In this document: positions 1 to 64,000 of the stretch, piece by piece
Numbering within the stretch: the stretch's first letter is position 1
How the letters are laid out: each line of letters starts with the position of its first letter
Assembly (NCBI RefSeq): GCF_045037415.1
Contig: NZ_CP173438.1
DNA: 64,000 nt
Reading direction: 5' to 3' (one strand)
Source of the DNA: Escherichia coli
Lineage (GTDB): Bacteria; Pseudomonadota; Gammaproteobacteria; Enterobacterales; Enterobacteriaceae
Notes under the pieces: generated by a model
The model's input: the letters and a program-made list of their open reading frames with translations, nothing else
What the model was told of the DNA's origin: nothing
The model's database searches: none
Translations under genes and position numbers: made by a program

Positions 1-28
1 GATGGATATTCAAAAAAGAGTGAGTGAC

Positions 29-1726
29 ATGGAACCAAAAACAAAAAAACAGCGTTCGCTTTATATCCCTTACGCTGGCCCTGTATTGCTGGAATTTCCG
101 TTGTTGAATAAAGGCAGCGCCTTCAGCATGGAAGAACGCCGTAACTTCAACCTGCTGGGGTTACTGCCGGAAGTGGTCGAAACCATCGAAGAACAAGCGG
201 AACGAGCATGGATCCAGTATCAGGGATTCAAAACCGAAATCGACAAACACATCTACCTGCGTAACATCCAGGACACTAACGAAACCCTCTTCTACCGTCT
301 GGTAAACAATCATCTTGATGAGATGATGCCAGTCATTTACACCCCAACCGTCGGCGCAGCCTGTGAGCGTTTTTCTGAGATCTACCGCCGTTCACGCGGT
401 GTGTTTATCTCTTACCAGAACCGCCACAATATGGACGATATTCTGCAAAACGTACCAAACCATAATATCAAAGTGATTGTGGTGACTGACGGCGAACGTA
501 TTCTGGGGCTTGGTGACCAGGGCATCGGCGGGATGGGCATTCCGATCGGTAAACTGTCGCTCTATACCGCCTGTGGCGGCATCAGTCCGGCCTATACCCT
601 TCCGGTGGTGCTGGATGTCGGCACCAACAACCAACAGCTGCTTAACGATCCGCTGTATATGGGCTGGCGTAATCCGCGTATCACTGACGATGAATACTAT
701 GAATTCGTTGATGAATTTATCCAGGCTGTGAAACAACGCTGGCCGGACGTACTGTTGCAGTTTGAAGACTTCGCACAAAAAAATGCGATGCCGTTACTTA
801 ACCGCTATCGCAATGAAATTTGTTCTTTTAACGATGACATTCAGGGCACCGCGGCGGTAACAGTCGGCACACTGATCGCAGCCAGCCGCGCGGCAGGCGG
901 TCAGTTAAGCGAGAAAAAAATCGTCTTCCTTGGCGCAGGTTCAGCGGGATGCGGCATTGCCGAAATGATCATCGCCCAGACCCAGCGCGAAGGATTAAGC
1001 GAGGAAGCGGCGCGGCAGAAAGTCTTTATGGTCGATCGCTTTGGCCTGCTGACCGACAAGATGCCGAACCTGCTGCCTTTCCAGACCAAACTGGTGCAGA
1101 AGCGCGAAAATCTCAGTGACTGGGATACCGACAGCGATGTGTTGTCACTGCTGGATGTGGTGCGTAATGTAAAACCAGATATTCTGATTGGCGTCTCAGG
1201 ACAGACCGGGCTGTTTACGGAAGAGATCATCCGTGAGATGCATAAACACTGTCCGCGTCCGATCGTGATGCCGCTGTCTAACCCGACTTCACGCGTGGAA
1301 GCCACACCGCAGGACATTATCGCCTGGACTGAAGGTAACGCGCTGGTCGCCACTGGCAGTCCGTTTAATCCAGTGGTATGGAAAGATAAAATCTACCCTA
1401 TCGCCCAGTGTAACAACGCCTTTATTTTCCCGGGCATCGGGCTGGGTGTTATTGCTTCCGGCGCGTCACGTATCACCGATGAGATGCTGATGTCGGCAAG
1501 TGAAACACTTGCTCAGTATTCGCCGCTGGTCCTGAACGGCGAAGGTCTGGTACTACCGGAACTGAAAGATATTCAGAAAGTCTCCCGCGCAATTGCCTTT
1601 GCGGTTGGCAAAATGGCGCAGCAGCAAGGCGTGGCGGTGAAAACGTCTGCCGAAGCTCTGCAACAGGCCATTGATGATAATTTCTGGCACGCCGAATACC
1701 GCGACTACCGCCGTACCTCCATCTAA
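29..1726 (+). CDS. maeA: NAD-dependent malic enzyme (565 aa); 5' end close to window start, in-frame alternative start at 2
   Basis: ORF 2..1726; translation from [19 protein letters not shown] recognised as E. coli MaeA/SfcA; length fits 565 aa. Confidence 0.93.
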
Positions 1727-1733
1727 GCCTGCG

Positions 1734-1762
1734 CCCGGTAGTGAGGGCTACCGGGCAATTTT
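1734..1762 (+). terminator. Intrinsic terminator downstream of maeA
   Basis: 8-bp stem cccggtag/ctaccggg with 6-nt loop, followed by caattttcctctcccttttt. Confidence 0.55.
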
Positions 1763-1859
1763 CCTCTCCCTTTTTCAGATCTCATCCATACTGGGTAGTG
1801 GCGAATAAATCTCATTTGCCTCACCTGCTATGCAGAACATCATCCGAAAAGGAGGAACT

Positions 1860-2870
1860 ATGAAGGCTGCAGTTGTTACGAAGGATCATCATGTTGACGT
1901 TACGGATAAAACACTGCGCTCACTGAAACATGGCGAAGCCCTGCTGAAAATGGAGTGTTGTGGTGTATGTCATACCGATCTTCATGTTAAGAATGGCGAT
2001 TTTGGTGACAAAACCGGCGTGATTCTGGGACACGAAGGTATTGGTGTGGTGGCAGAAGTTGGCCCTGGTGTTACTTCATTAAAACCAGGCGATCGTGCCA
2101 GCGTGGCGTGGTTCTATGAAGGATGCGGTCATTGCGAATACTGTAACAGTGGTAACGAAACGCTCTGCCGTTCAGTTAAAAATGCCGGATACAGCGTTGA
2201 TGGCGGGATGGCGGAAGAGTGCATCGTGGTCGCCGATTACGCGGTAAAAGTGCCAGATGGTCTGGACTCGGCGGCGGCCAGCAGCATTACCTGTGCGGGG
2301 GTCACTACCTACAAAGCCGTTAAGCTGTCAAAAATTCGTCCAGGACAGTGGATTGCTATCTACGGTCTTGGCGGTCTGGGTAACCTCGCCCTGCAATACG
2401 CGAAGAATGTCTTTAACGCCAAAGTGATCGCCATTGATGTCAATGATGAACAGTTAAAACTGGCAACCAAAATGGGTGCAGATTTAGCGATTAACTCACG
2501 CACCGAAGACGCCGCCAAAATTGTGCAGGAGAAAGCCGGTGGCGCTCACGCAGCGGTGGTGACAGCGGTAGCTAAAGCTGCGTTTAACTCGGCGGTGGAT
2601 GCTGTCCGTGCAGGTGGTCGTGTCGTGGCTGTCGGTCTGCCGCCGGAGTCTATGAGCCTGGACATCCCACGGCTGGTGCTGGATGGTATTGAAGTGGTCG
2701 GTTCGCTGGTCGGCACGCGTCAGGATCTAACCGAAGCCTTCCAGTTTGCCGCCGAAGGCAAAGTGGTGCCGAAAGTCGCCCTGCGTCCGTTAGAGGACAT
2801 CAACACCATCTTTACCGAGATGGAAGAAGGCAAAATCCGTGGCCGTATGGTGATTGATTTCCGTCGCTAA
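1860..2870 (+). CDS. adhP: Zn-dependent alcohol dehydrogenase, propanol-preferring (336 aa)
   Basis: ORF 1830..2870; start taken at ATG 1860 ([11 protein letters not shown]) preceded by aaaaggagg SD; GHEGIG and CGHCEYC zinc-ADH motifs. Confidence 0.93.
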
Positions 2871-2879
2871 GAGGTCTTT

Positions 2880-2907
2880 GCTGCGACTGCCATGTTCGGG
2901 TCGCAGC
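2880..2907 (+). terminator. Possible terminator hairpin after adhP
   Basis: 8-bp stem gctgcgac/gtcgcagc with 12-nt loop, followed by ctgtttcg (weak T tract). Confidence 0.35.
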
Positions 2908-3055
2908 CTGTTTCGCGAGACGCTTTCCGTAATTTCACTCTTCTTCTTTTCCTCCCCCATATTTCCCCTCACAATTCGCGAAAACGTAGCGAAATTTGTT
3001 GCGCTGCACGGAACAATAGTGATAGTGTTCCTTTTGAGGGAACAAGGATGAAGAG

Positions 3056-3333
3056 ATGATAATGAATTTCAGACACAAGGGATTGCGTGACTTGTTTCTT
3101 CTCGGCAAAACCTCCGGCGTTATACCGACGCAAGTCAAACGATTACGCCACCACTCGCTGTGATTGATGCAGCATGCTGTCTTGCTGATATCGATATGCC
3201 CGGTTACCGACTACATCCGTTAAGCGGCGATCGCGATGGAATTTGGGCGATATCTGTCTCGGGCAACTGGCGAATCACATTTGAATTCGTCAATGGCGAT
3301 GCATACATACTGGATTACGAGGACTATCACTGA
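3056..3333 (+). pseudogene. HigB-like (RelE/ParE superfamily) toxin gene disrupted by a frameshift near 3158-3163
   Basis: Frame A 3056..3163 = MIMNFRHKGLRDLFLLGKTSGVIPTQVKRLRHHSL*; frame B 3160..3333 = [57 protein letters not shown]; stop overlaps the yddM ATG (tgATG); pattern matches plasmid-maintenance-killer HigB family as recalled. Confidence 0.6.
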
Positions 3334-3617
3334 TGAAAATGGCCAATCATCCCCGCCCGGGGGACATTATTCAGGAATCACTGGACGAACTTAATGTCAG
3401 CCTGCGCGAGTTTGCCAGAGCAATGGAAATTGCGCCCTCAACGGCAAGCCGATTGCTGACCGGAAAAGCAGCTTTGACGCCAGAAATGGCAATAAAACTT
3501 TCCGTGGTGATCGGCAGTTCGCCGCAAATGTGGCTGAATCTGCAAAATGCCTGGAGTCTGGCAGAGGCGGAAAAAACGGTGGATGTGTCGCGACTGCGCC
3601 GTCTGGTTACGCAATAA
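3333..3617 (+). CDS. yddM: HigA-like XRE-family HTH antitoxin / putative transcriptional regulator (94 aa)
   Basis: ORF 3333..3617; HTH motif [26 protein letters not shown]; positioned immediately 3' of the HigB-like frames. Confidence 0.88.
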
Positions 3618-3645
3618 AAAATGGCGCTTCTTAAAGCGCCATTTT
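3618..3645. terminator. Bidirectional intrinsic terminator between convergent yddM and fdnI
   Basis: 11-bp stem aaaatggcgct/agcgccatttt with 6-nt loop; U-runs on both strands. Confidence 0.65.
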
Positions 3646-3666
3646 CAGCTTAAAGTTCAAAAGAGA

Positions 3667-4320
3667 TTATATCCCTTCTTCACTCTCTTTTTTCGCTTCT
3701 GCCTTCTCGATTTCACGATACCAGCGCGGATGGTGTTTCTTCGCCCAGCGACGGCTCACCTTCCCTTCGATCATCCCTTTAATCGATCCTTTCACCCAGA
3801 ATGCCATATACATATGGATCAGGATGGCGTGGATCAGGATGATACCCGCAGCCGCATGGATCAGCAGGCTATAACGGACAACCTGTATCGGGAAGTACTG
3901 CGCAAAGTACGGACGCCAGATAATCACTCCGGTCACCAGCAGCACGAAAATCATGCTCATGATTGACCAGAACATCATCTTTTGCCCGGCGTTGTACTTA
4001 CCGACATCCGCCACTTTGTGCTCATTGCCTTTTAATACTTCGACAATGTTCAACAGCCACGGAATATCTTTCTTATCCGGGATGTTGTGATGCACAAAAC
4101 GCACAAACATAAACATCAGCGCGACGAAAATCGCAATGCCGAAGAACGGGTGCAAAATGCGTCCCATCTGCGGCGTACCGAAGGTTTGCGTCAGCCATTG
4201 CAGCGTCGGGAAGAAGAACGAAATCCCGGACAGCGCCACCAGGAAGAAGCAAATCACCACGGTCCAGTGACAGGCGCGATCAATAAATTTGGTGCGCACA
4301 ATCATTTTCGACTTACTCAT
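3667..4320 (-). CDS. fdnI: Formate dehydrogenase-N gamma subunit, cytochrome b556 (217 aa)
   Basis: ORF 3667..4362 trimmed to the [12 protein letters not shown] start; membrane protein; start overlaps end of fdnH. Confidence 0.92.
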
Positions 4321-5197
4321 GATTTCCCTCCTCCTCATCGTCCACTTCCTTATTCGGGCCAATACCGATGTAGTGGAAAATCAACCCGGCAAAAGTGGCA
4401 ATAAAGCCAGCCGCTGCCAGCGGTTTCAACGCGCCTTTCCACAGGCTTACCGAGGTATCGATCTTCGGATCTTTCGGCAGACCATGATACAGCTCCGGCT
4501 GATCGGCGTGATGCAGCACGTACATAACGTGCGTACCACCGACCCCTTCCGGGTTGTAGACGCCAGCATGTTCGTAACCACGCGCTTTCAGTTTCGCCAC
4601 GCGCTGTTCCGCCAGCTCCAGCATCTCCTTCTTGGTGCCGAAGTGGATAGCCCCGGTCGGACAGGTTTTCACACAAGCCGGTTCCTGGCCGACGCTGACG
4701 CGATCGACACAGAGCGTGCATTTATATACCCGGTTATCCTCTTTGTTGAGGCGCGGAATATTAAACGGACACCCGGCAATGCAGTAACCACAGCCGATGC
4801 AGTTTTCCGACTGGAAATCGACAATCCCGTTAGCGTACTGAATGATTGCACCAGCAGACGGGCATGCCTTCAGGCAGCCCGGATCTTCACAGTGCATACA
4901 GCCGTCTTTACGGATCAGCCACTCCAGCTTGCCGTTCTGTTCGGTTTCGCTAAAGCGCATCACCGTCCAGGACTTGGCGCTCAGATCGGCGGGGTTATCG
5001 TAAACCCCGACGCAGTGCCCCACTTCATCACGGATGTCGTTCCACTCCGAACACGCCACCTGACAGGCTTTACAGCCGATACAAGTGGAAACGTCGATAA
5101 GTTTCGCGACTTCTGCTTTGTAATCACGCACCTGAGAAGGCGGCGTGATGGAGTTAGTTGCGGACCTTTTGATAATGTCCTGCGTTTCCATAGCCAT
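4313..5197 (-). CDS. fdnH: Formate dehydrogenase-N beta subunit, 4Fe-4S ferredoxin-type (294 aa)
   Basis: ORF 4313..5197; multiple CxxCxxCxxxCP iron-sulfur motifs ([23 protein letters not shown]). Confidence 0.93.
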
Positions 5198-5209
5198 CTG
5201 TTCGCCCCC

Positions 5210-8200
5210 TTACGCCTTCTCGATGTTTACTAAGAACGCTTTATATTCCGGCGTTTGCGAGTTTGCATCACCGACATTCGGCGTCAGAGTGTTAGCGATA
5301 TAACCTTTACGCGCGACACCTTCAAAGCCCCAGTGGATTGGAATACCCACCGTTTCAACCTGCTGACCGTTTACATTCAGCGGTTTCAGACGGCGCGTTA
5401 CCACAGCCACCGCGCGGATAAAGCCACGCTTGCTGGAGACAGTGACACGATCGCCATTGGCAATGCCTTTCGCCGCCGCCAGCGTTTCGCTGATTTCCAC
5501 AAACTGTTCCGGCTGAGCAATTGCGTTGAGCAATGCGTGCTTGGTCCAGGTGTGGAAGTGCTCCGTCAGACGATAGGTCGTACCCACATACGGGAACTGC
5601 TCTTTTTTACCCATCCGCAGCGCGTCTTGTTCATACAGACGAACAACCGGGTTAGACACCACGTTCGGATGCAACGGGTTAGTGCCCAGCGGCGTTTCAA
5701 TTGGCTCGTAGTGTTCCGGGAACGGACCTTCCGCCATTTTGTTGATGGCAAACAGGCGTCCCATCCCTTCCGGTTGCATGATAAACGGCCCGGTTGGCGT
5801 ACCCGGCGCGGCATTGCCGAAGTCCGGAATATCGTTACCCGTCCACTTGCTACCGTTCCACTGGATCAGCATCCGTTTCGGATCCCACGGTTTACCGTTG
5901 ATATCCGCCGAAGCACGGTTGTAGAGTACGCGACGGTTGAGCGGCCACGCCCAGGCCCATCCCAGCGTATTCCCCAGACCGGACGGGTCGGAGTTATCGC
6001 GGTTAGCCATCTGGTTGCCCTGCTCGGTCCAGCTACCGGTGTAGATCCAGCAAGAAGATGCGGTTGTACCGTCATCACGCAGATGTGCAAAGCTACTCAG
6101 CAACTGACCTTTCTTCGCAATCAGCACGCCATTAGCGTCATAGAGATCTTCCAGCGCATAGCCGTTATTCTCTTTCGCCACTTCATCAGACTGCGGTTCG
6201 TGCGGCTGCTTGTAGTTCCAGCTCATCTTCATCAGCGGTTCTACGCCTTTACCACCTTCGGCCTGGTACAGCTCGCGCAGATGATGGTAGATACCCGCCA
6301 GAATTTCGCCGTCGTTACGTGCTTCGCCCGGCGCGTCCTGACCTTTCCAGTGCCACTGCAACCAGCGACCGGAGTTAGCGATAGAACCATCTTCTTCAGC
6401 AAAGCAGGTCGAAGGCAGACGGAATACTTCAGTCTGAATAGATGCCGGATCGACATCGTTCGACTCGCCGTGGTTCTGCCAGAAGGTAGAGGTTTCAGTC
6501 ACCAGCGGATCGATAACCACCATGTACTTCAGCTTGCTCAGGCAGCTCACCACTTTGTTTTTGTCCGGGAAGGACGCAACCGGGTTAAAGCCCTGGCAGA
6601 AATAACCGGTGACTTTACCTTCATCCATCATGTTGAAATACTTGATGACGTCGTAGGTCTGGTCCCACTTCGGCAGCCAGTCGTAGCCCCAGTTGTTCTC
6701 TTTCTGCGCGGCATCGCCGTAGAAAGATTTCATCAGGCTAACGAAAAACTTCGGATAGTTGCTCCAGTAGTTCACCTGATCAGCCAGCGTCGCTTTCGGC
6801 GTGTTCGCTTCCAGATACGACTGCAAATCAACCTGTTTTTCTGACGGCAGCGTCAGATAACCTGGCAGGCTGGTAGAGAGCAGGCCTAAGTCAGTCAGGC
6901 CCTGAATGTTGGAGTGACCACGCAATGCGTTCACGCCGCCACCGGCCATACCCATGTTACCGAGCAGCAACTGGATCATCGCCATCGTACGGATGTTCTG
7001 CGCACCCACGGTGTGCTGCGTCCAGCCCAGCGCGTACAGGAAGGTGGTTGTGCGATCCGGTGCGCTGGTGGAGGCCAGCACTTCACACACTTTCAGGAAG
7101 TCGGCTTTTGGCGTACCGCAAATGTTTTCTACTACGTCCGGCGTGTAGCGGGAAACGTGCGCTTTCAGCAGATTCCATACACAGCGCGGATGAGTCAGCG
7201 TGTCATCGCGTTTCGCATAGCCGTTTTCATCGAACTGATAGTTCCAGGACGACTTATCGTATTGACGTTTTTCAGCGTCGTAGCCGCTGAACAGACCGTC
7301 TTCGAAAGCAAAATCATCACGCACCAGCAGGCTGGCGTTGGTGTAATGCTTAACGTATTCGGCGTTGATTTTGTTGTTTTCGATCAGGTAGCGCAAAACG
7401 CCAGACAGGAACGTAATGTCCGTACCGGAACGAATAGGTGCGTAAATATCCGCCACAGAAGCGGTACGCGTAAAACGGGGATCGACAACGATCAAGGTTG
7501 CATCGTTGTTGTTTTTCGCTTCCATCGCCCAGCGGAAACCGACGGGATGCGCTTCAGCAGCGTTACCGCCCATCACCATTACGACGTTAGCGTTTTTGAT
7601 ATCCACCCAGTGGTTGGTCATCGCACCGCGACCAAATGTTGGAGCAAGACTTGCTACCGTTGGTCCGTGTCAGACGCGCGCCTGGTTGTCTACCGCCAGC
7701 ATCCCGAGGGAGCGGGCAAATTTTTGAGTCAGCATCCCGGTTTCGTTGCTGGCACCGGAAGCACACAGCATACCGGTAGAAAGCCAACGGTTTACCGTTA
7801 CGCCCTGCTCGTTCTTTTCAATAAAGTTAGCGTCACGGTCGGCTTTCATCAGCTTCGCAATACGGGAGAATGCTTCTTCCCAGCTAATGCGCTGCCATTT
7901 GTCAGAACCTGGCGCACGATATTCCGGGTAGCGCAGACGGTTTTCGCTGTTGACATAATCCAGCAAACCGGCCCCTTTCGGGCACAGCGCACCACGACTT
8001 ACCGGATGATCCGGGTCACCTTCAATGTGATAAATCGCTTCTCTGGCGTTTTTCGCGCCATCACCCAGGCTATACATCAATAGCCCGCAACCTACGGAAC
8101 AGTATGTGCAGGTGTTACGGATCTCTTTCGCGCGTAATAATTTGTAGTTTCGCGCCTGAGCCAGTGCTTGCTTCGGGGCAAAGCCCAATGCTGCTACTGT

Positions 8201-8257
8201 TGTTCCCGCCATACCGCCCGCGCAGATTTTAAAAAATTGTCTGCGACTGACGTCCAT
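5210..8257 (-). CDS. fdnG: Formate dehydrogenase-N alpha subunit, selenoprotein (1015 aa) with in-frame UGA at 7670..7672 read as selenocysteine; Tat signal peptide
   Basis: Two in-frame ORFs 7670..8257 (ends ...VDNQARV then TGA) and 5210..7621; intervening codons translate HGPTVASLAPTFGRGA with no other stop; N-terminus MDVSRRQFFK is a twin-arginine motif. Confidence 0.93.
7625..7669 (-). promoter_or_regulatory. SECIS-like region immediately 3' of the fdnG UGA codon
   Basis: mRNA segment CACGGACCAACGGUAGCAAGUCUUGCUCCAACAUUUGGUCGC contains complementary GACCAA/UUGGUC and GCAAG/CUUGC arms; bacterial SECIS elements sit directly downstream of the UGA. Confidence 0.55.
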
Positions 8258-8488
8258 TGCTTTCCTCTTTTTTCAGGGGTATTACTGCGCGAGGAAACTA
8301 ACAGTAAAATTCTGAATCTTTTTGCGCGAAATCAAAAAGAACACGTGTTTGCCACAAAATAATCCGCCTGCGCAAATTGACCTACCTCAATAGCGGTAGA
8401 AAAACGCACCACTGCCTGACAGGCCAGTTAAAAAAATGCTATAAAATTCAGCTTAATTTTTAACGGCAAGAGAGACAAAACAGCGAGC
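8258..8488. promoter_or_regulatory. Divergent fdnG / yddG promoter region with FNR-like site (8322..8335) and NarL-like 7-2-7 heptamer pair (8383..8398)
   Basis: ttgcgcgaaatcaa resembles TTGAT-N4-ATCAA; tacctca-at-agcggta resembles inverted TACYYMT heptamers. Confidence 0.45.
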
Positions 8489-9370
8489 ATGACACGTCAA
8501 AAAGCAACGCTCATAGGGCTAATAGCGATCGTCCTGTGGAGCACGATGGTAGGATTGATTCGCGGTGTCAGTGAGGGACTCGGCCCGGTCGGCGGCGCAG
8601 CTGCTATCTATTCATTAAGCGGGCTGCTGTTAATCTTCACGGTTGGATTTCCGCGTATTCGGCAGATCCCGAAAGGCTATTTACTCGCCGGGAGTCTGTT
8701 ATTCGTCAGCTATGAAATCTGTCTGGCGCTTTCCTTAGGGTATGCGGCGACCCGTCATCAGGCGATTGAAGTGGGGATGGTGAACTATCTATGGCCCAGC
8801 CTGACAATTCTCTTTGCCATTCTGTTTAATGGTCAGAAAACCAACTGGCTGATTGTACCAGGATTATTATTAGCCCTGGTCGGCGTCTGCTGGGTGTTAG
8901 GCGGTGACAATGGGTTACATTATGATGAAATTATCAATAATATCACCACCAGCCCATTGAGTTATTTCCTGGCGTTCATTGGGGCGTTTATCTGGGCAGT
9001 CTACTGCACAGTAACGAATAAATACGCACGCGGATTTAACGGAATTACCGTTTTTGTCCTGCTAACGGGAGCAAGTCTGTGGGTTTACTATTTTCTTACG
9101 CCACAACCAGAAATGGTATTTAGCACGCCCGTCATGATTAAACTCATCTCTGCGGCATTTACCTTAGGATTTGCTTATGCTGCATGGAATGTCGGTATAT
9201 TACATGGCAACGTCACCATAATGGCGGTAGGTTCGTATTTTACGCCCGTCCTTTCCTCAGCGCTTGCAGCCGTGCTGCTCAGCGCCCCGCTGTCGTTCTC
9301 GTTCTGGCAAGGCGCGCTAATGGTCTGCGGCGGTTCCCTGCTCTGCTGGCTGGCGACACGTCGTGGCTAA
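8489..9370 (+). CDS. yddG: Aromatic amino acid exporter, DMT family (293 aa)
   Basis: ORF 8489..9370; MTRQKATLIGLIAIVLWSTMVGL recognised as YddG; polytopic membrane protein. Confidence 0.88.
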   Translation: MTRQKATLIGLIAIVLWSTMVGLIRGVSEGLGPVGGAAAIYSLSGLLLIFTVGFPRIRQIPKGYLLAGSLLFVSYEICLALSLGYAATRHQAIEVGMVNYLWPSLTILFAILFNGQKTNWLIVPGLLLALVGVCWVLGGDNGLHYDEIINNITTSPLSYFLAFIGAFIWAVYCTVTNKYARGFNGITVFVLLTGASLWVYYFLTPQPEMVFSTPVMIKLISAAFTLGFAYAAWNVGILHGNVTIMAVGSYFTPVLSSALAAVLLSAPLSFSFWQGALMVCGGSLLCWLATRRG

Positions 9371-9642
9371 AATAATTGTCGGGTCTACGGCCCGGCAGTT
9401 AATCAGATAAATTCTGACAATATTAAAAAATAAATTTCAAATACCAGAAAGTCATTTTAGTTACATTTAGTAACACATATCTGTCTGTTTAATCCACATT
9501 CTGCCCCCGCAGTTACGCTTTCTTATCTATTCTTCTAATCAGCACTTCACCTGATTCATCCTTAATTCTAATAACTGGCTATTGCGCCTTACCTCCTGTT
9601 TTGTCTTTTTTTCATTACCAATGTGTGCATGTGAGGAACAAT

Positions 9643-11031
9643 ATGGCACTGCAAAATGAGAAAAATAGTCGTTATCTTTTACGCGACTGGAAACCAGAAA
9701 ATCCGGCCTTCTGGGAAAATAAAGGAAAGCATATTGCACGAAGAAACCTCTGGATATCAGTCAGTTGTCTACTTCTTGCCTTCTGTGTCTGGATGCTATT
9801 TAGCGCAGTTACTGTTAATCTCAATAAAATCGGTTTTAATTTTACTACCGATCAACTCTTTTTATTAACCGCATTACCCTCCATTTCTGGCGCATTATTG
9901 CGTGTCCCCTACTCCTTTATGGTGCCTATATTCGGTGGACGCCGATGGACGGTTTTTAGTACTGCAATCCTGATTATTCCTTGCGTCTGGCTCGGAATTG
10001 CCGTGCAGAATCCGAATACTCCTTTTGGGATATTTATCGTTATCGCTTTGCTATGCGGTTTTGCAGGTGCGAACTTTGCTTCGAGCATGGGCAATATCAG
10101 TTTCTTCTTTCCAAAAGCCAAACAAGGGAGCGCTCTTGGGATTAATGGCGGATTAGGAAACTTAGGTGTAAGTGTAATGCAGCTGGTTGCACCGCTGGTC
10201 ATTTTTGTCCCCGTATTTGCCTTTCTCGGCGTCAATGGCGTACCGCAGGCCGACGGTTCGGTGATGTCGCTGGCGAATGCCGCATGGATTTGGGTGCCAT
10301 TACTGGCGATTGCCACGATCGCCGCCTGGTCAGGGATGAATGATATCGCCAGTTCACGCGCCTCAATTGCCGACCAGCTCCCTGTCTTACAACGCCTGCA
10401 TCTCTGGCTGCTGAGCCTGCTTTACCTTGCCACCTTCGGTTCGTTTATCGGTTTTTCTGCGGGTTTTGCCATGCTGGCAAAAACCCAGTTCCCGGATGTG
10501 AATATTCTGCGCCTGGCGTTCTTTGGCCCATTTATCGGTGCCATCGCGCGATCGGTTGGTGGTGCTATTTCCGATAAATTCGGCGGCGTGCGGGTGACGT
10601 TGATCAACTTCATTTTTATGGCGATTTTCAGCGCCCTGCTGTTCCTTACCTTACCGGGCACAGGCTCCGGTAATTTCATCGCATTTTACGCCGTATTTAT
10701 GGGGCTGTTTCTGACCGCGGGTCTGGGAAGTGGTTCTACTTTCCAGATGATCGCCGTCATCTTTCGCCAGATAACAATTTATCGGGTGAAGATGAAAGGC
10801 GGTAGTGATGAGCAAGCTCAAAGAGAAGCCGTCACCGAAACGGCAGCCGCTCTGGGCTTTATCTCAGCCATTGGCGCAGTGGGCGGCTTTTTTATTCCGC
10901 AGGCGTTTGGCATGTCGCTCAATATGACCGGCTCTCCGGTGGGCGCGATGAAAGTGTTTTTAATCTTCTACATCGTTTGTGTGCTACTGACCTGGCTGGT
11001 TTATGGTCGGCGGAAGTTCAGCCAAAAATAA
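9643..11031 (+). CDS. narU: Nitrate/nitrite transporter, MFS (462 aa)
   Basis: ORF 9601..11031 trimmed to ATG 9643 (MALQNEKNSRYLLRDW); multi-TM MFS protein. Confidence 0.88.
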   Translation: MALQNEKNSRYLLRDWKPENPAFWENKGKHIARRNLWISVSCLLLAFCVWMLFSAVTVNLNKIGFNFTTDQLFLLTALPSISGALLRVPYSFMVPIFGGRRWTVFSTAILIIPCVWLGIAVQNPNTPFGIFIVIALLCGFAGANFASSMGNISFFFPKAKQGSALGINGGLGNLGVSVMQLVAPLVIFVPVFAFLGVNGVPQADGSVMSLANAAWIWVPLLAIATIAAWSGMNDIASSRASIADQLPVLQRLHLWLLSLLYLATFGSFIGFSAGFAMLAKTQFPDVNILRLAFFGPFIGAIARSVGGAISDKFGGVRVTLINFIFMAIFSALLFLTLPGTGSGNFIAFYAVFMGLFLTAGLGSGSTFQMIAVIFRQITIYRVKMKGGSDEQAQREAVTETAAALGFISAIGAVGGFFIPQAFGMSLNMTGSPVGAMKVFLIFYIVCVLLTWLVYGRRKFSQK

Positions 11032-11125
11032 GAGATCGATGCCTGACACGTCTTATCAGGCTACAACCGTGTCGCATCCGACAAGGCATCAGATCCCAAT
11101 TCATTCCTGGAGCAGGAGTTATGTC

Positions 11126-14100
11126 ATGAGTAAACTTTTGGATCGCTTTCGCTACTTCAAACAAAAGGGCGAAATCTTTGCCGATGGTCACGGACAGGTG
11201 ATGCATAGCAACCGCGACTGGGAGGACAGCTATCGCCAGCGTTGGCAGTTCGACAAAATCGTGCGTTCCACCCACGGTGTTAACTGTACAGGCTCCTGTA
11301 GCTGGAAAATCTACGTTAAAAATGGTCTGGTGACCTGGGAAATCCAACAGACCGATTACCCGCGCACTCGCCCTGACCTGCCGAATCACGAACCTCGCGG
11401 CTGCCCGCGTGGCGCAAGTTACTCCTGGTATCTCTACAGCGCGAACCGCCTGAAATACCCGCTCATTCGTAAACGACTGATTGAACTGTGGCGCGAAGCC
11501 CTCAAGCAACACAGCGATCCGGTACTGGCGTGGGCATCGATTATGAACGATCCGCAAAAGTGCCTGAGCTACAAACAAGTGCGTGGACGCGGTGGTTTTA
11601 TCCGCTCCAACTGGCAGGAGCTAAATCAGCTGATTGCCGCCGCTAACGTCTGGACCATCAAAACTTACGGCCCGGATCGCGTTGCCGGTTTCTCGCCGAT
11701 TCCGGCGATGTCGATGGTTTCTTACGCTGCCGGAACACGCTATCTGTCGCTGTTAGGTGGCACCTGTTTAAGCTTCTACGACTGGTATTGCGACCTGCCG
11801 CCCGCCTCGCCGATGACCTGGGGCGAGCAAACCGACGTACCGGAATCTGCCGACTGGTATAACTCCAGTTACATCATCGCCTGGGGGTCTAACGTACCGC
11901 AGACACGTACGCCGGACGCCCATTTCTTTACCGAAGTACGCTACAAAGGCACTAAAACCATCGCCATTACCCCTGACTACTCTGAAGTGGCCAAATTGTG
12001 CGACCAGTGGCTGGCACCGAAACAAGGCACTGATAGTGCCCTGGCAATGGCAATGGGCCATGTCATTTTAAAAGAGTTTCATCTCGATAATCCCAGCGAT
12101 TATTTTATCAACTACTGCCGCCGCTACAGCGACATGCCGATGCTGGTAATGCTGGAACCTCGCGACGACGGCAGCTACGTTCCCGGGCGCATGGTCCGCG
12201 CATCTGACCTGGTGGATGGACTGGGCGAAAGCAATAATCCGCAGTGGAAAACCGTGGCAGTTAATACCGCAGGTGAATTGGTAGTGCCGAACGGTTCGAT
12301 TGGTTTTCGTTGGGGAGAAAAAGGCAAATGGAACCTGGAATCCATTGCCGCCGGTACGGAAACCGAATTGTCGTTAACCCTGCTCGGTCAACATGACGCC
12401 GTTGCAGGCGTGGCCTTCCCCTACTTTGGAGGCATTGAAAATCCGCATTTTCGCAGCGTAAAACACAATCCTGTCCTGGTGCGCCAATTGCCCGTTAAAA
12501 ATCTGACATTAGCCGATGGTAGCACCTGTCCGGTGGTCAGCGTTTATGATCTGGTACTGGCAAATTACGGCCTCGATCGCGGGCTGGAAGATGAAAACAG
12601 CGCGAAAGATTACGCTGAAATCAAACCTTACACCCCTGCCTGGGGCGAGCAAATTACCGGCGTACCGCGCCAGTATATTGAAACCATCGCCCGTGAATTT
12701 GCCGATACCGCTCATAAAACGCATGGGCGCTCGATGATTATTCTCGGCGCAGGTGTTAACCACTGGTATCACATGGACATGAACTACCGCGGGATGATCA
12801 ATATGCTGATCTTCTGCGGTTGTGTCGGGCAAAGCGGCGGCGGCTGGGCGCACTATGTCGGTCAGGAAAAACTGCGCCCACAAACCGGCTGGTTGCCGCT
12901 GGCCTTTGCGTTCGACTGGAACCGTCCACCGCGCCAGATGAACAGCACCTCGTTTTTCTACAATCACTCCAGCCAGTGGCGCTATGAAAAAGTCACCGCG
13001 CAGGAATTGCTCTCACCGCTCGCCGATGCCAGTAAATACAGCGGTCACCTGATTGATTTCAACGTTCGCGCCGAACGTATGGGCTGGCTCCCTTCTGCGC
13101 CGCAGCTGGGGCGTAACCCGCTCTCCCTGAAAGCTGAAGCCGACAAGGCCGGATTATCCCCCACAGAATTTACCGCCCAGGCGCTGAAATCGGGCGATTT
13201 ACGTATGGCCTGCGAACAACCAGATAGCGGCAGCAATCATCCGCGTAATTTGTTTGTCTGGCGTTCTAACCTGCTTGGCTCCTCCGGCAAAGGCCACGAG
13301 TATATGCAGAAGTATCTGCTGGGGACCGAAAGCGGGATTCAGGGAGAGGAACTCGGTGCCAGCGACGGGATCAAACCAGAAGAAGTCGAGTGGCAAACTG
13401 CGGCGATTGAAGGCAAGCTCGACCTGCTGGTGACGCTCGATTTCCGCATGTCCAGTACCTGCCTGTTCTCCGATATCGTTCTGCCCACCGCCACCTGGTA
13501 CGAAAAAGACGATATGAATACCTCGGATATGCATCCGTTTATTCATCCGCTTTCTGCGGCGGTCGATCCGGCGTGGGAATCACGCAGCGACTGGGAAATC
13601 TACAAAGGTATCGCTAAAGCCTTTTCGCAAGTGTGCGTGGGGCATCTCGGCAAAGAAACCGACGTGGTATTACAACCACTGCTGCATGACTCCCCGGCAG
13701 AGCTTTCACAGCCGTGTGAAGTGCTCGACTGGCGCAAAGGCGAGTGCGATCTGATTCCAGGCAAAACCGCGCCGAATATTGTGGCGGTGGAGCGCGACTA
13801 CCCTGCTACCTATGAACGCTTTACCTCGCTCGGGCCATTGATGGACAAACTTGGCAACGGAGGTAAAGGGATTTCGTGGAATACCCAGGATGAAATTGAT
13901 TTCCTCGGTAAACTCAATTACACCAAGCGTGATGGCCCGGCACAGGGGCGTCCGCTGATTGATACCGCGATTGATGCCTCAGAAGTGATTCTGGCGCTGG
14001 CACCGGAAACCAACGGCCATGTTGCAGTCAAAGCGTGGCAAGCGCTGGGCGAGATCACCGGACGCGAACATACCCATCTGGCGCTGCACAAAGAGGACGA

Positions 14101-14866
14101 GAAGATTCGCTTTCGCGATATTCAGGCGCAGCCGCGTAAAATTATCTCCAGCCCCACATGGTCTGGTCTGGAAAGCGATCACGTCTCCTATAATGCGGGA
14201 TACACCAACGTTCATGAGCTAATTCCGTGGCGCACACTGTCGGGCCGTCAACAGCTTTATCAGGATCATCCGTGGATGCGTGCCTTTGGTGAAAGCCTGG
14301 TGGCTTATCGCCCGCCTATCGACACCCGCAGTGTCAGTGAAATGCGCCAAATCCCGCCAAACGGCTTCCCGGAAAAAGCCCTTAACTTCCTGACACCGCA
14401 CCAGAAATGGGGCATTCACTCAACCTACAGTGAAAACCTGCTAATGCTGACGCTCTCTCGCGGTGGACCGATTGTCTGGATCAGCGAAACCGATGCCCGT
14501 GAACTGACCATTGTCGATAACGACTGGGTGGAAGTGTTTAACGCCAATGGCGCGCTGACGGCCCGCGCGGTGGTCAGCCAGCGTGTACCGCCGGGCATGA
14601 CCATGATGTATCACGCTCAGGAACGCATTATGAATATTCCTGGTTCGGAAGTAACCGGCATGCGCGGCGGCATTCATAACTCGGTCACCCGCGTTTGTCC
14701 GAAACCAACACATATGATTGGCGGTTACGCGCAGCTGGCCTGGGGCTTTAACTACTACGGCACTGTCGGCTCTAACCGCGACGAATTCATCATGATCCGC
14801 AAGATGAAGAACGTTAACTGGCTGGATGATGAAGGTCGCGATCAGGTTCAGGAGGCGAAAAAATGA
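11126..14866 (+). CDS. narZ: Respiratory nitrate reductase Z alpha subunit (1246 aa)
   Basis: ORF 11003..14866 trimmed to MSKLLDRFRYFKQKGE; molybdopterin oxidoreductase motifs; stop overlaps narY start (ATGA). Confidence 0.93.
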   Translation: MSKLLDRFRYFKQKGEIFADGHGQVMHSNRDWEDSYRQRWQFDKIVRSTHGVNCTGSCSWKIYVKNGLVTWEIQQTDYPRTRPDLPNHEPRGCPRGASYSWYLYSANRLKYPLIRKRLIELWREALKQHSDPVLAWASIMNDPQKCLSYKQVRGRGGFIRSNWQELNQLIAAANVWTIKTYGPDRVAGFSPIPAMSMVSYAAGTRYLSLLGGTCLSFYDWYCDLPPASPMTWGEQTDVPESADWYNSSYIIAWGSNVPQTRTPDAHFFTEVRYKGTKTIAITPDYSEVAKLCDQWLAPKQGTDSALAMAMGHVILKEFHLDNPSDYFINYCRRYSDMPMLVMLEPRDDGSYVPGRMVRASDLVDGLGESNNPQWKTVAVNTAGELVVPNGSIGFRWGEKGKWNLESIAAGTETELSLTLLGQHDAVAGVAFPYFGGIENPHFRSVKHNPVLVRQLPVKNLTLADGSTCPVVSVYDLVLANYGLDRGLEDENSAKDYAEIKPYTPAWGEQITGVPRQYIETIAREFADTAHKTHGRSMIILGAGVNHWYHMDMNYRGMINMLIFCGCVGQSGGGWAHYVGQEKLRPQTGWLPLAFAFDWNRPPRQMNSTSFFYNHSSQWRYEKVTAQELLSPLADASKYSGHLIDFNVRAERMGWLPSAPQLGRNPLSLKAEADKAGLSPTEFTAQALKSGDLRMACEQPDSGSNHPRNLFVWRSNLLGSSGKGHEYMQKYLLGTESGIQGEELGASDGIKPEEVEWQTAAIEGKLDLLVTLDFRMSSTCLFSDIVLPTATWYEKDDMNTSDMHPFIHPLSAAVDPAWESRSDWEIYKGIAKAFSQVCVGHLGKETDVVLQPLLHDSPAELSQPCEVLDWRKGECDLIPGKTAPNIVAVERDYPATYERFTSLGPLMDKLGNGGKGISWNTQDEIDFLGKLNYTKRDGPAQGRPLIDTAIDASEVILALAPETNGHVAVKAWQALGEITGREHTHLALHKEDEKIRFRDIQAQPRKIISSPTWSGLESDHVSYNAGYTNVHELIPWRTLSGRQQLYQDHPWMRAFGESLVAYRPPIDTRSVSEMRQIPPNGFPEKALNFLTPHQKWGIHSTYSENLLMLTLSRGGPIVWISETDARELTIVDNDWVEVFNANGALTARAVVSQRVPPGMTMMYHAQERIMNIPGSEVTGMRGGIHNSVTRVCPKPTHMIGGYAQLAWGFNYYGTVGSNRDEFIMIRKMKNVNWLDDEGRDQVQEAKK

Positions 14867-16407
14867 AAATACGTTCGCAAGTCGGCATGGTGCTTAACCT
14901 CGATAAATGTATCGGCTGCCATACCTGTTCGGTGACCTGTAAAAACGTCTGGACCGGTCGCGAAGGCATGGAGTACGCATGGTTTAACAACGTCGAAACC
15001 AAACCGGGCATTGGTTATCCGAAAAACTGGGAAGATCAGGATGAGTGGCAAGGTGGCTGGGTGCGTGATGTGAATGGCAAGATACGCCCGCGTCTGGGCA
15101 GCAAGATGGGCGTAATAACCAAAATTTTCGCCAACCCGGTAGTGCCGCAGATTGACGATTACTACGAACCTTTCACCTTCGACTACGAACATTTGCATAG
15201 CGCGCCGGAAGGCAAACATATTCCCACCGCCCGTCCGCGTTCACTGATTGACGGCAAACGGATGGACAAAGTGATCTGGGGCCCAAACTGGGAAGAACTG
15301 CTGGGCGGCGAATTTGAAAAACGAGCCCGCGACCGCAACTTCGAGGCCATGCAAAAGGAGATGTACGGGCAGTTTGAAAACACCTTCATGATGTACCTGC
15401 CGCGCCTGTGCGAACACTGCCTCAATCCCAGCTGCGTGGCGACCTGCCCCAGCGGCGCTATCTACAAACGCGAAGAAGACGGCATTGTGCTGATTGATCA
15501 GGATAAATGCCGTGGCTGGCGTTTGTGCATTAGCGGTTGTCCGTACAAAAAAATCTACTTCAACTGGAAAAGCGGCAAGTCAGAAAAATGTATCTTCTGT
15601 TATCCGCGAATTGAGTCCGGTCAGCCAACAGTCTGCTCCGAAACCTGCGTGGGTCGCATCCGGTATCTGGGCGTGCTGCTCTACGACGCCGACCGCATCG
15701 AAGAAGCAGCGAGTACCGAACGAGAGGTCGATCTCTATGAACGCCAGTGCGAAGTGTTCCTCGATCCGCACGATCCCTCAGTGATCGAAGAAGCCCTGAA
15801 ACAAGGTATTCCACAAAACGTGATTGACGCTGCCCAGCGTTCGCCTGTCTACAAAATGGCGATGGACTGGAAACTGGCGCTACCGCTGCACCCTGAATAC
15901 CGCACCCTGCCGATGGTCTGGTACGTTCCTCCGCTGTCACCGATTCAGTCCTACGCTGATGCGGGAGGTTTGCCGAAAAGCGAAGGCGTGCTGCCCGCCA
16001 TCGAAAGCCTGCGTATTCCGGTGCAATATCTCGCCAATATGTTGAGTGCCGGTGATACCGGTCCGGTACTGCGGGCGCTGAAACGGATGATGGCGATGCG
16101 CCACTATATGCGTTCACAAACCGTGGAAGGCGTTACTGATACTCGTGCCATCGACGAAGTAGGTCTGAGCGTCGCCCAGGTCGAAGAGATGTATCGTTAC
16201 CTCGCCATTGCCAACTATGAAGATCGTTTCGTCATCCCGACAAGCCATCGGGAAATGGCGGGCGATGCCTTCGCAGAACGCAACGGCTGCGGTTTTACCT
16301 TTGGCGACGGTTGCCACGGTTCGGACAGCAAATTCAACCTGTTCAACAGTAGCCGTATCGATGCCATCAACATCACCGAAGTGCGCGACAAAGCGGAGGG
16401 CGAATAA
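14863..16407 (+). CDS. narY: Respiratory nitrate reductase Z beta subunit, Fe-S (514 aa)
   Basis: ORF 14863..16407; CIGCHTCSVTCK and further Cys clusters. Confidence 0.93.
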   Translation: MKIRSQVGMVLNLDKCIGCHTCSVTCKNVWTGREGMEYAWFNNVETKPGIGYPKNWEDQDEWQGGWVRDVNGKIRPRLGSKMGVITKIFANPVVPQIDDYYEPFTFDYEHLHSAPEGKHIPTARPRSLIDGKRMDKVIWGPNWEELLGGEFEKRARDRNFEAMQKEMYGQFENTFMMYLPRLCEHCLNPSCVATCPSGAIYKREEDGIVLIDQDKCRGWRLCISGCPYKKIYFNWKSGKSEKCIFCYPRIESGQPTVCSETCVGRIRYLGVLLYDADRIEEAASTEREVDLYERQCEVFLDPHDPSVIEEALKQGIPQNVIDAAQRSPVYKMAMDWKLALPLHPEYRTLPMVWYVPPLSPIQSYADAGGLPKSEGVLPAIESLRIPVQYLANMLSAGDTGPVLRALKRMMAMRHYMRSQTVEGVTDTRAIDEVGLSVAQVEEMYRYLAIANYEDRFVIPTSHREMAGDAFAERNGCGFTFGDGCHGSDSKFNLFNSSRIDAINITEVRDKAEGE

Positions 16408-17102
16408 TGCAGATCCTCAAAGTGCTCGGCCTGTTGATGGAGTACCCAGACGAGTTGTTGTGGGAGTGTAAGGACGACGCGCTGGCGCTTATCCGCCGCG
16501 ACGCGCCGATGCTCACCGATTTTGCACTCGACCTGCTCAACGCCCCGCTGCTGGATAAACAGGCCGAATGGTGTGAAGTGTTTGACCGCGGGCGCACCAC
16601 GTCGCTGCTGCTGTTTGAACATGTTCATGCCGAGTCCCGCGATCGCGGCCAGGCAATGGTGGACCTGCTGGCGGAGTATGAAAAGGTCGGTCTGCAACTG
16701 AATTGTAGGGAACTGCCCGATTATCTACCGCTGTATCTGGAGTATTTAAGCGTACTTCCGGACGATCAGGCGAAAGAAGGATTACTCAACGTTGCGCCGA
16801 TCCTCACCCTGCTTGGCGGACGCTTAAAACAACGCGAGGCACCGTGGTACGCGTTATTTGACGCCCTGTTGCAACTGGCAGGAAGCCCTCTGTCAAGTGA
16901 CAGTGTCACAAAACAGATTCGCAGTGAAGAGCGTGACGACACCCGCCAGGCGCTGGATGCGGTGTGGGAAGAAGAACAGGTGAAGTTTATTGAAGATAAC
17001 GCCACGGCGTGTGACAGCTCGCCGCTTAATCAATATCAGCGACGCTTTAGCCAGGATGTCGCGCCGCAGTATGTCGACATCAGTGCGGGAGGTGGGAAAT
17101 GA
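16407..17102 (+). CDS. narW: Nitrate reductase Z assembly chaperone (231 aa)
   Basis: ORF 16407..17102; start overlaps narY stop. Confidence 0.88.
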
Positions 17103-17779
17103 TTCAGTATCTGAACGTCTTTTTTTACGATATCTACCCGTACTTGTGTGGCACGGTTTTTATCCTTGGAAGCTGGCTGCGCTACGACTACGGGCAGTAC
17201 ACCTGGCGCGCCGCCTCCAGCCAGATGCTGGATAAACGCGGGATGGTGCTGTGGTCAAACTTGTTCCATATCGGCATTTTGGGGATTTTCTTCGGGCACC
17301 TGTTCGGCATGTTAACGCCACACTGGATGTACGCGTGGTTTCTGCCGGTGGCGGTAAAACAGCAGATGGCGATGATCCTCGGCGGAATATGCGGGGTATT
17401 GACGCTGATTGGCGGTGCGGGGCTACTGGTGCGTCGTTTAACAAATCCGCGTATCAGGGCGACGTCTTCTGGTGCGGATATCCTGATCCTCGCCATTTTG
17501 TTAATTCAGTGCATTCTCGGGTTAACCACCATTCCTTTTTCAGCACAACATCCGGACGGCAGTGAAATGATGAAGCTGGTGGGCTGGGCGCAAAGCATTG
17601 TCACTTTCCAGGGCGGTGCATCTACGCATCTTGATGGTGTCGCCTTTATATTCCGCGTTCATCTGGTGCTTGGAATGACCATCTTCCTGCTCTTCCCGTT
17701 CACCCGACTGGTGCATGTCTGGAGCGCGCCGTTTGAGTACTTTACTCGTCGGTATCAGATTGTGCGTTCGCGGCGTTAA
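17099..17779 (+). CDS. narV: Respiratory nitrate reductase Z gamma subunit, cytochrome b (226 aa)
   Basis: ORF 17099..17779; membrane heme protein, overlaps narW stop. Confidence 0.9.
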
Positions 17780-17858
17780 TTCTCACGCGGGCCGGATAGC
17801 CCTTCGCTCTCCGGCCACTTGCAGGCTATGATAGTTCTCCAGCCACAGGAGAACGTTA

Positions 17859-18752
17859 ATGAAACCGCAAGTGTACCACGTCGATGCTTTTACCTCTCAA
17901 CCGTTTCGCGGCAATTCTGCCGGTGTTGTTTTCCCCGCCGATAATCTCAGTGAAGCGCAAATGCAGCTTATCGCCCGCGAGTTAGGTCATTCGGAAACTG
18001 CTTTTCTGCTGCACAGCGACGACAGCGATGTGCGCATCCGCTACTTTACGCCAACGGTTGAAGTGCCAATTTGCGGTCACGCGACGGTGGCTGCGCACTA
18101 TGTACGTTCAAAGGTATTAGGTTTGGGAAATTGCACGGTCTGGCAAACGTCGCTGGCAGGAAAACATCGTGTGACTATCGAAAAGCAAAATGATGATTAT
18201 CGTATTTCGCTGGAACAAGGTACGCCAGGCTTTGAGCCACCACTGACAGGTGAAACACGTGCAGCGATTATCAACGCGCTTCATCTCACTGAGGACGATA
18301 TTCTGCCAGGCTTGCCAATTCAGGTGGCAACAACAGGACACTCAAAAGTGATGATCCCGTTGAAACCAGAAGTGGATATCGACGCCCTTTCGCCTGATCT
18401 TGCTGCGTTGACCGCTATCAGCAAACAGATTGGCTGCAATGGTTTCTTCCCGTTCCAGATCCGCCCAGGCAAAAGCGAAACCGACGGTCGCATGTTCTCG
18501 CCTGCGATTGGTATTGTGGAAGATCCGGTGACCGGGAATGCCAATGGTCCGATGGGCGCATGGTTAGTACATCACAACGTATTGCCCCACGATGGCAACG
18601 TGTTGCGTGTTAAAGGCCATCAGGGGCGCGCATTGGGGCGTGATGGTGTAATTGATGTGACGGTGACAATTCGCGATAACCAACCGGAGAAAGTTACCAT
18701 TTCCGGCACGGCGGTGATTCTATTCCATGCTGAATGGGCCATTGATTTTTGA
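17859..18752 (+). CDS. yddE: PhzF-family isomerase-like protein (297 aa)
   Basis: ORF 17859..18752; recognised as YddE. Confidence 0.85.
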   Translation: MKPQVYHVDAFTSQPFRGNSAGVVFPADNLSEAQMQLIARELGHSETAFLLHSDDSDVRIRYFTPTVEVPICGHATVAAHYVRSKVLGLGNCTVWQTSLAGKHRVTIEKQNDDYRISLEQGTPGFEPPLTGETRAAIINALHLTEDDILPGLPIQVATTGHSKVMIPLKPEVDIDALSPDLAALTAISKQIGCNGFFPFQIRPGKSETDGRMFSPAIGIVEDPVTGNANGPMGAWLVHHNVLPHDGNVLRVKGHQGRALGRDGVIDVTVTIRDNQPEKVTISGTAVILFHAEWAIDF

Positions 18753-18753
18753 T

Positions 18754-18837
18754 GCCGTTGCCTGATGCGCTTCGCTTATCAGGCCTACAACCGGACTAAT
18801 GTAGGCCGGATAAGGCATTTACGCCACATCCGGCAAC
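18754..18837. repeat. REP/BIME-type extragenic palindromic repeats (two units)
   Basis: gccgttgcctgatgcgcttcgcttatcaggcctac and tgtaggccggataaggcatttacgccacatccggca match the E. coli REP consensus family. Confidence 0.6.
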
Positions 18838-18847
18838 CTGACATAAA

Positions 18848-19693
18848 TTATTTTCCCGCCTCCGGGTGCGTATCAAACGCCGCCATCACCAGCGCTAACT
18901 CATCCACAGTAAAGCCATGTTTCGCATCATCTACGCCCAGACCAAACTGTTCCTGCATCACGGCATATAACGACGCCACATCTGGTAGATTTCGCTGCTC
19001 AACTGCGTGCCCATTTTCATAATGGGTAAAATGAAAATTGGTCAGCGTTAGCTTGCCACCGTCCGGCAAATGGCGACACATCAGCAAATGATGGCGAAAA
19101 TGCGACTGCGGCCAGTGCGCCGACCAGAAATTGCCTATCACATAATCGCTTTGTTGCTGCTCGCAGAGATCAAAACGGTACATCGACTGCCAGTGCTGAT
19201 GATGATTAAACTGCAATACCCAATCATCACCCTCTTGCAACAACCGATACTCTCCGTGTGGCGTGGTTTGCATGATATCCGGCATTAAACGAATCGGCGC
19301 GGTTAGCGTCTGCCCACCGAAACCGACATCAGCAATCCATTTTTCCCCTTCCAGTTCCACCAACAGCAAACGATGGGTGCGCGGCGGTAATGCTGGCGGA
19401 TTTGATAACACTACGCGACCTAACAAGCTGCGAACGTTAAACCCCAGCTCGCGTAACACCCGCTCAAACACGCCATTCTGCTCAAAACAGTAACCGCCAC
19501 GACGGGCTATCACCAGTTTCTCTTCCAGCGATTGATCATCAAGCTGTATTTCCCTCGGCAGCAAAACGTCGAGATTTTCAAACGGAATGGTGCAATTGTG
19601 TTTCAGGTGCAATGCACGCAGCGTATCAATATTGGCCGCAGCAGCTCCCAACCAGTTAATACGGGCAAAATAATGATTCAGAATGGGCGTCAT
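18848..19693 (-). CDS. nhoA: Arylamine N-acetyltransferase (281 aa)
   Basis: ORF 18848..19693; MTPILNHYFARINW..., NAT family with catalytic Cys region GGYCFEQN. Confidence 0.9.
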   Translation of the reverse strand: MTPILNHYFARINWLGAAAANIDTLRALHLKHNCTIPFENLDVLLPREIQLDDQSLEEKLVIARRGGYCFEQNGVFERVLRELGFNVRSLLGRVVLSNPPALPPRTHRLLLVELEGEKWIADVGFGGQTLTAPIRLMPDIMQTTPHGEYRLLQEGDDWVLQFNHHQHWQSMYRFDLCEQQQSDYVIGNFWSAHWPQSHFRHHLLMCRHLPDGGKLTLTNFHFTHYENGHAVEQRNLPDVASLYAVMQEQFGLGVDDAKHGFTVDELALVMAAFDTHPEAGK

Positions 19694-19867
19694 CAGGCGT
19701 TTCCCTTAGTGGTTTTCTCAACTTATAACCTGGAATAGACGCCGCACTGGCTATTTTGTGCGATCGCGGACATGCATCACGTTCGCAAATCGCCAATCCC
19801 GTTAATTTCGTTACTTATTGCGTTACGAGCTACGCTTTTAAAACACCCTTCATAGCGAGGCGATATC

Positions 19868-20437
19868 GTGAGCCAATTCATTCCCGTCGAATTACACCAT
19901 GCCAGCTGTCTGTTAAATCATGGCCCAACTGTCATGATCACCAGTTTCGATGAGCAATCCCAGCGGCGTAACATTATGGCAGCAGCCTGGTCGATGCCCG
20001 TAGAGTTTGAACCGCCACGCGTGGCGATTGTGGTAGATAAATCGACATGGACCAGGGAGTTGATTGAAGGTAACGGTAAATTTGGCATCGTTATCCCGGG
20101 CGTTGCGGCGACTAACTGGACGTGGGCGGTGGGAAGTGTGTCGGGTCGTGAAGAAGATAAGTTTAATTGCTACGGCATTCCGGTAGTGAGAGGCCCGGTG
20201 CTTGGTTTGCCGCTGGTCGAGGAAAAATGTCTGGCGTGGATGGAGTGTCGCCTGCTACCTGCGACTTCCGCGCAAGAAAAATACGATACGCTATTTGGCG
20301 AAGTGGTATCTGCAGCGGCAGACGCACGAGTATTTGTCGAAGGCCGCTGGCAGTTTGATGATGATAAGCTCAATACGTTGCATCATTTAGGTGCTGGCAT
20401 GTTTGTTACCAGTGGTAAGCGAGTTACGGCAGGTTAA
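19868..20437 (+). CDS. yddH: Flavin reductase-like protein (189 aa), probable GTG start
   Basis: ORF 19868..20437; first codon is gtg; recognised as YddH. Confidence 0.8.
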   Translation: MSQFIPVELHHASCLLNHGPTVMITSFDEQSQRRNIMAAAWSMPVEFEPPRVAIVVDKSTWTRELIEGNGKFGIVIPGVAATNWTWAVGSVSGREEDKFNCYGIPVVRGPVLGLPLVEEKCLAWMECRLLPATSAQEKYDTLFGEVVSAAADARVFVEGRWQFDDDKLNTLHHLGAGMFVTSGKRVTAG

Positions 20438-20507
20438 GCATTACATGCTGTAACCGGGTTTCTTTATCAAAGCCTCCATTTGGGGCGCGATTTCGGCCAG
20501 GGCAAGA

Positions 20508-21644
20508 TTACGAAAGCCCGCTCCCCGCAAGGACTGACGCGAGATAGTTTCTGTCCATGGCTGCTTTTCGCATCTTACGTCTTAACCCTGCCTTGAATAC
20601 CTTATCATTCGTTAAAATATTAATAGCGATGTGCCGTATCCCTGAAAATAATTCTGCGGCGTTTCCTCTTCTTATTTTGCAGTCGTCTTCATTCATTACC
20701 ACGTCCAGACGCCAGTGCAGCTTATTCTCCACGTGCCAGTGGTTTCGGATTGCTGTGGCGAACTTCTCTGCGGTTAAATCAGCAGAACTGATATAATATC
20801 TGACCGTCATTTCTGGCTCTTTCTTTTGTTCTGCTATTATGGACCGAAAGGAGACTGCCACGCATAATTTCTTCAGTCCTTTCCATTCGAACGTGAAATC
20901 AATAAGTTCATCAGGGACATCGCAAACAATATGAAGACGGATTTCTTCTCTGCCGTGACTCTTTTCACTAATGGCGTAACTGTCATGTTCTGGATTATTT
21001 AATTCTTTCAGTGGAAATTTTTCCTCAAAGGCTTTATTAAGCCGCCCCTGATTTCCTTTTACAGCGAATAAATAATCACCGCCCTGTTTTTGTATCTTCT
21101 CTGCAATATCTTTCTGGCAACCCATCGCATCAGTTGTGATGATTTTTCCTTTAATATCCAGCATGTTAAGAAGTTCAGGGATAGGTGTAATTTCATTGGA
21201 TTTCTCATCCGTCCTGATCTGTCCGATGACCAGACTGTGCATTGTTGAGAACGCACTAATGACATGAATCGCTCCCTTGCGGCGACTCTTGTCATAAGAA
21301 TGCCGGAGTGTTTTTCCATCAATTGCGATGACGTCTTTATCATCTGAAGAATGGCAGTCACGCATCCAGTTAATAAAGCACTCGTGAAATTTTGCAGGAC
21401 TGATACAGGATACAACTCTGGCAATGGTATCGTGAACAGGAATACCATTATCAAAATCACCATATTGCTTCAAAAAATCGAGATGTGTTTCCCCAAAATC
21501 CTCTATATCTTCCCAGCCTTCTGCACCCGAAATAACGGCACAAATAGTCAACAGTAGAATATCCGATAATTTATGTTCCACTTTCCAGGCTTGTCTGTAA
21601 TCGGGGATAATAGAAATATGTTCCATCAATTTTTTAAGTTCCAT
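20508..21644 (-). mobile_element. H-repeat-associated protein / ISAs1-family transposase gene (378 aa), AT-rich; element ends not defined
   Basis: ORF 20508..21644; [52 protein letters not shown]... recognised as the YdcC/YhhI/YbfD H-rpt protein family. Confidence 0.82.
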
Positions 21645-22455
21645 TTTGTTCTCCTTAATTATGTAAGGAGTATTTGATCATGTATAAGCAATAAAAAACA
21701 GCTTCAGGTAATGAGGAATATCTCAATTTTTAAACATAAAATGCGAATTATTTAGTACAAAAAAGCAGCGTTACGTGATCTTTCCCTGATATCTTAATCT
21801 GCACATAGCCATCTTAACGTTATGCCCCATACATTAGTAATGTAAATTAAGAATTCGGAATATATTAAATTCACTTCATAAATTAATATTGAGAATGATA
21901 TACACATTAATTATATTGAAGTAATGTTTTAAGAGTTGTAATGCCCATGGAACAGGACTAATTCCAGAAACTCCTGTTGGGCAATAGCGCGTTTATCACC
22001 CTACATGCCTCTTACATTTTTTAGCCTTTTCTGTAATGTCGGCAATTGGCTCATTTAATCAGCAATTGTATTGGTATTTGGCGTATTACCCCTGAAACCC
22101 ATCATGTGCTAGCCCCTCACTATTCATTGAGCCAACCACGCCAGTGTCCACTGCAACCACTGGCGTTCAGAGCGACGAACGAGTGGCGCAAGAGTAGGAC
22201 TGCAGTCAGGTATCATCAAACCAATAGTGGTTGTTTCCGTCATAATTTCATCAGGTTGCTATTTTGTCGCCAGCCGACTTTATCCCCACATATTTATAGC
22301 GGGATTATTTTGCATCGTTACATGATAAAAGGTAGGATTCTGCGCCGACAGTTATACCCATAAAGAATAATGGTGAATCTTGTCATCGCCAGGATGAATA
22401 AACATTGTTCATGGCAACTTATATGACTTTTTCATTAAAGCAATCAGGGAGAGCA

Positions 22456-23955
22456 ATGAGTAAACACAACACCGACACTTCAGATCAACACGCCGCGAAA
22501 CGCCGCTGGCTTAATGCCCACGAAGAGGGGTATCACAAAGCGATGGGCAATCGCCAGGTACAGATGATCGCCATTGGCGGCGCGATTGGTACGGGTTTGT
22601 TTTTAGGCGCGGGGGCGCGACTGCAAATGGCGGGGCCCGCACTGGCACTGGTCTATTTGATCTGCGGCCTGTTTTCGTTTTTTATTTTGCGTGCATTGGG
22701 TGAGCTGGTGTTACACCGCCCTTCCAGTGGCAGTTTTGTCTCTTATGCCCGTGAGTTTTTGGGTGAGAAGGCCGCTTATGTTGCTGGCTGGATGTACTTC
22801 ATCAACTGGGCGATGACGGGGATTGTTGATATTACCGCCGTCGCTCTGTATATGCATTACTGGGGCGCGTTTGGCGGCGTGCCGCAGTGGGTCTTTGCGC
22901 TCGCTGCACTGACCATCGTTGGCACCATGAATATGATCGGTGTGAAATGGTTTGCGGAGATGGAGTTCTGGTTTGCGCTTATTAAAGTGCTCGCCATTGT
23001 AACCTTTTTGGTCGTGGGTACAGTGTTCCTCGGTAGCGGTCAGCCGCTGGATGGCAACACCACTGGCTTTCATTTAATCACCGATAATGGCGGCTTCTTC
23101 CCCCACGGTTTGCTGCCTGCGCTGGTGTTGATTCAGGGCGTAGTGTTTGCTTTTGCCTCCATTGAAATGGTGGGTACAGCGGCCGGAGAATGTAAAGATC
23201 CGCAGACCATGGTACCTAAAGCGATTAACAGTGTGATTTGGCGTATTGGTCTGTTTTACGTCGGCTCCGTGGTGTTGCTGGTTATGTTATTGCCGTGGAG
23301 CGCATATCAGGCGGGGCAAAGTCCGTTCGTGACGTTTTTCTCTAAACTGGGTGTGCCATATATAGGCAGCATTATGAACATTGTGGTGCTGACCGCTGCC
23401 CTCTCCAGCCTGAATTCAGGTCTGTACTGCACCGGGCGTATTCTGCGCTCGATGGCGATGGGCGGTTCCGCACCGAGTTTTATGGCGAAAATGAGTCGTC
23501 AGCATGTGCCGTATGCCGGGATTCTGGCGACACTGGTTGTGTATGTCGTCGGCGTATTCCTCAACTATCTGGTGCCGTCACGCGTATTTGAGATTGTGTT
23601 GAACTTCGCGTCGCTGGGAATCATCGCTTCATGGGCGTTTATCATCGTTTGCCAGATGCGCCTGCGTAAAGCGATTAAAGAAGGCAAAGCAGCGGATGTC
23701 AGTTTTAAACTGCCTGGCGCGCCCTTCACTTCCTGGCTGACATTACTGTTTTTACTGAGTGTCCTGGTGCTGATGGCGTTCGATTACCCGAACGGGACTT
23801 ATACCATCGCGGCGCTGCCGATTATCGGTATTCTGCTGGTTATAGGCTGGTTTGGTGTGCGCAAACGCGTTGCTGAAATTCACAGCACTGCGCCAGTCGT
23901 CGAGGAAGATGAAGAAAAACAGGACATTGTGTTTAAGCCTGAAACGGCGAGTTAA
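22456..23955 (+). CDS. ansP: L-asparagine permease, APC family (499 aa)
   Basis: ORF 22405..23955 trimmed to ATG 22456 (MSKHNTDTSDQHAAKRRW) with gggagag SD. Confidence 0.88.
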   Translation: MSKHNTDTSDQHAAKRRWLNAHEEGYHKAMGNRQVQMIAIGGAIGTGLFLGAGARLQMAGPALALVYLICGLFSFFILRALGELVLHRPSSGSFVSYAREFLGEKAAYVAGWMYFINWAMTGIVDITAVALYMHYWGAFGGVPQWVFALAALTIVGTMNMIGVKWFAEMEFWFALIKVLAIVTFLVVGTVFLGSGQPLDGNTTGFHLITDNGGFFPHGLLPALVLIQGVVFAFASIEMVGTAAGECKDPQTMVPKAINSVIWRIGLFYVGSVVLLVMLLPWSAYQAGQSPFVTFFSKLGVPYIGSIMNIVVLTAALSSLNSGLYCTGRILRSMAMGGSAPSFMAKMSRQHVPYAGILATLVVYVVGVFLNYLVPSRVFEIVLNFASLGIIASWAFIIVCQMRLRKAIKEGKAADVSFKLPGAPFTSWLTLLFLLSVLVLMAFDYPNGTYTIAALPIIGILLVIGWFGVRKRVAEIHSTAPVVEEDEEKQDIVFKPETAS

Positions 23956-23960
23956 TTGCA

Positions 23961-23989
23961 AAATTGCCCGGCTACGTGCCGGGCAAATT
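23961..23989. terminator. Hairpin between convergent ansP and yncE (likely bidirectional terminator)
   Basis: 9-bp stem ttgcccggc/gccgggcaa with 5-nt loop; U-run follows on the minus strand. Confidence 0.5.
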
Positions 23990-24067
23990 CAGACTACTGA
24001 CGAAGGTGCCGGATGCGGCGTGATAAAAGTCAGGCAATTCTTTCCGTTTTCACCCTCGCCATATCTA

Positions 24068-25129
24068 TTACAGCGCAATACGAATCACATCGTCCGGCTG
24101 GGTAGCTTCCTGCTGTTTAGTGGATTTTTGTTTCACACTGACATACAGCGTTTTGCCATCGGCAGACAGCGCCAGACTGTTCGGATGAGTCGGCGTATCG
24201 AACGTTTTCACCACTTTATAGCTTTTCGCGTCAATCACACTGACTTTACCTGCCTGACGATGCGTCACGTAGGCTTCATTACGCGCTGGGTTAAACAGCA
24301 CAGCCAGTGATTCCGGTGCCGCAACCTTCGCCAGAATATTGCCATTACGGGTATCGACCACTAACACTTCTGCCGCTTTAGAATCGGTGATAAATGCACG
24401 CTGATTGGTGGTATCAAGGCTGATGTTGATAAAGAAGTGCTCTTTGCCGTCATCCAGCAGCTTTTTACGGCTGAGGATTTTATTGTCGGTGGTGTCGATG
24501 GTAATCAATTCGCCGTCAGCGTTAGTGGTGTAAAGACGTTTGCCTTTGCTATCCAGCGCCAGACCGGTACTCATTTTACCGGTGTTCTGGATGGCGGTTT
24601 TCAGTTTGATATTCTCGCCATCAACGACCCAAATCACGCTCTCTTTACCAATACCACTGATGTAAACGGTGTTCGTGGTATCGTCAGCTACCAGCTCACG
24701 TGGTTGCAACGGGCGTACCTCTTCCGTGCGCTTACGATCATCCAGCACCAGACGTCCTTTCACTTCGCCCGTTTTGGCATCTATCGCCGTGACCGCACTA
24801 TTTACGGTGTTACCAAACCACAACGTCTGAGTCGTGTTATTGATGGTGGCACCAAACGGCTTGAGATCGTTATGGATCGCCTGCGTCACTTCCAGAGTAA
24901 CCGGATCAAGACGATAAACCACGCCGCCTTTATCCAGTTTGCGGCTTTGCGAAGTGGCAATCCACAGCGCGTTTTCTTGCTGGCTATAAGCCATTTCGTA
25001 GGCACCTTTACCTACCGCTTTACGCAGCATTTCTTCTGCGGCCTGCGTACTGAATGATGAAGCAACGAGCAATGAACCTAACAGTAATGAACCACGCAGG
25101 CGCGATGAAAACAGATGACGTAAATGCAT
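24068..25129 (-). CDS. yncE: Secreted beta-propeller protein YncE (353 aa)
   Basis: ORF 24068..25129; N-terminal signal peptide; recognised as YncE. Confidence 0.88.
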   Translation of the reverse strand: MHLRHLFSSRLRGSLLLGSLLVASSFSTQAAEEMLRKAVGKGAYEMAYSQQENALWIATSQSRKLDKGGVVYRLDPVTLEVTQAIHNDLKPFGATINNTTQTLWFGNTVNSAVTAIDAKTGEVKGRLVLDDRKRTEEVRPLQPRELVADDTTNTVYISGIGKESVIWVVDGENIKLKTAIQNTGKMSTGLALDSKGKRLYTTNADGELITIDTTDNKILSRKKLLDDGKEHFFINISLDTTNQRAFITDSKAAEVLVVDTRNGNILAKVAAPESLAVLFNPARNEAYVTHRQAGKVSVIDAKSYKVVKTFDTPTHPNSLALSADGKTLYVSVKQKSTKQQEATQPDDVIRIAL

Positions 25130-25213
25130 GACGACTCCCTTTGATGAACCGATATTTTTGCTGCTTCACAATGCTTCGCTAAGCGTAATCATCGTTACGC
25201 CCTTGTTATAAAT

Positions 25214-25232
25214 GGGAATGGTAATCATTATT
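25214..25232. promoter_or_regulatory. Fur-box-like site in the yncE / yncD divergent promoter region
   Basis: gggaatggtaatcattatt matches 15 of 19 positions of GATAATGATAATCATTATC (core AATGGTAATCATTAT has one mismatch). Confidence 0.5.
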
Positions 25233-25370
25233 TTCTCAAATGTGGAGCATTTCTTACCGTTATGACTACAATTTTCTCAATTACTTAACGTATTGTGCCG
25301 TTTTGTTTTCCATAAATTTACAATTTTATTACCATGACGGTGTTTTCCCATTCTTAACCTGGCTTTTTTC

Positions 25371-27473
25371 ATGAAGATTTTTTCCGTCCGACAGACCGTT
25401 TTGCCCGCACTGCTTGTCCTTTCCCCCGTTGTTTTTGCCGCTGATGAACAGACCATGATTGTCAGTGCCGCACCGCAGGTGGTTTCAGAACTGGATACCC
25501 CAGCAGCCGTGAGCGTGGTGGATGGCGAGGAGATGCGCCTGGCAACACCGCGCATTAACTTGTCTGAATCACTGACCGGAGTGCCTGGTTTACAGGTACA
25601 AAACCGACAGAACTATGCGCAAGATTTACAGCTGTCGATTCGCGGATTTGGCTCCCGCTCCACTTACGGAATTCGCGGTATTCGCCTGTATGTGGACGGT
25701 ATTCCCGCTACCATGCCCGACGGACAAGGGCAGACATCTAACATCGATTTAAGCAGTGTGCAAAATGTGGAAGTGCTGCGTGGCCCCTTCTCTGCTCTGT
25801 ATGGCAACGCGTCTGGCGGTGTAATGAATGTCACCACCCAGACCGGACAACAGCCACCAACCATTGAAGCCAGTAGTTACTACGGCAGTTTTGGCAGCTG
25901 GCGCTATGGGCTGAAAGCAACGGGCGCAACGGGCGACGGCACACAACCCGGCGATGTCGATTACACCGTCGCAACCACACGTTTTACGACCCACGGCTAT
26001 CGTGACCATAGTGGCGCACAGAAAAATTTAGCCAATGCCAAACTGGGCGTACGCATTGATGACGCCAGCAAATTAAGCCTGATTTTCAATAGTGTGGATA
26101 TCAAAGCAGATGACCCAGGTGGGCTAACCGAAGCAGAATGGAAGGCGAATCCACAACAAGCGCCTCGTGCAGAACAGTACGACATGCGAAAAACCATCAA
26201 GCAAACTCAGGCTGGGTTGCGCTATGAGCGTAGCCTGAGCGCACAAGATGATATGAGTGTGATGATGTATGCCGGAGAGCGAGAAACGACCCAGTACCAG
26301 TCAATCCCCATGGCCCCGCAACTTAACCCGTCACATGCGGGCGGCGTGATTACCCTGCAACGCCATTACCAGGGGATAGACAGCCGCTGGACACACCGTG
26401 GTGAACTGGGCGTTCCAGTCACGTTCACAACCGGCCTGAACTACGAAAACATGAGTGAAAACCGCAAGGGTTACAATAACTTCCGCCTGAATCGCGGCGT
26501 GCCGGAATACGGGCAAAAAGGTGAGTTGCGCCGCGACGAACGCAATTTGATGTGGAACGTCGATCCCTATTTACAAACCCAGTGGCAACTGACCGACAAA
26601 CTTTCGCTGGATGCTGGCGTGCGCTACAGCTCCGTGTGGTTTGATTCCAACGATCATTACGTTACTCCGGGTAACGGCGATGACAGCGGTGATGCCAGTT
26701 ATCACAAATGGCTACCTGCCGGATCGTTAAAATATGCAATGACCGATGCCTGGAATGTCTATCTGGCAGCCGGGCGCGGTTTTGAAACGCCGACGATTAA
26801 TGAACTGTCTTATCGCGCTGATGGACAAAGCGGTATGAACTTTGGTTTAAAACCCTCCACCAACGATACAATTGAGATCGGCAGTAAAACGCGTATTGGT
26901 GATGGACTGCTTAGTCTCGCATTGTTCCAGACCGACACCGATGATGAAATTGTTGTCGATAGCAGTAGCGGTGGGCGTACGACTTACAAAAATGCCGGAA
27001 AGACCCGTCGTCAAGGCGCTGAACTGGCATGGGATCAACGTTTCGCGGGAGATTTTCGCGTAAAAGCGTCCTGGACCTGGCTTGATGCGACCTATCGCAG
27101 CAATGTCTGCAATGAACAGGATTGTAACGGTAACCGGATGCCAGGGATCGCCCGTAATATGGGCTTTGCGTCGATAGGTTATATACCGGAAGATGGTTGG
27201 TATGCAGGCACGGAAGCGCGTTATATGGGCGATATTATGGCAGATGATGAAAATACGGCCAAAGCGCCTTCTTATACACTCGTCGGCTTATTCACCGGGT
27301 ATAAATACAATTACCACAATTTAACCGTGGATTTATTTGGTCGTGTCGATAATTTATTCGATAAAGAATACGTTGGTTCTGTCATTGTCAATGAGTCAAA
27401 CGGGCGATATTACGAACCTGCGCCCGGACGAAATTATGGTGTCGGCATAAATATTGCGTGGCGATTTGAGTAA
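25371..27473 (+). CDS. yncD: TonB-dependent outer membrane receptor (700 aa)
   Basis: ORF 25371..27473; signal peptide, TonB-box-like N-terminus, C-terminal ...INIAWRFE ending in aromatic residue. Confidence 0.88.
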   Translation: MKIFSVRQTVLPALLVLSPVVFAADEQTMIVSAAPQVVSELDTPAAVSVVDGEEMRLATPRINLSESLTGVPGLQVQNRQNYAQDLQLSIRGFGSRSTYGIRGIRLYVDGIPATMPDGQGQTSNIDLSSVQNVEVLRGPFSALYGNASGGVMNVTTQTGQQPPTIEASSYYGSFGSWRYGLKATGATGDGTQPGDVDYTVATTRFTTHGYRDHSGAQKNLANAKLGVRIDDASKLSLIFNSVDIKADDPGGLTEAEWKANPQQAPRAEQYDMRKTIKQTQAGLRYERSLSAQDDMSVMMYAGERETTQYQSIPMAPQLNPSHAGGVITLQRHYQGIDSRWTHRGELGVPVTFTTGLNYENMSENRKGYNNFRLNRGVPEYGQKGELRRDERNLMWNVDPYLQTQWQLTDKLSLDAGVRYSSVWFDSNDHYVTPGNGDDSGDASYHKWLPAGSLKYAMTDAWNVYLAAGRGFETPTINELSYRADGQSGMNFGLKPSTNDTIEIGSKTRIGDGLLSLALFQTDTDDEIVVDSSSGGRTTYKNAGKTRRQGAELAWDQRFAGDFRVKASWTWLDATYRSNVCNEQDCNGNRMPGIARNMGFASIGYIPEDGWYAGTEARYMGDIMADDENTAKAPSYTLVGLFTGYKYNYHNLTVDLFGRVDNLFDKEYVGSVIVNESNGRYYEPAPGRNYGVGINIAWRFE

Positions 27474-27483
27474 TTATCTTTAA

Positions 27484-27515
27484 GCCCGGTATTTGCCGGG
27501 CGTATTTTATTTATC
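27484..27515 (+). terminator. Intrinsic terminator after yncD
   Basis: stem gcccgg/ccgggc with 6-nt loop followed by gtattttatttatc. Confidence 0.6.
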
Positions 27516-27747
27516 GGCTGTATTGCTGGCACAACATAGCAACGTTTTTTTGCATAGTGAGGTTTTCGACAGCCAGAGCAACTGCCATTAACTCCAGTTC
27601 GTAGCGGATCCGATTGATTTCATTTAATTGACGTTTTCCCACTTCCGGAACTGTAAATGCTTGCGCTGGTGCGACAAAGAGCGCATTTACCGAAACCAGA
27701 CGTAAGGAACCGGCGCGCCATGCGGACGCGAGGACAGAACCCAACAT
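27511..27747 (-). pseudogene. Short ORF (78 aa), possible remnant of a transcriptional regulator (mcbR-like) gene
   Basis: ORF 27511..27747 with in-frame stop two codons upstream of its start; lies where K-12 (from memory) has curA and mcbR between yncA and yncD; assignment is inference. Confidence 0.3.
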
Positions 27748-27953
27748 CGGTTACGCTGCGTTTGTTGCCCCATAATGCTCTCCTGTGCTTTTGGCATGAA
27801 TCCATCAATAGTAGCAGGCTCACAGGATTGGTTTTGTTTGCAGCCGTCACATCCCCTCTGCAACACGCAATAATTTCATAGAGGAATCCGTTGCTTCGGG
27901 CTGTTTTCGATAGTATTGATAACATCATCATCATTATTTTATCGAGGCCAGAC

Positions 27954-28472
27954 ATGTCCATCCGTTTTGCCCGCAAAGCCGACTGTGCTGCAATTGCGGA
28001 AATTTATAACCACGCCGTGTTGTATACGGCGGCTATCTGGAATGACCAAACGGTGGATGCGGATAACCGCATTGCCTGGTTTGAAGCGCGGACCATAGCA
28101 GGTTATCCGGTGCTGGTGAGTGAAGAAGATGGCGTAGTGACGGGATATGCCTCGTTTGGCGACTGGCGTAGTTTTGATGGTTTTCGCCATACCGTGGAAC
28201 ATTCGGTTTATGTCCATCCCGATCATCAGGGGAAAGGTCTGGGGCGTAAATTGTTAAGCCGATTAATTGATGAAGCGCGGGATTGCGGGAAGCATGTCAT
28301 GGTCGCCGGGATCGAATCGCAAAATCAGGCCTCGCTGCATCTGCACCAGTCGCTGGGATTTGTCGTCACCGCGCAAATGCCGCAGGTAGGCACTAAATTT
28401 GGGCGCTGGCTGGATCTGACATTTATGCAGTTGCAACTCGACGAGCGCACTGAACCGGACGCGATTGGATGA
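27954..28472 (+). CDS. mnaT: GNAT-family L-amino acid N-acyltransferase (172 aa)
   Basis: ORF 27891..28472 trimmed to ATG 27954 (MSIRFARKADCAAIAEIYNH); GNAT motif QGKGLGRKLL. Confidence 0.85.
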   Translation: MSIRFARKADCAAIAEIYNHAVLYTAAIWNDQTVDADNRIAWFEARTIAGYPVLVSEEDGVVTGYASFGDWRSFDGFRHTVEHSVYVHPDHQGKGLGRKLLSRLIDEARDCGKHVMVAGIESQNQASLHLHQSLGFVVTAQMPQVGTKFGRWLDLTFMQLQLDERTEPDAIG

Positions 28473-28918
28473 ATCAGTCACTTACCCTTGCCTTTTTGAT
28501 TGCAGCCGGGATTGGTCTGGTAGTCCAGAACACGCTGATGGTGCGCATCACCCAGACCTCCTCTACCATTCTCATCGCCATGTTGCTGAACTCACTGGTG
28601 GGGATTGTGCTCTTTGTTTCTATTTTATGGTTTAAACAAGGCATGGCGGGGTTTGGCGAACTGGTGTCCAGCGTGCGCTGGTGGACACTTATACCTGGCT
28701 TGCTGGGATCGTTTTTTGTCTTCGCCAGTATCAGCGGATATCAGAATGTGGGAGCGGCGACAACTATTGCAGTACTGGTCGCCAGCCAGCTGATTGGCGG
28801 TCTGGTGCTGGATATCTTCCGCAGCCATGGCGTACCACTTCGGGCGTTGATCGGCCCAATTTGTGGCGCAATTTTACTTGTGGTTGGCGCCTGGCTGGTG
28901 GCCAGACGCTCATTTTAA
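28469..28918 (+). CDS. ydcZ: Inner membrane protein, DMT superfamily (149 aa)
   Basis: ORF 28469..28918; hydrophobic, four predicted TM segments. Confidence 0.82.
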   Translation: MNQSLTLAFLIAAGIGLVVQNTLMVRITQTSSTILIAMLLNSLVGIVLFVSILWFKQGMAGFGELVSSVRWWTLIPGLLGSFFVFASISGYQNVGAATTIAVLVASQLIGGLVLDIFRSHGVPLRALIGPICGAILLVVGAWLVARRSF

Positions 28919-29152
28919 TCAGAGGATGGTACCGCCTTTGGTTAACTGTTCGTGGCGCGCTTCCATATCTTCTTTATGTTTGCGACCGTGATGAGCAATA
29001 GCGGTGCGCAAACGCTGCTGCAGGGTGTAGCGATCTTCCCGACTTAACTCCGCGTCATCGCTCAGGGCGATTAATAATTCGTTCATATGGGCAATGACGC
29101 TCTCTTCAATCGCGGCATCCACGCGCGCGATGACTTCATCCAGATGCGACAT
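28919..29152 (-). CDS. ydcY: Small conserved protein YdcY (77 aa)
   Basis: ORF 28919..29152. Confidence 0.78.
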   Translation of the reverse strand: MSHLDEVIARVDAAIEESVIAHMNELLIALSDDAELSREDRYTLQQRLRTAIAHHGRKHKEDMEARHEQLTKGGTIL

Positions 29153-29237
29153 ACTTTCTCCTTAGCCACTTGTGAAATTTATCGATTCATCCAAATGATA
29201 TAAGTCTGCGTGGTGCCGTCAAGCCAGTGCATAAGAT

Positions 29238-29411
29238 TTAAAACAGAGAAAACAACAGCGCCACCGGGAAACTCATCGGCCATGTTGCCCCCACCAGAAA
29301 GGCGCTTAAGAGACGGATGCGTTTCTTATCATGAGAAAGAAACCAGGTGATAAGAAATGCGATTGCTGCCATAACCGCATAGAAAACAAGCATGTGTTGA
29401 TAGAGAGACAT
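29238..29411 (-). CDS. ortT: Orphan membrane toxin OrtT (57 aa)
   Basis: ORF 29238..29459 trimmed to MSLYQHMLVFYAVMAAIAFLITWFLSHDKKRIRLLSAFLVGATWPMSFPVALLFSLF; single-TM small toxin. Confidence 0.78.
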   Translation of the reverse strand: MSLYQHMLVFYAVMAAIAFLITWFLSHDKKRIRLLSAFLVGATWPMSFPVALLFSLF

Positions 29412-29606
29412 GTACGGGCGTCCAGCCAGATGAATAAAACGCGCGCAAATATGCGTCATTTTTTGACGTGCATCAAGTTTTTTTCACCAGTTTGAGAAAA
29501 AATCATCAAACAGCAACTTGCCCTTATCCATCTTCAGAATGAGTATTATTGCGGATTTTCTTAACCCGTACTATACACATAGGGGCAATGATAAAAGGTG
29601 GCAAAA

Positions 29607-29702
29607 ATGAATGTTTCCAGTAGAACTGTAGTACTGATAAATGTCTTTGCTGCTGTTGGTTTGTTTACTCTTATCTCTATGAGATTTGGCTGGTTTATTT
29701 GA
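29607..29702 (+). CDS. yncL: Small membrane protein YncL (31 aa), not in ORF track (under 60 aa)
   Basis: ATG 29607 preceded by aaggtgg SD; translation MNVSSRTVVLINVFAAVGLFTLISMRFGWFI*. Confidence 0.7.
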   Translation: MNVSSRTVVLINVFAAVGLFTLISMRFGWFI

Positions 29703-29724
29703 TGTAGTGATTTTGCACGCAGCA

Positions 29725-29759
29725 CGTACTGTCAGAGAAATCAGTGCTCTGACAGTACG
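29725..29759. terminator. Perfect 13-bp inverted-repeat hairpin between convergent yncL and patD
   Basis: cgtactgtcagag-aaatcagtg-ctctgacagtacg; no strong U tract on either side, so function as terminator is tentative. Confidence 0.4.
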
Positions 29760-29798
29760 CAAGATCATCTCATACTCTTACGATCTGCAATATTATCC

Positions 29799-31223
29799 TT
29801 AATGTTTAACCATGACGTGGCGGACGACGGTGTAATCCTCCAGCCCATAAAGTGACATATCCTTGCCGTAACCAGAAAGTTTCTGCCCACCGTGCGGCAT
29901 TTCACTTACCAGCATGAAATGGGTATTGACCCAGGTACAACCATATTGCAGCCGCGCGCTGACGCGATGCGCCCTGCCCACATCTTTCGTCCATACCGAA
30001 GATGCAAGTCCGTACTGACTGTCATTCGCCCAGTTCACCACCTGTTCTTCGCTGTCGAAGAGCGTAACACTCACTACCGGACCAAATACCTCTTTTTGCA
30101 CGATGGCATCATCCTGTAATGCGCCAGCCAGCAGCGTCGGCGCATAGTAATAGCCATTACCCTTGCGCTTTTCACCGCCAGTGATCACTTTGATGTGCCC
30201 TGTCGCTTTCGCCTCTTCTACCGCCTTGCTGACGCGTTCGAGATGCGCCAGCGAGCTTAAAGGTCCAAGCTCCGTAGACTCGTCATCCGGCGAACCCGAT
30301 TTTAACGTTGCCACCGCAGCACCGAGTTTTTCCACCAGCGTATCGTAAATGCCTTTTTGCGCGTAGATCCGACAAGCCGCAGTACAATCCTGTCCGGCAT
30401 TGTAATAGCCAAAAGTACGTACACCTTCGACCACAGCTTCAATATCCGCATCATCAAAAACAATCACTGGCGCTTTGCCACCAAGTTCCATATGAGTACG
30501 CTTAATGGACGGCGCGGTATGGCTGATGATGTGTTCCCCAGTGGCGATAGAACCCGTCAGCGACACCATCCGCACTTTGGGATGTCCGGTCAGCGGATCG
30601 CCCACCGTTTTGCCTCTGCCAAACAGCACGTTAATCACGCCAGCCGGGAAGATATCTTTCGCCAGCTCTGCCAACTTCAACGCGGTCAGCGGGGTAATTT
30701 CTGATGGTTTAAGCACTACGCAGTTCCCTGCCGCCAGCGCCGGAGCCAGTTTCCACGCAGCCATCATCAGCGGATAATTCCACGGTGCGATAGAAGCCAC
30801 GACCCCCAACGGATCGCGACGGATCATCGAAGTATGACCTTCAAGATATTCACCTGCCGCCAGACCATTCAGGCAGCGCGCCGCACCGGCGAAAAAGCGA
30901 AAGACATCGACAATCGCCGGAATTTCATCATTGAACGCACTATGCAGCGGTTTGCCACAATTACGGGACTCCAGTTCGGCAAAAACCTGACCATTTTCTT
31001 CGATAACATCAGCCAGTTTCAGCAGGCATTCCGCACGCGCTTTTGGCGTGGTTTGCCCCCATTCGGCAAATGCTGCATCTGCCGCGCGCACAGCAGCATT
31101 GACCTGCTCTGCGGATGCCTCGGCAATCTCCAGTAAAACGTCCCCCGTTGCCGGATTATAGACAGGCTGTTTTTCCCCTTCGCCGCTAACCAGTTCTCCG
31201 TTAATCAGTAACTTATGTTGCAT
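29799..31223 (-). CDS. patD: Gamma-aminobutyraldehyde dehydrogenase (474 aa)
   Basis: ORF 29799..31223; aldehyde dehydrogenase catalytic motifs (ELGGKAP, GQDCTAA). Confidence 0.92.
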
Positions 31224-31244
31224 AGCATATTCCTGTATCAGTGG

Positions 31245-32039
31245 TTATTGACCATTGTCGCCTTCGCGGGTTAGCCACCAGGCCCCCAGGATCGGCAAGG
31301 TTGTTACCAACATAACCAGCAGTGCCACCACGTTGGTTACCGGTACATCACGCGGTCGCCCAAGCTGATTGAGCAACCACAACGGTAACGTTCGTTCATG
31401 ACCTGCCGTAAAAGTCGTCACGATGATTTCATCGAACGACAAGGCAAACGCCAGCATTCCTCCAGCCAGTAACGCCGAACTGAGATTCGGCAACACTACG
31501 TAGCGGAAGGTTTGCCAGCCATTGGCCCCAAGATCCATTGACGCCTCAACCAGACTCCACGAGGTGCGGCGAAAACGGGCGATGACATTGTTAAACACCA
31601 CCACTACGCAAAAAGTCGCATGACCGACCACGATGGTGAAAAATCCTGGCTCCAGATTGATGGTTTTAAAGGCGGTTAATAGCGCCAGACCAGTGACAAT
31701 GCCCGGCAGCGCAATGGGCAGCAACAGTAACAGCGAAATGGCGTTTTTGCCGAAAAAGTCTCGTCGCCACAGCGCGGCAGCTGCCAGCGTCCCTAACACC
31801 AGCGCGATTAATGTCGCCAGCGCCGCCACTTTAAGTGACAGTGTCACGGCATCAAGGATATCACTACGCTGTGCTGCCACGCTAAACCAGCGCAGCGTCA
31901 GGCCTTGCGGTGGAAAACTAAACGCCGCATCTTCAGTGTTAAACGCATAGGCAGCGATAATCAGGATGGGAAAATGTAGGAAAACCACGCCGCCCCAGGC
32001 CGCCAGTTTGAGGAAAAACGGTGCGCGTTCAGAGTGCAT
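31245..32039 (-). CDS. ydcV: ABC transporter permease (264 aa)
   Basis: ORF 31245..32039; membrane permease, operon with ydcSTU. Confidence 0.85.
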
Positions 32040-32970
32040 CGAACGCTCCCAGACGTTTCACGAACGCCAGGTAAAGTGCGATGAGAACAATCGGCACCAG
32101 GGTGAATGCCGCCGCCATCGGCATATTGCCAATCGCCCCCTGCTGGGAATAAACCATATTGCCGATAAAATATCCTGGAGGGCCAACCAGCTGCGGGACA
32201 ATAAAATCGCCCAGCGTGAGTGAGAAGGTAAAGATAGAGCCAGCGGCAATACCCGGGATTGCCAGCGGCAGCACCACATAGCGAAAGGTTTGTCGTGGAC
32301 GTGCGCCAAGATCAGCCGACGCCTGCAACAATGACGGCGGCAAACGCTCAAGCGCCGCCTGCACCGGGAGGATCATGAACGGCAACCAGATATAGAGAAA
32401 CACCAGAAAGCGCCCCAGCCCGGAAGTTGACAGCGTATTACCTCCCACCGCCGGTAGCGTGAGGAACGCAGTCAGCAGTGGTTCCAGCCCCAGATGTTGT
32501 AAAAACCACTGCGCCACGCCATCTTTTGCCAGCAATAACGTCCAGGCATAGGCTTTAACAATGTAGCTCGCCCACATCGGCAACATTACCGCGATATAAA
32601 AAAACGCTTTCATTTTCCCGCTGGTATAGCGCGCCATATACCACGCCATTGGAAAAGCCAGAATGGCGCTGGCGATAGTGACTGCCACAGCCATGGTCAG
32701 CGTGCGGACAATGATGTCGTAATTCGCCGGATTAAACAGCGCGCGGATATTCGCCAGCGTCAGTTCCGGCGTTACCGACATGGTGAAATCGTCAAAGGTA
32801 TAAAAGCCCTGCCATAACAGCGTCAGCAGCGAGCCGAAATAGACAATGCCAAACCACATTAGCGGGCCAAGCAGCAGCAAAAACAGCCCCAGCCCCGGAT
32901 TACGCCAGAAGAAACCGGACACCTTACCCAGACCTGGACGTGAAGGTGATTGCAATACGTTCATCGCCAT
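32029..32970 (-). CDS. ydcU: ABC transporter permease (313 aa)
   Basis: ORF 32029..32970. Confidence 0.85.
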
Positions 32971-33984
32971 TCACCTCTCCTCAACCAGCGCCACCATCAC
33001 ATCACGTGACCAGGAAACCATCACCTGTTGTCCGGGCGTGAGCGTGGCAGGTAGCTCTTCGCCTGTCATATTGGCCTGACTCACCAGCAGTTTTTCACCG
33101 CCGTTCAATTTCAGTTCAAAACGGGTCGCTGCGCCCTGATATTGCACCGCCTGGATCGTGCCATTAGCCTGCATTTCGCCATGGGTGTTGAGGCGGATAT
33201 GTTCCGGTCGTAGTGCGAAGCTTCCCGTCATGCCACAAAGTTTCTCGGCCATTAGCGGATCAAAAACGTTGGATGTCCCGACGAATCCCGCAACAAACGG
33301 CGTGCGCGGGCGCATATAGAGATCGCGCGGAGAATCGACCTGTTCAATGCGTCCATTATTGAAAACCGCCACCCGATCGGACATCGATAACGCTTCGCCC
33401 TGATCGTGGGTAACGAAGATAAAAGTGATACCGAGAGACTGTTGCAGCTTTTTCAGCTCAAGCTGCATTTGCTCTCGCAATTTGAGATCCAGCGCGCCGA
33501 GCGGTTCATCCAGCAACAACACACGCGGTTCGTTCACCAGTGCTCTGGCGATAGCAACCCGCTGGCGCTGACCACCAGAAAGTTGTGACGGTTTACGTTG
33601 CTGTACAAACCCCAACGCCACTTTCTCAAGCGCCTCTTGCGCCATTGCATGCCGCTGCTTTTTATTCACGCCTTTGACCATCAGCCCGTAGGCTACGTTG
33701 TCAAGAATCGACATATGCGGAAATAGCGCGTAGTCCTGGAAGACAGTATTCACGTCCCGCTCCCACGGTGGCAGATTGCTGGCGGGCGTACCAAAAATAG
33801 AGATAGCCCCGCCGGAAAGCTGTTCGAATCCAGCAATCAGGCGCAGGCAAGTGGTTTTGCCGGAGCCGGACGGCCCCAGCATAGAGAAGAACTCACCATC
33901 TTTTATCGCAATACTGACGCCATCTACTGCGCGCACGTCACCGTACAACCGTGAGACGTTGTCAAACTCCACTGCGTACGTCAT
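32971..33984 (-). CDS. ydcT: ABC transporter ATP-binding protein (337 aa)
   Basis: ORF 32971..33984; Walker A GPSGSGKTT, signature LSGGQRQR. Confidence 0.9.
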   Translation of the reverse strand: MTYAVEFDNVSRLYGDVRAVDGVSIAIKDGEFFSMLGPSGSGKTTCLRLIAGFEQLSGGAISIFGTPASNLPPWERDVNTVFQDYALFPHMSILDNVAYGLMVKGVNKKQRHAMAQEALEKVALGFVQQRKPSQLSGGQRQRVAIARALVNEPRVLLLDEPLGALDLKLREQMQLELKKLQQSLGITFIFVTHDQGEALSMSDRVAVFNNGRIEQVDSPRDLYMRPRTPFVAGFVGTSNVFDPLMAEKLCGMTGSFALRPEHIRLNTHGEMQANGTIQAVQYQGAATRFELKLNGGEKLLVSQANMTGEELPATLTPGQQVMVSWSRDVMVALVEER

Positions 33985-34001
33985 AAAACACCCCAGCGAA
34001 G

Positions 34002-35147
34002 TTAGCGACCGCCCATAATGGCAATGTAATCCTGCGTCCAGCGACTGTAGGGAACAAACTTGCCCCCTTCTGCTACAGGCGTTTTCCAGAAGGCGATTTT
34101 ATCGAAATAGTTAAAACCGTTTGTTTCACAACCTTTCTCGCCTAATAACGGACTGGCTTTACACCCTTGCGGCACTACTGGTAACGAGCCAAACCAGGCC
34201 GCCACATCGCCCTGCACTTTTGGGGTTAATGACCAGTTCATCCATTTGTAGGCGCAAACCGGATGTTTCGCTTCGCTATGTAGCATGGTGGTGTCAGCCC
34301 AACCGGTAACGCCCTCCTTCGGGAAAACGGTAGCGACAGGCTGGCCTTCGGCTTTCAGGGCGTTGGCCTGATAGGGCCATGCACTGGAAGCAACCACACC
34401 CTCGTTTTTGAAATCGCTCATTTGCACGGTAGTGTCATGCCAGTAGCGATGGATCAAACTATGTTGATCGCGCAGCACTTTCAGCACCGCCTGGTACTGT
34501 TCTTCGGTGAGTTGATACGGATCACTGATGCCCAACTGCGGCTGAGTGGCTTTAACGAACAACGCAGCGTCCGCAATGTAGATAGGGCCATCATAAGCCT
34601 GAACGCGGCCTTTATTGCTCTTGCCGTCCGGCAGATTCTGCTCAACAAAAACCACTTGCCAGCTATCCGGCGGCGTCGGGAAGGTTTTAGTGTTGTACAT
34701 CAACAGGTTCGGACCCCATTGGTAAGGTGTGCCATAAACTTTGCCACTAACGTTAAACCAGTCGCCTTTAACCACGCGCGGATCGAGCGTTTTCCAGTTG
34801 GGAATCAAGGCGGTATTAATTGGCTGCACGCGTTTGCCCATAATCAAACGCAGCGAGGCATCGCCGGATGCCGTAACCAGATCGTAACCCCCTTTGGCCA
34901 TCAGACTGACCATTTCATCGGAAGTCGCGGCGGTTTTAACATTCACCGCGCAGCCTGTCTCTTTTTCGAATTGCGTTACCCAGTCGTACTGTTTATCAGT
35001 TTGTCCGCGTTCGATGTATCCCGGCCAGGCGATAATATCCAGTCGCCCTTCCGGATTCTCTAAATTGGTAGGCGGTTCGGCGGCGTGAGCGGTCATTATT
35101 GTCATGCTGAGCGCACACAGGCTGCTGCGGGCAAATGTCTTGCTCAT
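34002..35147 (-). CDS. ydcS: Periplasmic polyamine-type substrate-binding protein (381 aa)
   Basis: ORF 34002..35147; signal peptide; aggag SD. Confidence 0.85.
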   Translation of the reverse strand: MSKTFARSSLCALSMTIMTAHAAEPPTNLENPEGRLDIIAWPGYIERGQTDKQYDWVTQFEKETGCAVNVKTAATSDEMVSLMAKGGYDLVTASGDASLRLIMGKRVQPINTALIPNWKTLDPRVVKGDWFNVSGKVYGTPYQWGPNLLMYNTKTFPTPPDSWQVVFVEQNLPDGKSNKGRVQAYDGPIYIADAALFVKATQPQLGISDPYQLTEEQYQAVLKVLRDQHSLIHRYWHDTTVQMSDFKNEGVVASSAWPYQANALKAEGQPVATVFPKEGVTGWADTTMLHSEAKHPVCAYKWMNWSLTPKVQGDVAAWFGSLPVVPQGCKASPLLGEKGCETNGFNYFDKIAFWKTPVAEGGKFVPYSRWTQDYIAIMGGR

Positions 35148-35391
35148 AAGGTCTTACTCCTGTCGTAATTAATTGTTCAGCCGCCGTGCCGTAAAAATAT
35201 CTCCTTGTTTAACCATAGACGGCGGCTTGCAGGCACACCTTCGGCCCTGAGAAAATTTAATCAGGTTGTGAGCTACCGCGCATTATGCCGTCTGTAAGGT
35301 TATCTTCTGGAGTATAGACAAGGAGTTAGGATATATGACTGCTATTCGAAATTCATATTACCCAACCTGAGAGGAATTAAATTAAACGCTA

Positions 35392-36798
35392 TTACAGCCG
35401 TTCTTGAATAAGTTTGCCTAATTGTTTTACCGCCTGTTCTTCACGTTCTCCCCACTGCCACGCGGTATTAAAACGAAAAAAACGTGACCAGTTTTCACCG
35501 GTAGAAAACATATTACCCGGCGCAATACTGATATGATGCGTCAGTGCCACCAGGCTTAATTCTCCTGCATCTAACGGCTCGGGGAGCTCCAGCCAGAGAA
35601 AATAACCGCTGTCATTGTGATGAATTTTGACTTCCGCAGGCAGATAACGCAGCAAAGCCTGCCAGGCGCGTTGTTTACGTTCCGCAAGCTGGCGACGCAG
35701 GCGACGAAGATGAGCATCGTATCGGCGAGTAGAAAGGTAATCCACCAGCGCAAGCTGCATCGGTGAGCTGGTGGAAAGCGTACTCATCAACTGCAAGCGT
35801 TGAATTTTACGTGCATGTTTTCCGGCGGCGACCCAACCAATACGAAAACCAGGCACCAGACATTTCGAAAACGAAGAGCAATGCAAAACACCATCGTGGC
35901 GATCCCACGCTTTCGCAGGCAGCGGTTTTTCCCGTCCAAAATAAAGTTCGCTATAAACGTCATCTTCAATCAGCGTTACGTTGTACTGATTGAGCAACGC
36001 TACCAGCCGCACTTTTTTCTGCGGCGTTAAGGTAAATCCAAGTGGGTTCTGGCTATTAGTCATCAGCCAGCACGCTTTCACCGGATACTCCTGCAACGCC
36101 AGTTCCAGCGCCTGAAGATCGATCCCTTCTTTAATATCCGTCGCTACCGATAACGCCTTCAGCCGTAACCGCTCCAGCGCCTGCAACGCGCCGTAGAAAC
36201 AAGGATTCTCTACTATCACCCAATCGCCCGGTTCAGTTACCGCTTGCAAACTGAGGTTTAATGCCTCTAACGCCCCGGCGGTAATGACAATTTCATCAGG
36301 AGAAATGGTGATGCCCTGTAAGGCATAGCGACGAGCAATAGCCTGACGCAGTTCTGCGTTTCCTGGCGGTAAGTTTTCAATCACGCTCATCGCCGTGGCG
36401 GTTTTGCTTACCTGCGCCAGCGAGCGGTTTAGTTGTTGGAGGGGGAAAAGTCGCGGGTCGGGAAAGGCCGAGGCAAACGGAACTACCGACGGATCGCGAC
36501 TGGCCTGCAACATATCAAAAATATAGGTGTTGATATCGACTGCTTCATCTCGTGTGACTGGAATGACTGTCGCTTTCGGCATTTTTATTGCCTGTGGCGC
36601 AACGTAATAACCCGATTGCGGTCGCGCGATAATATATCCCTGACTTTCGAGCAACTGATAGGCATGGCTGACAGTCATAAAGCTCATGCCAGAAAGCGCC
36701 ACCTGGTCACGCAACGAAGGCAAACGATCGCCGGGTTGCCAGATACCCGACGCAATCTGCTCGCGTAATTGTTCTGCAAGCTGCTGGTATTTTTTCAT
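35392..36798 (-). CDS. ydcR: MocR/GntR-family regulator fused to aminotransferase-like domain (468 aa)
   Basis: ORF 35392..36798; N-terminal HTH, C-terminal PLP-fold domain. Confidence 0.85.
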   Translation of the reverse strand: MKKYQQLAEQLREQIASGIWQPGDRLPSLRDQVALSGMSFMTVSHAYQLLESQGYIIARPQSGYYVAPQAIKMPKATVIPVTRDEAVDINTYIFDMLQASRDPSVVPFASAFPDPRLFPLQQLNRSLAQVSKTATAMSVIENLPPGNAELRQAIARRYALQGITISPDEIVITAGALEALNLSLQAVTEPGDWVIVENPCFYGALQALERLRLKALSVATDIKEGIDLQALELALQEYPVKACWLMTNSQNPLGFTLTPQKKVRLVALLNQYNVTLIEDDVYSELYFGREKPLPAKAWDRHDGVLHCSSFSKCLVPGFRIGWVAAGKHARKIQRLQLMSTLSTSSPMQLALVDYLSTRRYDAHLRRLRRQLAERKQRAWQALLRYLPAEVKIHHNDSGYFLWLELPEPLDAGELSLVALTHHISIAPGNMFSTGENWSRFFRFNTAWQWGEREEQAVKQLGKLIQERL

Positions 36799-36876
36799 TA
36801 TCGAATCGTAATTATGTGCAGATGATTCGGCAGTCTATATCAGTTGTTAAAAATGACAACTTTTCGTTAACTGTAA

Positions 36877-37116
<240 letters not shown>

Positions 37117-37291
37117 TTACCTCCGTGTGTAATGTGCTCGAAAATAGCACTAAATCGCCGCAACGGCAGAATTCAATGCAAAATCAGGAAGGAAGATTCC
37201 AGAATTTCTTTGCTCTAATTTGCAAAACTGAATAATAACCTCAAGAAACGATCGGCATCATAGCGGCAAAAGGTTAGAAAAAGGTGGCGGG

Positions 37292-37522
37292 ATGTTTTCG
37301 AAGGCGTTATCGGTTGTCTTATTAACGTGTGCACTGTTCTCAGGACAACTCATGGCAGGGCACAAAGGACATGAATTTATGTGGGTAAAGAATGTGGATC
37401 ATCAGCTGCGTCATGAAGCGGACAGCGATGAATTGCGTGCTGTGGCGGAAGAGTCGGCGGAAGGTTTGCGCGAGCATTTTTACTGGCAAAAATCGCGCAA
37501 ACCAGAAGCGGGACAGCGTTGA
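37292..37522 (+). CDS. yncJ: Small secreted protein YncJ (76 aa)
   Basis: ORF 37292..37522; signal peptide MFSKALSVVLLTCALFSGQLMA. Confidence 0.8.
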   Translation: MFSKALSVVLLTCALFSGQLMAGHKGHEFMWVKNVDHQLRHEADSDELRAVAEESAEGLREHFYWQKSRKPEAGQR

Positions 37523-37534
37523 GTCATTTGTTGC

Positions 37535-37565
37535 CGGATGCGGCATGACGCCTTACCCGGCAGGC
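37535..37565. repeat. REP-like palindromic element between yncJ and ydcP
   Basis: ttgccggatgcggcatgacgccttacccggcagg resembles the REP consensus. Confidence 0.4.
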
Positions 37566-37613
37566 AATATCATGCAGATTTGATGAGTGGTGAGTAACCC
37601 GAAAACTGGCGTT

Positions 37614-39575
37614 TTACCCTTTTCGCTTCGGCAATGTTTTCAGCAGATCATCCGGACTTACGGATGCCACTACGCTTCCCGGTAACGGCATTTTCAGTAT
37701 GTGATTTTTGATTTTGCCAATGACGTGCATCTCGCATGGGCGGCAATCAAACTTTAGCGTTAATACTTCATCGCCGTTAACCAGTTGCATTGGCGTCGCC
37801 TTCCAGCTTTTGATATTGCCTTTCGCCTGTTTCGGGCACAGATTGAAGGCAAAGCGCAGACAATGCTTGGTGATCATCACCGGGACTTCGCCCTTCTCTT
37901 CATGTGCCTCATACGCCGCGTCAATCAGTTGCACACCATAGCGATGATAAAATTCACGCGCTTTCTGGTTGTATACGTTCGCGAGGAAACTCAGATGCGT
38001 TTGCGGATAAACCGGCGCAGGATCAGCAACCGGTTTACGGCTGCCGCGCTGGTAACTGGCAAGACGCGCAGCATCAAGCATATCGGCGGCTTCACGGCGG
38101 AACTGGTTTAACAGACTGTTTGGTACAAACAGCGCCCCCGGCAAATTAATTTGCACATTGCGGGCGTAATAGATGGTTTGCCCCAGTTTTGTCAGACCAT
38201 CCTTCAGATTGTTCATTGCTTTTTCGGCGTTATTGGCTTCGTCGAACTGCCCGTCCAGCGTATGCGTGACGCTGACGCCCTCTTCACTGGTCAGGGTCAG
38301 AATCAGTTGTTCCTGCCAGCCGCCCAGTTCAATGTCTACCGCCACCCGACGTTCGCTGGAGGTTTTTGTCAGTGCCTGGTGCCAGTTATGATCAAGATTA
38401 CGGTTTAGTGGGTGATGCGGGCGAATTTTGTGCAAATCTGCTGGCATTTCATTTGGCCAGACGCGGTACTGATTTTCTCCGGTTTTCTCTACCGTATTGG
38501 CACGAAAACCGACGACTTCACGTTTAATCATCACGTTCAGGCCATCGCCATTTGCCAGTGGCTCGGTAACGGCAACATCAATATGATCTTTCGCTACTTT
38601 CAATACTTCGCCCACCGGCAGGCCGATAAATTTCGGCGAATCGAACGCGCCAATATCGCCTTTACGGGCATTCACAAAATAATCTGTGCTACCACGGTGG
38701 AAAGTCTTTTCCGTCGATGGAACAAAGAAATGTTCAGTACGACCTGATGAAGCGCGCGCCAGATCGCCACGTTCTTCAATAATGGCATCCAGCATCTGGC
38801 GATAATGGGCGGTGATATTCTTCACGTAGCTCATATCTTTGTAACGCCCTTCAATCTTGAAGGAGCGTACGCCAGCATCAATCAGCGCGCCGAGGTTGGC
38901 AGTCTGATCGTTATCTTTCATCGACAGCAGATGTTTTTCATAGGAAACCACCCGCCCCTGATCGTCTTTCAATGTGTATGGCAAACGGCACGCCTGCGAG
39001 CAATCGCCACGGTTGGCGCTACGCCCTGTTTGCGCATGAGAAATGTAGCACTGACCCGAATAGGCCACGCACAATGCGCCATGAATAAAGAATTCAATGG
39101 TCGCGTTCGTGGCCTGGTGAATCGCGCGGATCTGCTCAAGATTCAGTTCTCGCGCCAGCACAATCTGCGTGAAGCCAACATCAGAGAGGAACTTCGCTTT
39201 TTCTACTGTACGAATATCGCACTGCGTACTGGCGTGCAGTTCAATCGGCGGAATATCAAGTTCCAGAATCCCCATATCCTGAACAATCAGCGCATCGACA
39301 CCGGTCTGGTAGAGGTCAGTAATCAGCCGTTGCGCGGGTTCCAGCTCATCATCATGCAAAATGGTGTTAAGCGTGACGAAAATTTTTGCACCATAACGAT
39401 GGGCAAACGGCACCAACTCGGCAATATCTTTCAGGCTATTACTGGCATTATGACGGGCACCAAAACCAGGGCCGCCGATATAAACAGCATCGGCACCGTG
39501 CAAAATAGCTTCGCGGGCAATGGCGGCATCGCGTGCCGGGCTTAACAGTTCAAGACGATGAGAAGATACGGTCAC
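37614..39575 (-). CDS. rlhA: U32-family peptidase-like protein / 23S rRNA 5-hydroxycytidine synthase (653 aa from internal GTG; ORF extends to 39617)
   Basis: ORF 37614..39617 (667 codons, GTG start); start at GTG 39575 gives the 653-aa length I recall for YdcP/RlhA. Confidence 0.8.
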   Translation of the reverse strand: MTVSSHRLELLSPARDAAIAREAILHGADAVYIGGPGFGARHNASNSLKDIAELVPFAHRYGAKIFVTLNTILHDDELEPAQRLITDLYQTGVDALIVQDMGILELDIPPIELHASTQCDIRTVEKAKFLSDVGFTQIVLARELNLEQIRAIHQATNATIEFFIHGALCVAYSGQCYISHAQTGRSANRGDCSQACRLPYTLKDDQGRVVSYEKHLLSMKDNDQTANLGALIDAGVRSFKIEGRYKDMSYVKNITAHYRQMLDAIIEERGDLARASSGRTEHFFVPSTEKTFHRGSTDYFVNARKGDIGAFDSPKFIGLPVGEVLKVAKDHIDVAVTEPLANGDGLNVMIKREVVGFRANTVEKTGENQYRVWPNEMPADLHKIRPHHPLNRNLDHNWHQALTKTSSERRVAVDIELGGWQEQLILTLTSEEGVSVTHTLDGQFDEANNAEKAMNNLKDGLTKLGQTIYYARNVQINLPGALFVPNSLLNQFRREAADMLDAARLASYQRGSRKPVADPAPVYPQTHLSFLANVYNQKAREFYHRYGVQLIDAAYEAHEEKGEVPVMITKHCLRFAFNLCPKQAKGNIKSWKATPMQLVNGDEVLTLKFDCRPCEMHVIGKIKNHILKMPLPGSVVASVSPDDLLKTLPKRKG

Positions 39576-39647
39576 TTTCTTATCCAGTAGCTGAAAAATG
39601 GCGGCTATTTTAGCCACAAGCGCGACGTTGCGAAATAGTTTTCCCGC

Positions 39648-40184
39648 TTAACTGCGCGGGTAATGGATGAGGGAATGAAAATGTACGGTTTGCTCCCCAC
39701 CATTACGATAGACATGCGTGACGTCTGCAGCAAATCGAACGCCTTCCCCACAATTAAGGCTCTGCCATTCACCATCAACACACAGATCAAGTTGTCCATC
39801 AATGACGACGACATGTTCGATTACCCCCTTTTCATGGGGCATCGATTCGCTTATTGCACCGGGTGCCATCTGAATCGAGAAGTGTTCAAAGCAGAGTTGT
39901 GGATCATAAGGAAACAGCGAAGTGATCACCATCGCCTGCCGTTGTGGATCATAAACTGAAGGCGTAGCGGACTGCGGCGGAGAAATAAATGTTGAAAATG
40001 GCACGTTCAACCCGGTGGCAATTTTCCATAATGTCGCGACCGTCGGGCTGGATTCATTACGCTCAATCTGCCCTAACATCGCTTTAGAAACGCCCGTCGC
40101 TTCTGCCAGTCGCGAAAGACTCCAGCCGCGCTGCTGACGTAGTTGTTTAAGTGTGGTGGATAAAAAACGAGCGAGATTTTCCAT
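39648..40184 (-). CDS. ydcN: XRE-HTH plus cupin-domain regulator (178 aa)
   Basis: ORF 39648..40184; N-terminal HTH (LSRLAEATGVSKAMLGQIER). Confidence 0.85.
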   Translation of the reverse strand: MENLARFLSTTLKQLRQQRGWSLSRLAEATGVSKAMLGQIERNESSPTVATLWKIATGLNVPFSTFISPPQSATPSVYDPQRQAMVITSLFPYDPQLCFEHFSIQMAPGAISESMPHEKGVIEHVVVIDGQLDLCVDGEWQSLNCGEGVRFAADVTHVYRNGGEQTVHFHSLIHYPRS

Positions 40185-40275
40185 GCGACTCCTCCGGCAA
40201 AACGGAAGTTTATCACTTGTGCGTTATAACGGACAAATGCTACGGTACCTGTACGTTATAACGCACGAGGTGACT

Positions 40276-41448
40276 ATGCGTCTGTTTTCTATTCCTCCAC
40301 CCACGCTACTGGCGGGGTTTCTGGCGGTATTAATTGGCTACGCCAGTTCAGCGGCAATAATCTGGCAAGCAGCGATTGTCGCCGGAGCCACCACTGCACA
40401 AATCTCTGGCTGGATGACGGCGCTGGGGCTGGCAATGGGCGTCAGTACGCTGACTCTGACATTATGGTATCGCGTACCTGTTCTCACCGCATGGTCAACG
40501 CCTGGCGCGGCTTTGTTGGTCACCGGATTGCAGGAACTAACACTTAACGAAGCCATCGGCGTTTTTATTGTCACCAACGCGTTAATAGTCCTCTGCGGCA
40601 TAACGGGACTCTTTGCTCGTCTGATGCGCATTATTCCGCACTCGCTTGCGGCGGCAATGCTTGCCGGGATTTTATTACGTTTTGGTTTACAGGCGTTTGC
40701 CAGTCTGGATGGTCAATTTACGTTGTGTGGCAGTATGTTGCTGGCATGGCTGGCAGCCAAGGCCGTTGCGCCGCGCTATGCGGTAATTGCCGCGATGATT
40801 ATTGGGATCGTCATCGTTACCGCGCAAGGTGACGTTGTTACAACTGATATTGTCTTTAAACCCGTTCTCCCCACTTATATTACCCCTGATTTTTCGTTTG
40901 CTCACAGTCTGAGCGTTGCACTCCCCCTTTTTCTGGTGACGATGGCATCGCAAAACGCACCGGGTATCGCAGCAATGAAAGCAGCCGGGTATTCGGCTCC
41001 TGTTTCGCCGTTGATTGTGTTTACTGGATTGCTGGCACTGTTTTTTTCCCCTTTCGGCGTTTATTCCGTCGGTATTGCGGCAATCACCGCGGCTATTTGC
41101 CAAAGCCCGGAAGCGCATCCGGATAAAGATCAACGTTGGCTGGCCGCTGCCGTTGCCGGCATTTTTTATTTGATCGCAGGTCTGTTTGGTAGTGCCATTA
41201 CCGGGATGATGGCTGCCCTGCCCGTAAGTTGGATCCAGATGCTGGCAGGTCTTGCGCTGTTGAGTACCATTGGCGGCAGTTTGTATCAGGCGCTGCATAA
41301 TGAGCGTGAGCGCGACGCGGCGGTGGTGGCATTTCTGGTAACGGCAAGTGGATTGACGCTGTTCGGGATTGGTTCTGCGTTTTGGGGATTAATTGCCGGA
41401 GGCGTTTGTTACGTGGTGTTGAATTTAATCGCTAACAGAAACCGATAA
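40276..41448 (+). CDS. ydcO: BenE-family inner membrane transporter (390 aa)
   Basis: ORF 40153..41448 trimmed to ATG 40276 (MRLFSIPPPTLLAGFLAVLIGY). Confidence 0.83.
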   Translation: MRLFSIPPPTLLAGFLAVLIGYASSAAIIWQAAIVAGATTAQISGWMTALGLAMGVSTLTLTLWYRVPVLTAWSTPGAALLVTGLQELTLNEAIGVFIVTNALIVLCGITGLFARLMRIIPHSLAAAMLAGILLRFGLQAFASLDGQFTLCGSMLLAWLAAKAVAPRYAVIAAMIIGIVIVTAQGDVVTTDIVFKPVLPTYITPDFSFAHSLSVALPLFLVTMASQNAPGIAAMKAAGYSAPVSPLIVFTGLLALFFSPFGVYSVGIAAITAAICQSPEAHPDKDQRWLAAAVAGIFYLIAGLFGSAITGMMAALPVSWIQMLAGLALLSTIGGSLYQALHNERERDAAVVAFLVTASGLTLFGIGSAFWGLIAGGVCYVVLNLIANRNR

Positions 41449-41455
41449 TAAAAAG

Positions 41456-41475
41456 CGCCATCTAACGATGGCGCG
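41456..41475. terminator. Bidirectional terminator between convergent ydcO and ydcL
   Basis: stem gcgccatc/gatggcgc with taac loop; minus-strand U-run (ttttatt). Confidence 0.6.
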
Positions 41476-41482
41476 TCTGGAA

Positions 41483-42151
41483 CTACTTTTTGTTAACGTC
41501 AAACATGGTGGCATCGGTCGCCATGTCATCAATAACTTGTTTAATATTTTCGAAAGCCATTGGCGTACTTTCGTTATTCAGGTCTTTACCTTCGCCCTGA
41601 CGAACGACTTTGATAACCGGTTTATTAGTCGCTGCATCAATCAGCTCACCTTCAAAATACAAGCGAGTATCCATGGTACGGTGGCCTGTAGCCATTTGCG
41701 TCCCCGCAACCACTAATGCAACAGGAACCACTTCATAGAATTGCAGCCCTTCTTTGCTGGTATCTACACCGGTAATGGCCCCACGGAAAATCAGACTACG
41801 CGGCCCAGCGGTGGTAACCAGTGGTTTACGCTGCGCTATCGCTTCTTTCATTTCGGTGTTGGTATAGTTCAAAATTTTATCCAGAACTTTCTGCCCTACC
41901 TGGGTAGAAGGTTTCGGTACCGGATAATAAGTGATTGGGTTCCAGACGATGCTGTCATATTTGCTTTGATCAAAACTCGGGTCTACCCAACGTAAAACAG
42001 GTTTACCTGTTGCCGAGGTTGTTTCTTTTAAATCAGAGTAATTGTTTAAAAAACCAGAATATTTATCTGGCTGGGTGATTTTAGAGGCACAACCAGACAG
42101 AGCCAACAAGCCGCATAAAGCTGCAACTTTCGCAAATGATGTGGTACGCAT
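41483..42151 (-). CDS. ydcL: Lipoprotein YdcL (222 aa)
   Basis: ORF 41483..42151; signal peptide with lipobox LSGC. Confidence 0.85.
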   Translation of the reverse strand: MRTTSFAKVAALCGLLALSGCASKITQPDKYSGFLNNYSDLKETTSATGKPVLRWVDPSFDQSKYDSIVWNPITYYPVPKPSTQVGQKVLDKILNYTNTEMKEAIAQRKPLVTTAGPRSLIFRGAITGVDTSKEGLQFYEVVPVALVVAGTQMATGHRTMDTRLYFEGELIDAATNKPVIKVVRQGEGKDLNNESTPMAFENIKQVIDDMATDATMFDVNKK

Positions 42152-42453
42152 GAATAGTTTCCTGAGATGATTATATTACTTTTTAAGTTATAGCAAAAAG
42201 CGCCGCTTCGTGTTGTGGCAAAAAAAGTGTTGGTGAAAATAAATTTTTTAGCCCCTTTTCAGACGACATAGTCAATGCCGAAAAAGGGGCTAAGTCAATC
42301 ATCAGTAGTTAAATTTCAGTACGTTAAGCGGCTAAAAAACTTCGACTACTGTGATTAATTTCACATCCCTTCGATAAAAAATATGCTTACCGAAAAGAAG
42401 AACAGTAAACCATCTCAGCGTGGGGAATTTTCACGCGCTTTGTTCTTACCGGA

Positions 42454-43047
42454 TCATTTTTTACGTGCCAGCATCGTGGCGAAACGCAGTTTAATACGAT
42501 TACCGTTGGCGTCGGTGCGGTGCAGCTCGCCGACGTCTTCATTGTATTTCACCATCTCCCAGCCTTCGTAATATCGACGTAATTCCCCCTCTTTGAAGGC
42601 AAACGGGAAGCCGACGGTACATGGATAATCAGCGGTATCCATCGCCGCCACAATCAGGTTGTAACCGCCAGGTTTAGCGCAACGTTGCATATTGGCAATC
42701 AGCCCTGGGATGGTTTTAGCCTCAAGGAACATCAGCACCACAGTCGAAAGAATAAAATCGTACTGTCCATCAAATGTGAGGTTATTCAGATCAACGACCC
42801 GGGTGTGTAAATTATCCAGATTTTCAATGGACTTAATGCGCTCGACGTTGGCGATACTCATGGCATTTTTATCCCATGCGTCAACATCATAACCATTGGC
42901 TGCCAGGTAAAGACTGTTACGACCATTGCCACAGCCCAGATCCAGCGTTTTACCCGGTTTAACCACTTTCACCGCTTCCAGCACTTCAGAGTGTGTGCGG
43001 GTTAATTCATATTTATCAGTAAAATAGTTTTCATCACGAATGATCAT
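42454..43047 (-). CDS. tehB: Tellurite methyltransferase (197 aa)
   Basis: ORF 42454..43047; SAM-binding motif [11 protein letters not shown]. Confidence 0.9.
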
Positions 43048-44036
43048 TCTTTGTCCTCTGCTTTCATTAAAACGGCGCGCTCGGTTCTGACTAACAATTT
43101 TCCCTGCATCAGAAGCGCAAAAGTACGGATGAGCAGTATTGCAATAATAAAATTGGTAAAGATAAACAGCGGCACCGCCAGCGTATGGAAAAATCCATTA
43201 TCGCTGCCACTCCCCAGATGCAAACCGGTGGTTGCCAGTGCAGATACGCCGAACGAGAAACTCCAGAATGAAGCATTAAATGGCTGGGAGAGATACCATG
43301 GCATCAGACATAGCATAAACAGCAGTTGCAGCAGTCCATAACCGAAAAGCATTTTCGCCAGCGTGTCACCCTCGCCGCCGTTGACGCTCAGCCAGGCACT
43401 ACAGGCCACCAGCGCAGGAGCGAGCTGAATGCCGAGTGATGTCCTCAGTGCCGTGGGTAATTCTCCCGAACTGCGCAGACGCTGCAAGATCACCGGTTCC
43501 AGGCTTAGCCATGAGAAAACGCCTGCGCCTAAAAACACCAGACCGGCGTCGGTGTAGCCCAACGCACCACAGGCCATTGCGCTGATAAAGTTGTTGGCAA
43601 CTGTCGGCAGATACAGTCCAGGCGTGGTAGCTTCTTCAGGGTGAGATCCACGCCATAATCCCGCAGTTTGCCAGGCGGCATAAGCCAACTGAACCACGAC
43701 ACCAAAACTGAACAGGCACACCGCCAGTGGGCGAAACCACGGAACAAAACCAATCGCCACCAGCATCGTCGTTGCCGGAAACAAACTCACAAAACTGCTC
43801 AGCACTGGATGGCGCACTTCTGCCAGCACGCTATGCGGAAAGCGTATGAGTCGGGTAATAAATGCGCCAGTCAATAATCCCCAGATGATCATCGCCAGAA
43901 TCACCAGCCCATCCCCCAACCAGTGGCTGACCTGCCAAACCTGGCTGGCATAGCGCCAGGCAAATCCCATCCCTATCGTCCCCAACACAATACCAAAGTA
44001 GCCTGCCGGCAAATTGAGCACTTTATCGTTCTGCAT
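43044..44036 (-). CDS. tehA: Tellurite resistance / dicarboxylate transporter family membrane protein (330 aa)
   Basis: ORF 43044..44144 trimmed to [30 protein letters not shown]; stop overlaps tehB start. Confidence 0.88.
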
Positions 44037-44159
44037 CTTCTTACTCATTTTGTTTAATTTATAAAGTATATTTGAAATGCATTTTATGGAATTTTCTCGA
44101 GCATAGCCAGAGCCGCAGAATTTGCTACGGTTATAGTAAGTCACCTGTGGGAAAACGCT

Positions 44160-45140
44160 ATGCGTAAATATCGTCTAAGTGAAGAACAGCGAGCCTTTAG
44201 TTATCAGGAAGATGGCACTAAAAAAAGTGTGTTATTACGGCAAATTATCGCCATGAGCGATTTTAACGATGTGATAGCAGGAAGCGCTGGCGGCTGGATC
44301 GATCGCGAAACGGTGTTAGCACAGGAAGGAAATTGCTGGATTTACGACCAGAATGCTATTGCGTTCGGCGGAACGGTGATTTCCGGGAATACGCGTATCA
44401 CCGGCACCAGCGTGCTGTGGGGAGAGGTTTACGCAACGGATAATGTCTGGATCGATAATAGTGAAATCAGCCAGGGTGCATATATAAGTGACAGTGTCAC
44501 CATTAGTGACTCATTAGTTTGCGGTCAATGTAGAATATTTGGTCACGCCTTAATTGATCAACATTCTATGATCGTCGCCGCACAAGGCTTAACGCCCGAC
44601 CATCAACTCCTGCTACAAATTTATGATCGCGCAAAGGTTAGCGCCTCGCGTATTGTCCACCAGGCACAAATTTATGGCGATGCCGTCGTCCGGTATGCTT
44701 TTATTGAACATCGCGCCGAAGTTTTTGATTTTGCCAGTATTGAAGGTAATGAAGAGAACAACGTCTGGCTATGCGATTGCGCTAAAGTTTACGGTCACGC
44801 GCAGGTGAAAGCTGGCATAGAAGAAGATGCCATTCCGACGATTCATTACAGTTCACAGGTGGCGGAATATGCCATTGTGGAAGGTAATTGTGTGTTAAAA
44901 CATCATGTCTTGATTGGCGGAAATGCCGTGGTACGTGGCGGACCGATTCTGCTCGACGAGCACGTTGTAATACAAGGTGAGAGCCGTATTACAGGTGCGG
45001 TGATAATTGAAAACCATGTGGAGTTAACTGACCACGCCGTCGTTGAAGCCTTTGATGGCGACACGATTCATGTCCGTGGTCCAAAAGTCATTAACGGCGA
45101 GGAGCGCATTACGCGAACGCTGCTGGCAGGGTTATTGTGA
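44160..45140 (+). CDS. ydcK: Beta-helix repeat protein YdcK (326 aa)
   Basis: ORF 44160..45140. Confidence 0.83.
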
Positions 45141-45671
45141 ATCGATAATACGCGCGTATAAGTTCACATCATCATAGGCATCATTCAGAAACTCAGCCTG
45201 TTTCAGGCAACCTTCAAGGATAAAACCATTGCGCAACGCTACCTGGTTGCTTTGCGGATTGTCCACCCGACATTTGATCACGAAGCGTCTAAGTTCACCA
45301 GACTGAGCGTAATGATGAATCAATGCCTGCAGCGCCTGAGAAATGATCCCCTGCCCCTGATGAGGTTCGTCCAGCCAGTAGCCGATTTCAGCGGTTTTAT
45401 TCAGTGGTTCAATACGATTAAAAGAGATAACGCCGATAAGTTCATCTTCTTTGAAAATCATGAACATTTTGGCATAGCCGCGTTGATGCAACATCACATT
45501 ACCCTGCACCGTTTTTCGCGTGTCCTCTTCACTTTGAACAAACTGCGGCCAGTTTAGCGACTGCTGTAACCAGGTTTTATTTTTACAGATTAACTGATAA
45601 AGAAGTGTGACATGACTTTCCGCAACAGCATGTAATTCAAGTGATTCGCTTACTTTTATCGTTTCAGTCAT
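45132..45671 (-). CDS. rimL: Ribosomal protein L7/L12-serine N-acetyltransferase (179 aa)
   Basis: ORF 45132..45686 trimmed to ATG 45671 ([16 protein letters not shown]); GNAT motif [10 protein letters not shown]. Confidence 0.85.
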
Positions 45672-45733
45672 CTTATCTCCAGTCAATCCATGCAGCTGTT
45701 AAAAAAGCCGCCTGGCTGGCGGCTTAGGAAAGT

Positions 45734-45958
45734 TTACACCTCTTTGACGCTCACCTGCTGCAGGATTTTGAGCATCTCATCTTTTAACTGTAGCTTTTGT
45801 TTTTTCATGCGGACCACTTCCGCATTGTACCCTCGACCGTCGGAACCTTCCTTTCTGGCAATTTCATGATCAAGTTTATTGTGTTTATCGAACAAGGACA
45901 TAAAGCGAGGATTTTCGTTTTTCAGACGGGATATTAAATCTCGGTATTCTGGAAACAT
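45734..45958 (-). CDS. ydcH: DUF465-family small protein (74 aa)
   Basis: ORF 45734..45964 trimmed to ATG 45958 (MFPEYRDLISRLKNENPRF). Confidence 0.8.
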   Translation of the reverse strand: MFPEYRDLISRLKNENPRFMSLFDKHNKLDHEIARKEGSDGRGYNAEVVRMKKQKLQLKDEMLKILQQVSVKEV

Positions 45959-46097
45959 ACGCACTCCCTGTTAGTGGCTGACAAGGTGTATCTGAAATAC
46001 ACACCAGCAGATTACTCATTTAACTTAGGAAAAAATGCGAGCGGGATCGTGTTTAACCAGACGGCACCTCCCGAAGAAGATGCCGAAGAAAAAACGA

Positions 46098-47753
46098 TTA
46101 ACTCATCACGCGGTCATCAACATACTGACGTTTATCCGGCGCTGGCGGGAAATACTGATATAACCATGTTTCACTGATAGCGTCGCCCTGACAACGCAGA
46201 TACATCCGCATATCGACCGGATCAGTGGAGTCCGAAGTCGGATACCAGTCAAACTGAATACGATAACCATCAATGGGTTCAATATAGAGAATTTCGATTT
46301 GCTTCGCTTCCCCACTGGAAAGCGTAATCACCGGCTCAATGCCTTTTGGCGCGGCAGCTTTCAGATCGCCACCAACGAAATCGACGGCAAAACGTCGCGC
46401 CCATTTTTCGGGATAGTGTTCACCTGGCGCCCAACCTTCCGGGAAACCGCCCATGCCGGTACGCGTCGCCATAACGCGCGCTAATGGGCAATGAACAGGC
46501 GGTTGCGCACTCCAGTACAGACGATACTGGAATGCAAACTCATCACCCGCTTTTACAGCTTTTTCTGGCTGCCAGAAGCAAACAATGTTATCCAGCGTTT
46601 CCCCCGTAGTTGGGATTTCCATCAGGCCGATGGTGCCCTTACCCCACTTGTTACGCGGTTCCACCCACAGACTTGGGCGTTTGTTATACCAGCCCATAAT
46701 GTCCTGATAATGGGAGAAATCACGATCCAGTTGCAATAAACCAAACCCTTTCGGGTTGTTGTCGGTGTAAGCATTGAACTGCAATTTTTGCGGATTGTTC
46801 AGCGGACGGCAAATCCACTCGCCGTTGCCCCGCCACATGGACAGACGATCAGAGTCATGGATTTGCGGATGAATGGTGTCGCACATCCGACGTTCATTAG
46901 TACCGCAGCTGAACATACTGGTCATCGGTGCAATGCCCAGCTGTTTAATGTCTTTGCGCGCATACAGGTGATTTTCCACATCCATAATCACCTGATTTTT
47001 CTCACAATGGATAGTGAACTTATAGGCACCAGTAATGCTGGCGCTATCGAGCAACGCATAAACGGTAAAGGTGGTTGCCCCTGGTTTTACCGTATCAAAC
47101 CAGAAGGCGGTAAAGTCGGGGAACTCTTCTTTGCTGTCGGTGTAAGTGTCGATCGCCAGGCCGCGGGCCGACAAACCGTATTGATATGTGTCATCAACGG
47201 CGCGGAAATAACTCGCGCCGAGGAATGATACTACATCACGGCGCGCCAGTTCGGGGGCTTTAAACACGCGAAAACCGGCAAAACCGAGATCGCTTTGCCC
47301 TTCTAATTGTTTGGTATCCACACCCGCATCGTTGTATTTGAACAACTCCGGGCGAAAGTGAATTTCACGCGCCAGATGTGTTGCTGGATCTACAGAAAAC
47401 ATACGAACGCGGCGACGGAATCCCATTCCCATATGGAAAAACTGAGCGTCCAGTTGACGGTTCTCAACGTTATGCCAGAGCGATTTTTCGGCGTCGTATT
47501 GAATACTGTTATAAGCCTGCGGCGTCATTGTCGCCAGAGTATCAGGTAACGGACGTGGTGCACCACGCCATGCTGTTTGCGCTAAGTCGTGCGCCATTGA
47601 CTGTAGAATGGAGAAGTCAAAACGCTGGGTTTGCCCGTCGGCAATATCAGAATCGGCCGCGAATGCCGCCTGAGAAAAAAGAGAAGCAATGCCGCTGGTA
47701 CCGCACACGGCGGCCATAGCCATTGAACCTTTAATAAATCGTCTACGATCCAT
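46098..47753 (-). CDS. mdoD: Glucans biosynthesis protein D, periplasmic, Tat-exported (551 aa)
   Basis: ORF 46098..47753; twin-arginine signal [16 protein letters not shown]... Confidence 0.9.
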
Positions 47754-47977
47754 ACCTGAAAGTGAGTCCTTCTGGTGTTGTGAATGGTCCCGCGCTGGTC
47801 ATTTTCAGCGGCAAGAAAGTGCTTATTTATGACCGCTCACTCTAGACAATATTTATTAATAATCCAATTGTTGAAATCAGAGAATATGCATAAATTGGCA
47901 TTTTTTTTATGTCGATGGGATGAGCCTGATTCGTTTGTAAAATCAGGCAAATTTTTGCAAAGGCGGATGGTCAGAAT

Positions 47978-49321
47978 TTAAAGCAAACCACAGCGACGTT
48001 TACTGCGTTCTTCCGCTTCCTGATAAAGCTGGAACTCATCCAAAACCGGACACCCCAACGCCTGCTCAAATGCTTCGCGACTGGCATCACCGTGATTGCA
48101 TGCCTGCGTTTCATTACCCAGATTTGACTGGAAGATCCCCGCCGCGCTAACGGGCAAGAAATCTTCATAGGTAATGGGTTGCGCCACTACCCAACCACGT
48201 TCTATTAAGGGCTGTGGATCGTCTCCGGGATGAATCGCCTGACGATGCGCCTCACCCGAAGGCGTCAGACGGTACCGGAACCATCCCAGCCCTTGCTGAC
48301 GCATTAAAAACTCACTGTCAGGAAAAGTGCGGAAGGTTTCCTGTAAATGCATTTGGTGAGTGAGATTATCCTGCCCGGTTCCAGCGTTCCGCAGAAGATC
48401 ATCATACAGTTGTCGCCCTTTCGGCGTTAATGCCACACCACGCTGCTCAATTTCACCAAAGCGCGCGGTATGTGTGCCCTGTTTCTGCCCCGCAAACAAC
48501 ACCGTCTCTTCCAGTGCTTTAAAGCTGGTCTGGCGTAGTAAAATCGGCACCTCGCGGCGCGGCGGCCCTTCGATCAGAATTTTGGGTTCAATTCCGCATT
48601 CAGGCATCATCGACTGCACCCGGTCAATATCCAGCGTGCGTGGCGTCAGGTGGTTGATATGGCATCCAGGAAAACAGACCACATCAGCAATCAACCGATG
48701 TTCTTTGTGCAAGGCGCGATAGGTTTTTTCATCTACCGTTGCTGACTGGTGCCAGCGAAACGTTTCCAGGGCTTCCTGCACAAACTCCTGTGCCTGTGTT
48801 TCGTTAAAACCGCCCCGCTGCTCATATTCCTGTAACAGTTGTCGACAACGTGGGGTGAAGATATCGCGCTGACGCAGAATCTCCGCCGCTTTCTGGCGTA
48901 ATAATTCGTTCTCGATAAGCTCAAGGCGGAGTAATGAGGTAAAAACGCGGAAGGGATTACGCGCCAGAGAAGCAGCATCAATGGGCCGAAATGCTGTCGA
49001 ATGTACCGGCACCCCTGCCTGCGAGAGATCGTAATAGCTCACCGGGTACATCCCCATAATGGCAAACATCCGCCGAAGAGTAGCAAGCTCTTGTGCAGTC
49101 CCAACGCGAATCGCCCCATGACGTTCAACATTCAGTCGCGCCAGTTCGTCTGCATTTACCATTTTTTCGTGCAGTTGAGGATTGTTTTCCAGCACCGCCA
49201 GATTTACATCAGCTACCAGTTCCAGCAGCGTGCCGTACTGCGGAACTTCTTGCTGGTACATGGCTGACATTGCCTGCGAAAACTGTTCCCGAATCTCATC
49301 CGCCGTGATGCTGTTCGCCAT
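47978..49321 (-). CDS. ydcJ: DUF1338-family metalloenzyme-like protein (447 aa)
   Basis: ORF 47978..49321. Confidence 0.85.
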   Translation of the reverse strand: MANSITADEIREQFSQAMSAMYQQEVPQYGTLLELVADVNLAVLENNPQLHEKMVNADELARLNVERHGAIRVGTAQELATLRRMFAIMGMYPVSYYDLSQAGVPVHSTAFRPIDAASLARNPFRVFTSLLRLELIENELLRQKAAEILRQRDIFTPRCRQLLQEYEQRGGFNETQAQEFVQEALETFRWHQSATVDEKTYRALHKEHRLIADVVCFPGCHINHLTPRTLDIDRVQSMMPECGIEPKILIEGPPRREVPILLRQTSFKALEETVLFAGQKQGTHTARFGEIEQRGVALTPKGRQLYDDLLRNAGTGQDNLTHQMHLQETFRTFPDSEFLMRQQGLGWFRYRLTPSGEAHRQAIHPGDDPQPLIERGWVVAQPITYEDFLPVSAAGIFQSNLGNETQACNHGDASREAFEQALGCPVLDEFQLYQEAEERSKRRCGLL

Positions 49322-49537
49322 AGTGTCTGCCTCCAGTGGTCAGTAATCTGGAGTGTAGGTAACCGCATTCACTCCGGCTGGAAGAATTTACAAACTGTGA
49401 TCTCGCCGCGAAAACATCAATATTATCCATTTTGCTGTAACATAGTTGCTTTAATTGTTAATAATATTTTGCAATCAAGTTATCATAATAAAACAACTTC
49501 ACTTGTCAGCGACACCGCTTCGTTTTTAACATCGCTT

Positions 49538-50461
49538 ATGGAAAAAAATAGTCTGTTTAGTCAGCGCATCCGTTTGCGCCACCTTCATACATTCGTAGCT
49601 GTCGCACAACAAGGAACTTTGGGGCGCGCGGCTGAAACCCTTAATTTGAGTCAACCTGCGCTCTCTAAGACATTGAATGAACTGGAGCAGCTGACGGGCG
49701 CTCGCTTGTTTGAGCGTGGTCGTCAGGGGGCGCAACTTACCTTACCCGGCGAACAATTTTTAACGCATGCAGTCAGAGTTCTTGACGCCATCAACACTGC
49801 CGGACAGTCGCTTCATCGTAAAGAAGGTCTTAATAATGATGTCGTCAGGGTTGGTGCGCTACCTACTGCGGCACTAGGGATATTACCTTCGGTTATAGGT
49901 CAGTTTCATCAGCAACAAAAAGAGACGACCTTGCAAGTTGCGACAATGAGTAACCCTATGATTCTGGCGGGTTTAAAAACCGGGGAAATCGATATCGGCA
50001 TTGGTCGGATGTCAGATCCTGAACTGATGAACGGGCTTAATTACGAACTACTGTTTCTTGAATCGCTGAAGCTGGTTGTCCGCCCTAATCACCCGCTACT
50101 TCAGGAGAACGTAACGCTAAGCCGGGTGCTGGAATGGCCGGTCGTTGTATCACCAGAAGGCACTGCGCCACGCCAGCATTCAGATGCATTAGTGCAGAGC
50201 CAGGGATGTAAAATTCCTTCGGGTTGTATCGAAACGCTGTCTGCTTCGCTATCTCGTCAACTTACGGTTGAATACGATTACGTGTGGTTTGTCCCTTCTG
50301 GCGCTGTAAAAGACGACCTGCGTCATGCCACGCTGGTAGCCCTGCCTGTTCCGGGACATGGTGCAGGCGAACCGATTGGAATACTGACCCGCGTAGATGC
50401 GACGTTCTCTTCTGGTTGCCAGTTGATGATTAACGCTATTCGAAAATCAATGCCGTTCTGA
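49538..50461 (+). CDS. ydcI: LysR-family transcriptional regulator (307 aa)
   Basis: ORF 49397..50461 trimmed to ATG 49538 (MEKNSLFSQRIRLRHLHTFVAVAQQGTLGRAAETLNLSQPALSKTL), LysR HTH. Confidence 0.85.
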   Translation: MEKNSLFSQRIRLRHLHTFVAVAQQGTLGRAAETLNLSQPALSKTLNELEQLTGARLFERGRQGAQLTLPGEQFLTHAVRVLDAINTAGQSLHRKEGLNNDVVRVGALPTAALGILPSVIGQFHQQQKETTLQVATMSNPMILAGLKTGEIDIGIGRMSDPELMNGLNYELLFLESLKLVVRPNHPLLQENVTLSRVLEWPVVVSPEGTAPRQHSDALVQSQGCKIPSGCIETLSASLSRQLTVEYDYVWFVPSGAVKDDLRHATLVALPVPGHGAGEPIGILTRVDATFSSGCQLMINAIRKSMPF

Positions 50462-50498
50462 AAGGTGAAGGGATCTGTCGATCCCTCCTTTAACATTT

Positions 50499-51020
50499 TC
50501 ACACCGTAGCAAAACTAACTGGTTCACCCGCTCCTCGTGGTTCTGCCGACACAGAATGTTTGTTCAGACGGAATACGTCCACCGCCTCAGTTAGTCGTGC
50601 CGCCTGTTCTTCAAGGGACACCGCCGCCGTTGAGGCCTCTTCTACCAGAGAAGCATTCTGTTGCGTCACCTTATCCATTTCAGAAATCGCCTGGCTAACC
50701 TGCGTTATGCCTCGACTTTGTTCACCCGAGGCGGTGGCGATTTCCTGCATGATATGTGTGACACTCGCGACGGCATCAACAATAGTGCACATGGTTTTCC
50801 CTGCCGTTGCCACCTCATCCGATCCCAGGTCAATTAACCTGACTGATTCACTGATCAAGCCTTCAATCTCTTTCGCCGCCTGGGCGCTGCGGCTTGCGAG
50901 TGTCCGTACTTCGCTGGCGACAACGGCAAATCCACGGCCTTGCGAGAGTAACGAATGATTAAACTGGCTAAACCGAATGACGAAAAATTCTGGAAAGCAG
51001 CACGCGATTTCGTCAGGTGA
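50499..51020 (-). pseudogene. 5'-truncated methyl-accepting chemotaxis protein (trg-like) remnant: C-terminal signalling domain only
   Basis: In-frame translation ...[34 protein letters not shown]...VSFATV*; MCP homology starts near 50942; upstream in-frame segment (to stop at 51021..51023) is unrelated and has no ATG/GTG/TTG; no TM, periplasmic or HAMP region. Confidence 0.6.
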
Positions 51021-51099
51021 TTATTTTCGTCCCTAAGGAAACCACATAGGATGCTCACGGGTGCCTGAGACTTTCTGTTTTCAGGCTAACCTGGAATCA

Positions 51100-51145
51100 G
51101 AAAGACGAAGGCCCCGACCGATATTTCTATCAACCGAGGCCAACG

Positions 51146-51175
<30 letters not shown>
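51100..51175 (-). ncRNA. sokB: Expected position of the SokB antisense RNA (approximate)
   Basis: Placement by analogy with hok/sok loci where the antisense RNA overlaps the mok translation-initiation region; exact ends not determinable from sequence. Confidence 0.3.
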
Positions 51176-51354
<179 letters not shown>

Positions 51355-51425
51355 GGGCAAGCGCGGGGGTTTTCCCCGCGCATCTGACTAGCGGATTCAT
51401 TTTCTCATGGCCCCCCTTTTACACT

Positions 51426-51599
51426 TCAGTTAGTGCATGTTTTTTTCGATGCACTAATAGAACCATCATTACAGACAAATTTGCCGCCTGCCGTACAGTG
51501 TGAGATCCCCCCTTTCGAACCAGAACAGGGTTTGCGCCCGGCATCGGCATAAAAGGAAACAAGCGTTCCCATAACCAGGATAAGTGCCAGTTTTTTCAT
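51426..51599 (-). CDS. ydcA: Small secreted protein YdcA (57 aa), not in ORF track
   Basis: Translation MKKLALILVMGTLVSFYADAGRKPCSGSKGGISHCTAGGKFVCNDGSISASKKTCTN*; ggagg SD; signal peptide. Confidence 0.75.
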   Translation of the reverse strand: MKKLALILVMGTLVSFYADAGRKPCSGSKGGISHCTAGGKFVCNDGSISASKKTCTN

Positions 51600-51769
51600 A
51601 TAACCTCCATGATTTATCGAATCTTATGTTCGATTTGAACGTTATACGCTGGTTTATTTTGATACCGTTGATGAGATCAAAGATCGGGTGAATTGATTAA
51701 AGATAAGCCAGATGGACGTATAGACAAGGATTATGGTTTTATTTGTCATACAAATAAATATAATAGGCG

Positions 51770-51833
51770 CTTCCGATGTAGGCCCGTATTCTTCGCCTGT
51801 ACCACGGGTCGGTTTTAGTACAGGCGTTTTCTT
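51770..51833 (+). ncRNA. rydC: RydC small regulatory RNA
   Basis: cttccgatgtaggcccgtattcttcgcctgtaccacgggtcggttttagtacaggcgttttctt matches the RydC sequence as recalled; terminal hairpin cgcctgtac/gtacaggcg plus U tract; sits between ydcA and cybB. Confidence 0.7.
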
Positions 51834-51843
51834 TAAATATCCT

Positions 51844-52374
51844 TCAGGAACGTTTACGTGGCATCATGCGTAGAAGTGTGTTGTCCTTCCAGAAATAGTG
51901 GTGTGCCAGTGCAGCCGCAGCGTGCAACCCGATGACAAAATATCCCAGATTCGCCAGCGTTTCATGCCACGACTTTAAGCTATCAACCCGCTCGAAATTG
52001 GCCTCTGAAGCGTAAGGCATCGTCAAACCAAACGCAAACCACGGGTTGCCCCGGTTATACATCATCACCAAACCAATCACCGGCAGCGCAATAAACAGGA
52101 GATAAATCACCAAATGGCCCAAATGCGCCAGTCCCGTCATCATCGGTTTTGGCTTAGGTATAATCGGCGGGGTTGGGTATTTCAGCCTTAACAAAAGACG
52201 AACCACCATCAGTACGAGAATTGAGATGCCACAGGAAACATGAATCATGTTGATGAGGGGCCGATCGCTACGTGGGAAGAAACCACGAAACTCCATTGCG
52301 CAATACGCTACGATAACCAGCAAAAAGACCAGCCAGTGAATGCTGATTTGTAACCTTGAGTATTTATTTCCCAT
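51844..52374 (-). CDS. cybB: Cytochrome b561 (176 aa)
   Basis: ORF 51844..52410 trimmed to ATG 52374 (MGNKYSRLQISIHWLVFLLV); heme-ligand histidines in TM helices. Confidence 0.88.
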   Translation of the reverse strand: MGNKYSRLQISIHWLVFLLVIVAYCAMEFRGFFPRSDRPLINMIHVSCGISILVLMVVRLLLRLKYPTPPIIPKPKPMMTGLAHLGHLVIYLLFIALPVIGLVMMYNRGNPWFAFGLTMPYASEANFERVDSLKSWHETLANLGYFVIGLHAAAALAHHYFWKDNTLLRMMPRKRS

Positions 52375-52562
52375 AACATTTCCTGCTTTAACATAATTTG
52401 CCGTTAACATAACGGGCTTTTCTTAAAATTTCATTAAATATTGTTCACCCGTTTTCAGTACGTTACGTTTCACTGCAAGAATGTAGATTGCCCATCCCGC
52501 CATCCTGGTCTAAGCCTGGAAAGGATCAATTTTCATCCGAACGTTCCTGACAGGAGAAGACC

Positions 52563-53564
52563 ATGAGTAAAGTTGGTATTAATGGTTTTGGTCGTATCGG
52601 TCGACTGGTGTTGCGTCGATTACTTGAAGTCAAAAGCAACATAGACGTTGTCGCTATTAATGATCTCACTTCCCCAAAAATTCTCGCCTACCTGCTGAAA
52701 CATGATTCAAACTACGGACCGTTCCCCTGGAGCGTTGATTATACGGAAGATTCACTTATCGTTGATGGGAAAAGTATCGCGGTTTACGCCGAAAAAGAGG
52801 CTAAAAATATTCCGTGGAAAGCGAAAGGCGCAGAAATCATTGTCGAATGTACAGGCTTTTATACCTCCGCCGAGAAATCGCAGGCGCATCTTGATGCTGG
52901 CGCGAAGAAGGTGTTGATTTCCGCCCCTGCCGGTGAAATGAAAACCATCGTTTATAACGTCAATGACGACACTCTGGATGGCAACGACACCATTGTTTCC
53001 GTGGCGTCATGCACCACTAACTGCCTTGCGCCGATGGCCAAAGCCTTGCATGACAGTTTCGGGATAGAAGTCGGCACGATGACGACCATTCATGCCTATA
53101 CCGGCACCCAGTCACTGGTGGATGGCCCGCGTGGTAAAGATTTACGTGCTTCACGCGCAGCGGCAGAAAATATCATTCCCCACACTACGGGGGCGGCAAA
53201 AGCCATTGGCCTGGTGATCCCGGAACTGAGCGGCAAACTGAAAGGTCATGCGCAACGCGTGCCGGTGAAAACAGGTTCGGTCACTGAACTGGTGTCGATT
53301 CTCGGAAAAAAAGTGACTGCCGAAGAGGTGAACAACGCGCTTAAAAAGGCGACAAACAATAACGAGTCATTTGGTTATACCGATGAAGAAATAGTCTCTT
53401 CCGATATCATTGGCAGCCATTTCGGTTCGGTGTTTGATGCCACGCAAACGGAAATTACCGCCGTGGGCGATTTACAACTGGTGAAAACGGTCGCCTGGTA
53501 CGATAACGAATATGGCTTCGTCACGCAGCTTATTCGCACCCTCGAAAAATTCGCTAAACTCTGA
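52563..53564 (+). CDS. gapC: Glyceraldehyde-3-phosphate dehydrogenase paralog, intact (333 aa)
   Basis: ORF 52563..53564 uninterrupted; NAD-binding [10 protein letters not shown] and catalytic [10 protein letters not shown]. Confidence 0.88.
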
Positions 53565-53571
53565 CGCGCAC

Positions 53572-53595
53572 AGGCGGAGGAAAAAACCTCCGCCT
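53572..53595. terminator. Hairpin between convergent gapC and aldA
   Basis: stem aggcggagg/cctccgcct with aaaaaa loop, followed by ctttc. Confidence 0.5.
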
Positions 53596-53605
53596 CTTTC
53601 ACTCA

Positions 53606-55045
53606 CTACGACTGTAAATAAACCACCTGGGTCTGCAGATATTCATGCAAGCCATGTTTACCATCTGCGCCGCCAATACCGGATTTACGCCATCCAGCGT
53701 GGAAGCCTTGCATAGCTTCGAAGTTTTCACGGTTGATGTAAGTTTCACCAAACTTCAGCCCTTTAATGGCTTTCATCGCGACGTTCAGATTTTGGGTATA
53801 GATTGATGAGGTCAGGCCGTAATCACTGTCATTAGCCATTGAGATAGCCTCTTCCAGCGTGTCAAATGCGACCACCGGCAGAACCGGACCAAAGGTTTCC
53901 TCATGCATAATCGACATTTCCTGGCGAACATCCAGCAGCAATGTCGGCGGATAATAATATCCTTTCCCCTCTACCGCTTTGCCACCCAACGCCACTCTCG
54001 CCCCTTCTTCTACTGCGCGCGCCACTTTTTGCTCAACCCTTTCCAGCGCCGCGGCGTTAATCAACGGTCCCATCGCAATGTCGTTGCGTTCAGCAGGGTT
54101 ACCAAATTGAACCGCCTGCATCGCTTCACCCAGCCGATTGACGAACTGATCATAAATGCTTTTCTGTACATAAACACGTTCTGCACAGTTACACACTTGC
54201 CCACTATTAATGACGCGTGAATCAACGATGGCTTTGACTGCCAGTTCAATATCGGCATCGTCCATTACGATAGCCGGTGCTTTACCCCCCAATTCCAGGC
54301 ACACTTTGGTGATGTTTTTCGCCGCAGTCGCCATAATCTTTTCACCTGCAGAGACGCTGCCTGTCATACTGACCATTGCAACCTTTGGGTTACCCGCCAG
54401 TTCTTGCCCAACGTTTTCACCACGCCCGAGTACAAGGTTAAACACGCCGCGCGGAAGGCCTATTTCATCAACGATTTTGGCGAATGCAATCGCATTGTTT
54501 GGCGTAAATTCACTGGGTTTAATGACGATGGTATTACCGGTCAAAAGAGCGGGAGCCATTTTGCGGGCAATGAGGAAGAACGGAAAGTTCCACGGCAGAA
54601 TGCCGGTAGTCACGCCAAGCGCACGTTTAAACAGAAGGATATTTTCTCCTGGACGATCGCTTTGAATAATCTCGCCCTCGTAACGCCGTGCCCACTCCGC
54701 CATATAATCGATATAGTCCGCAGTAAAAGCCACTTCGACTTCAGCCAACTGCTGGATCTTGCCCCCTTCTTCGACAATCAGCGCACTGATTTCACTGGCA
54801 CGTTCCCGGATCCCGGCGGAGATTTTGCGCAACCAACTGGCGCGTTCAATAGCAGGCAACGCTTCCCATTCTGGTTGTGCACGTTCTGCTGCATCGATTG
54901 CCTTACGGGCATCCTCGGCCTGACCATCGGGAATGCGGGAAATGACAGCCTCTGTAGCAGGGTTAACCACATCAATCCATGCGTCTCCACGCCAGGTAAC
55001 AAACTGTCCATCGATATACATAGGATGTTGAACGGGTACTGACAT
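53606..55045 (-). CDS. aldA: Lactaldehyde/aldehyde dehydrogenase A (479 aa)
   Basis: ORF 53606..55045; ALDH motifs (ELGGKAP, GQVCNCAER). Confidence 0.92.
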   Translation of the reverse strand: MSVPVQHPMYIDGQFVTWRGDAWIDVVNPATEAVISRIPDGQAEDARKAIDAAERAQPEWEALPAIERASWLRKISAGIRERASEISALIVEEGGKIQQLAEVEVAFTADYIDYMAEWARRYEGEIIQSDRPGENILLFKRALGVTTGILPWNFPFFLIARKMAPALLTGNTIVIKPSEFTPNNAIAFAKIVDEIGLPRGVFNLVLGRGENVGQELAGNPKVAMVSMTGSVSAGEKIMATAAKNITKVCLELGGKAPAIVMDDADIELAVKAIVDSRVINSGQVCNCAERVYVQKSIYDQFVNRLGEAMQAVQFGNPAERNDIAMGPLINAAALERVEQKVARAVEEGARVALGGKAVEGKGYYYPPTLLLDVRQEMSIMHEETFGPVLPVVAFDTLEEAISMANDSDYGLTSSIYTQNLNVAMKAIKGLKFGETYINRENFEAMQGFHAGWRKSGIGGADGKHGLHEYLQTQVVYLQS

Positions 55046-55254
55046 GGGCGACTCCTGTGATTTGCATGTTTGTTTTTGGTAAATTTATTGTTAATTAACA
55101 TCAATCATCAGAGAGACGGCATCGTGAAAGGACAATTCTGTGAAGGGCTTCATAAAAACAAGTGTAAAAGGAATTAAAGGCAGAAATAAAAGGCAGAAAT
55201 AAAAGTCAGAAATCATGCCCGTTTGCAAACAAGTGGTTCACAAACGGGCAATTT

Positions 55255-56055
55255 TTAACGTAACGAGCGACTTTCCATCGCCTCGATGAGCACCGCATCA
55301 TGTTTCAGCGTTTGCCATGCCTGAATGACTTCTGCCGGAAAATCAACGTGAACGATAAAATCTCGCCCGCGGGGGCCGTAGCCATCGCTATCATCGCGTA
55401 AACGCGGCAGCTCGCCAGTGAGTAGCGATAGATAACGCTCAACCGGCCATAATCCTTGCAACGGATTAACAAAGATTACACTCTCTGCGTTATTTCCTAA
55501 CTGAGGAACGAATCCGGGATAACTTAACCAGCGTGGTGCATCGGGATTATCCCCGGTTATACGGCGGAACGTCGCCATCGTGCGCCGCTGCATGGTGGGG
55601 TCCTGAACAACGATAGCCGTATGAACTCGTTCTACAGCCTGATTCAATAACGCGATGCTAAAGCGTGCGTTTTCACCGCAGTTTGTTGACTGGTCTTCAA
55701 TCCAGATTTTTTCATGCGGAATATGCCAGAACTGATGAGCGATATCCGCCAGAATGGTAGCTTCTGCTCTGCCAGTGGTGCGGATAGTGTTGTAGTGCGG
55801 ATGCTGTGCGATGGCGCTATACAAAAAAGTTGTCGAGTGACCGATACCACCACTAATCAGTAAAGGAATTTGCTGATCGCGGGCAATCTTACATGCCGCA
55901 TCGATAGTCGGCATAACCGCATTGCCTGCAAGGATCACGCAATCGGCCTGATACGGCACCTCACCGGAGAAATCATCCTGCGCCAGCCACTGTCCGATAA
56001 CATTTATGGCATCTATGGTTGCCGGCGAAAGCGTCGGAAACGGGGTAATATTCAT
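55255..56055 (-). CDS. ydcF: DUF218-domain protein YdcF (266 aa)
   Basis: ORF 55255..56055. Confidence 0.85.
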
Positions 56056-56327
56056 GGTTCCTCCTTATCGTTCCCTTAAGAATACTGCGTGAGATAATAG
56101 TGAGAAGCGGAGCACTCTGAAAGGAGGAAGTCGTATTTCCTGAACTGCCACTCCGCAAGCCTGACATATCTTTTAAGGAAATGCTGTAGATAAACATTAT
56201 TCATCTTGCAGCAGAGAATTGTATTTTTCTGAACTCCTGAATTTTTTCCCTTATCGTTTTTAGAATTAATAAAAAACCCGGCGCTAAATGCTTACCGGGT
56301 TTTAGATTTATCAGGCAAATAGCAGTG

Positions 56328-59300
56328 TTAACCGCTAATCTGCTCCATCGCCTGCAAAATACGCTTATCCGAAATCGGATAAGGCGTGCCAAGTTGTTGA
56401 GCGAAGTAACTAACGCGCAGCTCTTCTATCATCCAGCGGACCTCTTTCACGTCTTCATCCTCACGACGTGCAGGCGGTAGTTTGTTGATCCATTGCTGCC
56501 ACGCCTGCTGGACGTTTTCGACTTTCAGCATCTGAGCACGGTCGCGATGTGGATCGACCGCCAGTTTTTCCAGTCGTTTTTCAATTGCCTGCAAATATCG
56601 CAGCGTGTCGCCCAGTCGTTTGAAGCCGTTACCAGTGACAAAACCGCGATACACCAGCCCGCCCATCTGCGCTTTAATGTCAGAAAGCCCCAGCGCCATG
56701 GTCATATCCACCCGCCCTTTCAGACGTTTGTTGATATTGAACACCGCAGTGAGGATTTGCTCGACCTGCTTCGCAATATCCACCACCGTGTCGTTCAGTT
56801 CAGCACGGACTTTTTCATGCAGCGCAGCAAAGCCTTCTTCCGTCCAGACCGGGCCACCATTGGCGTCGATCAGTTGATCCACACCGCAGGAGATACAGTC
56901 ATCGATCAGCTCCAGCACTTTGCCATACGGGTTAAAGTACAGCCCCAGCTTGGCTTTGTTTGGCAGCTTTTCGTGCAAGTACTTGATCGGCGATGGAATA
57001 TTTAGCAGCAGTAAACGGCGAAGACCGTTCCACATTGCCTGCTTCTGTTCCAGCGGGTTATCAAACAGTTTGATCGCTACGCTGTCACGCTCATCCACCA
57101 GCGCCGGCCAAGCCTTCACTTTGTAGTTGCCGCGCTTCTGCTCGTAGCTTTCCGGCAGTTGACCAAAACTCCAGATATGTAAACCGCTCTGCTCGATACC
57201 GTCATCCGCCACGGCAGACAGCGTTTCCTGCACTTTGCCTTTCAGGGCGTCTTTCAGATCCTGTAATGAGCGCCCTTCTTTTAGCTTCTTGTTTTTGTCA
57301 TCCACCACGCGGAAGGTGATTTTCAGGTGATCGGGCACCTGATCCCAGTGCCAGTCTTCGCGGTCAACGGTGACGCCAGTCATCCGCCGAAGCTCTCGTT
57401 CAAGGCTGTCGAGCAACGGCAATTCCAGCGGTGTGACGCGGCCTAAAAACGCTTCGGCATAGTTTGGCGCAGGTACAAAATTACGGCGTACCGGCTTCGG
57501 CAACGATTTAATCAGGGCGATGATCAGCTCACGGCGCAGGCCGGGGATCTGCCACTCAAACCCGCTCTCCTCAACCTGGTTAAGCAGCGGCAGCGGAATA
57601 TGTACGGTCACGCCGTCAGCATCTGCCCCCGGCTCAAACTGATAACTCAAACGCAGCTTGAGATTGCCCTGATGCCAGAAGTTCGGGTAATCCAGCTTGC
57701 TGATTTTTTCCGCCCCTTCTTTGATCAACATGCTCTTTTCAAAGTTGAGCAAATCAGGCGTTTCGCGGCTGACTTTTTTCCACCAACTGTCGAAATGGCG
57801 TGCAGAGATCACATCGTGACTGATGCGCTGGTCGTAGAACTCAAACAACGTTTCGTCATCCACCAGAATATCGCGGCGACGAGTTTTGTGTTCCAGCTCT
57901 TCTACTTCCGCCCGTAGTTTCAGGTTTTCGCGGAAGAATGCGTGACGCGTCTGCCAGTCACCTTCCACCAGCGCGTGGCGAATAAAGAGTTCACGACATA
58001 ACGCCGGATCGATCTGGCTGTAGTTGACCTTGCGCGCGGCAACAATCGGCAAACCATAAACAGTGACTTTTTCCGTTGCCATCACCGCGCCCTGCGCCCG
58101 TTCCCAGTGCGGTTCGCTGTAGGTGCGTTTAATCAAATGCTGAGCAACTGGCTCCACCCATTCCGGGTCGATCCGCGCAGCAATGCGCCCCCACAGGCGG
58201 CTGGTTTCTACCAGTTCCGCCACCATTACCCATTTCGGCGGCTTTTTGAATAAACCAGAACCGGGGAAGATGGAGAAACGCGCGTTACGTGCGCCGGTAT
58301 ATTCTTGTTTATCGGCATCTTTCATGCCGATATGCGAAAGCAAACCGGTCAGCAACGCAATGTGAATTTCGCGATAATCCGCCGGTTCGCTGTTAACCGG
58401 AATGCCAAGTTCTTTCACCACCTGGCGCAACTGGGTGTAGATATCCTGCCATTCGCGCACGCGCAGATAGTTGAGATAATCGGTACGACACAGGCGACGG
58501 AAGGCGTTTGAAGAAAGCGCCTTTTGCTGCTCGCCAAGATAATTCCACAGATTCACAAATGCCAGGAAGTCAGACTCTTTGTCGTGGAAGCGACGATGTT
58601 TTTCGTCAGCTGCCTGCTGTTTATCCATCGGACGCTCGCGCGGATCCTGAATGGAGAGCGCGGACGTGATAATCATCGCCTCACGCACGCAGCCATGTTT
58701 TTGCGCTTCCAGCACCATACGCGCCAGACGTGGGTCGACAGGCAACTGCGAGAGCTGACGACCGAGCGGCGTCAGTTTATAAGCACTTTGCTGTTCATCA
58801 GTGGTGATCGCGCCCAGTTCTTCGAGCAGACGCACGCCATCCTGGATATTGCGTTTATCCGGTGCTTCGACAAACGGGAATGCGGCGATATCGCCCAAGC
58901 CCAGTGCGGTCATCTGCAAAATAACCGAGGCCAGGTTGGTACGCAGAATCTCCGGATCGGTAAACTCCGGGCGCGAAAGGAAATCGTCTTCGGAATAGAG
59001 ACGAATACAGATCCCTTCGGACACACGACCACAGCGGCCTTTACGCTGATTAGCTGAAGCCTGCGAAATTGGCTCAATCGGCAAACGCTGCACTTTGGTG
59101 CGATAGCTGTAGCGGCTGATACGCGCTGTACCTGGGTCGATAACGTATTTAATACCCGGTACGGTCAGCGAGGTTTCCGCGACGTTGGTCGCCAGTACAA
59201 TGCGTCGCCCGCTGTGCGACTGGAACACGCGGTTCTGTTCGCTGTTGGAAAGCCGTGCATAAAGCGGCAAGATTTCGGTATGGCGTAAGTTCAGCTTGTT

Positions 59301-60230
59301 CAGCGCATCGGCGGTATCGCGAATTTCTCGCTCGCCGCTCATAAAGATCAGAATGTCGCCAGGGCTTTCCTGGCTCAGTTCGTCTACGGCGTCAAAAATC
59401 GCCTGCAACTGATCGCGCTCGGTATCATCGGCTTCTTCAACAATCGGGCGATAGCGCACTTCCACCGGATAGGTCCGACCGGAGACTTCGATAATCGGCG
59501 CATTATTAAAGTGGCGCGAAAAGCGTTCCGGGTCGATAGTCGCGGAAGTGATAATGATTTTTAGGTCAGGACGCCGCGGCAGCAACTCTTTCAAATAGCC
59601 GAGCAGAAAATCGATATTCAGGCTGCGTTCGTGCGCTTCGTCAATAATGATGGTGTCGTACTGCATCAGCAGGCGGTCTTGCTGGATCTCCGCCAGCAGG
59701 ATACCGTCGGTCATCAGCTTGACCATCGTGTTATCACTGACGTGATCGCTGAAACGCACTTTGTAACCGATGCAACCGCCCGGCTCCGTTTTTAGCTCTT
59801 CCGCAATACGGTTCGCCACCGTTCGCGCCGCCAGCCGACGCGGCTGGGTATGGCCGATCAGCCCTTTAATCCCGCGCCCCAGCTCCATACAGATTTTCGG
59901 TAGCTGAGTCGTTTTACCGGAACCCGTTTCCCCGGCGACGATCACCACCTGGTGGTCACGAATCGCTTCGAGAATGTCCTGCTTTTTCTGACTAACCGGC
60001 AAATTGTCCGGGTAAGTAATCTCCGGTCGTGCCGCTTCACGCAGCAGGACTTTCCCTGCCGCATGGTCAATCTCTTTCGCCATCTCCTGGAAAATGGCCT
60101 GTTGTGCATCAGGATTTTTAACCTTCTTCACACCGTGCAGACGGCGAGAAAAACGCAATCTGTCACGCAGCATCAACGAATCCAGCCGCTGCTGCAAGGC
60201 AGTAAAGGTCAATTTTTGTTGTTCTGTCAT
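56328..60230 (-). CDS. hrpA: ATP-dependent RNA helicase HrpA, DEAH-box (1300 aa)
   Basis: ORF 56328..60230; Walker A GETGSGKTTQ, DEAH box IIDEAHERS. Confidence 0.93.
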   Translation of the reverse strand: MTEQQKLTFTALQQRLDSLMLRDRLRFSRRLHGVKKVKNPDAQQAIFQEMAKEIDHAAGKVLLREAARPEITYPDNLPVSQKKQDILEAIRDHQVVIVAGETGSGKTTQLPKICMELGRGIKGLIGHTQPRRLAARTVANRIAEELKTEPGGCIGYKVRFSDHVSDNTMVKLMTDGILLAEIQQDRLLMQYDTIIIDEAHERSLNIDFLLGYLKELLPRRPDLKIIITSATIDPERFSRHFNNAPIIEVSGRTYPVEVRYRPIVEEADDTERDQLQAIFDAVDELSQESPGDILIFMSGEREIRDTADALNKLNLRHTEILPLYARLSNSEQNRVFQSHSGRRIVLATNVAETSLTVPGIKYVIDPGTARISRYSYRTKVQRLPIEPISQASANQRKGRCGRVSEGICIRLYSEDDFLSRPEFTDPEILRTNLASVILQMTALGLGDIAAFPFVEAPDKRNIQDGVRLLEELGAITTDEQQSAYKLTPLGRQLSQLPVDPRLARMVLEAQKHGCVREAMIITSALSIQDPRERPMDKQQAADEKHRRFHDKESDFLAFVNLWNYLGEQQKALSSNAFRRLCRTDYLNYLRVREWQDIYTQLRQVVKELGIPVNSEPADYREIHIALLTGLLSHIGMKDADKQEYTGARNARFSIFPGSGLFKKPPKWVMVAELVETSRLWGRIAARIDPEWVEPVAQHLIKRTYSEPHWERAQGAVMATEKVTVYGLPIVAARKVNYSQIDPALCRELFIRHALVEGDWQTRHAFFRENLKLRAEVEELEHKTRRRDILVDDETLFEFYDQRISHDVISARHFDSWWKKVSRETPDLLNFEKSMLIKEGAEKISKLDYPNFWHQGNLKLRLSYQFEPGADADGVTVHIPLPLLNQVEESGFEWQIPGLRRELIIALIKSLPKPVRRNFVPAPNYAEAFLGRVTPLELPLLDSLERELRRMTGVTVDREDWHWDQVPDHLKITFRVVDDKNKKLKEGRSLQDLKDALKGKVQETLSAVADDGIEQSGLHIWSFGQLPESYEQKRGNYKVKAWPALVDERDSVAIKLFDNPLEQKQAMWNGLRRLLLLNIPSPIKYLHEKLPNKAKLGLYFNPYGKVLELIDDCISCGVDQLIDANGGPVWTEEGFAALHEKVRAELNDTVVDIAKQVEQILTAVFNINKRLKGRVDMTMALGLSDIKAQMGGLVYRGFVTGNGFKRLGDTLRYLQAIEKRLEKLAVDPHRDRAQMLKVENVQQAWQQWINKLPPARREDEDVKEVRWMIEELRVSYFAQQLGTPYPISDKRILQAMEQISG

Positions 60231-60421
60231 AACGTTAGTGGGCAGTAGGCTGCCTGATTAATTTTCTTTTAAATGATAGATATAGAGTACCACATCGCAG
60301 CTTTCTATGCGTTGTTCAATAAATTCGAACATAGGCTTCGATTTATTGCGCTATCTCTGTGGCAGGATTGTGAATAAAGTGTCAACAAGCAACGGGGCAT
60401 TGCCCATTCAAATATCTATAA

Positions 60422-61036
<615 letters not shown>

Positions 61037-61047
61037 GATTTATGATG

Positions 61048-61077
61048 CCTCCCACGAAAGTGGGAGGTTTTTTATTT
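61048..61077 (+). terminator. Intrinsic terminator after azoR
   Basis: stem cctcccac/gtgggagg with gaaa loop followed by tttttattt. Confidence 0.7.
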
Positions 61078-61942
61078 AACCCGCCTTTTGCGCAATACTG
61101 TCCAGCGTTGCCAGCACGTCATCCGTTAGCACTAATTCATCGGACGCCATATTCTCCCGCAGATGCCCCACCGAAGAGGTGCCAGGAATCAGCAAAATAT
61201 TCGGTGAACGCTGTAACAGCCACGCCAGCGCCACCTGCATTGGTGTCGCATTAAGGCTTGTAGCAACATCGGAAAGCGTGGAGGATTGCAGCGGCGTAAA
61301 GCCCCCGAGCGGGAAGAACGGCACGTAGGCAATGCCATCACGAGCCAAAGCATCAATCATTGCGTCATCAGCACGGTGGGCAATGTTGTATTCGTTCTGC
61401 ACGCAGACGATTTCGGCAATCTTTCGCGCCTCTGCAACCTGCGTCGGTGTGACGTTACTCAGGCCAAGATGTTTTACCAGACCTTGTTGTTGCATCTCCG
61501 CCAGCACTGTCAGGCTGGCCTCAATCGATCCTTCCGCTGGGCCATGACCATCCCCCATCATAACGCGCAGGTTAACCACATCCAGTACGTCCAGGCCGAG
61601 ATTACGTAGATTATCGTGTACCGCTTTTTGCAGCTCTGCCGGAGAAAATGCGGGTAACCAGGATGCGTCCTCTCCACGCCGCGCACCAATTTTAGTGACA
61701 ATTGTCAGGTCGTCAGAGTAAGGATAAAGCGCTTCGCGGATAATCTGATTGGTGACGTGCGGACCATAAAAGTCGCTGGTATCAATATGATTGACGCCCA
61801 ATGCCAGCGCCTCGCGCAGCACGGTTATAGCGACGTGGCGATCTCTTGGGGGGCCAAAAACCCCAGGACCAGCCAGTTGCATCGCGCCATAACCAAGACG
61901 GTTAACGGATTTTGTACCGAGAGTAAATGTGTTGCTGCTCAT
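61076..61942 (-). CDS. ydbC: Aldo/keto reductase family oxidoreductase (288 aa)
   Basis: ORF 61076..61942. Confidence 0.83.
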   Translation of the reverse strand: MSSNTFTLGTKSVNRLGYGAMQLAGPGVFGPPRDRHVAITVLREALALGVNHIDTSDFYGPHVTNQIIREALYPYSDDLTIVTKIGARRGEDASWLPAFSPAELQKAVHDNLRNLGLDVLDVVNLRVMMGDGHGPAEGSIEASLTVLAEMQQQGLVKHLGLSNVTPTQVAEARKIAEIVCVQNEYNIAHRADDAMIDALARDGIAYVPFFPLGGFTPLQSSTLSDVATSLNATPMQVALAWLLQRSPNILLIPGTSSVGHLRENMASDELVLTDDVLATLDSIAQKAG

Positions 61943-62161
61943 CGCACCCTGCCCTGTAATAAAACGGATTAAGAAAAATCAGTATAGAAACGAAAAGAGA
62001 TAAATAATGCGAGGGTGTAAACAAGATTGCGGGATGAGTTGTACTGTTGCCCTGAAAGACACGAAACCCCAGGCAGGTTAAGACACGTCAAGCACCGCAT
62101 CCGGCAATAAAAAAACCGCAACCTGTATCAGCGTTGCGGTTTATGCATTACATGCTAAAAA

Positions 62162-64000
62162 TTAGAACGTTTTCTTGAAGTTTAGCATCACACCTTTATC
62201 ACTGATGCCGTCTTCTTTCCAGTGGAATGCATCTACCTGCAACGCACTTTCCTGGCTGCTGTATTTCACACCCATTGTCGCCAGGCTGTTGAAACCACCA
62301 CCATTCTGACCATCATCAATGTTGAAACGCTGGCTTCCCGCGCCCGAAACGCTCGCAGTTCGCTGGCTTTTCACATAGCTCAGGTTCGGGCCGCCTTCCA
62401 GCGTGGCGTTCGCACTCCAGCCGTCCTTACCGGCATAGTCCAGTTTCAGCCCAACAATGCTGTCCACTGCCGTTTCGCTACCGCTGTTCATGCTCAGGTT
62501 AAAGTCACCCGCATTGCGTTCCTGATAGCCACCCTCCAGTGTGTGACGCAGTTTAACCCCGGCATATGGCGTGACGTTCAGCCCTTCACGCAGCTCAAAG
62601 GTTTTCGCCCCTTCACTACGGAACTCCAGGTACTGTTGTTTCACATTAGCATCGGCTGTTTTATTGATATCGCCGTACGCTACCGAGCGGCTGCTGTCGA
62701 GCTGGTGCACATCATAACGCAGGGCGTTATTCCAGTTCATACCGTTGTCAAAGGCCATCTGGTGTTTCAGACCGAAGAACTGGCTGTAACCGCCTGTCAC
62801 TCCGTTATCGCCTGCGGTATCTGAACCATTACCCTCCAGACGCGCAATCCCGTATTCCAGACTCAGGTTCTGATGTTCAGTCAGCGTCAGAGATTTACGC
62901 AGCGCCATCATGTCGTACTGTGTGTCGTTACCCAGTTCAGCACGCGGGTCGCCTTTCGCTACCACGTTGAAGGCCAGACCGTTTGCGACTTCCGGTGCTG
63001 CATCGGACAACATGCTGAAGCGGTTACTTAACACTCGTGCTTCATTGAATACCGTTGTTGCCTGGCTGCCGCTGACCTGTTTCAGCGCACTGTTCAGTTC
63101 CGCCGTGGTGCCTACGTTCAGGCTGCTGTACAACTCGTTGTTGGTATAGCCCGCATCCAGTACCTGCGCGACGGTGTTAACAGATGAATCTGTTGCTACA
63201 TCGGTGTAGGCATTTTTAGTCATCGTGACATCAACGTTGCCGCTGGCGTCAGTAGTGCCTTGCGCGTTCCATACCACAGAGGTCGATGTAATCGTCTCTG
63301 CGTCGGTCAGATTACTGCCCTGAACGACGTTGTCGAAGGTCACGGAGGTGGAGCTGGTTCCAGCCGTAAATCCGGTGTTAACAGAAACCCCTTTCAGGCT
63401 TGCATTGTTCACTTTCAGCTTGCCGGCACTGCCGTCAGAACTGGTTCCTACAACATAACCATTCAGTTTGTTCTGGCTTCCGTCACTGGACGGGGTGCTG
63501 GCCGCAACAGAAACCGACGAGCCAGGTACATCAGGCAAAGTGTAATCAGCATAATGCACTTCGCTATTGTTACCGTTATTGCCGTTCACACCTTCAATGT
63601 TAACGCTGTCACCTTGCTTGATTAGCCCGGAACCTGTCACTCCATCGGCAATAGTCACTGTGCCGTTGTTCACGAGGTGGCCTACGGAACCCAACATGCT
63701 AAATGCAAAGGAGTTGTTGGCGTAAATGTTGATGGCGCCATTGTTCTCAATGACCGCATCAGCTGTCGTGCCGCTGTCCAGTTGCATCCCGATCATGCCC
63801 GTGTCGGTCGTGCCCGACGTTCCGAGGTTGATCGTGCCGTTGTTAACCAGTCGTGCGTTTTTATCCCCTTCCATCGCAATAGCGTTATTACCGCTAATAT
63901 TCATGGTGCCGTCATTCTGCGCAACGTAATTGCTGTGAATGAATTTCACTGCAACGCCGCTGTCTTTATCAAAATTGACGACCCCATTGCTCTGGTTCCA
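62162..64000 (-). CDS. ydbA: Autotransporter-type outer membrane protein (YdbA-like), C-terminal part; 5' end lies beyond the window
   Basis: ORF 62162..63949 stays open in frame to 64000; Gly/Thr/Asn-rich passenger repeats and C-terminal beta-domain ending ...LNFKKTF. Confidence 0.75.
   Translation of the reverse strand, partial: WNQSNGVVNFDKDSGVAVKFIHSNYVAQNDGTMNISGNNAIAMEGDKNARLVNNGTINLGTSGTTDTGMIGMQLDSGTTADAVIENNGAINIYANNSFAFSMLGSVGHLVNNGTVTIADGVTGSGLIKQGDSVNIEGVNGNNGNNSEVHYADYTLPDVPGSSVSVAASTPSSDGSQNKLNGYVVGTSSDGSAGKLKVNNASLKGVSVNTGFTAGTSSTSVTFDNVVQGSNLTDAETITSTSVVWNAQGTTDASGNVDVTMTKNAYTDVATDSSVNTVAQVLDAGYTNNELYSSLNVGTTAELNSALKQVSGSQATTVFNEARVLSNRFSMLSDAAPEVANGLAFNVVAKGDPRAELGNDTQYDMMALRKSLTLTEHQNLSLEYGIARLEGNGSDTAGDNGVTGGYSQFFGLKHQMAFDNGMNWNNALRYDVHQLDSSRSVAYGDINKTADANVKQQYLEFRSEGAKTFELREGLNVTPYAGVKLRHTLEGGYQERNAGDFNLSMNSGSETAVDSIVGLKLDYAGKDGWSANATLEGGPNLSYVKSQRTASVSGAGSQRFNIDDGQNGGGFNSLATMGVKYSSQESALQVDAFHWKEDGISDKGVMLNFKKTF

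Follow-up and report, generated by a model that had tools for sequence, protein, structure and literature searches.

The main glycolytic glyceraldehyde-3-phosphate dehydrogenase (GAPDH) of Escherichia coli is GapA, and a related protein of the species, GapC, is known from crystal structures under the name EcGAPDH1; the source paper of these structures is reportedly that of Zhang et al. (2020, Acta Cryst F). A 99%-identical GapC enzyme turns over glyceraldehyde-3-phosphate (G3P) with NAD+, has a KM of 0.73 mM for G3P and has been crystallised with G3P, NAD and the thioacyl intermediate; its activity is abolished in the C150A mutant and falls about 8,000-fold in the H177A mutant (PMC8615399). 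The NAD+ contacts of R11, I12, D34, S120 and K78 in the solved structure are described in the same paper (PMC8615399). [quoted passage not shown] A passage of PMC1796617 that cites the same 1998 work speaks of an adaptive role of gapC in aquatic survival. In K-12, the reference annotation of MG1655 (NC_000913.3) lists gapC (b4493) as a 1001-bp pseudogene. The existence of an intact gapC outside K-12 has been known since 1998 and is fully covered by literature, structures and RefSeq annotation (WP_000048688.1).

The window, that is, the whole stretch of E. coli DNA that was analysed (64,000 nucleotides), contains this gene in the order cybB (- strand), gapC (+ strand), aldA (- strand), then ydcF and hrpA, as assigned via the annotation of strain SK1144. 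The order cybB-gapC-aldA-ydcF is common to the window, MG1655 and ATCC 98082, and gapC is convergent with aldA. We read the locus as an intact gapC allele that is predicted to encode a working NAD-dependent, phosphorylating type I GAPDH, a second isoenzyme beside GapA (probability of about 0.93). The features of the locus, in window positions, are the following.

52375-52562, no strand: divergent intergenic region between cybB and gapC, 188 bp, the presumed promoter region, placed by position
52552-52556, + strand: Shine-Dalgarno sequence AGGAG, 6 nt 5' of the gapC ATG, read from the sequence
52563-53564, + strand: gapC coding sequence, ATG to TGA, 333 codons plus TGA, from the ORF listing and the sequence
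52677-52679, + strand: codon 39, AAA (Lys) in the window and TAA in K-12 (A115T), from the alignment
53010-53012, + strand: TGC codon of the catalytic Cys150, inside SCTTNC, from the sequence and the alignment
53091-53093, + strand: CAT codon of the catalytic His177, from the sequence and the alignment
53306-53312, + strand: A7 homopolymer, gene nucleotides 744-750, A6 in K-12 and there a frameshift, from the alignment
53572-53595, no strand: 9-bp GC-rich hairpin AGGCGGAGG-AAAAAA-CCTCCGCCT, in the spacer between the stop codons of the convergent genes gapC and aldA

An earlier note on this DNA had described gapC as an uninterrupted ORF of 333 codons with its NAD-binding and catalytic-cysteine motifs intact. 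The coordinates proved to be exact, from ATG to TGA, and no catalytic residue is missing in the alignment with GapA. The product has a two-domain architecture, with an N-terminal NAD-binding Rossmann domain (Gp_dh_N, PF00044, residues 3-102, E-value 6.7e-36) and a C-terminal catalytic domain (Gp_dh_C, PF02800, residues 155-313, E-value 3.5e-58), both scoring far above the Pfam cutoffs. With the curated equivalog model of type I GAPDH (TIGR01534; EC 1.2.1.12) it scores 447.7 bits, above the cutoff of 367.2, over 330 of 330 model positions, and it stays under the cutoff of the GapA-type model NF011954/PRK15425 (300.8 bits, cutoff 662). The GxGxxG motif of NAD binding and Asp34 are present, and C150 and H177 are the same in GapA and in the aligned orthologues. 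All of the NAD+-contact residues are retained (R11, I12, D34, K78 and S120), as are those of the substrate and inorganic phosphate sites (T180, T182 and R232; S149, T151, T209 and G210; R198) and N315. By the standard GAPDH mechanism, Cys150 would attack glyceraldehyde-3-phosphate with the assistance of His177, a hydride would be transferred to NAD+, and the thioacyl intermediate would be cleaved by phosphate to give 1,3-bisphosphoglycerate.

The same searches bear on whether GapC could be functional in a non-glycolytic role, either as an erythrose-4-phosphate dehydrogenase (Epd-like) or as the GAPDH partner of ArsJ. The product does match the two Epd models (NF010058, 281.2 bits; TIGR01532, 277.8 bits) and the model of the ArsJ-associated GAPDH (NF033735, 306.2 bits), but each of these scores is far under its cutoff (539, 530.55 and 450, respectively), whereas the cutoff of TIGR01534 is passed. 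In addition, there is no arsJ adjacent to gapC, whose neighbours are cybB and aldA, and the 99%-identical enzyme uses G3P and NAD+ (PMC8615399). Such a role is very improbable.

The gapC DNA is 100% identical to genes of SK1144 and other strains that are annotated as an intact type I glyceraldehyde-3-phosphate dehydrogenase (WP_000048688.1), and the same 1002-bp sequence is found in the independently sequenced complete genomes of SK1144, AVS0155, AH21C062 and Esc12. The stretch at 52563-53564 is a genuine conserved gene and no chance ORF. An artefact of assembly or reading, for example a homopolymer miscall that masks a frameshift, could also make a gene appear intact, and the K-12 frameshift does fall within a homopolymer (A7/A6), where sequencing errors are typical. 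However, the four genomes that share the identical 1002 bp were sequenced independently, and each of the 12 further intact alleles that we analysed is likewise 1002 bp long, with the A run in frame, which leaves an artefact as the most far-fetched of the explanations that we weighed.

The 64-kb window is collinear with the genome of E. coli SK1144, a diffusely adherent strain (NZ_AP018784.2, 2494320-2558319), with 7 differing bases out of 64,000, while the identity to K-12 is about 96.8% over the 6.3 kb around gapC. Given these values, the source of the window is a near-clone of SK1144 and not K-12, in agreement with the non-K-12 background that the earlier note had proposed. The intact gapC is the majority state in the species (see below) and therefore gives, alone, little information on which non-K-12 background is present.

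Several other features of the window were recorded. The ribose/galactose chemoreceptor gene trg (50499-50944) is truncated to a 444-bp 3' remnant, annotated as a pseudogene in SK1144; a 1,333-bp stretch of K-12 is absent at 50943/50944, which spans roughly the first 1.2 kb of trg at its 5' end and the 137 bp that precede the gene. The Rfam scan gave no family in or adjoining gapC and just two hits upstream, past cybB, both intact: the sok antitoxin RNA of the hokB locus (51059-51210, 108 bits) and the small RNA RydC (51770-51833, 90.5 bits). A gene of a RelE/ParE-family toxin (3056-3617) is annotated as frameshifted and adjoins yddM, an intact gene of a HigA-family antitoxin (SK1144 annotation), and a transposase gene of ISEc1, of the ISAs1 family ('ydcC', 20508-21644), lies between yddH and ansP. 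By annotation, a fragment of a GntR-family regulator (27550-27773) is without both ends; a hicB antitoxin gene (36877-37113) is without its N-terminus, and no hicA is annotated. The GntR and hicB remnants point to small deletions in comparison with other strains. At the end of the window, a BigA/YdbA autotransporter gene (from 62162 to 64000, past the window end) is one intact 8.6-kb coding sequence in the near-identical SK1144. In K-12, ydbA is presumably interrupted by an IS element, which would make it a second gene of the window that is broken in K-12 and whole here.

Over the 1002 bp of gapC, a base-by-base alignment of K-12 b4493 with the window gives 21 substitutions and one deletion. 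The earlier note had stated that gapC is interrupted in K-12, and this was accurate: the pseudogene annotation of b4493 and the alignment agree, with Lys39 replaced by a TAA stop and one base deleted from the A7 run. The K-12-type allele of ATCC 98082 is labelled 'frameshifted; internal stop' in RefSeq. Among the intact alleles sampled, the nearest to that of K-12 is the one of the O121 strain RM8352, which differs by four substitutions and the frameshift; with the frameshift repaired, R18G and the K39 stop are among the four. Because so few changes separate the two, the loss of gapC in K-12 is recent.

We then asked how these states are distributed in 5,426 complete E. coli genomes. gapC DNA was detected in 5,417 of them, with a single match over at least 80% of the gene in 5,409. 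By allele-specific queries, the K39 stop (TAA) allele is found in 1,155 genomes (21%), the A6 frameshift allele in 1,049 (19%), and at least 3,879 (71%) have codon 39 intact within an identical context; the shares of intact and broken genes rest on these codon-39 and A6 counts. Overall, most genomes, about three in four, have an intact gene. Among those with the stop are K-12 laboratory derivatives, but also strains isolated from humans, pigs, chickens, a migratory bird and beach water. The earlier note had tied the broken gene to K-12; K-12 is indeed broken, but the lesion is not specific to it, since about 21% of complete genomes have the same stop. We also inspected 20 loci, a sample biased by the deliberate choice of matches with a 1001-bp span, of which 13 are intact (including O157:H7, O26, O121, clinical, animal and wastewater isolates) and seven are pseudogenes. 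Five gapC matches fall on records labelled as plasmids, which may be large plasmids or F-primes with a chromosomal segment, or else replicons with a wrong label.

The stop is likely to have preceded the frameshift, because it is found in more genomes (1,155 against 1,049) and because one sampled genome, WP8-S18-CRE-02, has the K39 stop without the A-run frameshift. Allele counts and this one genome suggest that the K39 stop came first and the slip in the A7 run second. In our reading, gapC is a long-standing chromosomal resident of the Enterobacteriaceae that purifying selection keeps in most E. coli; the lineage containing K-12 inactivated it recently, probably by the Lys39 stop and then by the A7-run slip, and the SK1144-like lineage of the window never gained either lesion.

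Lesions of gapC outside the K-12 lineage are rare. In AR_0058, a run of G5 has slipped to G4, a state found in one genome by a query that is informative solely in the band of at least 99% identity. LF82 (NC_011993.1, 1456480-1456531) has the allele of the window minus 57 bp in frame (I129-V147), just N-terminal of the catalytic motif; this deletion is unique among the 5,426 genomes, and the gene is annotated as a normal coding sequence, not as a pseudogene. In SCPM-O-B-7615 (NZ_CP144926.1, 3001-5178), IS1A replaces the 3' 80% of gapC together with the 3' end of aldA, an IS1-associated deletion that inactivates both convergent genes.

Orthologues of GapC with 87-97% identity are found in Escherichia albertii (97%), Citrobacter (90%) and Klebsiella, Yokenella, Enterobacter and Trabulsiella (87-89%); Kluyvera and Scandinavium also have orthologues within the 87-97% range. 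The GC content of gapC is 48.9% (GC3 51.8%), matching its neighbours, and the mean of the window is 50.7%. GC content and the spread of orthologues give no sign of a recent horizontal gain of gapC within E. coli. A lateral acquisition of the gene (PMC1796617) is likewise unsupported, given its native-like GC content and the widespread orthologues in the Enterobacteriaceae.

Among the 13 intact alleles, dS averages 0.114 and dN 0.0040, for a dN/dS of 0.035, and 69 polymorphic codons are synonymous-only as opposed to nine with an amino-acid change. These substitution patterns point to strong purifying selection on the intact alleles. Neutral drift is untenable for them, because dN/dS is about 0.035 over a dS of about 0.11. 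The entry PDB 7C5F and about 13 related entries hold a protein with 330 of 333 residues identical to the GapC of the window, and the three differing positions (60, 262 and 265) are naturally variable among alleles and orthologues and lie apart from the named catalytic and ligand-binding residues. The suggestion that the intact gene may be functional, also made in the earlier note, gains support from the low dN/dS and from the published activity and structures of this 330/333-identical protein. We infer that the exact allele of the window (Y60, K262 and N265) would be expressed and active.

The intergenic region upstream of gapC has a mean column identity of about 98% in five E. coli lineages, including K-12, and the AGGAG is invariant in all five. 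A scan of the gapC upstream region for the sigma-70 consensus gave one weak site where chance alone would yield 1.8, and no promoter was assigned. In K-12, a sigma-S ChIP-seq peak has been reported at gapC_1/cybB (PMC4447067), and an array study gives a 5.6-fold change of gapC_1 in what is, by the layout of the table, apparently the column comparing wild type with an rpoS mutant (PMC4512719).

These observations are relevant to the possibility that the ORF is intact yet silent, that is, cryptic, unexpressed or unneeded and merely awaiting a disabling mutation. The lack of a strong sigma-70 promoter would fit a silent gene, as would the repeated loss of gapC without obvious harm (the K39 stop in 21% of genomes and the singleton lesions of AR_0058, LF82 and SCPM-O-B-7615) and the fact that GapA already serves as the main glycolytic enzyme. 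However, the dN/dS of the intact alleles is incompatible with neutral drift, the upstream region and the Shine-Dalgarno sequence are conserved, the sigma-S peak is found upstream of the gene even in K-12 (PMC4447067), the array change is apparently rpoS-dependent (PMC4512719), and a passage of PMC2949598 describes activation of the promoter in specific environments. A silent gene is improbable in the face of this evidence, and we retain the reading of gapC as a working second GAPDH.

Downstream of gapC, the RNA fold of 53560-53612 has a free energy of -18.4 kcal/mol (z = -4.55), and none of 200 shuffled sequences is as stable. A pattern scan for terminators did not call the hairpin at 53572-53595, because its T-tail is weak. 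From the fold, we infer that this hairpin is probably a terminator shared by gapC and aldA.

The older literature implies that laboratory domestication lies behind the loss of gapC. About one in five sequenced E. coli, of many natural origins, have the K-12-type pseudogene, which is therefore a natural trait of a lineage and no laboratory artefact. This frequency is a modest quantitative addition to what was known. Tentatively, and with reservations that outweigh our confidence, gapC could be seen as a marker of lifestyle as well as lineage: one ancestral stop at Lys39, with a later frameshift, would define a clade of about 21% of genomes that includes K-12, and elsewhere the gene would be a sigma-S-controlled second GAPDH that strong purifying selection keeps for survival outside the host, in cold or fresh water. 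The loss in the K-12 clade would then reflect selection relaxed or changed by niche and not laboratory domestication. For metabolic models of SK1144-like strains, the result means the addition of a second GAPDH, probably induced by stress or environment, that is absent from models based on K-12. Its importance otherwise lies mainly in correct annotation and in the confirmation of a non-K-12, SK1144-like source.

Compared with the known systems, the GapC of the window is closest to EcGAPDH1 (7C5F, 7C5H, 7C5P, 7C7K and mutants), which belongs to the same gene family and type of locus and has the same catalytic Cys150 and His177 and the same NAD and phosphate sites; relative to 7C5F, the window has Y60 in place of F, K262 in place of Q and N265 in place of T, and all other residues are the same. 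The enterobacterial orthologues are full-length proteins of 332-333 amino acids with the same domains, set apart by divergence at the species level. GapA (b1779) shares the fold, the two Pfam domains, the motif SCTTNCLAP and the reaction with GapC, but is only 46% identical to it and is encoded at a separate locus. Finally, K-12 b4493 (formerly gapC_1, b1417, and gapC_2, b1416) occupies the orthologous locus, likewise flanked by cybB and aldA, and is 97.8% identical to the gene of the window at the nucleotide level, but has the TAA stop at K39, the A7 to A6 frameshift and R18G, all three of which are absent from the window.

Follow-up and report, generated by a model that had tools for sequence, protein, structure and literature searches.

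The 64,000-bp stretch of Escherichia coli DNA analyzed here (hereafter, the window) carries, close to its right-hand end, two convergent genes that are separated by a very short spacer. The first, azoR, which encodes an FMN-dependent NADH-azoreductase of 201 aa, occupies positions 60431-61036 on the plus strand in the open reading frame (ORF) list and ends with the stop codon TAA at 61034-61036. The second, pdxI (formerly ydbC), which encodes a pyridoxine 4-dehydrogenase/aldo-keto reductase of 288 aa, lies at 61076-61942 on the minus strand in the same list, its stop codon being the complement of 61076-61078. From the sequence and the ORF list, the convergent intergenic spacer was placed exactly at 61037-61075, which is in agreement with the 39 bp between directly adjacent azoR and ydbC reported in an earlier reading of this DNA made without database searches (the sequence-only reading). 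On the left, the gene pair is flanked by hrpA (56328-60230, minus strand; ORF list and annotation of a near-identical genome), and on the right by the 3′ part of the bigA/ydbA autotransporter gene (minus strand; ORF list), which occupies 62162-64000 and continues past the window end. The latter ORF matched the NCBIfam model auto_BigA with E = 9e-242 over profile positions 1288-1874.

The bigA/ydbA gene is intact here, forming an 8517-nt CDS in the near-identical ST131 strain 4433, and its K-12 copy (locus L001, 13005-21626) has become a pseudogene through insertions of IS30 and IS2. The pdxI-ydbA intergenic region (62000-62099) and the 3′ part of ydbA (62200-63000) showed 72-86% identity to K-12 and 88-99% identity to other B2 strains, and make up a second strongly divergent stretch, which adjoins the azoR-pdxI junction.

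The azoR gene of the window corresponds to WP_000048964.1 as annotated in SK1144, where window positions 60300-62100 are 100% identical, and ST131 strain 4433 likewise annotates azoR at the same gene. Compared with K-12 azoR, the identity was 98.5% at the amino acid level and 95.0% at the nucleotide level. Because AzoR scored below the cut-offs of the NCBIfam azoreductase models listed (111.7 versus 188), its assignment rests on near-identity to K-12 AzoR, and the two genes also share the same genomic position, as expected of orthologs. The minus-strand reductase gave a full-length profile match to NCBIfam NF007695 (553.7 bits; cut-off, 280) and matched the solved E. coli structure PDB 8te8, "Pyridoxine 4-dehydrogenase", over residues 1-285 with E = 7e-179. 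Judged by its family and PDB matches, the gene at 61076-61942 is pdxI/YdbC, the pyridoxine 4-dehydrogenase, and its product shares 94% amino acid identity with that of K-12. The window protein ends in DSIAQKAG, and the activity of the enzyme with this variant tail is a predicted one.

A predicted terminator in the azoR-pdxI spacer

The strong terminator that the sequence-only reading had placed in the spacer was also called by a terminator scan. The predicted intrinsic terminator of azoR covers 61047-61077 on the plus strand, with a hairpin (61047-61068) that begins 10 nt after the azoR stop codon and reads GCCTCCCAC-GAAA-GTGGGAGGT. The stem arms at 61047-61055 and 61060-61068 form 9 pairs, 6 of which are G-C, and enclose the GAAA loop. 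On the plus strand, which corresponds to the azoR transcript, TTTTTATTT directly follows the stem as a U-tract, and the T-rich tail (61069-61077) overlaps the stop codon of pdxI. The folding energy of the hairpin was −18.7 kcal/mol, compared with −8.5 ± 2.5 kcal/mol for shuffled sequences (z = −4.1), and none of the 200 shuffles folded as stably.

In a six-lineage alignment, all 9 stem pairs were predicted to be kept. The covariation consisted of one compensatory exchange between G:C and A:U and one change from C:G to U:G, which gives modest support in so small a sample of lineages. With a G+C-rich 9-bp stem, a tetraloop, an immediate T-run, and conservation across genera with a compensatory change, the element resembles a canonical Rho-independent terminator. 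However, it differs from a symmetric bidirectional terminator, since on the minus strand, that of pdxI, the hairpin is followed by CAUCAUAAAUC and there is no U-tract. A bidirectional terminator serving both genes was rejected because of this missing U-tract past the hairpin on the pdxI strand and because the scan called the site on the plus strand only. The predicted terminator would be canonical for azoR and at best weak for pdxI. In vivo, azoR transcripts would be expected to end at this presumably ancestral hairpin, and pdxI transcripts would probably read some way into azoR in the antisense direction.

A search of 60100-62200 against Rfam at E ≤ 1 gave no match, and the spacer therefore belongs to no RNA family described so far. 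The promoter scan revealed nothing relevant in the spacer and one weak promoter-like site within pdxI.

Comparison with K-12 and distribution among E. coli genomes

In the annotated record of K-12 MG1655, the genes are arranged as azoR, ynbD ynbC ynbB ynbA, ydbD and pdxI (b1406-b1412). The sequence-only reading had described this K-12 arrangement correctly, and its observation would have lost its point if azoR and ydbC were also adjacent in K-12, which they are not, as 7173 bp lie between the two stop codons in MG1655. The flanking genes ydcF, hrpA, azoR, pdxI, and ydbA are the same in K-12 and the window, in the same order and orientation, with 95.5% nucleotide identity over the 5′ 737 nt of pdxI. 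K-12 differs in having an azoR hairpin of its own, five extra genes, and another terminator beside pdxI. Homology to K-12 ended exactly at the azoR stop codon (61036) and restarted at 61090, so that 7181 bp in K-12 stand in place of 53 bp in the window (61037-61089), and these 53 bp showed no similarity to either K-12 flank. When K-12 YnbA-D and YdbD were used as tblastn queries against the 64-kb window, no homologue was found anywhere in it, which bears out the reported absence of ydbD and ynbABCD.

Past the point where homology restarts, the 3′ end of pdxI is still divergent from K-12, on to about 61192. The two 3′ ends are 73% identical, and the K-12 protein ends in DGISRE, whereas the window protein with its DSIAQKAG end has a tail two residues longer than the K-12 type (288 versus 286 aa). 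The difference is wider than the 39 bp first described and also takes in the last ~115 nt of pdxI (61079-61192).

The window itself showed 2 mismatches over 64,000 bases to O25b:H4-ST131 strain 4433, and positions 44000-64000 were 100% identical to many ST131 genomes, which places the window in E. coli O25b:H4-ST131. Counts taken among 5426 complete E. coli genomes revealed azoR-pdxI adjacency in 788. The junction of the window was found in 642 genomes (in 562 of them at an identity of at least 99%) and another junction, of 113 bp, in 146, and these two types account for all cases of adjacency (642 + 146 = 788). A 164-bp block consisting of the junction and the pdxI end was present in 646 genomes (12%), mostly ST131 and other B2 strains. 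ynbABCD was detectable in 4623 genomes and ydbD in 3991, while about 790 had neither at the locus. Taken with these complementary counts, ynbABCD would also be absent from the rest of the ST131 chromosomes.

Outside ST131, the block is carried by EPEC E2348/69, APEC PSUO2, Z1323HEC0423, canine strain 1105, and marsupial strain A42. B2-type flanks were found in Z1323HEC0423, 1105, and A42, which were the ones compared. In an E2348/69 derivative, an empty-site strain, the IS4-like element ISEc13 is inserted in the azoR-pdxI spacer (L088, 3616-4989). A B2 strain of the O6:K2:H1 (ST73) type has the order azoR, ynbDCBA, a remnant of the ydbD start, and pdxI, and ynbABCD is carried by ST73 and ST1193, which are other B2 lineages. 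Since the ST73-type B2 strain has ynbDCBA and other B2 strains do not, phylogroup B2 is polymorphic for the insert.

The sequence-only reading had further described the locus as an "island-level difference". This description holds in so far as the ydbD-ynbABCD segment shows a presence/absence polymorphism at the level of a whole segment, given the 4623 genomes with ynbABCD, but the usual marks of a mobile island are missing. The G+C content of the K-12 insert was 0.39-0.47 over ydbD and ynbAB, compared with 0.50-0.55 in the flanks, and about 0.50 in ynbCD, like the flanks. The MG1655 annotation of the segment contains no integrase, transposase, or tRNA, and a repeat search around the insert gave only chance-level short matches, none of which paired both ends. 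With neither such genes nor paired repeats at its ends, the interpretation of the K-12 segment as a mobile element was rejected.

The 146 genomes with the other junction (e.g., RIVM_C039629 and CFSAN061763) resemble the window in the adjacency of azoR and pdxI and in having neither ynbABC nor ydbD. They differ from it in their 113-bp spacer with K-12-type remnants: the spacer still contains an azoR hairpin of the K-12 type and ~70 nt from the 3′ end of ynbD, and this ynbD remnant is joined directly to the stop codon of a pdxI that is also of the K-12 type (286 aa). As expected of a deletion scar, both sides of this junction are continuous with the flanks of insert-bearing genomes, which is not the case in the window. 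The 146-genome adjacency is a true deletion scar, left by an independent, secondary loss. RIVM_C039629 also carries three small hypothetical genes and a gene fragment between ydcF and hrpA (L004, 473-1883), which are absent from the window and from K-12.

Several other features of the window were recorded along the way. The trg chemoreceptor gene (50499-50942) is present as a C-terminal fragment only and is annotated as a partial pseudogene in a near-identical ST131 genome. At 52563-53564, in the gapC position between cybB and aldA, there is a full-length type I glyceraldehyde-3-phosphate dehydrogenase gene, which is annotated as intact; gapC of K-12 is a pseudogene. The near-identical ST131 annotation also lists a frameshifted RelE/ParE toxin gene (window 3056-3333), an ISEc1 transposase (ydcC; 20508-21644), remnants of a GntR-family regulator (27550-27773), and a partial hicB (36877-37113). 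Past the window end in ST131 strain 4433 (L091, 21006-21584), all that is left of the phenylacetate (paa) operon is a fragment of paaY beside ydbL-ynbE-ydbH; at the paa site beyond bigA, K-12 has paaK/X/Y.

A divergent block and its relatives in other species

The haplotype block that accompanies the insert-free state consists of the spacer and the last ~115 nt of pdxI (61037-61192, ~156 bp). When the window was compared with a ynb-bearing B2 strain of the ST73 type, 39 of the 46 mismatches in pdxI fell within 61079-61192 and 7 in the other 750 nt, and the flanks were about 99% identical. Over the 5′ 737 nt of pdxI, all E. coli were 95-99% identical and the outgroups followed in the expected order. 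Over the 3′ block (61079-61205), E. coli fell into two groups with 73% identity between them. Outside E. coli, the nearest relatives of the group of the window (ST131 and PSUO2) were Pseudocitrobacter (84%), E. marmotae (83%), and SCPM-O-B-8794 (82%), a divergent Escherichia lineage that is labelled E. coli, and the nearest relative of the K-12/ST73 group was E. albertii (83%). SCPM-O-B-8794 is intermediate in the block, with 82% identity to the window and 81% to K-12, so that the division into two clades is not entirely sharp. Within E. coli, the block was 96-100% identical across several distinct B2 backgrounds. PdxI ends in DSIAQKAG, DSIAKKAG, DSIAKNAG, or DSIAKKAS in the empty-site lineages and in DGISRE in K-12, ST73, and E. 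albertii.

The outgroups came from a species-representative scan, in which E. fergusonii, E. ruysiae, and the E. coli type strain lie outside the matches listed, partly complemented by protein-based look-ups of further outgroup loci. In E. marmotae (L092 and L093), azoR abuts pdxI across a 40-bp spacer. Direct adjacency was also found in SCPM-O-B-8794 (L005), whose hrpA is 92% identical to that of E. coli at the nucleotide level, and in Pseudocitrobacter faecalis (L006). In all three, the spacer, the hairpin, and the pdxI 3′ end align with the window: the genes are convergent, the spacer is ~40 bp long, and a hairpin of the form CCTCCC.C...G.GGGAGG is followed by a T-run. The PdxI proteins of these three lineages have 287-288 aa and the C-terminal motif DSIA..A[GS]. 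They differ from the window in that the block is only 82-84% identical at the nucleotide level, and E. marmotae also differs in having no ydbA/bigA on the far side of pdxI. The neighbor hrpA is kept in all outgroups examined except a truncated E. albertii contig (L007) and Enterobacter cloacae (L050).

In Citrobacter koseri, azoR also abuts pdxI, across a 62-bp spacer with a REP-like sequence in place of the window-type hairpin. The azoR hairpin of the window is conserved in Citrobacter amalonaticus, where a GFA-family gene separates azoR from pdxI and homologues of ynbB/C/D (61%, 77%, and 57% amino acid identity) lie on the other side of pdxI (L095, 1-4512). This position beside pdxI suggests that the ynb cluster has long been shifting within this neighborhood. 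An extra acyltransferase gene stands beside the C. amalonaticus homologues, upstream of pdxI. Kluyvera and one Enterobacter strain have extra material between azoR and pdxI, which contains neither ynb genes nor ydbD. In Enterobacter sp. ENT03 (L009, about 9850-10190), the gap between pdxI and azoR consists of about five tandem palindromic REP-like units of ~66 bp each.

E. albertii, which is usually placed at the base of Escherichia, has the order pdxI-ydbD-azoR (L096, 13590-14758; L097, 10917-14010), and its ydbD-azoR spacer carries a K-12-type azoR hairpin together with a remnant of the ynbD 3′ end. From this remnant and the K-12-type hairpin, E. albertii would once have had the whole insert. 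One E. albertii strain has an IS3-family transposase gene between ydbD and hrpA, with no azoR called.

Origin of the two alleles and implications

The explanation that we consider probable, with good confidence, is that the window carries the ancestral empty-site allele and that the K-12 type is an old replacement, both alleles being present in B2, where recombination has homogenized all but ~156 bp. The uninterrupted junction of convergent azoR and pdxI would be the old state, never broken in the lineage of the window, and the single conserved Rho-independent terminator in the 39-bp spacer would end azoR transcripts. In the K-12-type allele, foreign DNA would have replaced the stretch from the azoR stop codon to ~40 codons before the pdxI end, and the replacement would have brought a new azoR hairpin, ynbDCBA, ydbD, another terminator, and another pdxI 3′ end. 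The two alleles segregate within phylogroup B2, and homologous recombination would have made their flanks alike (~99%), with the ~156 bp linked to the indel staying divergent (73% over 61079-61205). This refines the sequence-only reading, which had described the genes as absent: the window would have an ancestral uninterrupted junction and K-12 a derived insertion, with nothing freshly deleted.

The direction of change is one that we infer from about eight outgroup loci. As E. albertii has the insertion-type allele, the empty allele is not simply older than the genus. On the sequences compared, either both alleles existed side by side over a long period or recombination carried them across species boundaries, and this is the main caveat on polarity. 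The ynb homologues beside pdxI in C. amalonaticus and the intermediate block of SCPM-O-B-8794 also speak against a simple polarity. In the B2 ancestor of ST131, the empty-site allele may have been retained or regained by recombination.

A rather unlikely alternative is that a B2 ancestor of ST131 acquired the empty-site block from another Escherichia species or a related genus through homologous recombination, which overwrote a ynbABCD allele. The block is short (~156 bp) and sharply bounded between flanks that are ~99% identical to those of a ynb-bearing B2 strain, Pseudocitrobacter and E. marmotae come closest to it outside E. coli, and the other B2 lineages ST73 and ST1193 carry ynbABCD, all of which would be consistent with an import. 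However, no close donor was found among the loci examined, where the best identity outside E. coli was 82-84%, and crossovers would be needed within ~150 bp of highly divergent DNA. Moreover, the identity of 96-100% over distinct B2 backgrounds fits a long-resident allele better than a recent import.

It is extremely improbable that ydbD-ynbABCD was deleted de novo in the ST131 lineage from an arrangement like that of K-12 or ST73. Close B2 relatives do have ynbABCD, and losses are known at the locus, such as that of ydbD in ST73-type strains and the ynbD-to-ydbD scar in the 146 genomes. But the junction of the window contains no remnant of the K-12-type azoR hairpin, ynbD, ydbD, or the ydbD-pdxI terminator, and its spacer and pdxI 3′ end are homologous to the junction of other species. 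Nor can a deletion account for the different C-terminus or for 39 substitutions among the 114 nt of pdxI coding sequence that were kept. A fresh deletion was rejected on the alignments, in which the block 61037-61192 has no similarity to the K-12 insert sequence. An assembly or sequencing artefact, with a collapsed or mis-joined contig, has practically no probability and was rejected on the population counts, as 642-646 complete genomes, from many laboratories and platforms, share the junction, 562 of them at ≥99% identity.

The window strain would lack both YdbD and YnbABCD, a non-essential lipid-enzyme operon. YnbB is a non-essential paralogue of CdsA and an auxiliary enzyme in making MPIase, a glycolipid, in whose synthesis it has a marginal backup role (PMC6362211), and the ynbA promoter is activated by BglJ-RcsB (PMC3950696). 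A strong phenotype is not expected from the absence of ynbABCD and ydbD, and their natural lack in ST131 and some other B2 strains fits the backup role of YnbB (PMC6362211). A literature search on ynbA-D, ynbABCD, and ydbD found no paper on the indel or on a link to ST131, and the matches for ydbD mostly concerned an unrelated Bacillus gene. It is a speculative and very unlikely reading that the azoR-pdxI site is a very old two-allele polymorphism across Escherichia species in which both alleles are kept by selection and not by drift. If that were true, the envelope-lipid operon or the alternative PdxI tail would have a niche-dependent cost or benefit, and ST131, successful while lacking YnbABCD and YdbD, would offer one readout of this selection.

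The junction is an ordinary accessory-genome (gene-content) polymorphism together with a standard terminator, and the arrangement is already visible in hundreds of annotated genomes, so its practical value is small. For the use of pangenomes and annotations, there are two PdxI C-terminal forms that are linked to the indel. The same adjacency would have two origins, as 646 genomes have the ancestral empty site and 146 a scar from secondary deletion, and presence/absence matrices alone would lump the two together. K-12 should not be taken as the reference state for the azoR-pdxI locus.
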